From Octopus bimaculoides (taxonomy: Eukaryota): a stretch of 63,744 nt of DNA. The notes beneath the pieces are model-generated. The model saw only the letters and a list, made by a program, of their open reading frames with translations, was not told the DNA's origin and made no database searches. A program made the translations under genes and the position numbers. The stretch lies in the NCBI RefSeq assembly GCF_001194135.2, contig NC_068982.1, positions 185,586,066 to 185,649,809 on the forward strand, in the 5' to 3' direction. Shown here one piece after another: positions 1-63,744 of this stretch; position 1 is the stretch's first letter; each line of letters opens with the position of its first letter.

Positions 1-1218
1 TCCATGCAATCAGGAATGACTGGAAATATAAAACAACAAAGAAAATAGAATTTGGATTTTTTAGAGTATTTTATTTCATATGTATTATAATTGTTAAAGT
101 TATAACATTGGAAAATATTATGTTTATTTGGGTATTTGTTGAAACTTTGAGTCAGAAGTGGACGTGTATATTGCTTAATGTGTGTGTGTGTGTGTGTGTG
201 TGAGTGTAAATGTTTAGCAGNNNNNNNNNNNNNNNNNNNNNNNNNNNNNNNNNNNNNNNNNNNNNNNNNNNNNNNNNNNNNNNNNNNNNNNNNNNNNNNN
301 NNNNNNNNNNNNNNNNNNNNNNNNNNNNNNNNNNNNNNNNNNNNNNNNNNNNNNNNNNNNNNNNNNNNNNNNNNNNNNNNNNNNNNNNNNNNNNNNNNNN
401 NNNNNNNNNNNNNNNNNNNNNNNNNNNNNNNNNNNNNNNNNNNNNNNNNNNNNNNNNNNNNNNNNNNNNNNNNNNNNNNNNNNNNNNNNNNNNNNNNNNN
501 NNNNNNNNNNNNNNNNNNNNNNNNNNNNNNNNNNNNNNNNNNNNNNNNNNNNNNNNNNNNNNNNNNNNNNNNNNNNNNNNNNNNNNNNNNNNNNNNNNNN
601 NNNNNNNNNNNNNNNNNNNNNNNNNNNNNNNNNNNNNNNNNNNNNNNNNNNNNNNNNNNNNNNNNNNNNNNNNNNNNNNNNNNNNNNNNNNNNNNNNNNN
701 NNNNNNNNNNNNNNNNNNNNNNNNNNNNNNNNNNNNNNNNNNNNNNNNNNNNNNNNNNNNNNNNNNNNNNNNNNNNNNNNNNNNNNNNNNNNNNNNNNNN
801 NNNNNNNNNNNNNNNNNNNNNNNNNNNNNNNNNNNNNNNNNNNNNNNNNNNNNNNNNNNNNNNNNNNNNNNNNNNNNNNNNNNNNNNNNNNNNNNNNNNN
901 NNNNNNNNNNNNNNNNNNNNNNNNNNNNNNNNNNNNNNNNNNNNAAAAAATGCTCCCAAAATACATAAACAGAAATATGAATAAGATTCAGAATGGATAT
1001 TTTGTGTTAAATATTTTCTGCAGTTATCTTATTAAATTTATACTTATTTTTTTTTTTTTGTATCTATAAAAACTGCTCAAGGTTTTCAGAAGTTAGAAAA
1101 GCACATAATTATTTAATAAATATTGGTGTGACGTGGCACACATATAGTAGGTGAGGGTGTATAAATAATGATCACACACAGGCATAAATGTGTCCACAAA
1201 TGTGTGATAGAGTGTCTA

Positions 1219-1297
1219 CACACACACGTGTATGCACACACACGTGTATGCACACACACGTGTATGCACACACACGTGTATGCACACACACGTGTAT

Positions 1298-1300
<3 letters not shown>
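1219..1300. repeat. 16-bp minisatellite (cacacacgtgtatgca) x5 inside a (CA)n tract
   Basis: CACGTG at 1225, 1241, 1257, 1273 and 1289. Confidence 0.9.
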
Positions 1301-1336
<36 letters not shown>

Positions 1337-1579
1337 AACAAACACAGGCACACACACACACACACAGAGTCAACAGGTGAGATGCACAGATGCTCAACAT
1401 AGAAGAGATGTAGTAGTGCTCAAATGATTTGATCATACACTCCAAAATATTTATTGCAGGCTAAATCAGCAGCGTAAAGAGTGGGTATAACAGGAATTTA
1501 GGTGAGTTGATATGGACATAAAAAAACCAAACAAACATGCCCAAGCAGGTTCTTTTGTTTATTGTAGGTATATATAAAC

Positions 1580-1612
<33 letters not shown>

Positions 1613-2360
1613 CTTTATTTAAAAGCAGCAGAAATATAACAAAAGACTGTTACTCTGAGTTTCACGTTCCCGTTCATTGGACAGTTTTGTTAGAAAGTGC
1701 TTACTCCGGTATATNNNNNNNNNNNNNNNNNNNNNNNNNNNNNNNNNNNNNNNNNNNNNNNNNNNNNNNNNNNNNNNNNNNNNNNNNNNNNNNNNNNNNN
1801 NNNNNNNNNNNNNNNNNNNNNNNNNNNNNNNNNNNNNNNNNNNNNNNNNNNNNNNNNNNNNNNNNNNNNNNNNNNNNNNNNNNNNNNNNNNNNNNNNNNN
1901 NNNNNNNNNNNNNNNNNNNNNNNNNNNNNNNNNNNNNNNNNNNNNNNNNNNNNNNNNNNNNNNNNNNNNNNNNNNNNNNNNNNNNNNNNNNNNNNNNNNN
2001 NNNNNNNNNNNNNNNNNNNNNNNNNNNNNNNNNNNNNNNNNNNNNNNNNNNNNNNNNNNNNNNNNNNNNNNNNNNNNNNNNNNNNNNNNNNNNNNNNNNN
2101 NNNNNNNNNNNNNNNNNNNNNNNNNNNNNNNNNNNNNNNNNNNNNNNNNNNNNNNNNNNNNNNNNNNNNNNNNNNNNNNNNNNNNNNNNNNNNNNNNNNN
2201 NNNNNNNNNNNNNNNNNNNNNNNNNNNNNNNNNNNNNNNNNNNNNNNNNNNNNNNNNNNNNNNNNNNNNNNNNNNNNNNNNNNNNNNNNNNNNNNNNNNN
2301 NNNNNNNNNNNNNNNNNNNNNNNNNNNNNNNNNNNNNNNNNNNNNNNNNNNNNNNNNNNN

Positions 2361-2686
2361 CAACTTCTGCCACATTCCAGGGAGAAAAACTAGACGTAGT
2401 TGATAGCTTCCACTATCTAGGTGACCAAGTTAGTAGTGGGGGAGGGTGCACTGAAAGTGTAGCTGCTAGAATAAGAATAGCATGGGCAAAGTTCAGAGAG
2501 CTCTTACCTCTGCTGGTGACAAAGGGTCTTTCTCTCTCAGAGTAAAAGGCAGACTGTATGATGCATGTGCACGAACAGCCATGCTTCATGGCAGTGAAAC
2601 ATGGGCCGTGACTGCTGAAGACATGCGTAGGCTCTCAAGGAATGAAGCCAGTATGCTCCGCTGGATGTGTAATGTCAGTGTGCAGT
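2361..2686 (+). mobile_element. RTE-clade LINE RT C-terminal fragment
   Basis: GEKLDVVDSFHYLGDQVSSGGG...[14 protein letters not shown]...LYDACARTAMLHGSETW...[13 protein letters not shown], with one frameshift. Confidence 0.9.
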
Positions 2687-3070
2687 CAGGCGGTACTGGC
2701 AACGGCCACGTTCAAAATGGTGTATTTTACGTGCCACCTGCACAGGAGCCAGTCCAGCGGCACTGGCAACAATCTCGCTCGAATGTCTTTACACGTGCCA
2801 AGAAGGCGACGCTGGGCATAGGTGCCATCACGATTTCACTTTCGCTTGCCTCAACAGGTCTTTGCAAGCGGAGTTTCGTGTCCTATGAAGGAAAGGTACA
2901 TATAAGTGGGCTGGCTACACCCCTGGCAAAGGCCATGGCTTATGGTCTCACTTGGCTTGCCGGGTCTTCTCATGCACAGCATATTTCCAAAGGTCACAGT
3001 CACTAGTCATTGCCTCGGTGAGGCCTAATGTTCGAAGGTCGTGCTTCAGCACCTCATCCCAGGTGTTCCG
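2685..3070 (-). mobile_element. RTE LINE ORF end and 3'UTR fragment, inverted relative to 2361-2686
   Basis: The reverse complement matches 38262-38745 (WDEVLKHDL* followed by 3'UTR). Confidence 0.85.
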
Positions 3071-3984
3071 TACACATGCGTCATACAGTCTGTGTTGAAC
3101 TCTCTATATAAATATATATATACTTATATATATACATATATATATAATATATATATATATACATATATATACATCATATATTTACATATATATATACAGA
3201 TATATACATATATATATACAGATATATACATATATATATATAATATATACATATATATATACAGATATATNNNNNNNNNNNNNNNNNNNNNNNNNNNNNN
3301 NNNNNNNNNNNNNNNNNNNNNNNNNNNNNNNNNNNNNNNNNNNNNNNNNNNNNNNNNNNNNNNNNNNNNNNNNNNNNNNNNNNNNNNNNNNNNNNNNNNN
3401 NNNNNNNNNNNNNNNNNNNNNNNNNNNNNNNNNNNNNNNNNNNNNNNNNNNNNNNNNNNNNNNNNNNNNNNNNNNNNNNNNNNNNNNNNNNNNNNNNNNN
3501 NNNNNNNNNNNNNNNNNNNNNNNNNNNNNNNNNNNNNNNNNNNNNNNNNNNNNNNNNNNNNNNNNNNNNNNNNNNNNNNNNNNNNNNNNNNNNNNNNNNN
3601 NNNNNNNNNNNNNNNNNNNNNNNNNNNNNNNNNNNNNNNNNNNNNNNNNNNNNNNNNNNNNNNNNNNNNNNNNNNNNNNNNNNNNNNNNNNNNNNNNNNN
3701 NNNNNNNNNNNNNNNNNNNNNNNNNNNNNNNNNNNNNNNNNNNNNNNNNNNNNNNNNNNNNNNNNNNNNNNNNNNNNNNNNNNNNNNNNNNNNNNNNNNN
3801 NNNNNNNNNNNNNNNNNNNNNNNNNNNNNNNNNNNNNNNNNNNNNNNNNNNNNNNNNNNNNNNNNNNNNNNNNNNNNNNNNNNNNGTTCTCACTGTCCTG
3901 TTCTTGTTTACACCTTCACCCTCTGCAAAAATTTCCAAATTTTAATTAATTTGCTTGCGGGAAGGACTGTTCCAACGAAGTCAC

Positions 3985-4240
3985 GTATTGTCCTTGCCTT
4001 CGAAACTCAGAGTAGATGCAGCAGGGACAACTGAAGAAAGGTAATATTCTTTATGTTGCATGTCTCGTTTCTCTGTTTGTTTTTCTCGTTGTTTGAAAAA
4101 AAAAGTTTGTTTTCTGTCTTCGTCTTTGTTTTCGTTTCTCATTGTGTTTAACGTTTTTTGTGATGTCCTGTACCCATATATGCTTGTATGTATACATATA
4201 GATGTAGGTATGTACATATACGTATGGGTATATGCATATA
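3985..4240 (+). mobile_element. Interspersed repeat, same family as the arms of the 22.6-22.9 kb palindrome (possibly PLE/retrozyme-related)
   Basis: ccttcgaaac...gtagatg..cagggacaactga.gaa.gg...ctttatgttgcatgtctcg...gatgtcctgtaccc is shared with 22510-22889. Confidence 0.75.
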
Positions 4241-4779
4241 AGTATATATTATTTATATATATATATATATATATATAATTTTACATATATGTATATAATA
4301 TATACATATATACACATATATAAAGTATATATACATACACATATATAATACACACACATATACATAAAGATACATATGCATACACACATGTATATATATT
4401 ATACATACATATACATGATTATATATATATATATATATATATAGATATATATATGCATGTGTAAGCATTTACATGTTTCTGTGTATGCTTACATATATGT
4501 GTGTGTGCGTGTGTGTGCAGGTGTGGCAATGAAATACTATAAAAATGGTGACCAATGCTGGATGAATTGTAATCAAATATAAAATCAAATTTAATTTTAA
4601 AAGAAATTTAATTACATCCAAGTAGTTTGTAATAATTAAATATAAATATAAATAGTTATACATAAATAAATTTATGTATATATATATATAAGCTTAGTTA
4701 TTATGATCATTATTATTATTTTTTATTATTATTATCATCATCATCATCATCATCATCATCATTATTATTATTATTATTA

Positions 4780-4985
4780 AGGCAGCAATCTGGCAGAATC
4801 ATTACCGTTCCAGACAAAATGCTTAGCAGTATTTCTTCCAACTTTACATTCCGAGTTCAGATGCTGCTGGGATTGACTTATCCTTTCAGCGTTGATAAAA
4901 CAATTACTAGTTGAGCACTGTGGTTGATATTATCAACTTACCCCCTCCCACGAACTTGTAGGCTTTGTGCCAAAATTTGAAACCA
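4780..4985 (+). mobile_element. SINE family B, decayed
   Basis: ggcagcaatctggcagaatc...gagttcag...ttgtgccaaaatttgaaacc. Confidence 0.7.
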
Positions 4986-5119
4986 TTATTAATATCTTAA
5001 TTATTATTATTATTATTATTATTAGATAATATAATTTATAGAAGACTGCAGCAGTAAATAACAATACCAGCAACAGCGAATTTAATTATAAACATAATAG
5101 AAACAATGTTTCCTTATAT

Positions 5120-5308
5120 TGGCTTAAGGTCACAAATTTGTGTAGTGAATCCATGTAACCCCAAATATTTTAGTGGTAAAGGGCCAATCAGATGTTTATT
5201 GAGCCAAGAAGGATGAAAGGTTAAGTTGACACCAGTGGGATTTGAACATTGTAGGGAAAGTGTTGTAAGGCAGTTTGTCCAATGTTCTAACCAAGGGTGC
5301 CATCTGCC
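5120..5308 (-). mobile_element. SINE family B, decayed, inverted relative to 4780-4985
   Basis: The reverse complement shows gttcaaatcc...aacctttcatcc...aaatttgtgacc. Confidence 0.6.
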
Positions 5309-5559
5309 AATCTTATAATAATAATAATGATAATAGCAGTAACAAGGCTGTTATCACTAAACATGTAGTCTAATGCACAACAACAAGAACAACAACGAAC
5401 AGAACAAATTTGAATATTTTTCATCTACTTTCATGGAAACAGTAACAATAACATTCTAATTTAGTATTTATATTAACAATAACAGATTATAAAAATGGCA
5501 ATAATAACAACAGTTGTTATAACTACAACAACAACAACAACAATAACAATAACAATAAC

Positions 5560-5591
<32 letters not shown>

Positions 5592-5676
5592 GTATTAGTG
5601 ATAATTAACAAAAAAGAAGGTATGCAATTGTTGTAAGAGAAGTAAATCTCAATATCATTGATGCTGTTGTTAAAAT

Positions 5677-5748
5677 TCATGAAGCAAAACGTTTCATAGC
5701 TTCCTTGGTATGTTCAAACACTTTATCCACTGTGTTGTTAGAATCAAT
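5677..5748 (-). CDS. AK1-like: Terminal coding exon ([23 protein letters not shown]), 72 nt
   Basis: ttatcttttcag|ATTGATTCT...TCATGA; homologous to the AK C-terminal helix. Confidence 0.92.
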   Translation of the reverse strand: MDSNNTVDKVFEHTKEAMKRFAS

Positions 5749-5940
5749 CTGAAAAGATAAAGTGAAATAATCCAGTCATATATTCTCCCTATTTTTTTTT
5801 TATTATTTCTTACTTTACTTCTATCTACAATTCACTCTTTATTTCCATCTAGCTATCTGTCCTCCTTTTCTAGACAATAAAGTGTGAAGCATGCAGGAAT
5901 TACGACCATACACAATTGTACATACATACATATGTGTGTG

Positions 5941-5978
<38 letters not shown>

Positions 5979-8900
5979 AGGGTCACTCCTGTTTATTTTG
6001 AAGTGTGAGTGTTTGAAGGAGAGGATTTAAATCAGCATATATCCTGAAACCCAGTGTGGATTTCGGGCTGGGTAAGGCACAGTTGATGTGATTTTTGTCC
6101 TTCCACATGTTCACGAAAAAGCTTGTGAGCATAACACTGTGCAGTCTTTGTTGACTTGATCAAGGCCCTTGAAACAATGAATCATGAGGTGCTCTGGAAA
6201 ATTCTGTCAAAAGTTGGTTTTCCGGATAAAATGATAAGAGTAATAGTGTCTTTGCATGAGGGAACAATGGCAACAGTGATATCTAGTAGTCAATGGACAA
6301 AGGCATTTTCTGTTGCCACTAGATCCAAACAGGGCAGTGTTTTAACTCCTGTACTTTTTTCCATATTCTTTTTGGATAATGCTCCAACATGCTTTTGTAG
6401 AACGACCGTGCGAACCAAAGGAGAAATGGTGACGAATGGAAAACAGGCTCCCTTTTAAACGCGTCACACGGTCGACACAAAACTATATGATATATGTTAT
6501 AATACTATAACATAGAGAATTTGCATGTGGAATGCGAAGGAATGCTAGTAAGGAAAATGATATTGACTCAACCGATAAAAATGTATAACAGTAAGATTTA
6601 TTGGAGCATTAAACTGTATGTCTGTGTGTGAGTGAATGCGACATAATAAAACACAATATAAGACAGGCCGTCATGTAAACAAAAGAGTGTGTATACAAAT
6701 ACATGTATGTGAATGCAAGAGATACAAAGCGTAGAAAGAGTCTGTAATACAGGATAATAAGATACCAGTTCTGTTAAGGTACACAGTAGTTAGATTGTCT
6801 GTATATAAGAGGTTAAGGTTGCGGCAGAGCTAAGTCACTTTTCGTGCAGTTGAGGCTTCGATGCCGGGTTGGATTCTTGATACAGATGTTCTTCGCAGGT
6901 TGAGTTCTGGCNNNNNNNNNNNNNNNNNNNNNNNNNNNNNNNNNNNNNNNNNNNNNNNNNNNNNNNNNNNNNNNNNNNNNNNNNNNNNNNNNNNNNNNNN
7001 NNNNNNNNNNNNNNNNNNNNNNNNNNNNNNNNNNNNNNNNNNNNNNNNNNNNNNNNNNNNNGCGCGGATAATTTAGGCTATTTATAGGTACAAGGAGGCT
7101 CCAGAGAGCATCATAGAAACACTCTCTCGCGTGACCTTATTATTGGCTACGGTTGGTCGGTTTGCGTCCTGGCGCGAACGGCCTGGAGGCAAATGCCGCG
7201 AAAATAAAAGTCAGTCAGGTGATGACACAGAAAGGCAGGAAAGAGTTGTTCCCTGCTACGCTCGCATTTGTAAAATAAAAAACCATGAGAGAGGTGGTTT
7301 CACTACACTTTTAAGGATTACCAAGGAAGTTTAAAATTTCAGTTTCACACAGAAGGAAGTCTACTAAACCTAAAAAGGCAAAGACTATGGAAGAGATTCT
7401 ATGTGACTTTCTGTTTGCTGATGATTGAACTTTGATTTCTCATGCATTTGAGGGATTCAGAAAATAGTTGACAGGCATGCTGTGGTAGCTTGAGCATTTG
7501 AACTCTCTACCAGCATCAAGAAGACTGAAGTTTTATTCCAGCCAAAGCTAAGGACAGAACATACTCAAGTTTCAAATGTGATGATTGACAATAAGCTACT
7601 CAAATTGGTCAGGCATTTTCTTTGTTATTTGGATGATGATATTTCAAGAGTTGCAGTCCTTGGTAAAAGCCATCCAGTTTGTAAAAATGGATGACTCTTT
7701 GGAAGTATTGTAGGCCATGTTCTTTGCATGAACTACTGCAGCACATTTATGTGTAAACTACTCAGGGGATTTGGGATTATGAGATTTTGATGTAGAGGAG
7801 CATGTCTAAACAGAGAGTTTTAGTCACCTGTCTAACTACCTCTGATAAGTTATGAAGGAAATGCATATACTGCATGGAATAATTAGCATAGAATGGTTGA
7901 GGTTTTGACTAGTCAGCTGATTTGAAATGCCATGAGGTCTGAGAAGAGGGAAGATGTTGCATAGTATATAGGTGTATGATGGGTTGTCAAGAGAAGGAAC
8001 TAGTTAGATGACCCGATGGGATTGGAGATAGTGATGGTTTGATAGATTCTGCATATGGAAGTGAGAAAGAGAAAAACGCTTTGTGACAGGATAAAAGCTG
8101 CAGAAACATGCACCAGGCACTAAAAAATCCTCTAAATATTGACTGAAAGAGATAGAAACACTAGTTCTGAAAACAAGACTGGACAGTCACAGCTTGAATG
8201 CTGTTGATCACACATCTGTCTGATCAGTGCTGACCTGAAGTTAAATAATAGCACAACTCCTTAGACACACTACATTGAGTCACAAGGAGTATTTTATGAC
8301 ATGGTACCTGATCATTATTTTTTGCCAAAACATATGTACCTCATTGCAGAATCGTGTTCAGTATGCATGGAGTCTCATAAGCTAAACGCAAAAGGATAGA
8401 ATTGAATTTGAATTATGATTATTGTTTGTATTTGTGTGTGAGTGTGACTCTGCATGTGTGTGTGCATGCATGCGAGTGTGTGCGAGTGAATGTGTCACTA
8501 TTTGACTTGTAGTCAGTTTGTCTCATACCATGCAAGTGGTGATTCAGTCAGCAGATGAAATGTCACATATCTGATGAATAACATTTAACACCCTCTCATT
8601 TGATTTGTGCTGCTCACTACAGCAATGTCCTACTCTAACAGTTCTCTCTCTAGAATTACAAAGTGAGAACATCAACAGTGATACTTACATTAATAACTTT
8701 ATTTTGGTCTTGATAGTGATCTATAACAGGTTGGGTGATTTCATGAAAGGTCACAAGTCTCTTCATAATGGTTTCTTTATTGTCATCATCACGACCACTG
8801 GTCTTACCTCGGTCCAACAGACGTGCTACCAACACATCATCTGGAGCAGTGAAGTTAAGCACAGCAGCACACTCGGTAATCTAATAATGCAAAAGTTAAC

Positions 8901-11900
8901 AGAAAAGTGGGGAAAATGACACAAGTCAGAGAATGACAGAAACAGTACAAACAGACCAACACTTGGAATAATAAAGTAATAAACAAAATTAGCAGACCAA
9001 AGTAAATCGATATCACTATTTTATTCAATCAAAATGAATCAGGCTATCCTGTGTTGATAGCAGCATTACTGACTGCAGTCAGTATAAGGTCAATGATGGA
9101 CAATGGAATTCTTCCCCACCACTGCCCTTCTGAGTTCATTTAATCTGTCACAACAAACAACAAAGCAGTTGTTCACATTTACATGTTACACACACACACA
9201 CACACTCCCTCACTCATCGTCCACTTATGCCGCAAAGCTGAATGTGCTCTGATAAACAGATTTTCATTTATAGTTGTACTTAGTGAAACATTATGTCTTA
9301 TCCAGTGCCCTTGTTTATTGTGATCATGCAAAAGCAGCAACTAAATTATATCCACAACAACAAAATTCTCTCTAGAAACTGGATTAGATTTTGAGCAATT
9401 AAACTCTAAACCTAAGGTAGTAGCCAAAACAAATAAACTAATGGTGAACTAAGCCAATCTATAGTGAATGGCCATAAACACACGTCTTTATATAGCCACC
9501 ATTTCCATGAACTGAATGCCCCGTATATGAATAAAGAAGCTAACTCTGGCTTCTGTGAATAGGAAAAAGAAACAACCTTCTTTACCATTTAGATGTAGGC
9601 CATTATTACTAGATTTATTGAAAGGAATATTTGCAACTCCTACAATGGAGATGATAGACATCCCTGGTGTAGCATGTATAGGTATGAGCATGGCTGTGTG
9701 GTTAGAAGTTTATCTTAAAAACCACATGGTTCCAGGTTCAACCCAACTGCATGGAACCTTGTCAACCAAAACTTTGTGAGTGGATTTGATTGACAGAAAC
9801 TGAAAGAAACCTGTTGTGTGTGTGTGCGTGTGTATATATATTCATGTGTGAGTCTTTGCTTGTGTTTCTTTCCCACCAGTTTGATGACTGGTGTTGGTTT
9901 GTTTACATCCCCCATAACTTTGCACTTTGACAAAAAGGGCTGATAGAATAAGCATGTCGCTTCAGAAAATAAGTACTAAGGTTGATTTGTTCAACCAAAC
10001 CCTTAAAAGCAGTGGCCTAGCATGGTTGCAGTCCGTTGACTGAAACAAATAAAAGATAAAAGATATATGGAGATAGAATAACTTAACAAAACTTCTCTAT
10101 ATATGCTCAGTCACTCATTCATTAATCCATACAGAAAACTCATGTGGTACACATATGAAGCTCCACTTGTCTTAGAAACTGTCAATGTGAGGACAGCACA
10201 AAACAAACATGACATCAATTTCCATGACATTTGTGGCCACATTTTAGTGTCTTGAAGGTAATCAGACCTGAGGATTAGCTAAATGGGTTTTGTGTGGGTT
10301 ACAAGTTATGTAACACACTTTGTTTAGCTATGAAACATATGTAGTCCTTCTTTACCGTTTCCATTCCTTACATTCTTGAACTTTGATCCACATATCTGAC
10401 AATTTTTGTTGCTAAACCATGAGTTGTATAGAGAATGTTAATTTATTGAAATTTCTGTTGATTTCATTATGGGATGAAGTGTATAACATACGACGTTTAC
10501 TAAACTCTTTTTACTATACATTGTCCACTTTATCATATATTGTCATCTATAACTAGCACTACACCAGTTATGATGATGAGAGTTCCATTTGATGCGATCA
10601 ACGGAACAGCCTGCTCATGAAATTAACATGCAAGTGGGTGAGCACTCCACAGACATGTGTACCCTTAGCATAGTTCACTGGGAGATTTAGTGTGACACAG
10701 AATGTGACAAGGTTGGCCCTTTGAATTACAGGTACAACTAATTTTTGCTGGGTGAGTGAATTAGAGCAACATGACATAAAGTGTCTTGCTGAAGGACCCA
10801 ACATGCCACCTGGAATCAAACTCATAACCTTATGATCGTGAGCCGAATACCCTAACCACTAAGTCATGCACCTTCATTTGTCATCTATACGAGCTGTGTA
10901 CATGTTTGAAGCTTATTAACTTCCTATACCAGGATCTTTCAGATTGTACTACCCTTTGACTATATATTTGTGGATTGATCACACTACCAATGATTTAATG
11001 TGGAAAGAATGTCCACAATCTTCAAGCAATCTATTAAAACATGCTGGTAATCACTTCCATTTAGGACGAGATCATGAAAATTCTTTCTACATAAAGCATT
11101 GGTAACATTGTTAATCCATAAATAAAGAATATTTATTCACCAAATGCAGTGTTGAGCTCTCATTCTGATAGTATTGTAATTGTGTGTGTGTGTGTGGGCG
11201 TGCGTGCATGTATATTATATCTCACCTCATTCTCAAATTTCAAACCCTGCTGCAACTCCCGAGGGTAACCGTCAAGGAGGAAACATTTGGTGTAAGATGA
11301 CCTGCTGACCAGAGCTTCTCTAAGAAGCTGTAAAACCACTGTCTGTGATTAGAGAAAAATGGAATGAGGTTAAAGTGAGAGTGGATGACAGGGAGAGAAG
11401 GTCACATAAAAAGTGAATTGATGCAAGATGAAAATGCAATGAAAGTAGAAAAAAAAATGAGTGGATGTTTGTGAGAGTGGAGATTGAGTGTTACATGTAA
11501 CTCAGTCAACTGATAAGATCTTATACATATACTTGACATGTATAAAATTGTTTCCTGACTCGACATGTATAAAATTGTTTCCTAGCAAACAGATGAACTT
11601 ACCCATTTACCCATTTACTACAACATAAAACTCATTAATTATCTGTAATCAAAGAAAGATCTTAGAGCTGTTACCTGGTCTATACTTTTACCATTTCTAA
11701 GCATTGTTCATAATACTTAAATACACAACTACAGCAAAAGCTTAACTCGTCTGATATTGCAAACTTTACACAGAGCTTTTTTAAGAATAACATCTAAATT
11801 AGATATTTTTGTAAGAAACTCCAAACATATATCCAAATTTAGTGGACCCAAACATTCAATGATACTCTTTAATATTTCAACCTAACGACAAGTTAGGCCA

Positions 11901-14900
11901 AATAGTTAATCCTAACTCAAACACTATCTAAAAGCAAACATTAGCAATAACAGGTTATTGGAAATTAGGTTAGAGTCTATAACTAACTCCTGAAATTTTT
12001 TGGCCTCATCCTTTAGGTTTCATAACTTTCTTTGAAGAGTTTGATCTTTGCCTCAACATATCTCAGTTGAGTTTTTCTTGTTGTTACAAACTGACTTACA
12101 GAAGGCTCAGAAATAGTGATCAAAATACCCCCCCCCCCTCACCGCCACCAACACCACCAACTACACCCTTGCCACTAAACGCCACACAACACCACTAAAT
12201 AACTATGAATAACTATTGCCAAAATATGTTTGCCTGTCAAAGTGACGAGGACCATCTGCTCATACTTAGGGATGAGTGTATGACTTGTGCAACGACTTTG
12301 TGTAAAGTGAAGTAGAGTAGCACACCGTCACCCCCACTCTCTTGTCCATGACAATCTTCAATCCAGAAGCAAAACAGTATAAAGACAACTGGAGATGGAG
12401 ACAGACACAGTGGATGACAAAGATGTCTTATTGCATCCTGCTCTCTGCACACCACAATTTGTTGTTGCAGTCACCTTTCCCTCCACTTGAACCTTGAAGG
12501 TTTCTTCCACAGAATCATCAGCTAAATTCAGTCTCCACATGCATAGACAGGCAAGCCTTAATATGCTAATTAACCCAGAACTTGAACCTGACAAGTGCTA
12601 CTACTTAAGGTCAGAGCAGACCTGGGTACAATAGTGGCTAAGAGGTGGTTCCACACTTCTCGGAGCCCTGGAATTTTCAAACCAGGGCTCCACTATCTGA
12701 TGCAGTTTAAAGTCATACCCAGGACACTGTTATCACTACCAATAGTACTCTCACTACAGCTGGTGTTACCATTACTATTATTACTACCATCACCACTACT
12801 GCTATCTGCAACTACATCATCACTTCTATTACAAATAATATCATCATGGATTACTCTAACATTACTACCTTAGTTAGCCCGCCTTACTGTTACAGTCACC
12901 AAGACAACTATTTAAACTGTTCTCTCCACTGAAAGAATAGTTAATTAGTCAATAATATCAGCAATTATCCCATTAGGGCACAGGAGTGGCTGTGTGGTAA
13001 GTAGCTTGCTTATCAACCACGTGGTTCTAGGTTCAGTCCCACTGTGTGGCACCTTGGGCAAGTGTCTTCTACTATTGCCTCGGGCCGACCAAAGCCTTGT
13101 GAGTTCATTTGGTAGACGGAAACTGAAAGAAGCCCATCGTATACATGTATATATATATATATGTATGTGTGTTTGTGTGTCTGTTTTTGTGCCCCCACCA
13201 TCGCTTGACAACCGATGCTGGTGTGTTTATGTCTCCGTAACTTAGCAGTTCGGCAAAAGAGACCGATAGAATAAGTACTAGGCTTACAAAGAATAAGTCC
13301 TGGGGTCGATTTGTTCGACTAAAGGCAGTGCTCCAGCATGGCCGCAGTCAAATGACTGAAACAAGTAAAAGAGTAAAAGAGAGAGTATTCTACTTAGCCT
13401 ATTAGAGTCGACAAAGTAACCCCCTCCTTCTACACTCAGGAAACAGTAACAAGAACATGAAAAATAATGAAATATAACAGTTTTACCATTGGCACAAGTT
13501 CACCTTTCTGCATAGTCTCATTGAGTTCCTTGCCTCTAGCTGAGCCAGAAGCAACTTCTTCACGAAGCATGTCTCCAGATGACAGGTGACAGAAGCCATA
13601 ATGCTGTACCAGTTTGGCACACATGGTTCCTTTACCACTACCTGGACCACCTGGATAAATAATGAAGAATTAATTAGTAGAGGACATAATTTGTTGTTAG
13701 TGGGGAAAAAAAGAAAACATTGTGTGAACAACTACAAGCAGGTGCTGTTCTTTAGCCCAAAGTCAACCTAACCTTGATCCAAGATAGCTAGGATCAAAAA
13801 CATTTCAGCTGTGATCACTGTTTTTTCAGACAAAGTGTATTTAGATCTACATTACCCAATGTGAACTTCCATTTTTAAGTGGTTATGATGAAGGGAAATT
13901 TTGCTGTTATTTCTAGCAGATTGAATGACCATGTAAAGAGACTCTCATTGCCTCAACTACAAACTGTTATAAATAATGTTATAACACCCTCTTTATACTC
14001 TGCCAGGAAAACAGACTTACCTTATGTAATGGTGTGTTAGAAAAGCTGGATAAATAAATCCTCAGACAGTTTTTAGTGATGTAACAGACTTAAATGTACC
14101 AATTTTACTTGGCTTTACCACTTGTCATAATTAGCTTACCTGTTTTGCTATCTGAAATGCCTGATGAACTCAATACATTCCTAATTTCAAACTTCAAATT
14201 CTAACTTGGCACTCAGTGACTCACTTAATCCAGGTTTCACTACACACACCTATCTAGAGTATAGTGAAGTCATATTGGCACCTCATACTTTCTGACCAGC
14301 TAAATCTGGTAAGTTATTAGTTTTTTTAAATCTTTATTATAAGGAAAAGTCAGACTGCCATTAACTGAAATGGCCAAAATAGTTTGGCAAGTACAAGACT
14401 GTGGAAAGGTTAACTCTTTAGCTTTCAGATTACTCTATCAAATTTAATGCTTTTTGATTCACACTGTTTTGAAGTAATCATGCATTATCTGGTAGCTTTA
14501 AGATTTTGATGATGTGGCTGCTTAGAATGACATTTGGCAGTAGGTGTGAGAGGCTGAACATGAAAGAAGTAGAATATTTGGGCTGGATATGGCCAGTTTA
14601 AATACTAAAGGGTTCAAGTTGTAAAAAAAGGGTACATACCCACAACAAAGATGACTTTGCATTCATCCAAGCAAGGTTCTGGAAATGAAATGAAAAGCTG
14701 AATGTAGCAAAACTTATCCTTCTTAGATTTGCAATCCATCCCAATCTTATTCACCACACATTTGTTACAGATATTAACCTGGGTAAGTCAATGGGAAGGA
14801 TGCTAACAGCTACGACATTGATCTTCATTTGCTTTAAAGAATTTACAACATCAAAAGAAAAATTTGTTTTTATTAGATGTTTGGCTTAAGGGCATCAAAT

Positions 14901-16341
14901 AGTTAGGGATAATTTGGTATTAAATCATAACTAGGACTAATACAGTTAACTAGCCAATTAGTTGTAAGCATCACAGTATGATATAATTCAATGTACTGTG
15001 TCCATGATCAAGACACTTAACAGTGCAATCTACCTAACCAAAGCTAGGCACTGTGTGGTGTAGTTCACTATCCTCTGTCCTTAATTAAGGCACTTAACTA
15101 TCAACAGTTCACTTAAATGGAAGCAGACACCATGACCAGAATACGGTCATACAACATTTAGTTCTATATATATCTACACTCTGAATTTAAATTCACAGTT
15201 ATATTTCATCTTGAAATGAAGCTGAAGTAAATACTAGAAATATAGTGTGTTGGTGATTGTGTGGTGATACAGTGTGAAACAATGTAGTGTATTGATATAA
15301 AGAGATGCAGAGTGGGACTATTTAACGCAGTAGTGTAGAATGGAGCAATGATAGTGTAGTTGTAAGGAGCGAAAAATATAGTGTAGATATGCAGAATGGA
15401 ACTGTAAAGTGTCTTGTACAACAGAGTAGTGTTGGCGTATACAATGTATTGCAGAGGTGTAGCATGCAACACTCTAATGCAGTGGGGTAAAGTGATTTAG
15501 TTGTTGCTACTGTTTACATCCTGCTCAACACTAACTGGATATGTCAATGATCATAGGCTTCCACTATGACCACCCTATCTAATAGTATATCCAGGGGTGC
15601 ATTTCCTGATGTATCCTTCCTTTTTCAGATGGTAAGGCATAATATCAAGGAGAATCAAAACGTTAACAAAATTCAGTTAATGAAATAAGGTTACACGAGT
15701 TACCTCCCTGTTTAACACCGTTTTCTTTATAATAAATACATCAACTGGCGTGCTCAATTACGGAAAGATGTTTTTAACTACCCTTACCTTTCTCTATACC
15801 TCAATTTTAATATCTTCAAGAAGGACAAATATATACTCACTCAGTTTAGGGCAGCACTCCTTGAAGACCATCTCCACTTGGTAAAATACTTCCTCGGGGC
15901 TACCTTCAGCTTTAATCTGCAATACACAATAGTTATATAATAAATATTTCTCATGGTACATGTTTGTAGTAGGTTAGACCTGCTAAGGAAATTTATTGCT
16001 TAAGTTATTTCTTTCAGATCACTTAGATTCCTGTAACAGTAGTAAGAATCTATATTTAAATCAGATCTTACAAAACAGTTTCTTTCTTATTTGGTGTATC
16101 TGTTTCCACACTATTTTTCAGTTTAAATATCTTTTTTCATTCTTATTTTCTTCTCAACAGATCTCTCTTTTGACCCTGCTCTCATCCTTGCTTCTCCTCC
16201 TTTCTCTGCCTCTCTTTTTGATATGTGTGTCTATGTGTGTGTATTCATACAGAATGAGAATGCATTTGCCCTCAACGATGCATTAGTAACATGGAAAAGT
16301 TACCAATGTAGGGTTATTGAATGAGAAAAATGCAGAGAGAG

Positions 16342-16406
<65 letters not shown>

Positions 16407-17966
16407 CTTATGTATATCCAACTGAGAGACAAGCCCCTGAAATTGACAGTTATTTTACTTCATTAAACAGGCTTTCATGGGTTGGAAGGGTCATTCCCAG
16501 TCTGAGTCCATTCTTATTTTTGTTGTTGCCCCCATCTCTAGTTAAGCTGGGGACCGCATTCCACTCATAAATTCTACTTTAGGTATGATTTCTGCAGTTG
16601 GATGTCCTTAATACCAACCACTTACAGAGTGTACTAAGTGCATTTTATCATGGCACAAGTACTAGTAAACCCTTCAGATTTTTGCATGTACACTGTTTCA
16701 TCTCACTCACCATATTCTCTATATAATATTTAATCTTTAACACCTAAACTCTCTGTAAAATGTCTCATCTGCCACCAATTCTTTAAAAAGTGCATAAACA
16801 ACGTTGGACTATATAATCACTGCTTTACATCCATTTCTCTTCAACTAGTTGATCAATAAATAACCTAACAGCATTGTTTCCTCCCTTGTTTCGTATCATG
16901 ATATAAATTAAACTAAGGGGGTAACATCAATTTATAACTGAATTCTCTCCCCTGTTAATATTTTTTTCTGTCTTTTTTTTTTTTGTGTCCTGCGTATTTT
17001 TCATATTTCCTTTCTAGTCCTCAATGTTCAACTTTTGATAATAACATTCTGAAGTCCATTAACGTTTCAAGACCTTCTCAAAATCGTCATCAGAAAGAAA
17101 TGACGATAGTGGTGCGTTGTTGGCAACAGACGATTATAGGACTAACGTTATAACTGAAAAACAAAAAAATCCTTACCAGTAGATTTAAAATTGCTGTATT
17201 TATATGTTAATTTTTCGTTTGTAATTTGCAATTGTAGTAGATCATATTTCGTGGTGGCTGTAATGCTGGTGGATCTCAAAACCCCATTTCTATTTACATA
17301 CAAAAATGTAGCCTCAGAACATTTTAGAATATCTTGCCATGTTCTTATTTAACCAAAGATATCTTAACTGCAGTTCAGGCAATGCTTTACAGTGGATTCT
17401 TAGAGGATATTCTCTTATTTCTTCCTCTTGTGTATATATTTGGCAAACTCACATTCTTAGAATCTCTTTTATACACAGGAACAATATATACCACAAAGAC
17501 ACACTTGTATAATTATCAATATATTCGTATTTCTGTTCTTTTGTACTGAACTTTCCTTCAACTTACTATAACATTTTTCTGATAGAAAAAAGAATATTTA
17601 GAATGAAAATGGAGATTTAAAAAGATAACAGTATCTTATTTTTCATCATGATTATTCTCTTCTGTTTTACATTCTGTAACTCCTAATTCTATTTGATGAC
17701 TCATTGATAATTTCCTAACATCCAATTCTAGATTATCTTTGATGACCCAGCAAAAGAACTCGCATTTTCACCTGGAACAAGACACATTCATTTATCATAA
17801 TAATTAGTGAAATAACTTTTGAACTGGAATCAAAGCAACTTTTCTGTTTCATAATGACACACTATGAACAGATATATATAGATATAATATCTCTGTCTTA
17901 TTAACTCTCTAAATGAGAGTTGGAATTATATTACTATAGAAGCCCAACAAGGACACACATATTCCA

Positions 17967-18000
<34 letters not shown>

Positions 18001-19796
18001 GGAGGCCTGATGAGGACAAAACACAATAAAACACACCAGTGCCTTGTGACCTTGGCAAACTGTGCTTCTGTTATTTTCATCACTGACACAACAAATGCAT
18101 ATTGACTATCTTCTTTTTTTCTTTAAGGTCAGGTTCCAACTCAGGTCACAGCAACAAAGTCCCCACACCAAACTTCTTGGTCCGACATCACTGGATAGGT
18201 TCTTGGCCCGTGTCTGTGATTGAGTTGTTGATATAAGTGTGACAATATTTTCCTCTATTTATAACATTATGAAGTGGGTTCCACTAGACTAATTCATGGA
18301 TTTCAGCAAAGTGTTTGACAGCATCCATTATGACAAAATGTTGAAGATCCTTCGAACATATGGCATTCCAGAAGAAATAGTTCTTGCCATTGCAAAGACC
18401 TACAAGAAAACCAGAGCTTGTGGGTTGTCATCTGATGGAGAAATGGAATACTTTCAAATACTAGTTCGGGTGCTACAAGGAGACACACTTGCATCTTACC
18501 TGTTTGCAATTGTATTGGATTATGCAATGTGGCAGGCTATAGACAACAGTGATGAAGATCTTGGTATTGCCATTGATCAGCAAAGATTGTGGAGAGTACC
18601 AGCAGTAACGATCACAGACCTGGACTTGGTAGATAATATAGCACTCATATCTAATGAAATAGATCAAGCATAAAAGCTGTTCAGCAAAGTAGAAACATCA
18701 GCTGCCAAAATTGGACTGCAAATGTCAAGAAAATTGAATACATGTCTTTCAACCAATCGTGTGATGCTGAACACTTTGCTTTGAGTGGCTCCAAATTGAA
18801 TGTTGTTGAAAACTTAAGTGGTTGGGTGAGCAGTTTGGAAGCAGGCATCAAGATCAAGAAGGAACAAGCATGGACAGCCTGTCACAGATTAAAGAAGGTC
18901 TGGAAATCCAAACTACTTGGATGAATCAAAATTGACTATCTGACTGACAATCAGTGTTTCTGACAATGTCCCCTAGGTGTCCAACAGATTATTCACTTCA
19001 AATGCGATAAAAGCAACAAATTAAAAAGCTGTCAGAGAACTTACAGTTTGTAATTTGTTGTTCATGGCATAGTATTCAAGTACTGGAGTGGTATGTTCAT
19101 GGAATGTCAGCAACCGTTTATTGATTGTCTCTTCATTATCATCGACTCGACCACTGGTCTTGGCACGGTCAAGTAACCGAGTTTTCATTGTCTCATCGGA
19201 TACATCAAAATTCAGCACAAATTTGCAGGAAGCAATCTGGATGTGGAAAAAAAAAACAAATGAAAATATAATATGTGGTTAGGGTGTCTGCAATGTCAGT
19301 TTGATACAGTTAGTGGGTAGATTAGTGAAGATTAGTATGGTAAAGGTTGGAACATTCTGGGTGCTAAGTAGATCACATATCGAAGTGTGAGAGGATTTTG
19401 GAGAAATTTACTGGAGAAATATGTATTAGTTTTGTATGTGATGAAGATGACACTGATGATGAATGCAGTCTTGTAGTGCACCTGAACATTGAATGCAATA
19501 AGTTAATAATAATAGTAATGATGGACAATGTATGAGTGTTCAGCTTCTACTGAATGACCAGCACAAATGATTTGTTTATAGAGTTCAAATGTATGTGTTG
19601 TACATTAGCTTACTCTCTCCATCAAACTGCCTGAACAGGTGCATGGCATATAATATGAGATGAAGTGTTTTGTTCAAGAACACAGTGATCCAGGAATTGA
19701 AACCATGATCTCACGATTGTAAGTGGAACACCCTAATTACTGAGCCATGCATCCTCACAATAGTAGTATTAATGATGATAATAATAATAATAATAA

Positions 19797-19864
<68 letters not shown>

Positions 19865-22409
19865 ATAATAATAATAATAATGTTTTAAAAGGATTGATGT
19901 AACTCTTCACAAAGGTAAATAGACAATATGAAGAGTGTGATGTGATTGCAGTACATATTTTATTGGTTGAAAGATATTTCGACAGTTAGCCTGTCTTTGT
20001 CAAGTTCAAAATAAAAAGTGATAAAAATTGAAAATTATAGAAATTCAAATCTAAAATATGAATGAGAGCAACTAGTGTCCCCATGTTGATGGAATGACAT
20101 CACCAGTTGTCAAACTTGAAGTTTACAACTGGCAAAAAGAAAAGGAAAAAGAAGAAGAATATTTAATCAAATAGTTTTGCGTAAATATGATGAAATTCTC
20201 CTGTCATTTCATTCATTCCTCCAGGGCGTGATAACCCACAAACATATTTCTCCTCATGCATTTTGAGTACTGAAAGTGTAGCAAATTCAGAATATTTTCT
20301 GAGAATATGCACTTTCAAGACTTTTTTAAAATTGCAGCCATTTGATGCAAAATGTTCGGCAAGTTCTGTCGAACTACTGCTATTGCACCTGACGTCATAT
20401 CTGTGCCCATGGAATTTTTTGTTTAATTGTTCTGTAGTACAACCAACATAAATCAAGTTGTGTTTTGTGCATTCTGCTGCATACACCAAATGGGAATCTT
20501 TACAGGTCCTCCCTTCTGTGTAAATTATAACATTTCTGTTAAGATTCCTGATGGAATTCACTTGATTCATTTTGTTGCTGGGCTTACCTCTCTTGTGGTT
20601 GTTTTTCAAGGTACAGCATGCAGAAACTCCAATGTTAGTTTTCTTGGAGTCAGAAGTAGAGGTTAATAGTTCTCTTATAATTTTATTTTGTCTAAAGGCT
20701 ACAATAGGTGGCTGAAGAAATTTTTGTTTGAAATCAGCTTACGGCCATATTATGTTGAGAGCACCAGTTCTCGTCCGATCACTAAAGTTAAGCAATGCCG
20801 AGCTTAGTGAGTACTTAGATGGGTGACAGCTTGGGAAACCTAGGTGCTGTAAGCATCACACACTATGGTGTTAGGAAGGGCATCCAGCCGTAGAAACTCT
20901 GCCAGATCAGATTGGAGTCTGGTGTAGCCATCTGGTTCGCCAGTCCCCAGTCAAATCGTCCAACCCATGCTAGCATGGAAAGTGGACGTTAAATGATGAT
21001 GATGATGATGAACATGCTGGTAACTCTCATATAACACTTTTGAAATGACAGTGAAATTTTAGCACCAATTAATCACTAAAGGAATTCTATCACATATTGT
21101 ACTATATTTGTTAAAATTATGAGTGAAAGTTTGACTTTCTTTGCTAATCTTAACTTTGTTATTTCCTTTAATCATGATTTTCTGTAACTGTGTTTGACAT
21201 AATGGTGTACAAAAGCATTTACCTGTTTCCAGTAATCCCCTATGTCAGTACAAATCCATTTTATCCTCAAAAATTGGACTCTCAGGGGCCATACGAACCC
21301 TGGTTGAGAACCACTGCTTTATTTAATATCAAGGTCTGTCAAAGAGGATCCTAGTTCACACAGTTTCAAGGCATAATATATAATATGTAAACACATGCAG
21401 TAAATATATAATCTTGTATATCTAGGTGTGCCTTTTAAATGTTAGGAGTTGCACACTGTTTGTGGTCTTATTAGATTCTATAACACTGATAGTTTCATTG
21501 GGGTATGTGTTGGTTTGTGAGTTCACTGGCAGATCAAGCATAGGGGTTAACTTACCTCAGCTTCAAAACGCTTTCCCTGATCAAGTTCCCTTGGGTATCC
21601 ATCAATGAGGAATCCTCGGGAATTGGCAGCTCGGCTGAGCATGGCTTCCTTGATAAGTTCAAGTACAGTATCCTGAATAAGAAATAATGAGTAAAATATC
21701 AGTATGTGATATCAAATATACCAGAGGCGATGCTCAAATGAAGAAAAATGCAGAACTATACATAAACAATTATCTTAAGTTCTATAATGTGACAATATGC
21801 TTTTCTTGATTATCTATAATTTCAATTGAAAAACTACTCTTGAATTTACCACTATGTACTTTCAAAGTTAGATGCTACAACTGAGGAAAGCACTTCATGA
21901 AGGCTAACACTCAAGTGAATAAGAGTACATAAGAAATTTAAATGATTGTAAATGATTGGAAAGGAAATGATAAAGATAAATTAGATTCAAGAAGAGACTA
22001 ACAGAAGGAAACCAAAATACAGAATTAGGAATTGTGGATGTTTGTGTGTTGGAAATATTAGAGCTCTGTGGCTATTTGGATTAATACATTTTAAAGTAAC
22101 AACAAAATTGTAAGAAACAAACTCACCATAGGCACAAGCTTTCCTGTTGCCATGATGGCAGTGAGTTCTTTACCCCTGGCAGACCCAGAGGCCACTTCTT
22201 CACGGAGAAGGTCTCCGGATGAGAGATGGGTGAATCCATATTTGGATACAATTTTAGCACACTGGGTTCCTTTGCCACAGCCAGGTCCCCCTTTATTAAA
22301 AAAACGTTGGATAGAATTTATAATTAAATAATGTAGTAGAGATTATACAAACATAGATATATACATACACACATATATATATAAATCATCATTGGCTAGA
22401 ACTCGCTCA

Positions 22410-22455
<46 letters not shown>

Positions 22456-24272
22456 TTGGAAAAGGATGTGTGGCGTTCGATCATATAATGATATAAATAA
22501 TATATAAATATATGCATATATCCATACATATATGTAATACCTACATCTATATGTATACATACATGCATATATGGGTACAGGACCTCAAAAAAACGTCAAA
22601 CACAATGAGAAAAGGAAACATAGAAAACGAACATTTTTCGAACAACGAAAAAAAACAGAGAAACGAGACATGCAACATAAAGAGTATACCCCTTCGTCAG
22701 TTGTCCCTGTTTCATCTACTCCGCGTTTCGAAGGCAACGCGGGGTAGATGAAACAGGGACAACTGACGAAGGGGTATACTCTTTATGTTGCATGTCTTAT
22801 TTCTGTGTTTCTTTTTTTTCGTTGTTCGAAAAATGTTCGTTTTCTATGTTTTTGTTTCTCATTGTGTTTGACGTTTTTTTGATGTCCTGCTCTAGATGTC
22901 AGTAAAGCTTTTGGTCCATGTCTGGCATGCAAATCTCCTATCAAAACATGCTATCTATCACCCATCCATCTCTTATCTTTTGAATTAGTACCTTCTTATC
23001 TGATCACTCTCAATCAACTCTGGTTTTCATCAGAGTTTGGTCTTGTCTATTATTCTCTTCCTCCTATACTTCAATGATCTTCTTACCTCCACATCCAACA
23101 ATGCCAGCTATCTTATGCAGAAAACACAACCCTACGTACCTCTCTAACTTTCCCTAACCATGCATCATCTACATGCCAACCTTGCACTAATTCAATAAAC
23201 AAAGACCAGAGAAAATTCTTTCATGGGTGCCACGCCAACCTTGTTTCTTTTAACAGAAAAACTAACAAACCAAAAGCATTACTTATATGAAGAAAACATT
23301 GCCACATCACACGGCCATTAAATATAACTGGCTAGAGTTCTTCAAGTTACTCCAAATGCTGGGCCTCTCTATCACTGAGGATCTCTCCAGGAAAATACAC
23401 ATCCTTAACATAGTCAAGACTGCATCTCAAAGATTGATTCTCTCTTCAGAGCCAGAAAATATTTCAGCCCTCAACAGCTACTGACACTTTATAAGGCCCA
23501 TATATAGATATCACATGGCTTCCTTTGGTCAGAGCTGACCATGAGTAGTATCCTTGCTGTTTTCAACTCAGCTGAAGCAGTGTCTCCACTGGCTAAACAG
23601 ACCTATTCATGTGTGACAGTCTCTGTCACATGGAGCACATGTGTATATGGTTTTAGGTCTGTTGGAGTTACTGTTCTCCTTTTGCCAGGCTGCTGCTGTG
23701 TCCATTAACCTCTTTTTCTCTGACTTGAGGTGTTCATTCAGGGAGCTCCTCCATGTGAACACATGCTACATACATACATGCATATGTTTTACACACACCA
23801 GAAACCTATGTAGAAATATTGTGTACTTACCGATCACAAAGATGACAAAAACATTCTCCAAGGATGGAACTGAAACAAAATGTTACAGAGTGAATTTTTT
23901 AGGTTGGTAGTGCTTGTGAGAGTGGTATGTTATACCAATGTGTACTGAAGTACATTGAGGTATCTGTCTATGTACATGTGCATGTATATATGCATGTGTG
24001 TGCATGTATGAAATTTTTTATGTGACTGTGCAAGAAATAATTTGTTAAAGCTTGTGTATGTGTGTATGGGGTAGAATTTCTGTGACATACATGCATTCAT
24101 ATATGTGGTATACATAATCAGACATGTACATACCTACAATGCATGTATACATGCATTTTAGATTTTGTATATATCTATATATTTTATTGATTTATGAATT
24201 CACTTACCTTTATAGATATGATGGAAAAGAATATGTGCATGTATAAATTATGTACATACATACATACATACA

Positions 24273-24308
<36 letters not shown>

Positions 24309-27300
24309 TGTATATGTATATTTATGTATATATGTATACATACATAGTATCCTGCTTCAAATATAATATGTAATAATCGTTTTAGTAGAGTTGATACAAT
24401 GGAGTACAAATGAGCTGAAAGAAAAATTGGGCATAACACAAATCAGATGCAGTGTGCATGAGAGAAGACTGTTGGTATAGGAATGTAATGGGTATGGGTA
24501 ACAACAGTTGCATAAAAAGTGCTGAGCATACGTAGTGAATGGTATCTGTAGAAGACATGGGATGAAGTGGTGACGACTAACCTCAGTATTTTGCAACTCA
24601 CAAAGGAGATGGCAAAAGATGGTGTTTTTAAGAAGACTCAACCACTCATGCAAGCATGGCAAAATGTATGTTAAAATGGGTGCAATAATGGAAGCTGGAA
24701 TATATTGAGTCTTTTGCTCATTTTGAACCAGCTAAGTTGCCACCTGCTGCCTTTTCTAGCCTATCTGATACCTTTTCATCTTTGTAACTCATTTTTCCTA
24801 TACACTAGTTTGTCACTCATGGAATGACAGAAACATTAGATCCCCCTATATTCAGACCCCAACCTTTATCACCATCTCTAGTTCTTTCTCTATGCTTGAG
24901 TAACAAGGGATTGTTTTGGATCTAACAACACCTGATATATAACTTCTTTAACACCTGTACTGTTAGCCAATACTCTCTTTCCATCTGGTCACATTACTAT
25001 TGACATACACCACTCTCATAACAGCTAGTGTTACTTCTCTATACTGCTTACATTGACATCCATCACAACACACACACACACACACACTTTCTCTCACTAC
25101 CAACTACATCTTTCTTGCTGTCTCTCATCATCTCTACTCTCTTTCTCACACACTGACTTCCTCTTCTCTCACTCTCACCACCAACCACTGTGCTCTCTGT
25201 CTTTCTCATCAGCATTTAGTATATCTCTCATCTCTCATCACTTGCTGTCATTTTCTTACCAACACCTAGTGATGTCTGAATGTTGAGGGATTAGATTGGG
25301 TTTGTTGTTACCTGATACAATCCACCAGTTCTATCTTCCCCTCACCTGTAAATATAAAGCTGCCATTAGTATTTCTTCTCCAGCACAGCATCTAATGAAT
25401 AAGGAGTTGCATCAGATCTTCTCCTCCAGTCTTCTCTGCATCTCCTTCAGGTATCTGTCAGCCTTTTATCATTGCCATTCTATTCTACACTTGTGCCTTT
25501 TCTTACCAGCAAACTTTACCCTTGATATTGTTGCTCCTACACAGTTGCAAATGATCCTTTTACAACTATCTGTTATTTGCTCTCTCCCAATACTCTCAAA
25601 CACTTTTCCCTCTTCTCCATTTCTTGTCTTCCATGCTATAACCTCAATAATCAGTAATATTCTAGCTTCTTCCTTTTAATCTTATTCTTTTGCAATCATC
25701 TACCTACATGAACATAGACAACTTAGGACAGTGAGGGTCATATATGCTTTGCAGGGTATAGGGAAACCTCACTATTGCTGATGCCACAATACAATGCATC
25801 TAGTACACACTGGGAGGTTGTTGGTGAAGGAGTGGCAACAATGCAGGGTCAGGAGGACCCTTAGCTCCTTTTTATTTACAACCTCTCTAGTGTTGATATC
25901 ATGGAAAAATGCATCCAGTACACTCTTTAAAATAGATTCCAGCTATAGAAACCATGCCAAACTTAAAGATGTGTGAAATGTGATCCACCATCTCATCTAG
26001 CAGGACAATAATTTTGAAGAAGAATTAACTCTAATCTATACCAGTGTGGAAAGCTGATGTTAATGATGGTGGTAATCATCATCAGCATCCTCACTACTTG
26101 ACATCCATGTTGTATGTTGGCATGAATTGGATGGTTTGACAGGACTAATAAATCCAAAGACTGTATTGTACTCTTGCGTCCGTTTTGGTATGGTTTTTAT
26201 GGCTGTATGCCCTTCCTAACACTAACAACTTTATTGTACTGGGTGCTTTCTTTTTCATGCCACCTGTACTAGTGAGGTCCCTATGCAACTTAGTTACAAA
26301 ACTAAGAACCCTTTCAACTGAGTGGGGTTACAATAGAGAGGGCAGTGGCCTTATGTTATGGAATGAGGTGTTAGACTATGAGAGAAGTGGCTAGAACTGA
26401 ACAGGTTTCTTGCAGTAGAGGAGCTGCATAGCTACTCATTATAGAAAAAAAGGGCAGAAGTGATGGGGTGGAAATGGAAAGAGATAAACAGTACCGATAA
26501 GGTGCTTGGGTGTATCCTCTCAAAATATGAGGCAATTAGAAGTGAGTGGAGATAGAAGAACAGGAGTGTGGGTAGGTGGACGTTGCTAGAGCATATGAGT
26601 TGCTTAGAGACAAGGAATGAATGAGAAGGTAAATGTAACGAAGAACAAGTACTGAGGGGTGATATGTAGTGAAGGTAAGGAAGAAGGAGGAGCAAGTGAC
26701 AACTTAGAAATTGAGTAGGGTTAAGGGGTGACCAATGGTACATGAGTCTGGAGAGAGATGTCTCACACACACATAATTGGCTTCACTCAATTTCCTCTTC
26801 AAGACACTCCCTACCACTTGGTATCTCTTAACTGCAGCCCTTCCTTGACACCACTTAATTTTATCCCTCTTATCTGTTATCCATTAAGACTGTTCTCTTC
26901 ACACACACACACACACACACTTTGCACTGACTACCACTCCATCACTGAGCCACTACATTATCTCTTCTCCTCCAATACCATATGTCTCTCACTCTCCTAC
27001 CCCACATCTGCAACCTATCCAATCCCATAACATCTCTCTTTTTTTCTTTCTCTGTATCATCATTACTGTTCTGCTGTTCTCACACCAGAATTTTTCTGCC
27101 TGTCAGTCATCTCCTATTCCCTACTCTCCTTAACTCATGCATCACTGGTCATCCCCCACCCCTTATCCACTATTTACTACATCTACCCTTCAATCCTTTC
27201 CAGTTGTTGCCCACCACTCCACCTTTCATCCATTCCCCATCTCTTACTCCCCCATACACTCTTGCAATTATATATGTTTCTTTGGTCTTATTCTAAGGTT

Positions 27301-30288
27301 GATGGTTTCCATTATTTCTTCATATGAAGTTACAGCAAGTGCTTTAGGATACAGCATTTCTTGTAGTTTCATGATAATTCCATATTTCAAGAGAAATGAT
27401 TCCTTAGTAGACACACCTTCAGAATCTTTAGATACCTTTAGTACATTAACAGTTGCTTTAAACTGAAAAGGCCATGAAACAGCTTGATTTGTGTCTTCAG
27501 AGCAAGATACTTAGTATCTTTTGATATCTTCACCACCGATTGAGTGTTTATGATATTTAAGATAATTATATAAGTTCTCATAAGTGAAGTTCAAATCTTC
27601 AGATGTCTCTTATGATAGCATATCATGAGTCACCATTGTTATCAAACCAGTATGCCATAAAAAGCGACCCATATATTGAAATGGAAGTCACTTTAGATAA
27701 TCCTGGCCATGTGTGAGTATACAAAAGTCATTTAATGTCATTGGTGTAACAGGCACTCCACTGGTTATGATGAGGAGGGTTCCAGCTGATCTGATCAATG
27801 GAGCAGACTGCTCATGACGTTTATTTGCAAGTGACTGAGCATGCCACAAACATACCCTTAACCCTTAACTTGGACTGTAACAAGGCTGGCCTTTCGAACT
27901 ATAAGTACTATAAATTTTTGCCAGCTGAATGACTGAGGCAATGTGAAATAAAGTGTCTTGCTCAAGGACACAATGTACCACCAGGAATCAAACTCACGAC
28001 CTTATCATCATGAGGTGAATACCCTAATCACAAAACCTTCACTGTTAATATAGCATGCACCTTCACTATTAACATAACAATGATGACATCAAGTGGTTAG
28101 ATAATGTGCAGCTTGTTTATGATAAGCCAGACAATATAAGAAGATATTCAAAGTGCAGTTGAAATAAAGGGTGTATAATACATTAATACCCATTAATTAT
28201 TATTTTGTATGAACATCGATGTCCTAGGTAGACATTAAACTGCATACGGTGATGAAGCTCCAGTTTGGGAGTTCTGGAGTTGTGGGTAATTAAGTCACCT
28301 CTTAATTGCCATTGTTCCTCAGTCTAATCTGATAAAAAATGGTAGTAGCCATCTAAGGGTTAAACAGGTTTTTTTGTAAGGTTAAATTGAACTTCTTAGC
28401 TGCAGTGAAAGAAATCAGTCCAGGAGAAGGAAAACTCCAAAATTAATTCCCTGTTCCAACATGTCCTAAGCTAGCATGGGAGAATATCGCTGATGAAACT
28501 AACATGAGATATGTTCAATAAGATGGATTCATACTATGGAGGCAACTGTCTTGTGTTAGTATATATTCTTCCACAAGTGGAGATAGCAGGAAATGATGAT
28601 CAATATCAAAGCCAATAGTAACACAAATAAATTAACATGTTTCACATACAAGAGGATATCATATTTTTCTTTGTGTATGTATGTGTATCTGTATGTATAT
28701 ATATGTGCATGTGTACATGTATTTGCATGTATATGTGTTTTCATATGTATCTGAGTGTATGCAATGAATGTATGTGTTTGTATGTATGATTATTATATAG
28801 TTTGTAGTAATATTAGACTTTATGTCTATCAATATATATAACTTGTAACACATATTACATGATATATCACACACATATTATACATATATGTTAACCATGC
28901 ACATAGGTTAACTAATATACACATGTCAATATATTTTGAGAAAATATGATAACCCCCTAGGAATCATACCACATGTATTATTCTGCCCAAGACCACATGT
29001 CCAGTACCTACATGTCAAATAATTCAAGTCCAGTACAATAAGTCCTGCATCATGTTAACACAGTCACCAGATGTTCAGCCTCAAATATGCAAGTCTCTCA
29101 AGTGTCACTATTACCTAAACAGCATCTGAAAGCTTCTTTATAACCAACCTGTTCTATGTAACAAGCAATATGTCACACCAATAATTAAAAAAGAAATCTC
29201 TTTATAAAGTTTCTTTAACCAATACACAAACCACCCCAAATATACCTGTTGTATTCACAGTAGCAGTAGTTAAGCTAAATTTAACATTTCTAATGGACTG
29301 TCTATACTAAACAACATGTCCTTTACATTAACAGTACTTACAGCTACATGTTGAGCTTGCACAGAAGTCTATGCAGGCATTTGACCTACAAGAAATAGTA
29401 GTTACATCTTCATCAAATACTACCCTACTCTATTCAGAAATGTTAAATATATACAGGATAAATTAATGCTGAATATGTCAGAAAAGAAAATAGGATAGTC
29501 AGAGTCGGAATGTGAGTCAAATGACAAATGCTTGGCAGAAAACAAACAACATGAAACAAGCTCCATAAAACCCTACAAAAGTAAAGGTTGTAGAAAGTCT
29601 TCAAAATACATTAAAATCCAAATATCTCAGAAAGATGCATTTTCCACGAATAACAATACTAACAACATTAAAAACAGGAAATACTATTATCTGCCTTCAT
29701 AATGCCCAAATTGTGAACAGAATACATTCAAAAATAAATGTTTCATACAAGAAAATAAATTTCACAGACTAAAAGAACCCAGAAAGTCCTGTAATACTTC
29801 ACTATCAGCATTAAAAATACGTTCATAGAATTATAAAAAACTGCTATCATCACTCACAGCATTCATGTAGTAATAATTCAAGAAACCCTTTTATAAGTAA
29901 TAATCTTAATAGCTGCCATCCTAAATTGCACCCAGATCAGACTACACAGATGCTTCTACAAAAGGACTGGTCTTATATAAAAAGAATTACATTCAATGAC
30001 ATTTGTAAATTAATAAAGAATAACACTATGCTAGAAATGCAACCTTTCAGAATAATAGCAATAGAAAGTAGATAATTATAATAAAAAACATATATACTCC
30101 CACCATGCTTACTAATTGTCCTACCAAATCATACACACAGCTATAGCACTTTAACATTCAAACATCTTCATTGGGATACATTTCAATGCACACAACACTT
30201 CTTGGTTTTCTAAAAGTACAGACAACAAGAGAAGTGATATAAATATTGCACTTACACTCTCCATACAGTTTTAACAATCCACACCAAA

Positions 30289-30320
<32 letters not shown>

Positions 30321-33300
30321 CTAAGTCAAGTGTAACCAGATGTTCAGAAGTTAACACCACAATCAGTGTAGTACATGCCTTCAATAAAATAGTTACAGAT
30401 GCATTTAAAAAATATGGGAGTAATCCCAAAAGTAAGGTCTCCAAAAATATTTAGAAATCACAGAAACGTTTATTCTCAATGATGTTTACATCATTTTAAA
30501 GTTTGAACATTTATCTATTTTTCTTCATAATCACCATTTCAGTTGATGCATTTTTGTAGGCACTGGGGTAATTTTTGTATGCCCATGTCATTGAGGAAGC
30601 GTTGAACCTCATCTTTCACCTCGTCGTCGTTGCTGAAGTGCGTTCCAGCCAAATGTTCCTTCAACTTAAGGGAACAGGTGGTAGTCACTGGGTGCTAAGT
30701 CTGGACTATAAGATGGATTGCCGTTTATGGTTTTCTGTGAGCATTCGTGGGACCCATCTTGCGCACACCTTCCAATATTGCAACTTTTCACTCAAACCCC
30801 TATGAATGGTGCTTCAGGAAACCTCAGGAACTAAAATGTGGGGATCATCCAGAGTGATCCGCTGATTTTCACGCAGGATTTGCCAAACTTTTGCGACTGT
30901 CTCGTCGGAAATTGATGGTTGCCTGCTTCTTTTTTCGTCATGAATTTCAGTATGACCAGCTGTAAACTCCCTACACCACTTGCAGACGTTTTTCCATCCA
31001 TGCACGACTCACCTCACACTTCCATTAATTGGTGATGAATTTCAATCAGTTTAATGCCTTTTGAATTCAAAAATTGTATAACTGTGCAAACTTCACACTT
31101 GGCAGTAGTGTCAATCGAGAGGTCCATCAGATACGACTGCCAAGCCAAGACTCGGCATAGCAGTGAGACACGTGCAAGGGCAGGTGCATGCTCAACAAAC
31201 ACAATAGTGTGGCCAATAGCTGCATGCACAGTTTCCCTGCGTCCCCAGTGCTTTGAAGACCTTACTTTTGGGATTACCCTCATATATTCAGCAAGACAAT
31301 ATAAAAAATATGACCCCAATTACAGTTTGGAATTATCCACCTCATAAAAACCAGAAACAATCACAGCCACAATACACTAAAACCATATACACAGTCAAAA
31401 TAAAACTCAACATCAAACAAGGCAATACCAAATAAAAGGAGCAAACAATTGTGTCCAACATAAACTACAAAACCAATAGTAAGACTTTATATAGAGTAAT
31501 TAGTGGCATCTCAAAACAAAAAAATGACGCTCACATCTCATGCCATAAAAAACTCAAATAATATACTGATACTACAATACCAATTAAATATCCTTTCCAG
31601 ATACTTCTTGAAAATTAGCTCTCAAAACCATACAAATGAAATAGGAACACAAAATACAAAAGAAAAAAATGCATCTTATATCTAGAACATGATTTTAACT
31701 CCCTTTTTTCCATCAGGAACCCAAAATGTAACTGGGAAATTTAAAAAATTCAGTAACCTCAAAGTAAGACAAACTCATAAACATACACTGAAAACATTTT
31801 GGGAACTTTGAAAGAAGCACCTCAATCATCAGCATCTGCGACTGCTCATATCAGCATGGTTAAATTCCTAGAATCTGGAATCTGGGTAAAATTATAACAA
31901 TTCTAAAGCCCAACAAAACCACACGTGAAATAACATTATACAGACGTTTTACCCTCCTATGCACATCCTCAAACATTCTAGAAAGGTTAATCCTTGGCAT
32001 CACTAACTCACATACATTCTGTAAATCATAAATGGAAGTTTGACCACATGTATCATTCTATTATCAACGTCAACAAAGCTTTTGAGTCCAAATAAATGAA
32101 TAAATACTCAATGTTGAAATAAAACACTAGCTAGCTAATTACCTGTCAGGTCATATATAGAGTACAAGAACAACACTTTCAAATCTGTAACTTCCTGAAT
32201 GGAGTAAAACAAGGATCCATCCTCTTACCTACGCTTTTCAGTCTGTGACCATCCCACATTTTCACAAAGCACATAGACAGCCTCTTATGCTGATGAAATC
32301 AGATGCATATTCACTACCATTCTCCAGTCCTTCCACGAAGTGACATGAACATACTACGCACTCAGAAGACAGACATCTCTACTACATTCACAATACACAT
32401 GGAAGATATAGTAAAGAAAACAAAATCACACATATTTATAACAAACATGGATACAACATTTGACCAAAAGAAGGAAACAACAACAATGTATGTACATTAC
32501 ATAAGATCCATCATGGGCTGCATCATTTCTATTTGGGACCCCAATCTCTCCACAGAAAATCCCAGCAAATTACAAAGTTCATAAAACAGCACACCATCTA
32601 TTATAACAGTCTGTACACAACCCATGCACACTAAAGCAAAAATATCAAAAATGTAAAACCATCTGGATATATGAGGGACCAACCAGCACAATCCCTGCTA
32701 CTACATGAAAAAGCTTCTCTGAATATCCAGACATATGTACATTACCTCCAGAGCACTGCTACAATAACATCCTAAAAACATTATCCTTCCCATTCAACTG
32801 GGATAAGTATAAAACATACAGAGTAACAGCTGCAACAACACTTAGTACACCATTGAAAATAAGTGCATAGGGACAGCAACTGTCATGTTACAATCTAGTC
32901 CGCCTTCTCACAGCCTTGCTGCCACTTTGGCTAACACTAGTGTCTATGAGTGTGCAAGAATGGGCTGGACAGCAGAGATACTCGTGCAGTGCACTCTATA
33001 TGAATCATCATGGCATGTTGGGTATGCAGTGTGCACATAAACAAAACATAGTATAACTGAGAAGATGGATTTATGGGTCACAAATAGTTGTTCAGTCGAT
33101 CACCTGTGTGCTACAGAATTGTTCAACTGAGGTAAAACTGAGGCTATACAACATATCCAATAACCACTAACTGGCTATTCCAGCAACAATACCTGTCATC
33201 ATATGCCTATCATACAAACAGTACCTACCACTGCATGTCCACTACGCTAACAGTACTTATCACTAAATGTCTATCACATAAACAAAGCTAAACATAGTGT

Positions 33301-36300
33301 TATGCACATTAATTGTAACTAACCCCAAATATCCCCCAGTTTATCAATGTAACACCAAGTTACTAAAGTTTTCACAGTGTCATTGTAAGTGTTCCCATGC
33401 TCAGTAGGGAGTCAGTATCCTTATCCTGTCAACAGTTTCTATGTTAAGTACCACTGTCATCATTCTGACAGTTTAACTCTCATGTTAAGCAAACGGCCAG
33501 TGTTTCCATACTGTCAGTTGTTCCCATATTAAGTGGATAATGAATGTCTCCATTGTGTCAATGTAAATGTACCTATGTTAGCCAGACAGCCAGTGCCTCC
33601 ACTTAGGCAACCATTCCAATTTTAAGTAGACAGTCATATCCCTATACTCTCAATGTAACTGTCTTCACATTAAATAGACAGCTAGAATCTCCATGCTGCT
33701 AATACAAATAATTCTATGTTACAGAGACTACCAGTATACCCGTACTGTCAATGTAACTGTCGCCTTGCTAAGTAGACAGTTAGAGTCTCCTTAGTGTCAA
33801 CTCTTTCCAGTTAGTGATCCCATGTGGCTGATGTAACTGCCTCTATGTTAATCAGACAACTAGTTTCCCCACAGTGTCAGTGTAACTGCCTCTATATTCA
33901 GTAGACAGTCAGTGTTATAAAAACATAAATCCTCACACTTACCTTTTGCAACACTCTGGAATAAATGAGAGAAAAGAGAATGCAATTAGCAATGCAACAT
34001 TAGACTGCACTTGCAAATATGCAACAGTTAATGGTATGTGTGCAGTGTTTAAGCCTGTAGAAAGTGCACAGCATGTATGTGTGTGCGTGCGCGCAGTATG
34101 TGAGTCTGTAGAAAGTGCAGAACATATATGTGTGCAGCTTGTGTTGAAATTAAAGCAGTGCAATGACTGGTGGTTGTTGGTGGTGATAATGGTGGTTGAT
34201 GATGATAACGATTGTGATAGTAGCAATGATAGTGATGATGATGGTGGTCATTGCTAAAACAAATAGTGGTAATGATGACTGTAATGATGACTGTAATGAT
34301 GGATGCAGATGTGCTGAAGAGTTGATGGTTTATCAGTTCATTGACTATTTAAGCAGTGAAGAATGTCTTTGTGTGTAACAACCTAAGAAATTGAAACTAG
34401 AACCATATGGCAGACTCCCTATAACAAAGAGACCATTTCACTTCCTTTAAAAAAATTGATAAGTAATCAATTAGTTTCTTATTCTCCCACCATTATCCTC
34501 TATTCTAGGTCACTGATTTTGTGAATTTTGACTTTCTTGAAATACTTCCCTCTATCCAACACTTTTATCTTTTCTTTTATTTGTTTCAGTCACTATACTG
34601 TGGCCATGCGGAGGCACTGCCTTGAAGAATTTTAGTTGAATGAATTGACCCCAGTACTTTTTTTAGGCCCGGTACTTATTTTATTGGTCTCTTTTGCCAA
34701 ACTGCTAAGTTACAGGGACGTAAACACACCAACATCAGTTGTCAAACAGTGGTGGTGGACAAACACAGTCACAAAGACATACACACATGCATGAGTGTGT
34801 GTATGACAAACTTCTTTAAGTTTCTGTGTACCAAATTCATTCACAACGGTTTGGTCAGCCCAAGGCTATAGCAGAAAACTCTTGCCCAAAGTGCCATGTA
34901 GTGGGATTAAACCCAGAACCATGTGGTTAGGAAGCAAACTTCTTAACGCACAGCCATGCCTGCATCTATAGTTGACCATTTTCTTGTGTTTTCCATATGC
35001 TACTATCAAATCACCCAACTCTACTATCTATAGTCATATGAACTACCTCTACTCTGGATGCTGTCCACTACAATCTTATAACTCATTTCTACTATGGTTA
35101 CAGTCCACCAGCATCTGTTCTCTGCAATATAGCAATTTCCTTGGTCATTTGTTTAATTGTAGCATGGGTTGGACACAAAATCTATGATAATGATGTTGGG
35201 ATGGTTTTCTTCAATTTCTCTACCAGTTATAATTCAGAATAATGTGACTGATGTCTTCAATGAATTCTTCTATCATTTGTTGTCATGTCTGTCTTGCAGT
35301 AATGATTTATATATTGGCTAGTGAATATTTAATATTCACTCAGTCATGCCTGTTGTTTGTTGCAAAATGCCTAACTGTGAAGAGCGGTTCAGAGTGAGAC
35401 AAGTCTGTGGCCTCATTTTAATTTTTCAGTGACAGCAACTTAACATTCCTTTTATTATCCATATCAAGGGAAGTGAATAAATATTTTTCCATTTCCTCCA
35501 TAAAACAAATCTCATTTTTTATGCTTAATTATTATTTATTCATTTATGCTTAATTAGAATCATCTACTATTATGCTTAATTACTATTAAATTGCTATTAT
35601 AGCATGCCATGCAAAATGTTTAGTGGAATTTCATTTATCATTACATTCTGAATTCAAATTACATCAAGGTTAACTTTGCCTTTCATCCTTTTGGGGTCAA
35701 TAAAATAAGTGCCAGTTGAGTACTGGGGTCAATGTAATCGACTTAACCGCATCCCTCAAAAATGCTGGCCTTGTGCCAAAATTTGAAACCAAATTACTAT
35801 CATTACAAGTGGCATTTGGCAGAATTGTAGGAATATTGTAGAAATCATCATCATCATCATATGTAGGAATAAAGGCGGCGAGCTGGCAGAAACGTTAGCA
35901 CGCCGGGCAAAATGTTTAGCGGTATTTCGTCTGCCGTTACGTTCTGAGTTCAAATTCTGCCGGGGTCGACTTTGCCTTTCATCCTTTTGGGGTCGATAAA
36001 TTAAATACAGTTATGCACTGGAGTCGATGTAATCGACTTAATCCCTTTGTCTGTCCTTGTTTGTCCCCTCTATGTCTAGCCCCTTGTGGACAATAAAGAA
36101 ATAAGAATTGTAGGAATATTGGACAAAATGCTTTGTAATAATTAACTACAGTTCTTTGCATTCTAAATTCAAATCCCACAGAAGCCTTCTTTGCCTTTCA
36201 TTCTTCAGGATCAATGAATAAATCAGTGGTCAAATTGGGGTTGATATAACTAACTGTTCCCCTACCCACAATTTTATGGCCTTGTGCTTTTATAAGAAAC

Positions 36301-39300
36301 AATATAATTGTTTTTGCAGTTTGGCCTCAAGTCAGCTCTGGTCAGTGTCCTTTCCCTTTTAAGATAGCTGGATAGGGTTTTTGGGGAAATATGACTGATA
36401 TTTCTAGCAGAATGAATGTCCACAGAGAAGCTCTCTTAGTAACATGCTTTCTCTGATGTTGTATGTAGTTGTTGTTGACAGACAAAACAAATAAAGTGCT
36501 AGAGTAAAGTTTATGGAAGAAGAGTAACTTTGATAACAATGATGATTACTGATAGCAGTAGTAATGGGAGTAGTATAACAAAGGTGATGTAGCAGTGGTA
36601 GTATAGAGAAGTATAGGAACTTGTGAAGGTGGAGATGAAAGATAGTGAAAGTAGAACAGTAGTGGTGATAGTGGAGAGGTAAAGGAGATAGTTGGTGGGG
36701 GTGGGGGGTATACGCTATGAAGAAAAGACAGTGGGTAAAGGTAGTGAGGGGCAGCGGGGGAAGAGAGGTAATTAAGGTGAGTTAGAGAAAGAGGTGATGG
36801 GAAAGAGGTCATGGAGATGGTGGAGGCATAGCTTCTTTTATCTTTAAACCAGACAGTGGCAAAATGAAACAAATGATGTAACTGGCTGCTATTATTGAGT
36901 GATCCTGTCGTGGTAGTAGTAGTAGTAGTAGTAGTAGTAGCAGTGGTATTAGTGGTGGTGAGGTAGTNNNNNNNNNNNNNNNNNNNNNNNNNNNNNNNNN
37001 NNNNNNNNNNNNNNNNNNNNNNNNNNNNNNNNNNNNNNNNNNNNNNNNNNNNNNNNNNNNNNNNNNNNNNNNNNNAGTAGTAGTAGTAGTAGTAGTAGTA
37101 GCAGTGGTATTAGTGGTGGTGAGGTAGTTGTAGTGATGGTAGTCAGATGTTATTAGTAGTAATGGTTATGTGTTGTGACATGGTAGTTGCGGTAGTGGTA
37201 ACAGGGCAATAGTGGTGAGTGAATGGTAGTGGTGAGGCGTTAGTTGTGATGGTGGTTAGTTGGTCGTACTGATATAGTTTAATCTATTTTCTCTATTATA
37301 TCGAAATCAAATTCGATGACTGGCATCTGTGCTAGTGGAGTGCTAACAGCACCATCCGAGCATGATCGTTGCCAGAGCAGCTGTCTGGCTTCCGTACTGG
37401 TGGCACATAAAAAGCACTGATATAGTTTAATCTATTTTCTCTATTATATCGATATAGTCGATGGAATATATTGATATCTATCTGATGAGTATACCATGAC
37501 TAGCCAGTTATACACAAAATTATTTATTGATTAATCAAGATGATGACCATAATGTCACTGATGGATGTGTCTAGGAATAGCTGATAAATCCCTTTTTGCT
37601 GTCAATGTGGATGATTCTTGAGTGTTGCCAAAGTATGCAATTCTGTTGTCTGTATTGCCTGATCCTTGATTATGATAGTAAATGGCCTGTACTTCTTGTA
37701 AAGATTTTGTTAGTATGAGACTTTGGTTTTCTTTGGGTTGATGGTGAGGCCAAAGCCATAAGAGAGAGAGAGAGAGAGGAGAATCTGTCCATGCACAGCT
37801 ACATCTCAAACTGAGAATATACTGAGAGCAAAATAATTTGCAAACATCTCATATTGATGAGCTAACAGTTAGTGTGGTAGTGTATACCAAAGCCATTCTT
37901 CTCTGTTCTGCACACCATGAAGATTGTGCCATGACCCTCTCTCAAGCTACATTGGCTCTCAAACAAAAGACTCTGTTCAAGGTAGACAATCAGCCAATTC
38001 AACATTATTTGGGCAAGAATCTTCCCTGTGACATTAACAGTGATATGCTCCGCTGGATGTGTAATGTCAGTGTGCATACTCGACAGAGTGTAAATACCTT
38101 GAGAGAAAAGTTGGACCTAAGAAGCATCAGATGTGGTGTGCAAGAGAGACGACTGCGCTGGTATGGTCATGTGGCGAGACTGGATGAGGATAGCTGTGTG
38201 AAAAAGTGCCATTCCCTAGTGTTTGAAGGAACCTGTGGAAGAGGTAGACCCAGGGAGACCTGGGATGAGGTGGTGAAGCATGACCTTTGAACATTAGGCC
38301 TCACCAAGGCAATGACTTGTGACCAAGACCTGTGCATGAGAAGACCCAGCAAGTAAAGTGAGACCATAACCCATGGCCTATGCCAGGGGTGTAACCAGCC
38401 CACTTATGCATACCTTTCCTTCATTGGACACTAAACTCTGCTTGTGAAGACCTGTTGAGGCAAGTGAAATCGAAATCGAAATCAAATTCGATGACTGGCA
38501 TCTGTGCTAGTGGAGTGCTAACAGCACCATCCGAGCATGATCGTTGCCAGAGCAGCTGTCTGGCTTCCGTACTGGTGGCACGTAAAAAGCACCATTCAAG
38601 CATGATTGTTACCACCATCGCCTTACTGGCATGTGAAAAAAAACATTCGAGCGAGGTTGTTGCCAGTGCCACTGGACTGGCTCCTGAGCAGATGGCACAT
38701 AAAAAACACCATGTGAGCGTGGCCATTGCCAGTACCACCTGACTGGCCCTCGTGCCAGTGGCATGTAAAAGCACCCACTACACTCTCGGAGTCGTTGGCA
38801 TTAGGAAGGGCATCCAACAGCCAGATCAGATTGGAGCCTGATGCAGCCATTTCATTCGCCAGTCCTCAGTCAAATCATCCAACCCATGCCAGTATGGAAA
38901 GCGGACGTTAAACGATGATGATAATGATGATGATGATGCCTTAGTGGTTGGCACGTTATTTGCCTGACAAAGATGCAATCATAGGCCTATCAGTCACTCT
39001 CCTGTGAAGACCAGCAAATTTCTTGGCAAAAGAACCCTTGACAGCTGCAAACACCATGAAGAGTGTGCCACGACTTTTATGATTTTCTTCCTCTTTGAAA
39101 ATATGCACTATTGAAGAATCCTTGAAATCTAGTGGAATATCCTTCTGGTACCACACCAAGTGGAAGAGTTCAGTGAGCCTTGAGACAAAGTGAGGACTGC
39201 CAGTCTTGTGAATCTCAGTGAGAATAGTGTTTGTTCCAGAGGCTTTGCCACTAGATAGCACCTCTATAACCTCCTTGATCCCATCGTCAGTATGATGATC

Positions 39301-42300
39301 ATCACCAAGAGAAATATTACTGCTTTGTTGACAGCAGAGAAGTGGGTCAGGATACAAGGTACTGAAAAGCTCTCTCTGTCTTTTCAGATATCTTTTCCAA
39401 GACGCAGGAGTGGCTGTGTGGTAAGTAGCTTGCTTACCAACCACATGATTCCGGTTTCAGTCCCACTGCGTGGCACCTTGGGCAAGTGTCTTCTACTATA
39501 GCCTCAGGCCGACCAAAGCCTTGTGAGTGGATTCGGCAGACGGAAACTGAAAGAAGCCCGTTGTATATATGTATATATATATATATATGTATGTGTGTTT
39601 GTGTGTCTGTGTTTGTCCCCCCACCATCACTTGACAACCGATGCTGGTGTGTTTACGTCCCCGTAACTTAGCGGTTCGGCAAAAAGAGACCGATAGAATA
39701 AGTACTAGGCTTACAAAGAATAAGTCCTGGGGTCGATTTTCTCGGCTAAAGGCGGTGCTCCAGCATGGCCACAGTCAAATGACTGAAACAAGTAAAAGAG
39801 TAAAAGAGTAAAGAGAGTATGTCTATTGTAGTACCTATCTGTCAGCACTCAACAGCAAGATGAGCCAGAGACCTGTAGGCCATAGACAGTTTTATAAGAG
39901 TCAGAGAAGCCTCATGAGTGATTACTATCGACATAGGACTAAATCTAATCTATCATTGTACCAAAACAAACAAATTTGCATCTGGTGAAGCCTGACCTGG
40001 GCAATTTTGCATACTGCAATGAAAGCATCCTTCTTCACTTAGGATGATGTATCATTCTGGTGAATTCTCAGAGTTCACAAGAATGACATTACTTCTGCTC
40101 CAGTATTGTCACTGAATCAGTCTCAGTGCTTGTGCACTCTAGAAGCAAGATGTTTGGTTGACATTGAGTAGAGTAGATCTCTGAAAGTTTAAGTTTTCAT
40201 GCTGAGATGCGAGACTCACGGTTGAAAAAAATCATTGGGAAAAGGAATAACACTCAAAGCACACAGAACATGCAAACGTAATAGCAAGGCAGAAAAACCT
40301 GAGAGAACAGCTCCAGTTCCAGAAAGGTCTCAAGGTAAGATATAGATATGAACTTTGAGTGAGAAACACTTCACTGGGAGTGGGGGCAGGGAAATAAACA
40401 TGGATAAGCTACACCTTTTGGATCAATTGTATTACTGAAGAATGACATAATTCTGAAGTGAGTTACTGTCAAGGGTTGTTTTGCCGAGAAATTTGCTGGT
40501 TTTCACAAGAGACTGAATGATATGACTGCATCTTTGTCAGGCAAACAACATTTCGATATTATCAGTGCTTAGAATTTTTATTCGTTTCCTCAGACTTTAT
40601 CATAGTTGGTATTTATGAAGAAATGGATTTTCTCATCAGATCTCAGCCAAACCATGGCAACCTTATTGTTCTTCCCAAATTCAATGCCAGGGTTGGATTT
40701 GTTTGTGCGAACTCAGAGGAATTCACTGGATGGAATGGAGTTAGCAAGTACACAAAACACTCAACACCTCATTAATAAACAACACAAAATTAAATCTAGA
40801 AACTATCCATCTCCCACCAAGCTCCTGAGCCTATGTGGTATATAAAAGCAGCACATCCAGACTTTGACCCTCTACCTTAGAATTATGTGCTACAAAGATT
40901 CAATCTGTAATTCACACTTTAAAACCTATATTTGCACAAAACATACACACAACCTCATACATAGGTGACATCATACTCACATATTCCTATAATTCACAAG
41001 ACAGCTGCACAGCTCCAACCTTACATCAACTACCTAGAATCCTGACTCTACAACAATAGACTTAAAAGTAGCACCTTTTAAATACACTGTCTTTATTTTT
41101 ACCAACACCACCAAATACCTCACACTCAATAACATAGGCATACTATAAGATACACAACGCAAAAATACTAGAAATTACATACAACCCTCCACAACATTTA
41201 CATCACATTCAAAAAAAGAGAAGGAAACAAAACAATGTACTATGAAACTTAAAGCACTGATAATTACTACATTTATCAACAAAGACAAGCGAATGCAGTA
41301 ATGTAGAAGCCTTCTGTAACAAGAAACTATAAAGAATATAATACAGCACATTTCAAATTGTAACAGGTTGTACAAGACCACCTACACAATAAATCAAAAA
41401 TGTTAAAAATGGAAGATTAACTGGGCATGTGAAAAGTGCATATTGTTATTTAATGAAACTTTAGCCCTTACTAAATACCCAATCATGTCTAAATTAAAAT
41501 ACTGTGCACAATAATTAATCATTAACCGTCAGAATGCTGACTATGGTCTTCAACCACATAGTGGTAATGGTATATCCTGTAACAATGGATTGTAGTTGAC
41601 ACCGAGTCATTCAGCTGAAATCTGCTTGATTAATGCTGAGATGTTGTGCAACAACAAAAACCTTCTCTCCTCTATTACTATCCCAATTCATGTGACAATG
41701 GTCAGAGGTCAGTGAATCATTGCCAACAATACAACCAACATCATTGTTGCTATCATCATCATTATTACCATCATTATTCTCGTTGTCACTAAATTGAATT
41801 CTATTGCAGCAACCACCACCAAACCTCAATCCATCATCACCATCATCACAGCCAATATCCTCATGGCTGTCTTCACTGTCACTACTAACAGCATCACTAT
41901 CATACTTAACTCCCAGACAATGCAACCACCACCACCACCACCACCACCACCACCACCACAACCATTTCCATCATCTACATCATTATCGCTTGTATTCAAA
42001 GATATCTTCCAGTATATCAGGATAACAGCAATTGGTAACTCGAGAAGTATATGTAACACACCAGGAATGCTGCAATGTAGACACGCAACCATAAATTTCT
42101 AGATGCAAATACACATAACTCATGCAGCTTTTCTGTAAAAACTTTATTCCCATGAAAACATTTGTGTATTTACCATCGGGGTACCTGCACATAACGATGT
42201 AGTAACTACATGTAGTGATTGATTGTAAATTAAACTTCATCTATCTCTACATACTGTTGTAATATACACTTTTGCATAGTATAACTGCACAGTGGGATAT

Positions 42301-42899
42301 GTTATACAGCTGTACATAGTCTACTTGTACACATTATTACACTGCATATATACTTGTAGCTTTTCATTCTGTACAAAATGTGATTTTGTAAACTTGCATT
42401 TTGTATCCTGCACATAGTGCTGTGTTTTAACCCATACCTCATATATTTGTGCATATTATTTCACTGAATATGTAAACTTGGTCAATCTCTACAAACAGTC
42501 ATGCTGTGCTGTTATAAGTGGTCTATCTGTATGTACTGTTACACCGAATGCTTACATTTAATCTAGTTCTAAATATTGTGATAGCTCTCTCTCTCTCTCT
42601 CTCTCCCTCTATATATATATATATANNNNNNNNNNNNNNNNNNNNNNNNNNNNNNNNNNNNNNNNNNNNNNNNNNNNNNNNNNNNNNNNNNNNNNNNNNN
42701 NNNNNNNNNNNNNNNNNNNNNNNNNNNNNNNNNNNNNNNNNNNNNNNNNNNNNNNNNNNNNNNNNNNNNNNNNNNNNNNNNNNNNNNNNNNNNNNNNNNN
42801 NNNNNNNNNNNNNNNNNNNNNNNNNNNNNNNNNNNNNNNNNNNNNNNNNNNNNNNNNNNNNNNNNNNNNNNNNNNNNNNNNNNNNNNNNNNNNNNNNNN

Positions 42900-42963
<64 letters not shown>

Positions 42964-45900
42964 GGAGGGAGAGAGAGAGAGGGAGAATGAGGTTTGGACT
43001 GCTATGTAGGCTGGTAGATGGGTGGGTAGGTTGTAGGTAGGTAGGCAGGTAGGTAGCTAGGTAGAAATGTTCTGTGTAAGATTGAACACAAATGGCCCAA
43101 ATGTATGTAAAGTTGAACCATTTATACTAAATTTATTTGTATACATGAGAATATATAACTATTCTTGATATTTCTGCACATAGTTTTGTGGGTCTAAAAG
43201 TAAAATTACACTTTAACTTACTATACACACTTGCATACTATAAACCTTGTCTTAGCTTTTGGTCATAATTACGCTTGGTCTACCAGTATATAAAATTATA
43301 CACTTACTCTTGGAATATCTATATATACTGTTAGATAATATACTCAAAGTTAACCTGTACATCTATTCTTGGTTCAACCATATGTACACTTGGGCCATTT
43401 GTGTTGAATTTTACACAGAACATTTCTACCTAGCTACCTACCTACCAAAGCAACCCAACCACCTACCTACCTACCTACACACAAATTATTATATAGGCCA
43501 CTTAGTATTGGTGTATCTTTACATCTGTTACAGTTACCATTGGTTGATATGTATGTACTGTTATACCTACTCAAGTGAGAATGCACTTATACACGATCTA
43601 TCTTCACAATGTTACATTGCATACTTGCATTTCATACATCTGTACATACTGCCACACTGCTAATCTTTTATCTCAGTCAACCAGTACTGTAAATGTGTTC
43701 TTTAACCCTTTAACATTCTTATTATTCTGTCAAATGTAATGCTTATTTGTTCACATTGCTTTAACTTAATCATGCATTATCTTGTAGCTGTGAAATTTTG
43801 ATGAGGCATCTATTAATTTTTTAGAATGACATTGTAGGCTCGGTGTGAGAAACCAGATCTGTCCTCTTTCAACATAAAACAAGTAGAATATTTTGGTTGG
43901 ATTAAGCCAGTTTAAATGCTAAAGGGTTAAGGGATACTGTACGTTTAAACTTTGCCCAACCACATTTGTCATCATTATCATCAGCATTATTTAATAATGA
44001 TGACGATGATTATACTTGATCTAACTTGTACATTGTACTACTTTGTATATTCATACCTGGGATATATATATGTACATGCTATTACACTGTACATTATACT
44101 TGGCCTATCTGTACATACTATTTGATTGTGCTTTTATTTTCGGCCTTTTTGAACACAATCTTACACTAAAATCTTTGTATTGTACATATTTGCATATAGT
44201 CTTGGCCAGGTTATACATACTCCCACAATGTATATTTGGCTTGGTCTGTATATATCTTTATACATATCTATTTATACTTACTCTTACATTTACTCTTAGC
44301 TTATCTGCACAGACTGAAATATTGTACACTGACAGTTGGACAATCTGCTCTTATCATTACCCTGCACTTTTCTACTTGGGCTATTTGAGATATAGTTACT
44401 CTTGGTTTTACATTATATTGTTATATCATACATACTTACACTGACTGTGCATAGTGATTTATTGTACATTTATTAGTGATACGTCTCTACATATAGTTTC
44501 ATTGCACATATACATGTGATCTATCAGTATATACTCATATGTTATTCACTTTCAATTGTACTATATGTATATACTGTTGCACTGTATATGTGCATTCCAT
44601 TTCTGTAGATACGATGACACAAATACACTTATATTTAGTTTATATCTAAAATATAGTTATACTGCATTCTTATACTTACTATTATAGTGTACATTTAGTT
44701 GTGATCCAGCTGTACATACTGTAACAATATATTTGGTCTATGTCTACATAGTTACACTACACACATACTTCATCTGTCTGCACATGTTGTTAAAGTGTAT
44801 ACTTAGTGTTGGTTTATGTGGACATATTGTTAAACTGCAAACTTACATGTGGGCCCAGTTGTATATCATAATTTATACAAATGTATTTCATCTACTTGTA
44901 CATAGTATCAAACCATAGATATATTTTGTCTTGACCATTCTTTATATAATGTTGCAGCTTTTTTTAAACATGTCTATCTGTACTTGTATGCATTACATAT
45001 ACACAAATTACTCTGGGTCATTCAGTACATACTGTTAGATTGTACACTTATACTTGGTCTATCTGTACATAGTATTTCCCAGTAATCTTCTTTGTCTATC
45101 TGCTGATACTTTACAACTGTACACTTATACTTGGATCATACAATTTTCCCTGGCTATATGCATTACACACTGTTACTAGATCTACTTTCACATACTGTTA
45201 GATTATACACTTGTTGTTTTATCTATCTTTAACCTTCTGCAACACCTACTTTTGGTGAAGGGATATATAATGCAAAATTGTACACTTACACTTGATATAT
45301 CTTTACATACAGTAACACTGAACAATTATTTTTCATCTTTCGGTGAATACAAATATTTGGTATGCCCATACTTGGCCCAATTATAAATAACGATATATTA
45401 AACATTTATCATTGGTCAATCTATATGCATTGTTATATTATACACTAATATTTGATCTATTGTTACAAACTGTTGCATTATACATGTGCACTTAGTATTA
45501 GTCTATCTATACATATTCCTTAAATTAATCTTGATCATTGTGTACATTCTACTACACTTCGTCTATCAATAAATACTTTAAATTTTACACTTACCTTAGA
45601 TGTATCAGTTTATAGTGTAACTCTTACTTTTGTTCTACCTTTACACTTATACATGATGTAACTGTACATAGTGTTGCACTGTATGCTTATATTTGGTCTA
45701 TCCATATGTACTTTTAGATTATATACTTACTTTTGGTCAGTTGGTACATACTGTTACACTTATATTTGCATTATCCGTACAAACTGTCACTGTTCACTTA
45801 TATTTGCTGCAGATTAACATACTGTTAGTTTGTACACTTACCACTTACTCTAGCTTTTCATGCTGTTACATTTATTTTTGTTCTCTTTCTGCAAAAACTG

Positions 45901-46415
45901 TAAAATTGCACACTTATACTATGTCTATCTCTACAGAATGGTTCCTATATAGGCTGATGCACTGGTTCTGTAGATCATATATTCTGCTTTGACCAACTGC
46001 CTATGTATGATAGGTCTACTTGTTCGACTTATATTCCTATGGGAACATAATAATATCAATGATATTCAAAGAAAAGCCATGAAAACTTTTGCAGTCAAGA
46101 GTTAACATATGATAAACTATATTATCTTGGGACTATGATTTCTAATTCTGTCCCAGGTCTACCACCCATCAACACGTAAAATTACAAGAGATACGCTCGT
46201 GCCAATGTATCATTCAACTGAGATGATCTCAGTCATAGTAATGAGTTCATAATCTAGCAAAATCTACAAACTCTTGTAACTGAGCCAAACAGAGCTTTTG
46301 ACATTAAAAAGATTGTAATAATTCATAAGCAATATTAGATCTATCTGTACATGTGTTTATACACACACACATACATGTATGCAGATTTTCAAATAAACTA
46401 CTGTTGCCGCTGTTG

Positions 46416-46454
<39 letters not shown>

Positions 46455-48118
46455 ATGGCTCCAAATTGTGGCACAAGGCCAACAATTTCAGGAGAGAGGT
46501 TAAATTGATTACATTAACTCCAGTGCTAAACTTGTACTTATTTTATCAACCCTGAAACAATGAAAAGCAAAATCAACCACTGAGGAATTTGAACTCAAAA
46601 TGTAAAGATGGGTGAAATGCTGCTAATCCTTTTGCCTAGTGTACTAACAATTCTGCCAGCTCACTGCCTTAATGATGATGATGATGATGATGATGTGTTG
46701 GTTGAAGGAGATATTATTACAAAGATAAGTTATACATAATGTAGGGATTTACATTGAGTAGGAAGAGGATAAGGAAGAAGAGGAAAGATGAAAGGGGAAA
46801 AGTAGGGAATGAAATAGAAAGTATACAGGGTATATAAATACATCATCATCATCATCATCATTTAACGTCCGTTTTCCATGCTGGCATGGGTTGGACGGTT
46901 CAACTGGGGTCTGGGAAGCCAGGAGGCTGCACCAGGCTCCAGCATGCTCTGGCAGTGTTTCTACAGCTGGATGCCCTTCCTAACGCCAACCACTCTGAGA
47001 GTGTAGTGGGTTCTTTTTAAGTGCCACTGGCACAGAGGCCAAAAGGGGCTGGCATCGACCATGATCGGATGGTGCTTTTTATGTACCACCAGCATGGAGC
47101 CAGTCAAGGTGGTGCTGGCATTGGCCACGTTTGGATAGTGCATTTTACGTGCCACCAGCATGGGGACCACAACTACAATTTCCATTTGATTGTGATTTGA
47201 TTTGATTTTGATTTTGATTTTGATTTTGCTGTTGATGTACTTGACTCAATAGGTCTCCTCAAGCACGGCATGTTGCCCTACGACATTACACATCCAGAAG
47301 ATCATGCTAGCTTCATTTCTTTCTGAACTTTGCCCAGGCTATTCTTATTCTAGTAGTAACACTCTCTGAGCATCCCCCACCCACCCACTACAGACTTGGT
47401 TACCTGGGTAGCAGAAGCTATCAACTACTTCTAGTTTCTCCCCCTGGCATGTGATAGAATCTGTTTTCTGAGCATCTGTGGTGTTTATTGCCTCTGTGCA
47501 TCTGTCGCACACAAAAGCTATCTTCCCGGTTAATCTTCTTTTGATGTGTCCAGACATAATTGATACTGCTTTCTTGATACTGGAGGATCTCTGTTTAGTG
47601 TCAGTGGGAGAACTGCACAAATCCAAGACCACTGTGACTGCCAAAGGCAAGTGCTCTCTCTTGAACCTGTACTTTGCTAAGCTACAGTAATCTCATCCAC
47701 TCTAACCATTTTTGCCACAACCACTCACCTTTTAACAAATTCACAGGAGGAGAGTACTCTCCCCCTCACTTCCATTTCCAAGAAGAACTTAAATTCTATA
47801 CCTAGTATTAGTTTGTCTGATTCTCTATCTATCTACTGTAATATCATGTGTTCAGTCTCTGGACAGGGCAGCATGTGTCCTTGAATAATGTACTTCATTT
47901 AAAACTGCTCCAGCCTACTCAGCTGAAAATGTGTAGCAGTAGTAGCTGGGTGGATTAGAGATTTAACCTTACAACAAACTGGCAACCCATCCACAGAAGA
48001 CTCTTGTACTCTTAGTGGTTTATATGGTTCACTAACTAGGATAAGCCCTAGTCTGATGAGGCAGCAGCTTGAAACATACTTTATATTCTTTTAACATGTG
48101 TGTGTGTGTGTGTGTGTG

Positions 48119-48153
<35 letters not shown>

Positions 48154-49722
48154 NNNNNNNNNNNNNNNNNNNNNNNNNNNNNNNNNNNNNNNNNNNNNNN
48201 NNNNNNNNNNNNNNNNNNNNNNNNNNNNNNNNNNNNNNNNNNNNNNNNNNNNNNNNNNNNNNNNNNNNNNNNNNNNNNNNNNNNNNNNNNNNNNNNNNNN
48301 NNNNNNNNNNNNNNNNNNNNNNNNNNNNNNNNNNNNNNNNNNNNNNNNNNNNNNNNNNNNNNNNNNNNNNNNNNNNNNNNNNNNNNNNNNNNNNNNNNNA
48401 AATTAGTTTAAGTATATAAACCTCACTACTTGTTTTAAATTTTAGACCCCTGTTTCCATACAAATAAGAAAAAAAAGTACTCTCTTTTGTATGAAAAGAT
48501 TTATTTCATATACTTTTAACTTGCTTTTTTACAAATCATGAAATAATACAATACACCTATTAATTCTGATATAAGTTCTCACTACTATGAAGGTTATATA
48601 ATTATTCTAATTTAAATTATAAATGTATTTTAACACTAGCATGGTTGTGTGGATACAATGATCACCTTGCAACCACATAGTTTCAAGTTTGGTTCTGCTA
48701 AATGGCATCTTGGACAAGAGTCTTCTACTACAGCCTGAGGCTGCCAATACCTTGAGATAGAAGTGGTAGATGGAAGCTGTTGTGTGAGTATATGTGTGTG
48801 TATGAATGTTCGCATTGACAACATTGGAGTAAAGAAGAAAAACAGTGACATTGTGTATATTCTCCAGTTGACAAATGTCCCATAGTTTAATAGATATGTG
48901 CAAATAAGTGGAATAAAAACATACCACTAAAAAAAAAAAAAAAAATTAGATGGGTGTTGGTATCAGGAAATGCCTCTGACTGTAGAAACTCTACCTCCAT
49001 AAGTTTCATCTTACCTAGTCCATTATGGAAAAACAGGTGTGAAAACAAAGGTAGTGATGATGCTTTTAAAATCTAAATCCTATAGACATCTTTATTTCTT
49101 TTTAAAAAGTCAACTGTCTCAAAATTTAATATTTTAATATTTGGAACTTTGAATTCTTTTATTTTTTATAACTACAGTTATCTTCATTATTTACGGATAT
49201 TTGTCCTCATCTTGTTTATTGTTAACACGTTTCAGCTGATATACCCTCCAGCCTTCTTCAGGTATCTTAGGGAAATTTCAAACCTGGGTTCTCATTCCTA
49301 AGGTATTTTTCGATGTTACTATTATAACAACAAACAAGATGAGGACAAATATCCGTCGAATGTAAAAAACGTAAATAACGTAAATAGTGTACATAATACC
49401 TCATCACTTAAATATAGAACTGTATTACAGTTATCTTTTTTAAAATAATTTTTTCTTTATAGACATTATATTAAAATAGCATAAGTTTCATTTGCCATAC
49501 CACTTTTTGTCAGTTCTCATCAATGATAGCCATTATTTATGAATACTATCTACATCATTATCATCATTTAACATCTGCTCTCCATGCTAGCATGGGTTGG
49601 ATGATTTGACTGAGGACTGGCAAACCAGATGGCTGCACCAGGCTCCAATCTGATCTGGCAGAGCTTCTACAGCTGGATGCCCTTCCTAACGCCAACCACT
49701 CCGATCAACTCANNNNNNNNNN

Positions 49723-49770
<48 letters not shown>

Positions 49771-51950
49771 TGACATCCCTTTGAAGGATTGCGGTCCTCA
49801 CCACTTTTATATATGTGTATATGTATTTATATATATTGTACATAACATTTATAATAAATAATCTATACATATAATTATATATTTTATACACATCTCTGAG
49901 GAAATACATTGTTGTATTTTGGTAGTCAAATCAACTAATAAACAAACACAATGAATTCAAATTGATGATGGCAATGGAGATATACTGAAAACACAGACAT
50001 GGTTTCCTGTTTAAGAAGTTAGACAATCATCTGTGTTTCAGTTTTGTCCAACTGTATAGCACCTTGGGTAAATGTCTTCTACAGGTTGACCAATATATAT
50101 TGGAGTAAAACTTAACAGTAAGCGTGCAGAGGCCTGCTGGATTTACTGTACCTGTTTCTTCGATGTTGACTAAAACCATACCTGGTTTAATGCCACCAAC
50201 TCCCTCTTTGGTTGCTTTAGCAAAGTGAACTGTATTAACAACATTTGGATCAAATGTCTGATCTCAGAAAAACTTGATATTTGGATACTCTGCCTCCTTC
50301 TCTTGTATCATGGTTTTCTTTCACCTTTTCCCCACCACTACGGGAGTTCCCATAAGGTTATGGGTGCCACTGGCTGCCCTTCTTCATGTAAAAAAGTGTT
50401 ATTTCCCTCAGTTATTTTATGTTATGGAAAACCTTTTAAGTTGTGAACACTAATTACTGTCTTTGTTTGTTACTTTGAAAATATTAAAAAAGGAAAATTT
50501 CATCACAACATTATGCCAATAAGATTCTGGCATAAATCATGCCAGAGTCTTATTTAACATTCATTTCTCTGATAAAAGAGTAGTCACAAAATCAATACCA
50601 GTCATGTATTTAGGTCAATTCTGTTAACGTAGAGCCCTTCTCTAAAAATGCAAGGTCTTGTGCTAATGCAATTAATTATTCTAATCAATTCTATTTTTCT
50701 ACACTAACCAATCATTTCCACATTATTTCAATAAATACAGTGAAGTCTAAACCTTGCTGATGAAAACAAAATAAAGCTGAAACTTGTTTAAAATTATCTT
50801 TCATATTCACTGGAAAATGAAAATAATATTTGTAATTGACTAATATTTTTCTTCACCAGATATTTCTTGCCTACTAATCTCTGAAACCTTCACTGACTTA
50901 GTCATCTCTAGTTATCTTTTTAACGTTTAATGTTTTCTTATATTAAATTTTAACATTGGCACAAGGCCTCTGTTAAGTATTTTATTAACTAATATAACTA
51001 ATTCATATACATGAAATGTAATTATCAAGCTACATGAATATCAATTTCACCAAACCTTAATGCCAAAAATGTATAAGTAAAAAATATTTAGATGTTTCTC
51101 TCACATACATACTTACGTATACAAAACATATAGATTACTCTATTTCTCACTCAATTATTTTCAGACACACACATGCACAACACAAATATGAAACTGTTAT
51201 ACATTAGCCTATCTCTTTCACTCTCATGTATACTTTCATATATACAGATATAAAACATACCTACATAGTTCTGTCTATTACATATAACTATAACACTTAC
51301 ATGCACCCCCATTACTCTAAACTTTTCACTCTTAGCTCTTCCCTATTTTATATCAGTTTTATCAGATCCCTTCAGAAATTGCACATCTGTTCTTTAATTT
51401 ACCTCAGGGACTTTTATAAACCACAGGAAACTCTAGACTAAGAAAAAGGCAAAGCAGCTGGGTACTTTAGTTATCATGTAATTTTTAAAGAATTTATAAA
51501 TAGGACATGATGAGTAGCACACATCACCTATTTGGTGTGAAACTTGGCAGTTTACAGATTTGTTTCATGTGTTAGTCTGAGGATAAAGAGAGTACAAGGG
51601 GGGGGGGGGGGGAGCTAGTAGTTTTTTTTTTACAATGGTTGACTGAGGACAAGGAAAGCAAGAAGAAAACTTGTGGCTTTTGTAAAGTCTGAAGAATAAG
51701 GAAAGCAGGAAGAGTTGTTGAATGTTTAAGTCTTGCTATTCCACCGGTTTACAGATATAGCAATGTGAGATAAACAATGATTAAGGGATTATGTTAAATT
51801 ACAGCAAGGAGTTTAGTCAGTTGATTTACTGGGGTGGTGGGGTTGTTAAAACATGCATATGGAGTTCCCGGAGGAGGGGGAGGAGAGCCCCTGCTTCTCA
51901 TGTAAAAAGCATTTTCACAAATAGTTTTGTATGAGAGAAGAGAGGGCAAT

Positions 51951-51987
<37 letters not shown>

Positions 51988-54900
51988 CAGAATTGTAATA
52001 ACTTAATATAAGGAGGGTTCAGACTCAGTACAGGTTGAAATGAGCAGAGATGATAGCAGTAGTTGGGAAAATAAGGGTAAGGGGACACAGGACTTGGTGT
52101 GTGCGAGTGTTTGTGTGTGAATATTAATGTAAGAGATAAGAGTTCAGTAAGGTAATTATGTGTGCCATGTAAAAGGTGAACCATTACTTAGAGCTGAATC
52201 CCATTCAGGCTCTAAAAGGGAAACATTTTATGAAGCAGTCTTAGCAATTATGGGTTGTCATAAATAGGTAGGAAGTTAGTTTTAGTTATAATGAATGGAA
52301 GAGCGATGTTGGGGGGGGGGGGTTCAAGAATTGTGAGTTTATATACTTTGAATGGGTTTTATTGTTTGTGGGAGGCAGGTTAATTATTTTAAAATTGCTA
52401 CAGTTTGAAATAAATAATAGAATTTCAACAAAGAAGTTCACAGGACTGATCTCCTATAGGTAGATAGCTCTGATGATGAGAGGACAATAGACATAGGATA
52501 AATATATATAATCATCTCTTCTTTTATTTTCTAATATTGTTCAAATATATTGTTTTTAAATGTTTGTGAAATACGCAGTTGTTAACCCCAGATCAATTGC
52601 ATCCATGACCAAAGATATAGTATCTATTACTACATTATCTAATGTGTCCTTTTTTTAAAGATAGTATAGTGTGGTTTTAAAGAGATTCAGTTGCTGTTTC
52701 TAACAAGTCAAATGACTGCATCTATCTTGGTGCTATTGAACAAGACTAGATTGTTAAGTAAGAAGTGTACTGTCGATGTGCCAATAAAGGAGATTAAATT
52801 TGTAAGTGAGATGTTTACCATCTGTGTCATGGCACTAGTGAACGTGATTAGACTGTCAAGTGAGAGAGGTACCATTTGTCTTGCTACCAGTAAATAAGAC
52901 TAGGTGTCTCTGGTTACAAAATGTTTTCTAGGTCACCGTTCACAAAGCTAAAGGGTCATTTAAAAGTTGCTTGTGGACAATCGCTGGTAATGTTAATGTA
53001 TCATAGAAGAAACAGATTAATTAATGTTAATATAATACTGAAAATATTCAAAAGCAAACTATAAATAAATACGCAGAAAAAAAAAAAACAGTGTTAGTCA
53101 ATGACTTAATATTTTCTCAGCATTCATGCAGTCAACAGTGAGGATTTGAGGGGAAATGGGCTTAACTATTAGGATGTTTATATAACCTTATATAGTTGGC
53201 AGTAGTATTACTATTAGAATAATTATATCACCTGACATTATTGAGAACATGTTGTAAAGTTAACTTTGTAACCACAAGGTTTTGGTTCAATCACAATGAG
53301 TGGCATCTTGGGCAAGTGCCTTTTACAATAACCTTTGACTAACCAATGCCCCATGAGGGAAATTTGGCAGATGGAAGCTGTATAAGAAGCCTATTCTACA
53401 TATAGGTGTGAGCATTTGTTTTCAAATGTCTTCTGAATAATAAATAGCTCAGTGGTTTCATCAGTTTAGACATGTGATGACAATTGGAATAAAAATACCC
53501 TTACTTGAAATATAATTAAGGATTAGTGTCAGGAATCAACAGCTGAAGGAACAGTGTCTGTTGTTCTGAGCAGTTAAAGATAAAAGTAGGTCACTTAGAT
53601 CACTTTGTGAAGGAAGGGATTAAAATCTTTCACTGAGGATAATTAAGGAATACAATTTAGTACATCTATAAATTTAGAGATTAACACCTTTACTTTAGGG
53701 AGTACCATTTGATACTTATGTAAATATTACTTATGTAATACTCACAGCTAAGGACTATTAGTGAGATAGAAAGATAGACAGCTAGATAAATGGAGAAGCA
53801 GACAGACAGTGACAAAAAAGACAGCAAATATGAAACCCAACCACTTTCAACTCAGACCTCCTTTTTTGGACCAAGGTTTTTTTATTTCTGTTACTCATGT
53901 TACTCAACAAAATGAGGGCAATTAAATAGGGCAATGAAAGAGTATGTTCTGGTGCACATGTAAATTAAGAGATCAACAGCTATTAATAAGGGACAATAAT
54001 CTGACATTCATACAAGTGAAGAATCAATATTTGTTCTGAGTGCCTTTAGTGCTGGGTCAAATCTTCTAGTTAAAGGTAACTTCCTCCCCTCTTCTCACCA
54101 TAACAGAGACCCTGAAAAAGAGACAACTGTTGTCCTCTCCTCTTCTGATTAAATCATGTACAAAATACAAAGAATTGTCCTTTTGCTACCAAGATGAATG
54201 AAGTGTGCTATCATCATCCAGTGATGTTAGGACCTAACATTAGACAACAATAACAACAGCTCTGAGGTGGGAGAGAGCTGGTTTCCATGGTTATGGTTAA
54301 GGCTAATAAATGATTCAGCAGTCATACTTTAATGTTTTGCTTTTTAATTTACATAACATGCAGACAAGATGGTGGCGGTGGTGGTAGTGGTGGTGGTGGT
54401 GGTGGTGGTGGTTGCGCTAATGACTTGTAGTTATGGTCGTGATTGTTATGACTGTAATAATGAAAATGATAATTGTATGGAGGTTGAAGGGGTGGTTATA
54501 GTGGAGATTCTTGTGGCTATATTAGTGATGATGTTGTTGGCGTTGGTTAGCCCTAGACTAGCCCTGACCAAGCAGGCTCTGATCTAAGCATTCCACTTGT
54601 AACAATCCCATTTATCCAAGGTGCAGTGGAATCTAGGACCCCATCTTCCAATGTATCCCTTTCTAAAAAGGTAGATTTGTCTGCTGTTTCTAGTCGGCCG
54701 AACGCTCACGTAGAGGCTCCCTCATTGGCTCGGTGGTGGTTGTACGGAGACGGATGACACCCATGGTTATAACAGATTTCGTAACTAAATGAGAGAAAGG
54801 AGGGGGTAAGATAGTAAAAGAGAGGAGAAACTTAGTATGAGGGAGTGGAGAGGGTGAAGGTTAGTAAGAGGGGGTGTATGTCGACAGAAACGCACAAAAA

Positions 54901-55549
54901 CATACATACATGTAAAGTTGAGACATGCACATACACACGCAACAGACGCATCGAAGAAGACACTTTGATGCAATGTATACACATACACGCATCTGCACAT
55001 ACCGATTCACACACATACACATACTTAGAGTTAGTGACATAGAAAGATAGATAGATAGATAAATAAATAAACAGAGGTAGGCAGACAGACAGTGACAAAA
55101 AAGACAGCAGATACGGAACCCAACCACTTTCAACTCAGACCTCCTTTTTTGGACCAACGCAATGTGAAAAGCTATTTTCAGAGAGAATGTACTCACACAC
55201 ACACACATAGAGAGAGTTGTATACCAGTAAATGTATGTATGTATGTATGTATGTATGCATGTATGTACGTCAGCCTGTTGAATGCAGGCATACATAAACA
55301 TACGTATGTGACTATAGATATATGCATGTACATATACGGATACATATATCTATAGATCTATGAATAGGGGTCTATATACATACTTACATACACAAACCTA
55401 CACATACACATATATAAAATGCACTGTACATACATACACACACACATATATATATATATCATGTCTATACACAAATGCATGTATATGTACCTACATCTAT
55501 GTATACATAAACATAAGCTTGCATATGAGCACAGATATGTATGTATGTA

Positions 55550-55631
<82 letters not shown>

Positions 55632-57207
55632 TGTGTGTATGTGTGTGGTCGTAAATTCGATTTCGAGTATAACCACTTGCTTTTTATTTCTCACATGAGC
55701 AGGGAATAAGTTAGTCAGTTTCTCTGTAATGGGTCCTCAGATGAGAAGCAAGCCCCAGTCTTTCATTTTTTTTTTTTGTTTTTTTTTGTTGCAGCAGATG
55801 CAGCACGGAATTTGCCAACGATCTCATCAACAGAAGCTCCGCCTTTGTAAACTCGGCCAAATGGATTTCCAACCCACCAGTAGATGAGTACACCTTGGGA
55901 TATAAAGGATAAAAGCGCTTCAGCGGAGTTGATGGAAATGCATGCTTATAGACATTCCGTGTTGGTCTCCAAACATGTGGCCTTTTATGGGTGAGGCATT
56001 ATATGCATGAATGTACGCGCGCCCACACTCGCACGCATGCACGCACATACACACAAATACACTGCTAAGGATGCATTTATTTTGAATGTATATACAAAAT
56101 ATATACCTGATTATGTAACTGGTCGTTCGTACTTATACACGTGCGCGCGCGCACACACACACAGAGCCTGCATAAAAGCGTAAGTTAAGGCTAATACCCT
56201 TAACTGAGTCTTGGTGGCACTGTATGGAAGAGATGGTTATCACTAGCTGCGGACCAAAGTTCTCGAAGCAACTCACAGCTGCTGCAAATCAAGTTGACTA
56301 AAACAGTAGCAACAGCATACTCTCTCACTGTTAACAGTTAGGAGTTGCGCAACTTCAGTATTACAGTTATTTACCGGTTGAGTAGATCAAGCCACTTGTG
56401 AGTTAAATATTGTCCCCTGGTGACGTGCAAGGCCAGGTTAGGGCCAACTCATGCCCTAAACATAGCCTTCCAATGGTGCTTCTTCCATTATTTAGCTTTA
56501 AAGACTCTAAGATATAATAAATATTGAATGTGAGGTAATGGATCAAATATTCAGTTTTGTTCCGGGTGTCCTCGAGGCCAGATCCCGAAACTATATTAAT
56601 CATAACCGCTTTTCAAGACAGTTTTTTAAAAAATTATTTAATACTAGATAGCAGTAAATGAAATAATATAAATCTACTTATAACAAGAGCAACAGGATAA
56701 TTGCAAATGTTCAACCCTTTCAAGCAGGACCCTATTACAACAATACCTTTTGCACCTGAAGTGAATCAGGCATTGGAAATAACTTTGGTGCTTCATAATC
56801 TGTCTGGGCGTGTCTACTAGATATGAACAGGAAAATTTATCAATTGGCAATTGCCATACCTTATCGACCAACTGTGGTTCCTACAGTTTCCACTCTCCCA
56901 CCACTGTGTTTATCTGTGTGTCTTTCATGCATTTTAGCAGTGGTGGCGGCCATGGTTGAGATGTCGCTAGACACAAGTATGTACGTACATACATACATAC
57001 AAATGTCAGTGTAAAGATGTGTATAAATAACTGTTTCAACCACTCTGTTAATACTTTTGCACACGCACACACATATCCCATAACATATACATTGTGTGTG
57101 TGTGTCTGTGTGTATGTATTCATGTAACAGCTGTATATACGTACAGATATACACACCTCTGTATGCATTTCACTCAAGAATTATACACATTAATCTTCAA
57201 GTGGGGC

Positions 57208-57241
<34 letters not shown>

Positions 57242-57706
57242 GCAAACACAAACATATCATGCACCATGCATAACAGTTCTATCTCATGCAATTATATCAT
57301 AACTAAATGGATTCTATACAAACGTGCCTACATACTATTATTTTTAAAAAATGGCATATTACATACTTCCGCGACACATCTGTGCACAAATAATACACAC
57401 ACGTGACATGTAACATATTTAATAAAATGTAAATAAAAGATTCTGAAAGCTTGGAAGGGTGTATTAAGGCAAAGCCATCTCGAGTAGATGATTGATTTGT
57501 GGTAAAGGAGATGAACTTGTGAATGTGGCAAAAAGAAAAATCGGGCGTGAGTGTATTCAGATGTAAATAAGTGTGAAATAGGCGTATGCAGAAACAAAAG
57601 AAGACAAGCTGATGAATGGACGGTAGGTAAACAGATATAATGATGGATGGACGGATGGATGGATGAGAAAGAGAGGGAGTGACTGAGTATATTTACTTAC
57701 TGGCAT
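5677..57706 (-). CDS. AK1-like: Two-domain adenylate kinase (tandem AK1-like short-LID domains), spliced gene, ~396 aa; 10 firm exons 5677-23869 plus 2 tentative 5' exons
   Basis: Two complete sets of AK motifs (GxPGxGKGT P-loop, HLSSGD(L/M)LRE, (I/L)DGYPRE, RLLDRxKTSGRxDDN). Exon lengths sum to 1191 nt with consistent phases. Intron positions match the vertebrate AK1 pattern as I recall it. AK1 versus AK5 orthology is not resolved. Confidence 0.9.
6010..7660 (+). mobile_element. Decayed RTE (BovB-like) LINE RT region, split by a solo LTR
   Basis: [63 protein letters not shown] | [22 protein letters not shown]. Confidence 0.85.
6396..7307 (+). mobile_element. Solo LTR (probably Gypsy-type) with 4-bp TSD CTTT
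   Basis: TGTAG...CTACA inverted termini, CTTT on both sides (6392-6395 and 7308-7311), TATATAA at 6802, AATAAA at 7203 and 7274. The host RTE reading resumes across it. It contains a 150-N gap. Confidence 0.8.
8689..8880 (-). CDS. AK1-like: AK domain 2, LID exon ([10 protein letters not shown]...[23 protein letters not shown]...KVIN), 192 nt
   Basis: cattattag|ATTACC...ATTAAT|gtaagt; overlaps track ORF 8656..8862. Confidence 0.97.
9680..10065 (+). mobile_element. SINE family A, older copy
   Basis: Diverged match to 12977-13385. Confidence 0.75.
10555..10877 (-). mobile_element. SINE family C, with further copies at ~27745-28065 and ~61700-62031
   Basis: The minus-strand head tgaaggtgcatgacttagtggttagggtattcggctc...gagtttgattcc has A/B boxes; the body gatcaacggaacagcc...gtgacaagg is shared by three copies. 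Confidence 0.75.
11226..11342 (-). CDS. AK1-like: AK domain 2 exon ([11 protein letters not shown]...[19 protein letters not shown]), 117 nt
   Basis: aatcacag|ACAGTG...AATGAG|gtgaga; LDGYPR motif. Confidence 0.96.
12977..13385 (+). mobile_element. tRNA-derived SINE, family A, near full-length
   Basis: tRNA-like head (tggctgtgtggtaag...ggttcagtccc), internal (TA)n(TG)n, and a (gagtaaaa)n tail; several other copies occur in the window. Confidence 0.85.
13487..13650 (-). CDS. AK1-like: AK domain 2, P-loop exon ([10 protein letters not shown]...GELVPM), 164 nt
   Basis: ttatttatccag|GTGGTCCAGG...CCAATG|gtaaaa; overlaps track ORF 13436..13624. Confidence 0.97.
14414..14612. mobile_element. piggyBac-type MITE
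   Basis: ttaa|CTCTTTAGC...CTAAAGGG|ttca; same family as 43706-43926. Confidence 0.65.
14640..14678 (-). CDS. AK1-like: AK domain 2, beta1 exon ([14 protein letters not shown]), 39 nt, phase 1-1
   Basis: tttcatttcatttccag|AACCTTGC...GTTGTGG|gtatgt; KVIFVVG. Confidence 0.93.
15841..15916 (-). CDS. AK1-like: AK domain 1 C-terminal helix plus linker exon ([25 protein letters not shown]), 76 nt, phase 0-1
   Basis: gtgtattgcag|ATTAAAGCTGAAGG...AAACTGA|gtgagt; resembles AK1 VNAEGSVDSVF; phase 1 matches the next exon. Confidence 0.9.
18280..18925 (+). mobile_element. RTE-clade LINE RT relic
   Basis: [24 protein letters not shown]...[20 protein letters not shown]...[12 protein letters not shown], with stops. 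Confidence 0.88.
19045..19236 (-). CDS. AK1-like: AK domain 1, LID exon ([10 protein letters not shown]...[23 protein letters not shown]...KLQT), 192 nt
   Basis: cacatccag|ATTGCT...CAAACT|gtaagt; short-LID SGRxDD motif; overlaps track ORF 19021..19218. Confidence 0.97.
19778..19881. repeat. Compound (ATA)n(GTA)n(ATA)n microsatellite, representative of dozens of (TA)n, (CA)n, (GA)n and trinucleotide tracts
   Basis: Seen directly; similar tracts at 5520-5590, 16340-16402, 55550-55628 and next to most N gaps. Confidence 0.95.
19950..20690 (-). mobile_element. Penelope-like element 3' fragment: GIY-YIG endonuclease (ORF 20163-20609) plus 3' hammerhead-like motif and AATAAA
   Basis: [36 protein letters not shown]...LAEHF...PGGMN fits the PLE GIY-YIG pattern. 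Confidence 0.85.
20737..20855 (+). pseudogene. 5S rRNA: Full-length 5S rRNA pseudogene/retrocopy
   Basis: gcttacggccat...gcaccagttctcgtccgatc...agttaagcaa...agtacttagatgggtgac...tgggaaac...gtgctgtaagc matches the animal 5S consensus over ~119 nt. Several differences look like CpG decay, and there is no oligo-T terminator. Confidence 0.93.
20856..21010 (+). mobile_element. RTE-LINE 3' tail (ttaggaagggcatccagc...ggacgttaaa(tga)n) directly after the 5S copy
   Basis: Same tail sequence as the RTE 3' end at 38790-38938, ending in (GAT)n. Confidence 0.85.
21556..21672 (-). CDS. AK1-like: AK domain 1 exon ([11 protein letters not shown]...[19 protein letters not shown]), 117 nt
   Basis: ttattcag|GATACT...GCTGAG|gtaagt; IDGYPR motif. 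Confidence 0.97.
22127..22290 (-). CDS. AK1-like: AK domain 1, P-loop/NMP-binding exon ([10 protein letters not shown]...GKLVPM), 164 nt
   Basis: tttaataaag|GGGGACCT...CCTATG|gtgagt; hallmark AK motifs. Confidence 0.97.
22578..22889. repeat. ~310-bp near-perfect palindrome (two head-to-head copies of the 3985-type repeat)
   Basis: Arms 22578-22728 and 22737-22889 are reverse complements with few mismatches; 8-nt loop tcgaaggc. Confidence 0.95.
22890..23280 (+). mobile_element. Decayed CR1/Jockey-like LINE RT fragment
   Basis: ALDVSKAF...WHANLLSK-like and LYFNDL...YA-like translations across frameshifts. Confidence 0.55.
23831..23869 (-). CDS. AK1-like: AK domain 1, beta1 exon ([14 protein letters not shown]), 39 nt, phase 1-1
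   Basis: ttttgtttcag|TTCCATCC...GTGATCG|gtaagt; VIFVIG precedes the P-loop. Confidence 0.92.
30415..31282 (-). mobile_element. Internally deleted mariner transposon with ~30-bp TIRs and TA TSD
   Basis: TIRs ta|tgggagtaatcccaaaagtaaggtct and agaccttacttttgggattaccctca|ta. The N-terminal HTH ([33 protein letters not shown]) and the C-terminus ([29 protein letters not shown]) are present; the catalytic middle is missing. Confidence 0.9.
31900..32800 (+). mobile_element. Old LINE RT relic (CR1/L2-like); A-rich relic probably extends to ~29500
   Basis: [27 protein letters not shown] and [15 protein letters not shown] motif remnants. Confidence 0.6.
33345..33915. repeat. Degenerate ~49-bp minisatellite, roughly 11 units
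   Basis: Recurring cagtgtctccata.tgtcaatgtaactgtc.ctatgttaagtagacag. Confidence 0.75.
33943..33955 (-). CDS. AK1-like: 13-nt microexon (AGTGTTGCAAAAG; SVAK+G if entered in phase 0)
   Basis: Long pyrimidine tract ttctcttttctctcatttattccag, upstream ctaat branch-like motifs and a consensus AAG|gtaagt donor. It supplies the phase 1 needed by exon 23831-23869. Confidence 0.6.
34566..34955 (-). mobile_element. SINE family A, minus strand
   Basis: The reverse complement matches 39401-39817. Confidence 0.8.
35872..36103 (+). mobile_element. tRNA-derived SINE, family B, young copy with older tandem copies at ~35590-35790 and ~36105-36300
   Basis: ggcggcgagctggcagaaacgttagc...gagttcaaattc...gtcgactttgcctttcatcc. 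Confidence 0.8.
37560..38041 (-). mobile_element. Old RTE LINE relic (continues at 39060-39360 and beyond ~39830)
   Basis: [32 protein letters not shown]; the upstream piece reads [37 protein letters not shown]. Confidence 0.75.
38042..38938 (+). mobile_element. 5'-truncated RTE LINE: ORF C-terminus, 3'UTR and (GAT)n tail
   Basis: [54 protein letters not shown], then the UTR and gatgatgat. Confidence 0.92.
39401..39817 (+). mobile_element. SINE family A, full-length, CpG-retaining (young)
   Basis: Closely matches 12977-13385. Confidence 0.85.
42300..46000. repeat. Long cryptic, highly degenerate ~40-bp tandem repeat region
   Basis: Recurring actgttagattgtacacttatacttggtctatctgtacat variants, e.g. 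at 45030, 45115, 45275 and 45680-45760. Confidence 0.7.
43706..43926. mobile_element. piggyBac-type MITE with TTAA TSD
   Basis: TTAA-CCCTTTAACATT...AATGCTAAAGGG-TTAA. Confidence 0.8.
46451..46670 (-). mobile_element. SINE family B, decayed
   Basis: aaattgtggcacaaggcc...aggaatttgaactc...ttctgccagctcactgcctt on the plus strand. Confidence 0.7.
46850..47640 (-). mobile_element. RTE LINE with internal deletions and (GAT)n tail
   Basis: [40 protein letters not shown] jumps to [13 protein letters not shown], then to the 3'UTR. Confidence 0.85.
49192..49357. mobile_element. Short element with ~32-bp inverted ends and a hammerhead-like core (PLE-related?)
   Basis: acggatatttgtcctcatcttgttt.ttgtt versus aacaacaaacaagatgaggacaaatatccgt; the minus strand has CTGAAGA-AGGCTG...CAGCT-GAAAC. 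Confidence 0.65.
49560..49712 (-). mobile_element. RTE 3' tail fragment; similar fragments lie at ~26070-26300
   Basis: catttaacatc...catgctagcatgggttgga...ctacagctggatgcccttcctaacgcc. Confidence 0.75.
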
Positions 57707-58025
57707 TCTCGACTGAAGTTATTACACTTGTTGATGTTACAGTTGTTGTGATATTGCTATCTTCTACTCTTCACGTTTTTTTTTTCTCCTTCTCTCTATC
57801 CTTTGAGATAGATACGTGGGCGTACAGGTTGTTGTGTGTATGTATGTATCTATGTCTTAGTACGTGTATATATGTGTGTGCACGCGTCTGTCTGTGTCGA
57901 CCTTCTGGGATGCTGACAATCGAATACCGATGGAACTCCAAACTGACACTGTTGAAATACGAGAGACAACTAACCAGTCCTTACCCTTCTCTTTCTTTTT
58001 CCTTCTTCACCTTTTTCTTCTATCT

Positions 58026-58060
<35 letters not shown>

Positions 58061-58650
58061 TTCTTTATACCTGTTTCCTCCTCCTCCTCCTCCTCCTCCT
58101 CCCACTACTGCACTACTATTTTTCACGTCTTTTTCTTTTATGTAGAAGAAGAGGGCGAGAAAGAGAGAGAAGCAGGAAAAGAAAGACAAATAAAGAGAGA
58201 GAAAGAGATCAAGAGTAGAAGTTAAGCGAGGGAGAAAAAAAAATTTATAAACAAAGAGAAAAAGGACAAGGAAAATAAATGTTCATAAAGGTAATAAGAG
58301 AGGGACGGAGAGCAAGAGTTAGAAGAAACATGGGAGGGGAATAGAGCAGAAAGAAGTAAAAATATGAAAAAGAAAGAGAACGAAAAAAAGCAACAGAGAG
58401 GAAAAATGAGAAGTTAATAGGAGAGAGAGGAAGAGAAAGAGAGGCGCGGGGAAGGGCAGCTGATGTAATGTGAAGTGACAAGTAGGGAGAAGAGAGAGAG
58501 AGAGAGAGAGTCGGAGAAGGAAAGAAAATCAGGAAATCCCTCATTACGACTGTGGAAGGGGTGGGCAGAGGAGACACAAGAGAGATGTTACCTATTAATG
58601 TGTTTATCTTTACACATACATAAAGGAAGGCGGAAACTTTTTCTTGCTGC
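57400..58650 (-). promoter_or_regulatory. Probable promoter/5'UTR region of the AK gene
   Basis: CpG-retaining, with GA-rich tracts; contains the ATGCCA|gtaagt donor (57701) and a second strong donor AGG|gtaagg near 57985. Confidence 0.4.
57701..57706 (-). CDS. AK1-like: Candidate first coding exon end (ATG CCA = Met-Pro, phase 0), preceded by 5'UTR
   Basis: Minus strand reads gtcgagaATGCCA|gtaagtaaat: consensus donor and A at -3. It joins the 13-nt microexon in frame. It lies in the CpG-retaining part of the window. A possible upstream acceptor (tctctcgtatttcaacag) sits near 57949. Confidence 0.45.
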
Positions 58651-60750
58651 TGCNNNNNNNNNNNNNNNNNNNNNNNNNNNNNNNNNNNNNNNNNNNNNNN
58701 NNNNNNNNNNNNNNNNNNNNNNNNNNNNNNNNNNNNNNNNNNNNNNNNNNNNNNNNNNNNNNNNNNNNNNNNNNNNNNNNNNNNNNNNNNNNNNNNNNNN
58801 NNNNNNNNNNNNNNATATATATATATATATATATATATATACAAATAATAAATGAGTATATGCATATATACGTACATGTATGTATATACTTACATCTACC
58901 TGTATATATAGATGCATATCTGGGTACAGGACATTGCAAACAACACGTAGACAAAATGATAAACAGAGTACAGAAAACACACAGGCCACATAGAGAACAT
59001 TTCCTTCAGGTACATACATACATACATTCATACACACACACACACGCAACATGTACATACATCTAAACACATACTGGTGGGATGAAAGCGGATGTTATTA
59101 TGCTCAAGCCAGAAACCAGTCCCGAATGCTTGCAACGGTCAATTTGGACCCCACAAAAGTGACCAAGGACCATGTGTTGATGTTAAACTGAGTGACAGAT
59201 TGAGTCTACAACTCATGATAACACACTACGGGTACGGATATGTGTGTGCACATGCGTCTTTTCAGGGAATAAACAAGGCACGAAACTTTAGAGACGGCCA
59301 CGAGCTGACAAATGGTGGTGGTCGTTTAACCCTAGGTCATACCTGATGGGGCAGACTTATGATCAAAGTTATTTCAGTCGCAACAACACCGTTTATTTAA
59401 GGGTACAATAACAACATATAATTTAATGTGACTTTTCCCTTTTCCACGATGGCAGGGTGTGATTTGAAGAAGATTTGGTTATCATTTCTAGTATGTTAAG
59501 TAACTCAGTCGTTGGATCGTGGAGGCAGTAGAAGTGCATACTTTTATTGTTGGAGGTAAAGGTAGCGGCGTATAGTGATTAACATAGTATGGCGTTGACG
59601 GTAGTGTTTAACAGTGATGATGATGCTGGTGGTGTGTACGTTTAGTGCTGTGTTAAGTGTTGAGAGAGAAAGTGACAGTAGATATGGTATGCATATATAT
59701 ATGGATAACAAATGTATTATATTTCGAAAATAGTGTAAACGGCACGAAAAGAACACAAGGAACATGAATGGATTTGCTGAAGGCGTGCGGTATATACGGG
59801 GTGGAGTTGACATTTAACTTCACATCAATGAGCGCAGCGTTTGGTCCAAACAACACTATACTGTGCTTAACCGAAATAAATTTTGTACCGTGGGGAAGAC
59901 GAGAGGTACACATTTTGGCATCCCCTGCACATATCTAGCTACCTGCCTGCCTGTCAGTCTGTCAATGTACTTTGCATTTGCATTTTTTTTTATATATTTA
60001 CAGAAACGCAAATGCATATGTATTTTTGTCTACGTGTTATGTATGTTTGTATATATTTATAGAGAGAGAGAGGGAAAAGAGTGAGAGAGAAGGGAGAAGA
60101 AAGAGAGAGGGAGGGAGCGCAAACAGATACGTGAATGTGTACACATGGATGTATTCTGTGCGTGATGTAAGAGCAAGTATTACGCCATTGGAAAGGTAAA
60201 AGTCGAAAGGTAGAATGGCTGCTGCTAACATCATGAAGAACTGTGTCTGTATTTGTATGCGCGCGCGTCTTTTATATATTCTCTGTTTCTCCCTCTGACA
60301 CACGCATACGTACATACACGCTCTCGCGCGCACACATACAAGTGCACGCACACACACACATGCATATCATACTAGACTGCAAATGTTCTACTTTTACTCT
60401 ATGTTTAAGTCTTATAGTTGGCTAGAGTCAAAATAGGACAGGTGCCGTGCTGATGACGTCTATTGAGGTAGAAACAGATCAATTGCTGCATTCATGTCTT
60501 CAGTTTTTTTTTTTTTTAATGGTATGTCAATTTCAGAATATTCTGAAATCTTGAGGTTATCTTGCCTTATTTGGAATCGGTCGCAATTGCCACTAGGTGT
60601 TTGTTTATCGTCTCTTGAAGTGAAGACTAAATCAAGAAGTTAGCTTGCATGGCATTTAATATACCTTTGTTGTTTTTGTTAACCAGATTCATGCAACTGG
60701 CAATTTTGACTTGCTTTAGTTAGCTCATTTTTGTTTTTAAGGTATGTATG

Positions 60751-61086
60751 TGTAACAGCTTATGTAACAGTTGAATCGTTCAAACTCTGTGAGACAGTAT
60801 AATAATCAACATGGATAAGAAAAATATCGGTTACAGTTTTTTTTCGTACGTAGGGTCAAAGCAGTTCAGTGGTACAAGGAGAATGACAAGAATGAATGCT
60901 CGCGCGCCCTTAGCTGAGTCTGTGAGGAAAAACTGCTTGCTAGAAAGCGAAAGACGTACAGCGTATGGAAGCAAAAGTACAGTGCCCTTACGTGCGAATA
61001 AAAACTAAGCAATATTTTTCTTTTCCACGCTGATTATTACGCTGTCTCACAGTTTGAACAATTTAACCGTAACATAGCCTGTTACA
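60751..61086. mobile_element. MITE with ~50-bp imperfect TIRs
   Basis: tgtaacagcttatgtaacagttgaatcgttcaaactctgtgagacag versus ctgtctcacagtttgaacaatttaaccgtaacatagcctgttaca. Confidence 0.7.
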
Positions 61087-61469
61087 TACGCATGCATGCA
61101 CGATCTTGAGACTCACTTAGAACGAGCTATTCAGAAAATATTAACCTTCTTCTCCAGTGCTTGTATTGCTTTTGGATTTATTCCTGGAGAGCCGTATGTG
61201 GAATCAATTATAATTATCTAAGTAACTAAACTTGATACAGTGGATTTTTTCGTGCATTTTGGCAGCTCTGCTTCCAGGGATGGTTCATTAGATACTGAAA
61301 TCAACTGGAGAATCGAGATTTCAGTTTGAGAATCAAGATTTCAGATTTCAGTTTGCGTTTGAGGTCCCGGCGAAATGAATCTGAACAGACAAAGATCTGA
61401 AGCAATCCACCAAACTTTGCATCTATGATACTTGCGTCACTATTTCATGGGTACCGTATCACCGACATT

Positions 61470-61675
61470 TTTTTCCTTTTTCTTTTACTTTTACTCGTTT
61501 CAGACCGCGGTTATGCTGGGGCACCACCTTGAAGAATTTTAGTCGAACGAATCGGTACGAATACTTATCTATTTTTTTAAAGCCTGGTACTTATTCTATC
61601 GGTCATTTTTGGCAAACCGCTATGTTACTGGGTTGTAAATAAACTAACACCGGTTGTCAAGTTGTGGTGGTGGAC
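61470..61675 (-). mobile_element. SINE family A, 3' half; a 5' half lies at ~62820-62960 (-)
   Basis: tactcgtttcag.ccgcgg..atgctggggcacc...gtacttattctatcggtc matches the family A 3' half. Confidence 0.7.
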
Positions 61676-63744
61676 ACACACACACTATATATATATACAT
61701 TGCGGAACTCCGTCGGTTATGACGACGAGGGTTCCAGTTGATCCGATCAACGGAACAGCCTACTTGTGAAATTAACATGCAAGTGGCTGAGCACTCCACA
61801 GATACGTGTACCCTTAACATAGTTCATGGGGAGATTCGGCGTGACACAGGGTGTGACAAGGCTGGCTCTTTGAAACACAGGTACAACAGAAACAGGAAGA
61901 AAGAGTGAGAGAAAGTTGTGGTGAAAGAGTACAGCAGGGTTCGCCACCATCCCCTGCCGGAGCCTCGTGGAGCTTTAGATGTTTTCGCTCAATAAACACT
62001 CACAACACCCCGTCTAAGAATCGAAACCACGNNNNNNNNNNNNNNNNNNNNNNNNNNNNNNNNNNNNNNNNNNNNNNNNNNNNNNNNNNNNNNNNNNNNN
62101 NNNNNNNNNNNNNNNNNNNNNNNNNNNNNNNNNNNNNNNNNNNNNNNNNNNNNNNNNNNNNNNNNNNNNNNNNNNNNNNNNNNNNNNNNNNNNNNNNNNN
62201 NNNNNNNNNNNNNNNNNNNNNNNNNNNNNNNNNNNNNNNNNNNNNNNNNNNNNNNNNNNNNNNNNNNNNNNNNNNNNNNNNNNNNNNNNNNNNNNNNNNN
62301 NNNNNNNNNNNNNNNNNNNNNNNNNNNNNNNNNNNNNNNNNNNNNNNNNNNNNNNNNNNNNNNNNNNNNNNNNNNNNNNNNNNNNNNNNNNNNNNNNNNN
62401 NNNNNNNNNNNNNNNNNNNNNNNNNNNNNNNNNNNNNNNNNNNNNNNNNNNNNNNNNNNNNNNNNNNNNNNNNNNNNNNNNNNNNNNNNNNNNNNNNNNN
62501 NNNNNNNNNNNNNNNNNNNNNNNNNNNNNNNNNNNNNNNNNNNNNNNNNNNNNNNNNNNNNAAATATGTCACAGGGAATAACATTTTTATGACCGCCCAG
62601 CAGTAACTCTATTAAGCTGAATAGACGTCAGTGATTGGTTGAAATTACAGAAATACGACAACTTTAACATGGAATAACTTGCGAATTCCTTTTTTTTGTT
62701 AAGAAGTTTAAGAGTAAAAGATGTTTTATATGACACATTCTACCAGTGTCCCAAGTTTCAAAGTGTTTCGTTAAGAAAATACTGGTGCCCCCGTTTTGAA
62801 ATAGATCCTCGATCCCTTTTATTTTCCATCTATCAAATCTATTCACAAGGCTTTGGTCGGCTTAGTAGAAGACACCTGTCCTTGATGCCATGCAGTGGGA
62901 CTGAACCCGGAACCATGTGGATGGGAAGCAAACTTCTTACAACACAGTCACGCCAGCACCTACATTAAAATACTCGAAAGACTTCACGGAAAGTTTTTCT
63001 ATATTAAAATAAACATCAGTAAAGAAACTTTTACACAATTACAGAAGTGTTAGAAAAGGCAATCTGTCTGTATGGAAGCGCATACCATACCATATACATA
63101 TCATCAAGTATGTTATCGAACGAGTTTATGTGATAAAAAAATAAAATCCAAGAGTGCAAAGGAAATTTGGCAATCGTCAGGCAGGGTTTATCAGAAGAGT
63201 ATAGCTTGGACTACAAGAGGTCTGAAAAGACAAGATCTGGTTTATGAGTTTCAGAGATGTTAGAAGAAAAAAAGAAAGAAAAACTAATGAAAAGTCTGAA
63301 CAATTTTTGTCTAGAGTTCCATCAGAGTTATGTCCCTTGGATCGGTCTTTTTTTTTTTAGTCGTTTTACGTAATGGCATGCAAATGACAATTGTCCACTC
63401 CAGGTTTTGTATATCTGATTGTGAAAATGTTGAAAGGCAAGGGTGAGGAAGAGAGAAAGTGCAAGATTGAGAGATGCTGGGGAGGATTCTTTAAATGTGC
63501 GTGTGTATATGTGTGGTTGTGATGGAGCGCTGGATGCGAAGGAAAGCACAACTTATTATGGTGAAGGTACTTCATATGGAACAAAAGCTAATCCTTACTA
63601 CTAGGATGGAACCAAATATATACCTCTTGTCAGGAGTAAAAGAGAAGAAAACTTCACTTTTAGAGTTCAAGAAGATCCATGGGCGAAACGAATTCTTTAT
63701 AATAATCCTTTTCTCTGCTAAGCTGAGTGTCTATTTTAGTTGTA

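Follow-up and report, generated by a model that had tools for sequence, protein, structure and literature searches.

The gene is located on the minus strand of the analysed window (63,744 nt of the Octopus bimaculoides contig NC_068982.1), which is 100% identical to the GCA_001194135.2 chromosome record CM046602.1, and it corresponds to the locus LOC106872597. It has 12 coding exons distributed over 52 kb, at positions 5677–57706. In a tblastn search with a human AK1 query sequence, two sets of three core exons were recognized on the minus strand with E values from 1e-10 to 1e-24. Inspection of the sequence confirmed what an earlier note on this DNA had described, namely two adenylate kinase (AK) modules of AK1 type with exons of 39, 164, 117, and 192 nt each, equal phases, and GT-AG borders throughout. 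The first module closes with a 76-nt exon and the second with a 69-nt exon followed by the stop codon. The spliced translation is identical to RefSeq XP_014775119.1 (396 aa), and a RefSeq annotation of the gene is already present for three Octopus species. The features are as follows.

57701..57984, minus strand: exon 1, 5'UTR and the first two codons Met-Pro (57706..57701); sequence ...gagaATGCCAgtaagt
33943..33955, minus strand: exon 2, 13-nt microexon AGTGTTGCAAAAG, coding for Ser-Val-Ala-Lys plus 1 nt
23831..23869, minus strand: exon 3, 39 nt, strand 1 of domain 1, internal exon
22127..22290, minus strand: exon 4, 164 nt, P-loop GGPGCGKGT and NMP-binding region of domain 1
21556..21672, minus strand: exon 5, 117 nt, core of domain 1 with DGYPR
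19045..19236, minus strand: exon 6, 192 nt, LID of domain 1
15841..15916, minus strand: exon 7, 76 nt, end of domain 1 (strand 5, C-terminal helix) and beginning of the linker
14640..14678, minus strand: exon 8, 39 nt, remaining linker and strand 1 of domain 2
13487..13650, minus strand: exon 9, 164 nt, P-loop GGPGSGKGT and NMP region of domain 2, with the signature residue Cys236
11226..11342, minus strand: exon 10, 117 nt, core of domain 2, with the signature residue Cys290
8689..8880, minus strand: exon 11, 192 nt, LID of domain 2
5566..5748, minus strand: exon 12, last 23 codons and TGA (5748..5677), about 110 nt of 3'UTR
6912..7061, no strand: assembly gap of 150 N in the last intron, the same gap being found in the chromosome-level record

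The gene is longer than the 5677–23869 given in the earlier note, where it was thought to begin with the 39-nt exon. That exon (23869..23831) is preceded by a phase 1 acceptor and contains no ATG in frame, and a regex search of the window revealed no contiguous first exon coding for MPSVAK. The start is split into a 6-nt coding piece (ATGCCA, 57706..57701) and the 13-nt microexon (33955..33943); since it lies upstream at 57706 and the 39-nt exon is internal, the gene extends over the whole 5677–57706. RNA-seq depth over exon 1 is about 40–50 per orientation at 57701–57984; reads start at 57984, and the transcript start is at about 57984–58020. The contigs from runs X5, X10, and X13 end in exon 1, where the loose end at 57701 continues with the microexon and exon 3. 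The microexon is bordered as ccag|AGTGTTGCAAAAG|gtaagt, was seen in 32 raw reads (in their loose ends) and between exons 3 and 1 in contigs, and accounts for the leftover of exactly 51 nt (38 + 13) in the X5 contig. At exon 3 the RNA depth is limited to the exon, and the sequence of exon 6 is present in 18 public runs.

The exon between the two modules is indeed 76 nt long, as noted before, but it is not primarily a joining exon: it codes mainly for the C-terminal part of domain 1 and is homologous to the last exon of the gene, so that each module consists of five exons. The linker that joins the domains head to tail is about 11 residues long instead of the presumed 15 or so. In the main isoform only 7 residues precede domain 1, in agreement with the expected lack of an N-terminal extension.

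Both domains are carried on one spliced mRNA. Transcript contigs from seven runs span the modules colinearly, among them those of X5 (1508 nt), X10 (1180 nt), X13 (897 nt), X14 (1616 nt), X9 (1574 nt), and X1 (1265 nt). The joint 14678|15841, for which the earlier note had asked for RNA-seq reads, is crossed in run X24 by 57 raw reads with 34 start positions, and also by contigs of X14, X9, and X1. In the same run, 54 raw reads cover the joint 13648|14638 and 35 cover 21671|22126, the latter being found in contigs from three runs as well; in 36 reads the loose end at 15916 carries the final part of exon 6. Intron depth in X24 is about zero apart from repeat-derived peaks. The X5 and X10 contigs join 8689 to 5748 and extend about 34 nt past 5600, and the entire interval 5749–8688, gap included, is omitted from transcripts. 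As the contigs pass directly from 8689 to 5748, neither the frame nor the exon order is affected by the gap; in the orthologue of the clam Mactra the 192-nt exon is likewise followed directly by the 69-nt last exon. The scaffold is rich in gaps, with one in the locus itself, and the introns are large, so two adjoining single-domain genes or a gap-related assembly artefact could in principle be misread as one gene. This is hardly conceivable given the reads and contigs across the module boundary, where no pile-up of transcript starts or ends was found in the RNA-seq reads, and given the transcripts that bridge the gap-bearing intron. Moreover, no stop codon occurs in exon 7, whose phase 1 end is compatible with exon 8, and the fused layout is found also in orthologues of other species.

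A second first exon is expressed. It encodes the Cys-rich N-terminus MDMFCKKCCYCFRSGKK, and the length of the N-terminus is thus 7 or 22 residues, depending on the isoform. The microexon is common to both forms; in the X1 contig the sequence ahead of it reads …FRSGKK and corresponds to the older model XP_014775118.1. Neither the window nor a searched 72 kb of the chromosome record contained the alternative exon (MDMFCKK…), which is located beyond these 72 kb or in a gap. A CCYCF match at 56314 was considered as this exon and rejected as a chance match. In vertebrates, AK1-beta is a myristoylated membrane-bound isoform of AK1 that arises from an alternative first exon (PMC2680645). The octopus gene resembles it in that an alternative first exon gives a different, here Cys-rich, N-terminus, and by analogy the product would probably be an acylated, membrane-bound form. 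It differs from AK1-beta in having no N-terminal Met-Gly, and any lipidation would therefore be S-acylation; acylation itself is a guess made from the composition of the N-terminus.

The protein matched Pfam ADK (PF00406) with 337.9 bits (cut-off 26.8) in two stretches, one per domain, in line with membership of the short-type AK1/AK5/UMP-CMPK group. The P-loops are GGPGCGKGT in domain 1 (Lys26) and GGPGSGKGT in domain 2 (Lys222). In human AK1 numbering, both domains have Arg44, Arg97 within DGYPR, Gln101, and a short LID with Arg128, Arg132, Arg138, and Arg149 together with Asp140 and Asp141. The AK1 catalytic set claimed for both domains is thus complete in each: at 19 of the 21 AK1 positions checked, both domains keep the AK1 residue, every catalytic residue included, and the two differences concern Thr39 (Ser) and Gln65 (Lys/Glu). 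The AlphaFold model (pLDDT 84.5, pTM 0.76) predicts an AK1-like three-layer fold for each domain, and it was matched in Foldseek to 3UMF, 1Z83, 3ADK, and 2BWJ, which include structures of AK1 and of Schistosoma AK, with target TM scores of 0.86–0.91. Judged from these residues and the model, each domain would independently catalyse ATP + AMP = 2 ADP, and the protein, with its number of catalytic sites doubled, would function as a cytosolic double myokinase in the buffering of adenine nucleotides.

Alternatively, only one domain of the polypeptide could be a working kinase and the other a regulatory or nucleotide-sensing module. The terminal domain has a conserved signature of its own, which includes Cys236 and Cys290, two cysteines absent from non-terminal domains, and RefSeq predicts a 331-residue isoform without the P-loop of domain 1. 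This reading is nevertheless improbable, as all the named catalytic residues are kept in both domains and as the two are similarly constrained between Octopus species: the O. bimaculoides and O. vulgaris/sinensis proteins (96% identical) differ by only 16 substitutions, none of them at catalytic residues. All evidence considered, LOC106872597 is a two-domain AK1-like kinase encoded on one mRNA, and its doubling is old and shared with other molluscs; we give this reading a probability of about 0.85.

The earlier hand count of identities in the core exons (41/54, 21/39, and 36/64, about 62%) was nearly exact; a recount gave 42/55, 21/39, and 36/64 (63% overall), and the 14-residue peptide said to be common to both domains is present at residues 49 and 245. 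Over whole domains, the identity is 109/196 (56%). Compared with human AK1, domain 1 has 56% and domain 2 has 52% identity; the two octopus domains are thus no more alike than domain 1 and human AK1.

Homologues with two or three domains were found in Aplysia, Haliotis, Sinanodonta, Tegillarca, Physella, Mactra, Mytilus, Liolophura, Argonauta, and others. In neighbour-joining trees of single domains (192 columns; bootstrap of deeper nodes below 25%), a clade of molluscan terminal domains including octopus domain 2 had 68% bootstrap, while monophyly of cephalopod domains 1 and 2 was found in 1.3% of bootstraps; in such a tree, which the earlier note had proposed as a check, the octopus domains group by position and not by species. 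In a quartet test, 481 of 500 bootstraps gave a shared duplication and 19 of 500 a cephalopod-only one. Five diagnostic columns (32, 84, 86, 130, and 187) hold Cys/Thr/Cys/Gly/Met in terminal and Thr/Ser/Gly/Ala/Phe in non-terminal domains. Octopus domain 2 has all five terminal states and domain 1 all five non-terminal ones; five cephalopod sequences all agree in four of the columns, and four of the five do so in the fifth. Identities follow the same pattern, with 59.3% to terminal vs. 54.4% to non-terminal domains for octopus domain 2, and 59.9% vs. 65.2%, respectively, for domain 1.

Gene conversion between domains is clearly present in some lineages and can blur domain histories. Domains 1 and 2 of Lineus are sisters at 99%, and those of Sinanodonta, Tegillarca, and Haliotis pair by species.

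The exon plan of the octopus gene is 39/164/117/192/76/39/164/117/192/69, and that of the Mactra gene is 33/164/117/192/73/42/164/117/192/69, which is the same 10-exon two-module layout; the Sinanodonta gene has three such modules. The Aplysia locus, half of which consists of gaps, was left out of the exon mapping. The independent cephalopod-specific duplication put forward in the earlier note is contradicted by the quartets, the diagnostic columns, and the Mactra exon plan. Such an event, in which the exon module of a single-domain AK1 gene would have been duplicated recently, in cephalopods only and independently of other lineages, would explain why the modules are equal in exon sizes and phases and have long identical peptides in common, and why cephalopod proteins have two domains where those of many other molluscs have three. 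Yet vertebrate AK1 and all homologues examined have these same exon sizes and phases, which are therefore uninformative on timing, and the identity of the two domains only equals that of domain 1 to human AK1. Five convergent changes (T to C, S to T, G to C, A to G, and F to M) would be needed to arrive at the terminal-domain states of other molluscs, domains 1 and 2 of cephalopods are almost never monophyletic in the bootstraps and quartets, and the whole two-module plan is shared with Mactra, inter-module exons included. A recent origin is accordingly very improbable. The comparisons indicate an old doubling instead, with octopus domain 2 corresponding to the distinct C-terminal domain, and domain 1 to the non-terminal domain(s), of the two- and three-domain AK1-like kinases of gastropods, bivalves, and a chiton; by the sequences compared, a distinct terminal domain was fixed before the sampled classes of chitons, gastropods, bivalves, and cephalopods diverged.

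The earlier note had also suggested that the gene is not an orthologue of AK5, and this is in line with our results. Vertebrate AK5 (PDB 2BWJ) has two short-type AK domains per chain, as does the octopus protein, but it also has an N-terminal part of about 130–150 residues with a DPY30-like motif and a strongly divergent domain 1, both absent from the octopus protein, and its linker is about 40–50 residues long vs. about 11 in octopus. If the octopus gene were nevertheless an AK5 orthologue (domain 1 to domain 1 and domain 2 to domain 2), the N-terminal docking domain would have been lost. In favour of such orthology, apart from the two domains in one chain, the O. vulgaris protein is named 'adenylate kinase isoenzyme 5-like', and the AK5-type layout of a DPY30-like N-terminus and two AK domains is old, being found in vertebrates, rotifers, Rozella, and Corallochytrium. 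Vertebrate domain 1 is on a very long branch that possibly hides orthology, and one bivalve-like transcript (P0026) has half of an AK5-domain-1-like domain ahead of two AK1-like domains. In a database search, this N-terminal piece of P0026 was matched by only 12 short unnamed fragments.

Domain-by-domain orthology to AK5 is not favoured by the sequences. The quartet (cephD1,vertD1|cephD2,vertD2) was obtained in 58 of 500 bootstraps vs. 426 of 500 for (cephD1,cephD2|vertD1,vertD2), and both octopus domains are far nearer to AK1 and AK5 domain 2 (55% for domain 1 and 50% for domain 2) than to vertebrate domain 1 (34% and 30%, respectively). The short octopus N-terminus of either isoform has no AK5-type extension with a DPY30/RIIa-like motif. 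No DPY30-like exon, divergent AK exon, or third AK module was found in the 72 kb around the octopus gene, which hold only the two known modules, and the 10 kb upstream of the gene in Mactra contain no DPY30-like or AK5-domain-1-like exon. Because deep nodes of the tree are weak, AK5 orthology is kept as an unlikely reading rather than firmly excluded.

The closest known relatives of the octopus enzyme are the molluscan multi-domain AK1-like kinases, predicted proteins with 58–78% identity over 96–100% of its length. They include Aplysia 'adenylate kinase 8' (593 aa, three domains), a Sinanodonta homologue of 594 aa, Mactra 'adenylate kinase isoenzyme 1' (409 aa, two domains), Argonauta 'adenylate kinase-like' (398 aa), and 'adenylate kinase isoform X1' of Octopus sinensis. 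The exon modules, the terminal-domain signature, and the short inter-domain linker are common to these proteins and the octopus one, while cephalopods have two domains vs. three in gastropods and some bivalves. The cephalopod N-terminus reads MPSVAK… or MPDVAN… and is without the acylation-type MGNxC start of many bivalve homologues. Vertebrate AK1 (PDB 1Z83, 2C95, and 3ADK) has the same catalytic residues, short LID, and fold as the octopus domains, and the same intron positions and phases (36/164/117/192/66 in Rhineura), but it is a single domain of 194 residues. Unlike the octopus protein, the long AK1 isoform of non-mammalian vertebrates has a DPY30-like part and a divergent AK domain in front. 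A high-molecular-weight flagellar AK of sea urchin is described as having three catalytic domains (2007, cited in PMC2680645); by that description it resembles the octopus protein in joining several AK domains in one invertebrate polypeptide and differs in their number, as only two modules are present in the octopus window and its flanks.

The gene is already annotated, and its doubling is common to snails, clams, and chitons as well; it is thus an unremarkable representative of an ancient gene family, and the finding has little significance beyond annotation. It illustrates that a 'high' similarity between repeated domains can mislead in a slowly evolving family, in which the octopus AK halves differ from each other as much as from human AK1. 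In literature searches, no characterised multi-domain adenylate kinase of octopus or any mollusc was found.

A broader proposal, which we regard as doubtful, is that the tandem gene is the main or only cytosolic AK1-type gene of molluscs, with a cysteine switch in its terminal domain and sorting by its first exons. An obligate double or triple kinase might have replaced the single-domain myokinase in molluscs. Since the molluscan ancestor, the conserved pair Cys236/Cys290 may have given the terminal domain a specialised role; judged from the known AK1 fold, the two residues presumably lie on the neighbouring strands 2 and 3 and could act as a redox switch. The choice of first exon may direct the enzyme to either cytosol or membrane. 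In the literature searched, neither a tandem kinase replacing AK1, nor a Cys-pair switch, nor first-exon sorting is described for any mollusc. As a by-product, the analysis gives a clearer picture of a widespread and uncharacterised invertebrate family of AK1 type with two or three active-looking domains, whose N-terminal variants suggest membrane targeting and which may be of interest for energy buffering in molluscan muscle, nerve, or sperm.

With human AK1 as the tblastn query, the window showed two ordered sets of three strong matches on the minus strand, within gene LOC106872597, and nothing comparable elsewhere in the window. Ten exons were read at their borders, with AG/GT at every intron and identical phases in both modules, which bears out the two modules of equal exon sizes described in the earlier note. 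The first 39-nt exon cannot be the start, as it is preceded by a phase-1 acceptor (…ttgtttcag/TT CCA…) and has no in-frame ATG. Protein search and cluster look-up recovered XP_014775119.1 (O. bimaculoides, 396 aa), which begins with MPSVAKV and is identical to the window translation from Pro8 on. The window is a 100% match to chromosome CM046602.1 (GCA_001194135.2), gaps included, and exact spliced mapping gave 12 coding exons for all 396 residues. The coding sequence starts at 57706, and the gene covers 52 kb rather than the 18 kb assumed previously. Its coding microexon is flanked by introns of ~24 kb and ~10 kb.

Exons and other features of the two-domain adenylate kinase (AK) gene (exons 1 and 2 by spliced mapping, the microexon also by RNA reads; all other exons by border reading)
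57706..57701, minus strand, exon 1, coding end ATGCCA
33955..33943, minus strand, exon 2, 13-nt coding microexon AGTGTTGCAAAAG
23869..23831, minus strand, 39-nt exon, module 1
22290..22127, minus strand, 164-nt exon, module 1
21672..21556, minus strand, 117-nt exon, module 1
19236..19045, minus strand, 192-nt exon, module 1
15916..15841, minus strand, 76-nt exon, end of module 1
14678..14640, minus strand, 39-nt exon, module 2
13650..13487, minus strand, 164-nt exon, module 2
11342..11226, minus strand, 117-nt exon, module 2
8880..8689, minus strand, 192-nt exon, module 2
5748..5677, minus strand, last exon, 69 nt plus TGA
6912-7061, assembly gap within the intron between exons 8880..8689 and 5748..5677
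18296-18673 (plus strand) and 20163-20609 (minus strand), intronic ORFs resembling transposon remnants, one an RVT_1 fragment (23.8 bits) and the other GIY-YIG-like (18.8 bits), both under the Pfam cut-offs

The 76-nt exon, previously taken as a joiner of two four-exon domains, is homologous to the last exon and supplies domain 1 with its strand 5 and C-terminal helix; each module thus has five exons. The linker proper in the predicted model is ~11 residues, from helix 184-198 to strand 210-215.

Both modules are transcribed on one mRNA. The joint 14678/15841 across the module boundary, named in the earlier note as a check, was found in 57 raw RNA-seq reads with 34 start points (run X24), and the joints 13648/14638 and 21671/22126 in 54 (X24) and 35 reads, respectively. 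Depth in the introns spanned by the first two of these joints is about zero except for one repeat-derived peak (~14570-14614), with no pile-up of read ends (X24). Transcript contigs colinear on the exons were obtained from runs X5 (1508 nt), X10 (1180 nt), X13 (897 nt), X14 (1616 nt), X9 (1574 nt), and X1 (1265 nt), and gaps in contig numbering equal the sizes of exons outside the examined stretches (309 nt = 192+76+39+2; 51 nt = 38+13). The first exon is covered by RNA at ~40-50 per orientation from 57701 to ~57984, where reads begin. The X5 and X10 contigs join 8689 directly to 5748 with record numbering unbroken, so order, orientation, and frame hold across the assembly gap, which conceals no exon of the expressed mRNA. 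The clam orthologue also has a 192-nt exon followed directly by a 69-nt last exon. The chromosome-level record has the identical gap.

Short repeats, intronic or UTR-flanking (5930-5978, 13000-13400, 20825-21079, and 58025-58064), gave thousands of partial matches to RNA reads and contigs that derive from other transcripts; such foreign reads account for very high local "depth" and swamped joint tables. RNA differs from the genome at 5691 (G>A, 16/30 reads), which would turn Arg392 into Cys, at 8827 (T>C, 21/40 reads and the X5 contig; synonymous A>G in mRNA), and at 57819 in the 5'UTR (G>T, 87/87 reads and all contigs). Either a SNP or A-to-I editing could account for the difference at 8827.

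Both domains have the features of AK1. Pfam ADK matches twice (337.9 bits). In alignment with human AK1, both domains have the P-loop Lys (octopus Lys26 and Lys222) and, in human AK1 numbering, equivalents of Arg44, Asp93-Gly-Tyr-Pro-Arg97, Gln101, Arg128, Arg132, Arg138, Asp140, Asp141, and Arg149, in agreement with the catalytic set recognized earlier in each. The 14-residue peptide reported as common to both halves is present in each, and the hand-counted core-exon identities were right (42/55, 21/39, and 36/64, or 63%). Over whole domains, the N-terminal domain (D1) and the C-terminal domain (D2) are 56% identical (109/196). Inter-domain similarity had been called high, but in this slowly evolving family it is not, as D1 is 56% identical to human AK1 too. 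Among solved sequences, the nearest are Schistosoma AK 3UMF, whose best stretch falls on domain 2, and AK1 structures, whose best stretches fall on domain 1; AK5 2BWJ has a lower score. An AlphaFold model computed from 13 two-domain homologues (mean pLDDT 84.5, pTM 0.76) has two AK-like alpha/beta units, and in Foldseek this predicted model matched AK1-type structures (target TM 0.86-0.91). Of the 16 substitutions between O. bimaculoides and O. vulgaris/sinensis, domain 1 carries 11 and domain 2 carries 5, and no catalytic position is affected. We infer from these features that the octopus domains are enzymatically active.

Contrary to the earlier proposal, the duplication is not restricted to cephalopods. 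Proteins of ~593-614 residues with three AK1-like domains are present in the gastropods and bivalves Aplysia, Haliotis, Physella, Bradybaena, Batillaria, Sinanodonta, and Tegillarca, and two-domain proteins of ~400 residues in Argonauta, Mactra, Mytilus, and the nemertean Lineus; the homologue list also has multi-domain forms from nematodes, rotifers, and others. In a neighbour-joining tree of 98 domains cut by profile from 47 proteins (300 bootstraps), cephalopod D2 clustered with the terminal (last) domain of all other molluscs, including the chiton Liolophura, with 68% support, and D1 was placed among their non-terminal domains; a clade of cephalopod D1 and D2 occurred in 1.3% of replicates. 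Mean domain identities are consistent with this grouping. In molluscs other than cephalopods, terminal and non-terminal domains are told apart by five alignment columns (Cys/Thr, Thr/Ser, Cys/Gly, Gly/Ala, and Met/Phe), and octopus D2 has all five terminal and D1 all five non-terminal states. The Mactra gene has exons of 33/164/117/192/73/42/164/117/192/69 nt, and Sinanodonta has three such modules. A cephalopod-only origin was rejected on these grounds and by the four-group quartet test (shared old split 481/500, cephalopod-specific split 19/500). The exon plan itself cannot date the duplication, because vertebrate AK1 has it too (3x/164/117/192/6x; Rhineura 36/164/117/192/66), which supports the label "AK1 exon module".

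The two domains of Lineus longissimus share 75% identity and group as sisters with 99% bootstrap support; exons are fused in its second module. Domains 1 and 2 of Sinanodonta, Tegillarca, and Haliotis likewise group within each species. Such patterns suggest gene conversion, or else a non-terminal module that was re-duplicated repeatedly.

Two terminal-domain Cys are present in every mollusc sampled, where non-terminal domains have Thr and Gly. In octopus, these are Cys236 (exon 13650..13487) and Cys290 (exon 11342..11226), at positions of human AK1 Thr35 and Gly89, which by the known AK1 fold lie on adjacent strands 2 and 3. Given that neighbourhood, they may be a structural or redox pair.

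Three parts recur in vertebrate AK5-like/long AK1, rotifer, Rozella, and Corallochytrium proteins: a DPY30-like motif at the N-terminus, an AK domain that in the vertebrate ones is strongly divergent, and a second domain of AK1-like type. The octopus protein has no such N-terminus, as stated earlier, and neither a DPY30-like nor a divergent AK exon was found in 72 kb at its locus. Octopus D1 and D2 are 55% and 50% identical to vertebrate domain 2/AK1 but only 34% and 30% to vertebrate domain 1, and quartets favoured independent duplications (426/500) over AK5 orthology (58/500). The earlier view that the gene is not an AK5 orthologue is thus moderately supported; given weak deep nodes in the tree and the long branch of vertebrate domain 1, an AK5-type origin keeps a slight probability. 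Non-mammalian vertebrate "AK1 isoform X1" proteins (P0091-P0120; 550-590 residues) carry canonical AK1 as their second domain, behind a divergent AK domain and a DPY30-like N-terminus, so AK1 and AK5 have one common two-domain layout. At the Rhineura floridana AK1 locus (L004), the long isoform has 15 exons, with a ~20-kb intron preceding the AK1 part. In the transcript-derived, bivalve-like protein P0026 (495 aa), two AK1-like domains are preceded by half a module resembling AK5 domain 1, namely its C-terminal half (…LDADRDMDSMFYDIS…). The 10 kb upstream of the Mactra gene contain no such exons, and a database search with this piece returned short unnamed fragments only.

Upstream of exon 3, loose transcript ends consist of the microexon and …GAGAATGCCA (X24, 32 reads; X14; X9). 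The X1 contig has the microexon and …TTTCGCTCAGGTAAAAAG, coding for …FRSGKK (via 23831-23871), and agrees with XP_014775118.1, an older, withdrawn RefSeq model of 411 aa beginning MDMFCKKCCYCFRSGKK-SVAKV; a second first exon is therefore expressed. This exon (MDMFCKKCCYCFRSGKK) was not found in the window or in 72 kb of the chromosome record, and it lies either upstream of window position 63744 or inside a gap. RefSeq isoform X2 (P0123, P0121; 331 aa), a prediction, starts at Met66 without the domain-1 P-loop. MGNxC starts are common among homologues, in bivalves and elsewhere, and some homologues begin with Cys-rich peptides. AK1-beta is the myristoylated form of AK1 (PMC2680645). The octopus enzyme likewise has an alternative N-terminus, and by this analogy one variant would be membrane-bound.

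The literature search turned up no paper on multi-domain adenylate kinases of molluscs, so the octopus enzyme is uncharacterised. It represents nothing new in kind, as annotations of the gene already exist for three Octopus species and the family is widespread; tandem AKs are an established theme. The best-supported reading is a double myokinase, in which two autonomous AK1-type sites per chain would each interconvert ATP + AMP and 2 ADP, and the choice of first exon would set the localisation of the enzyme.
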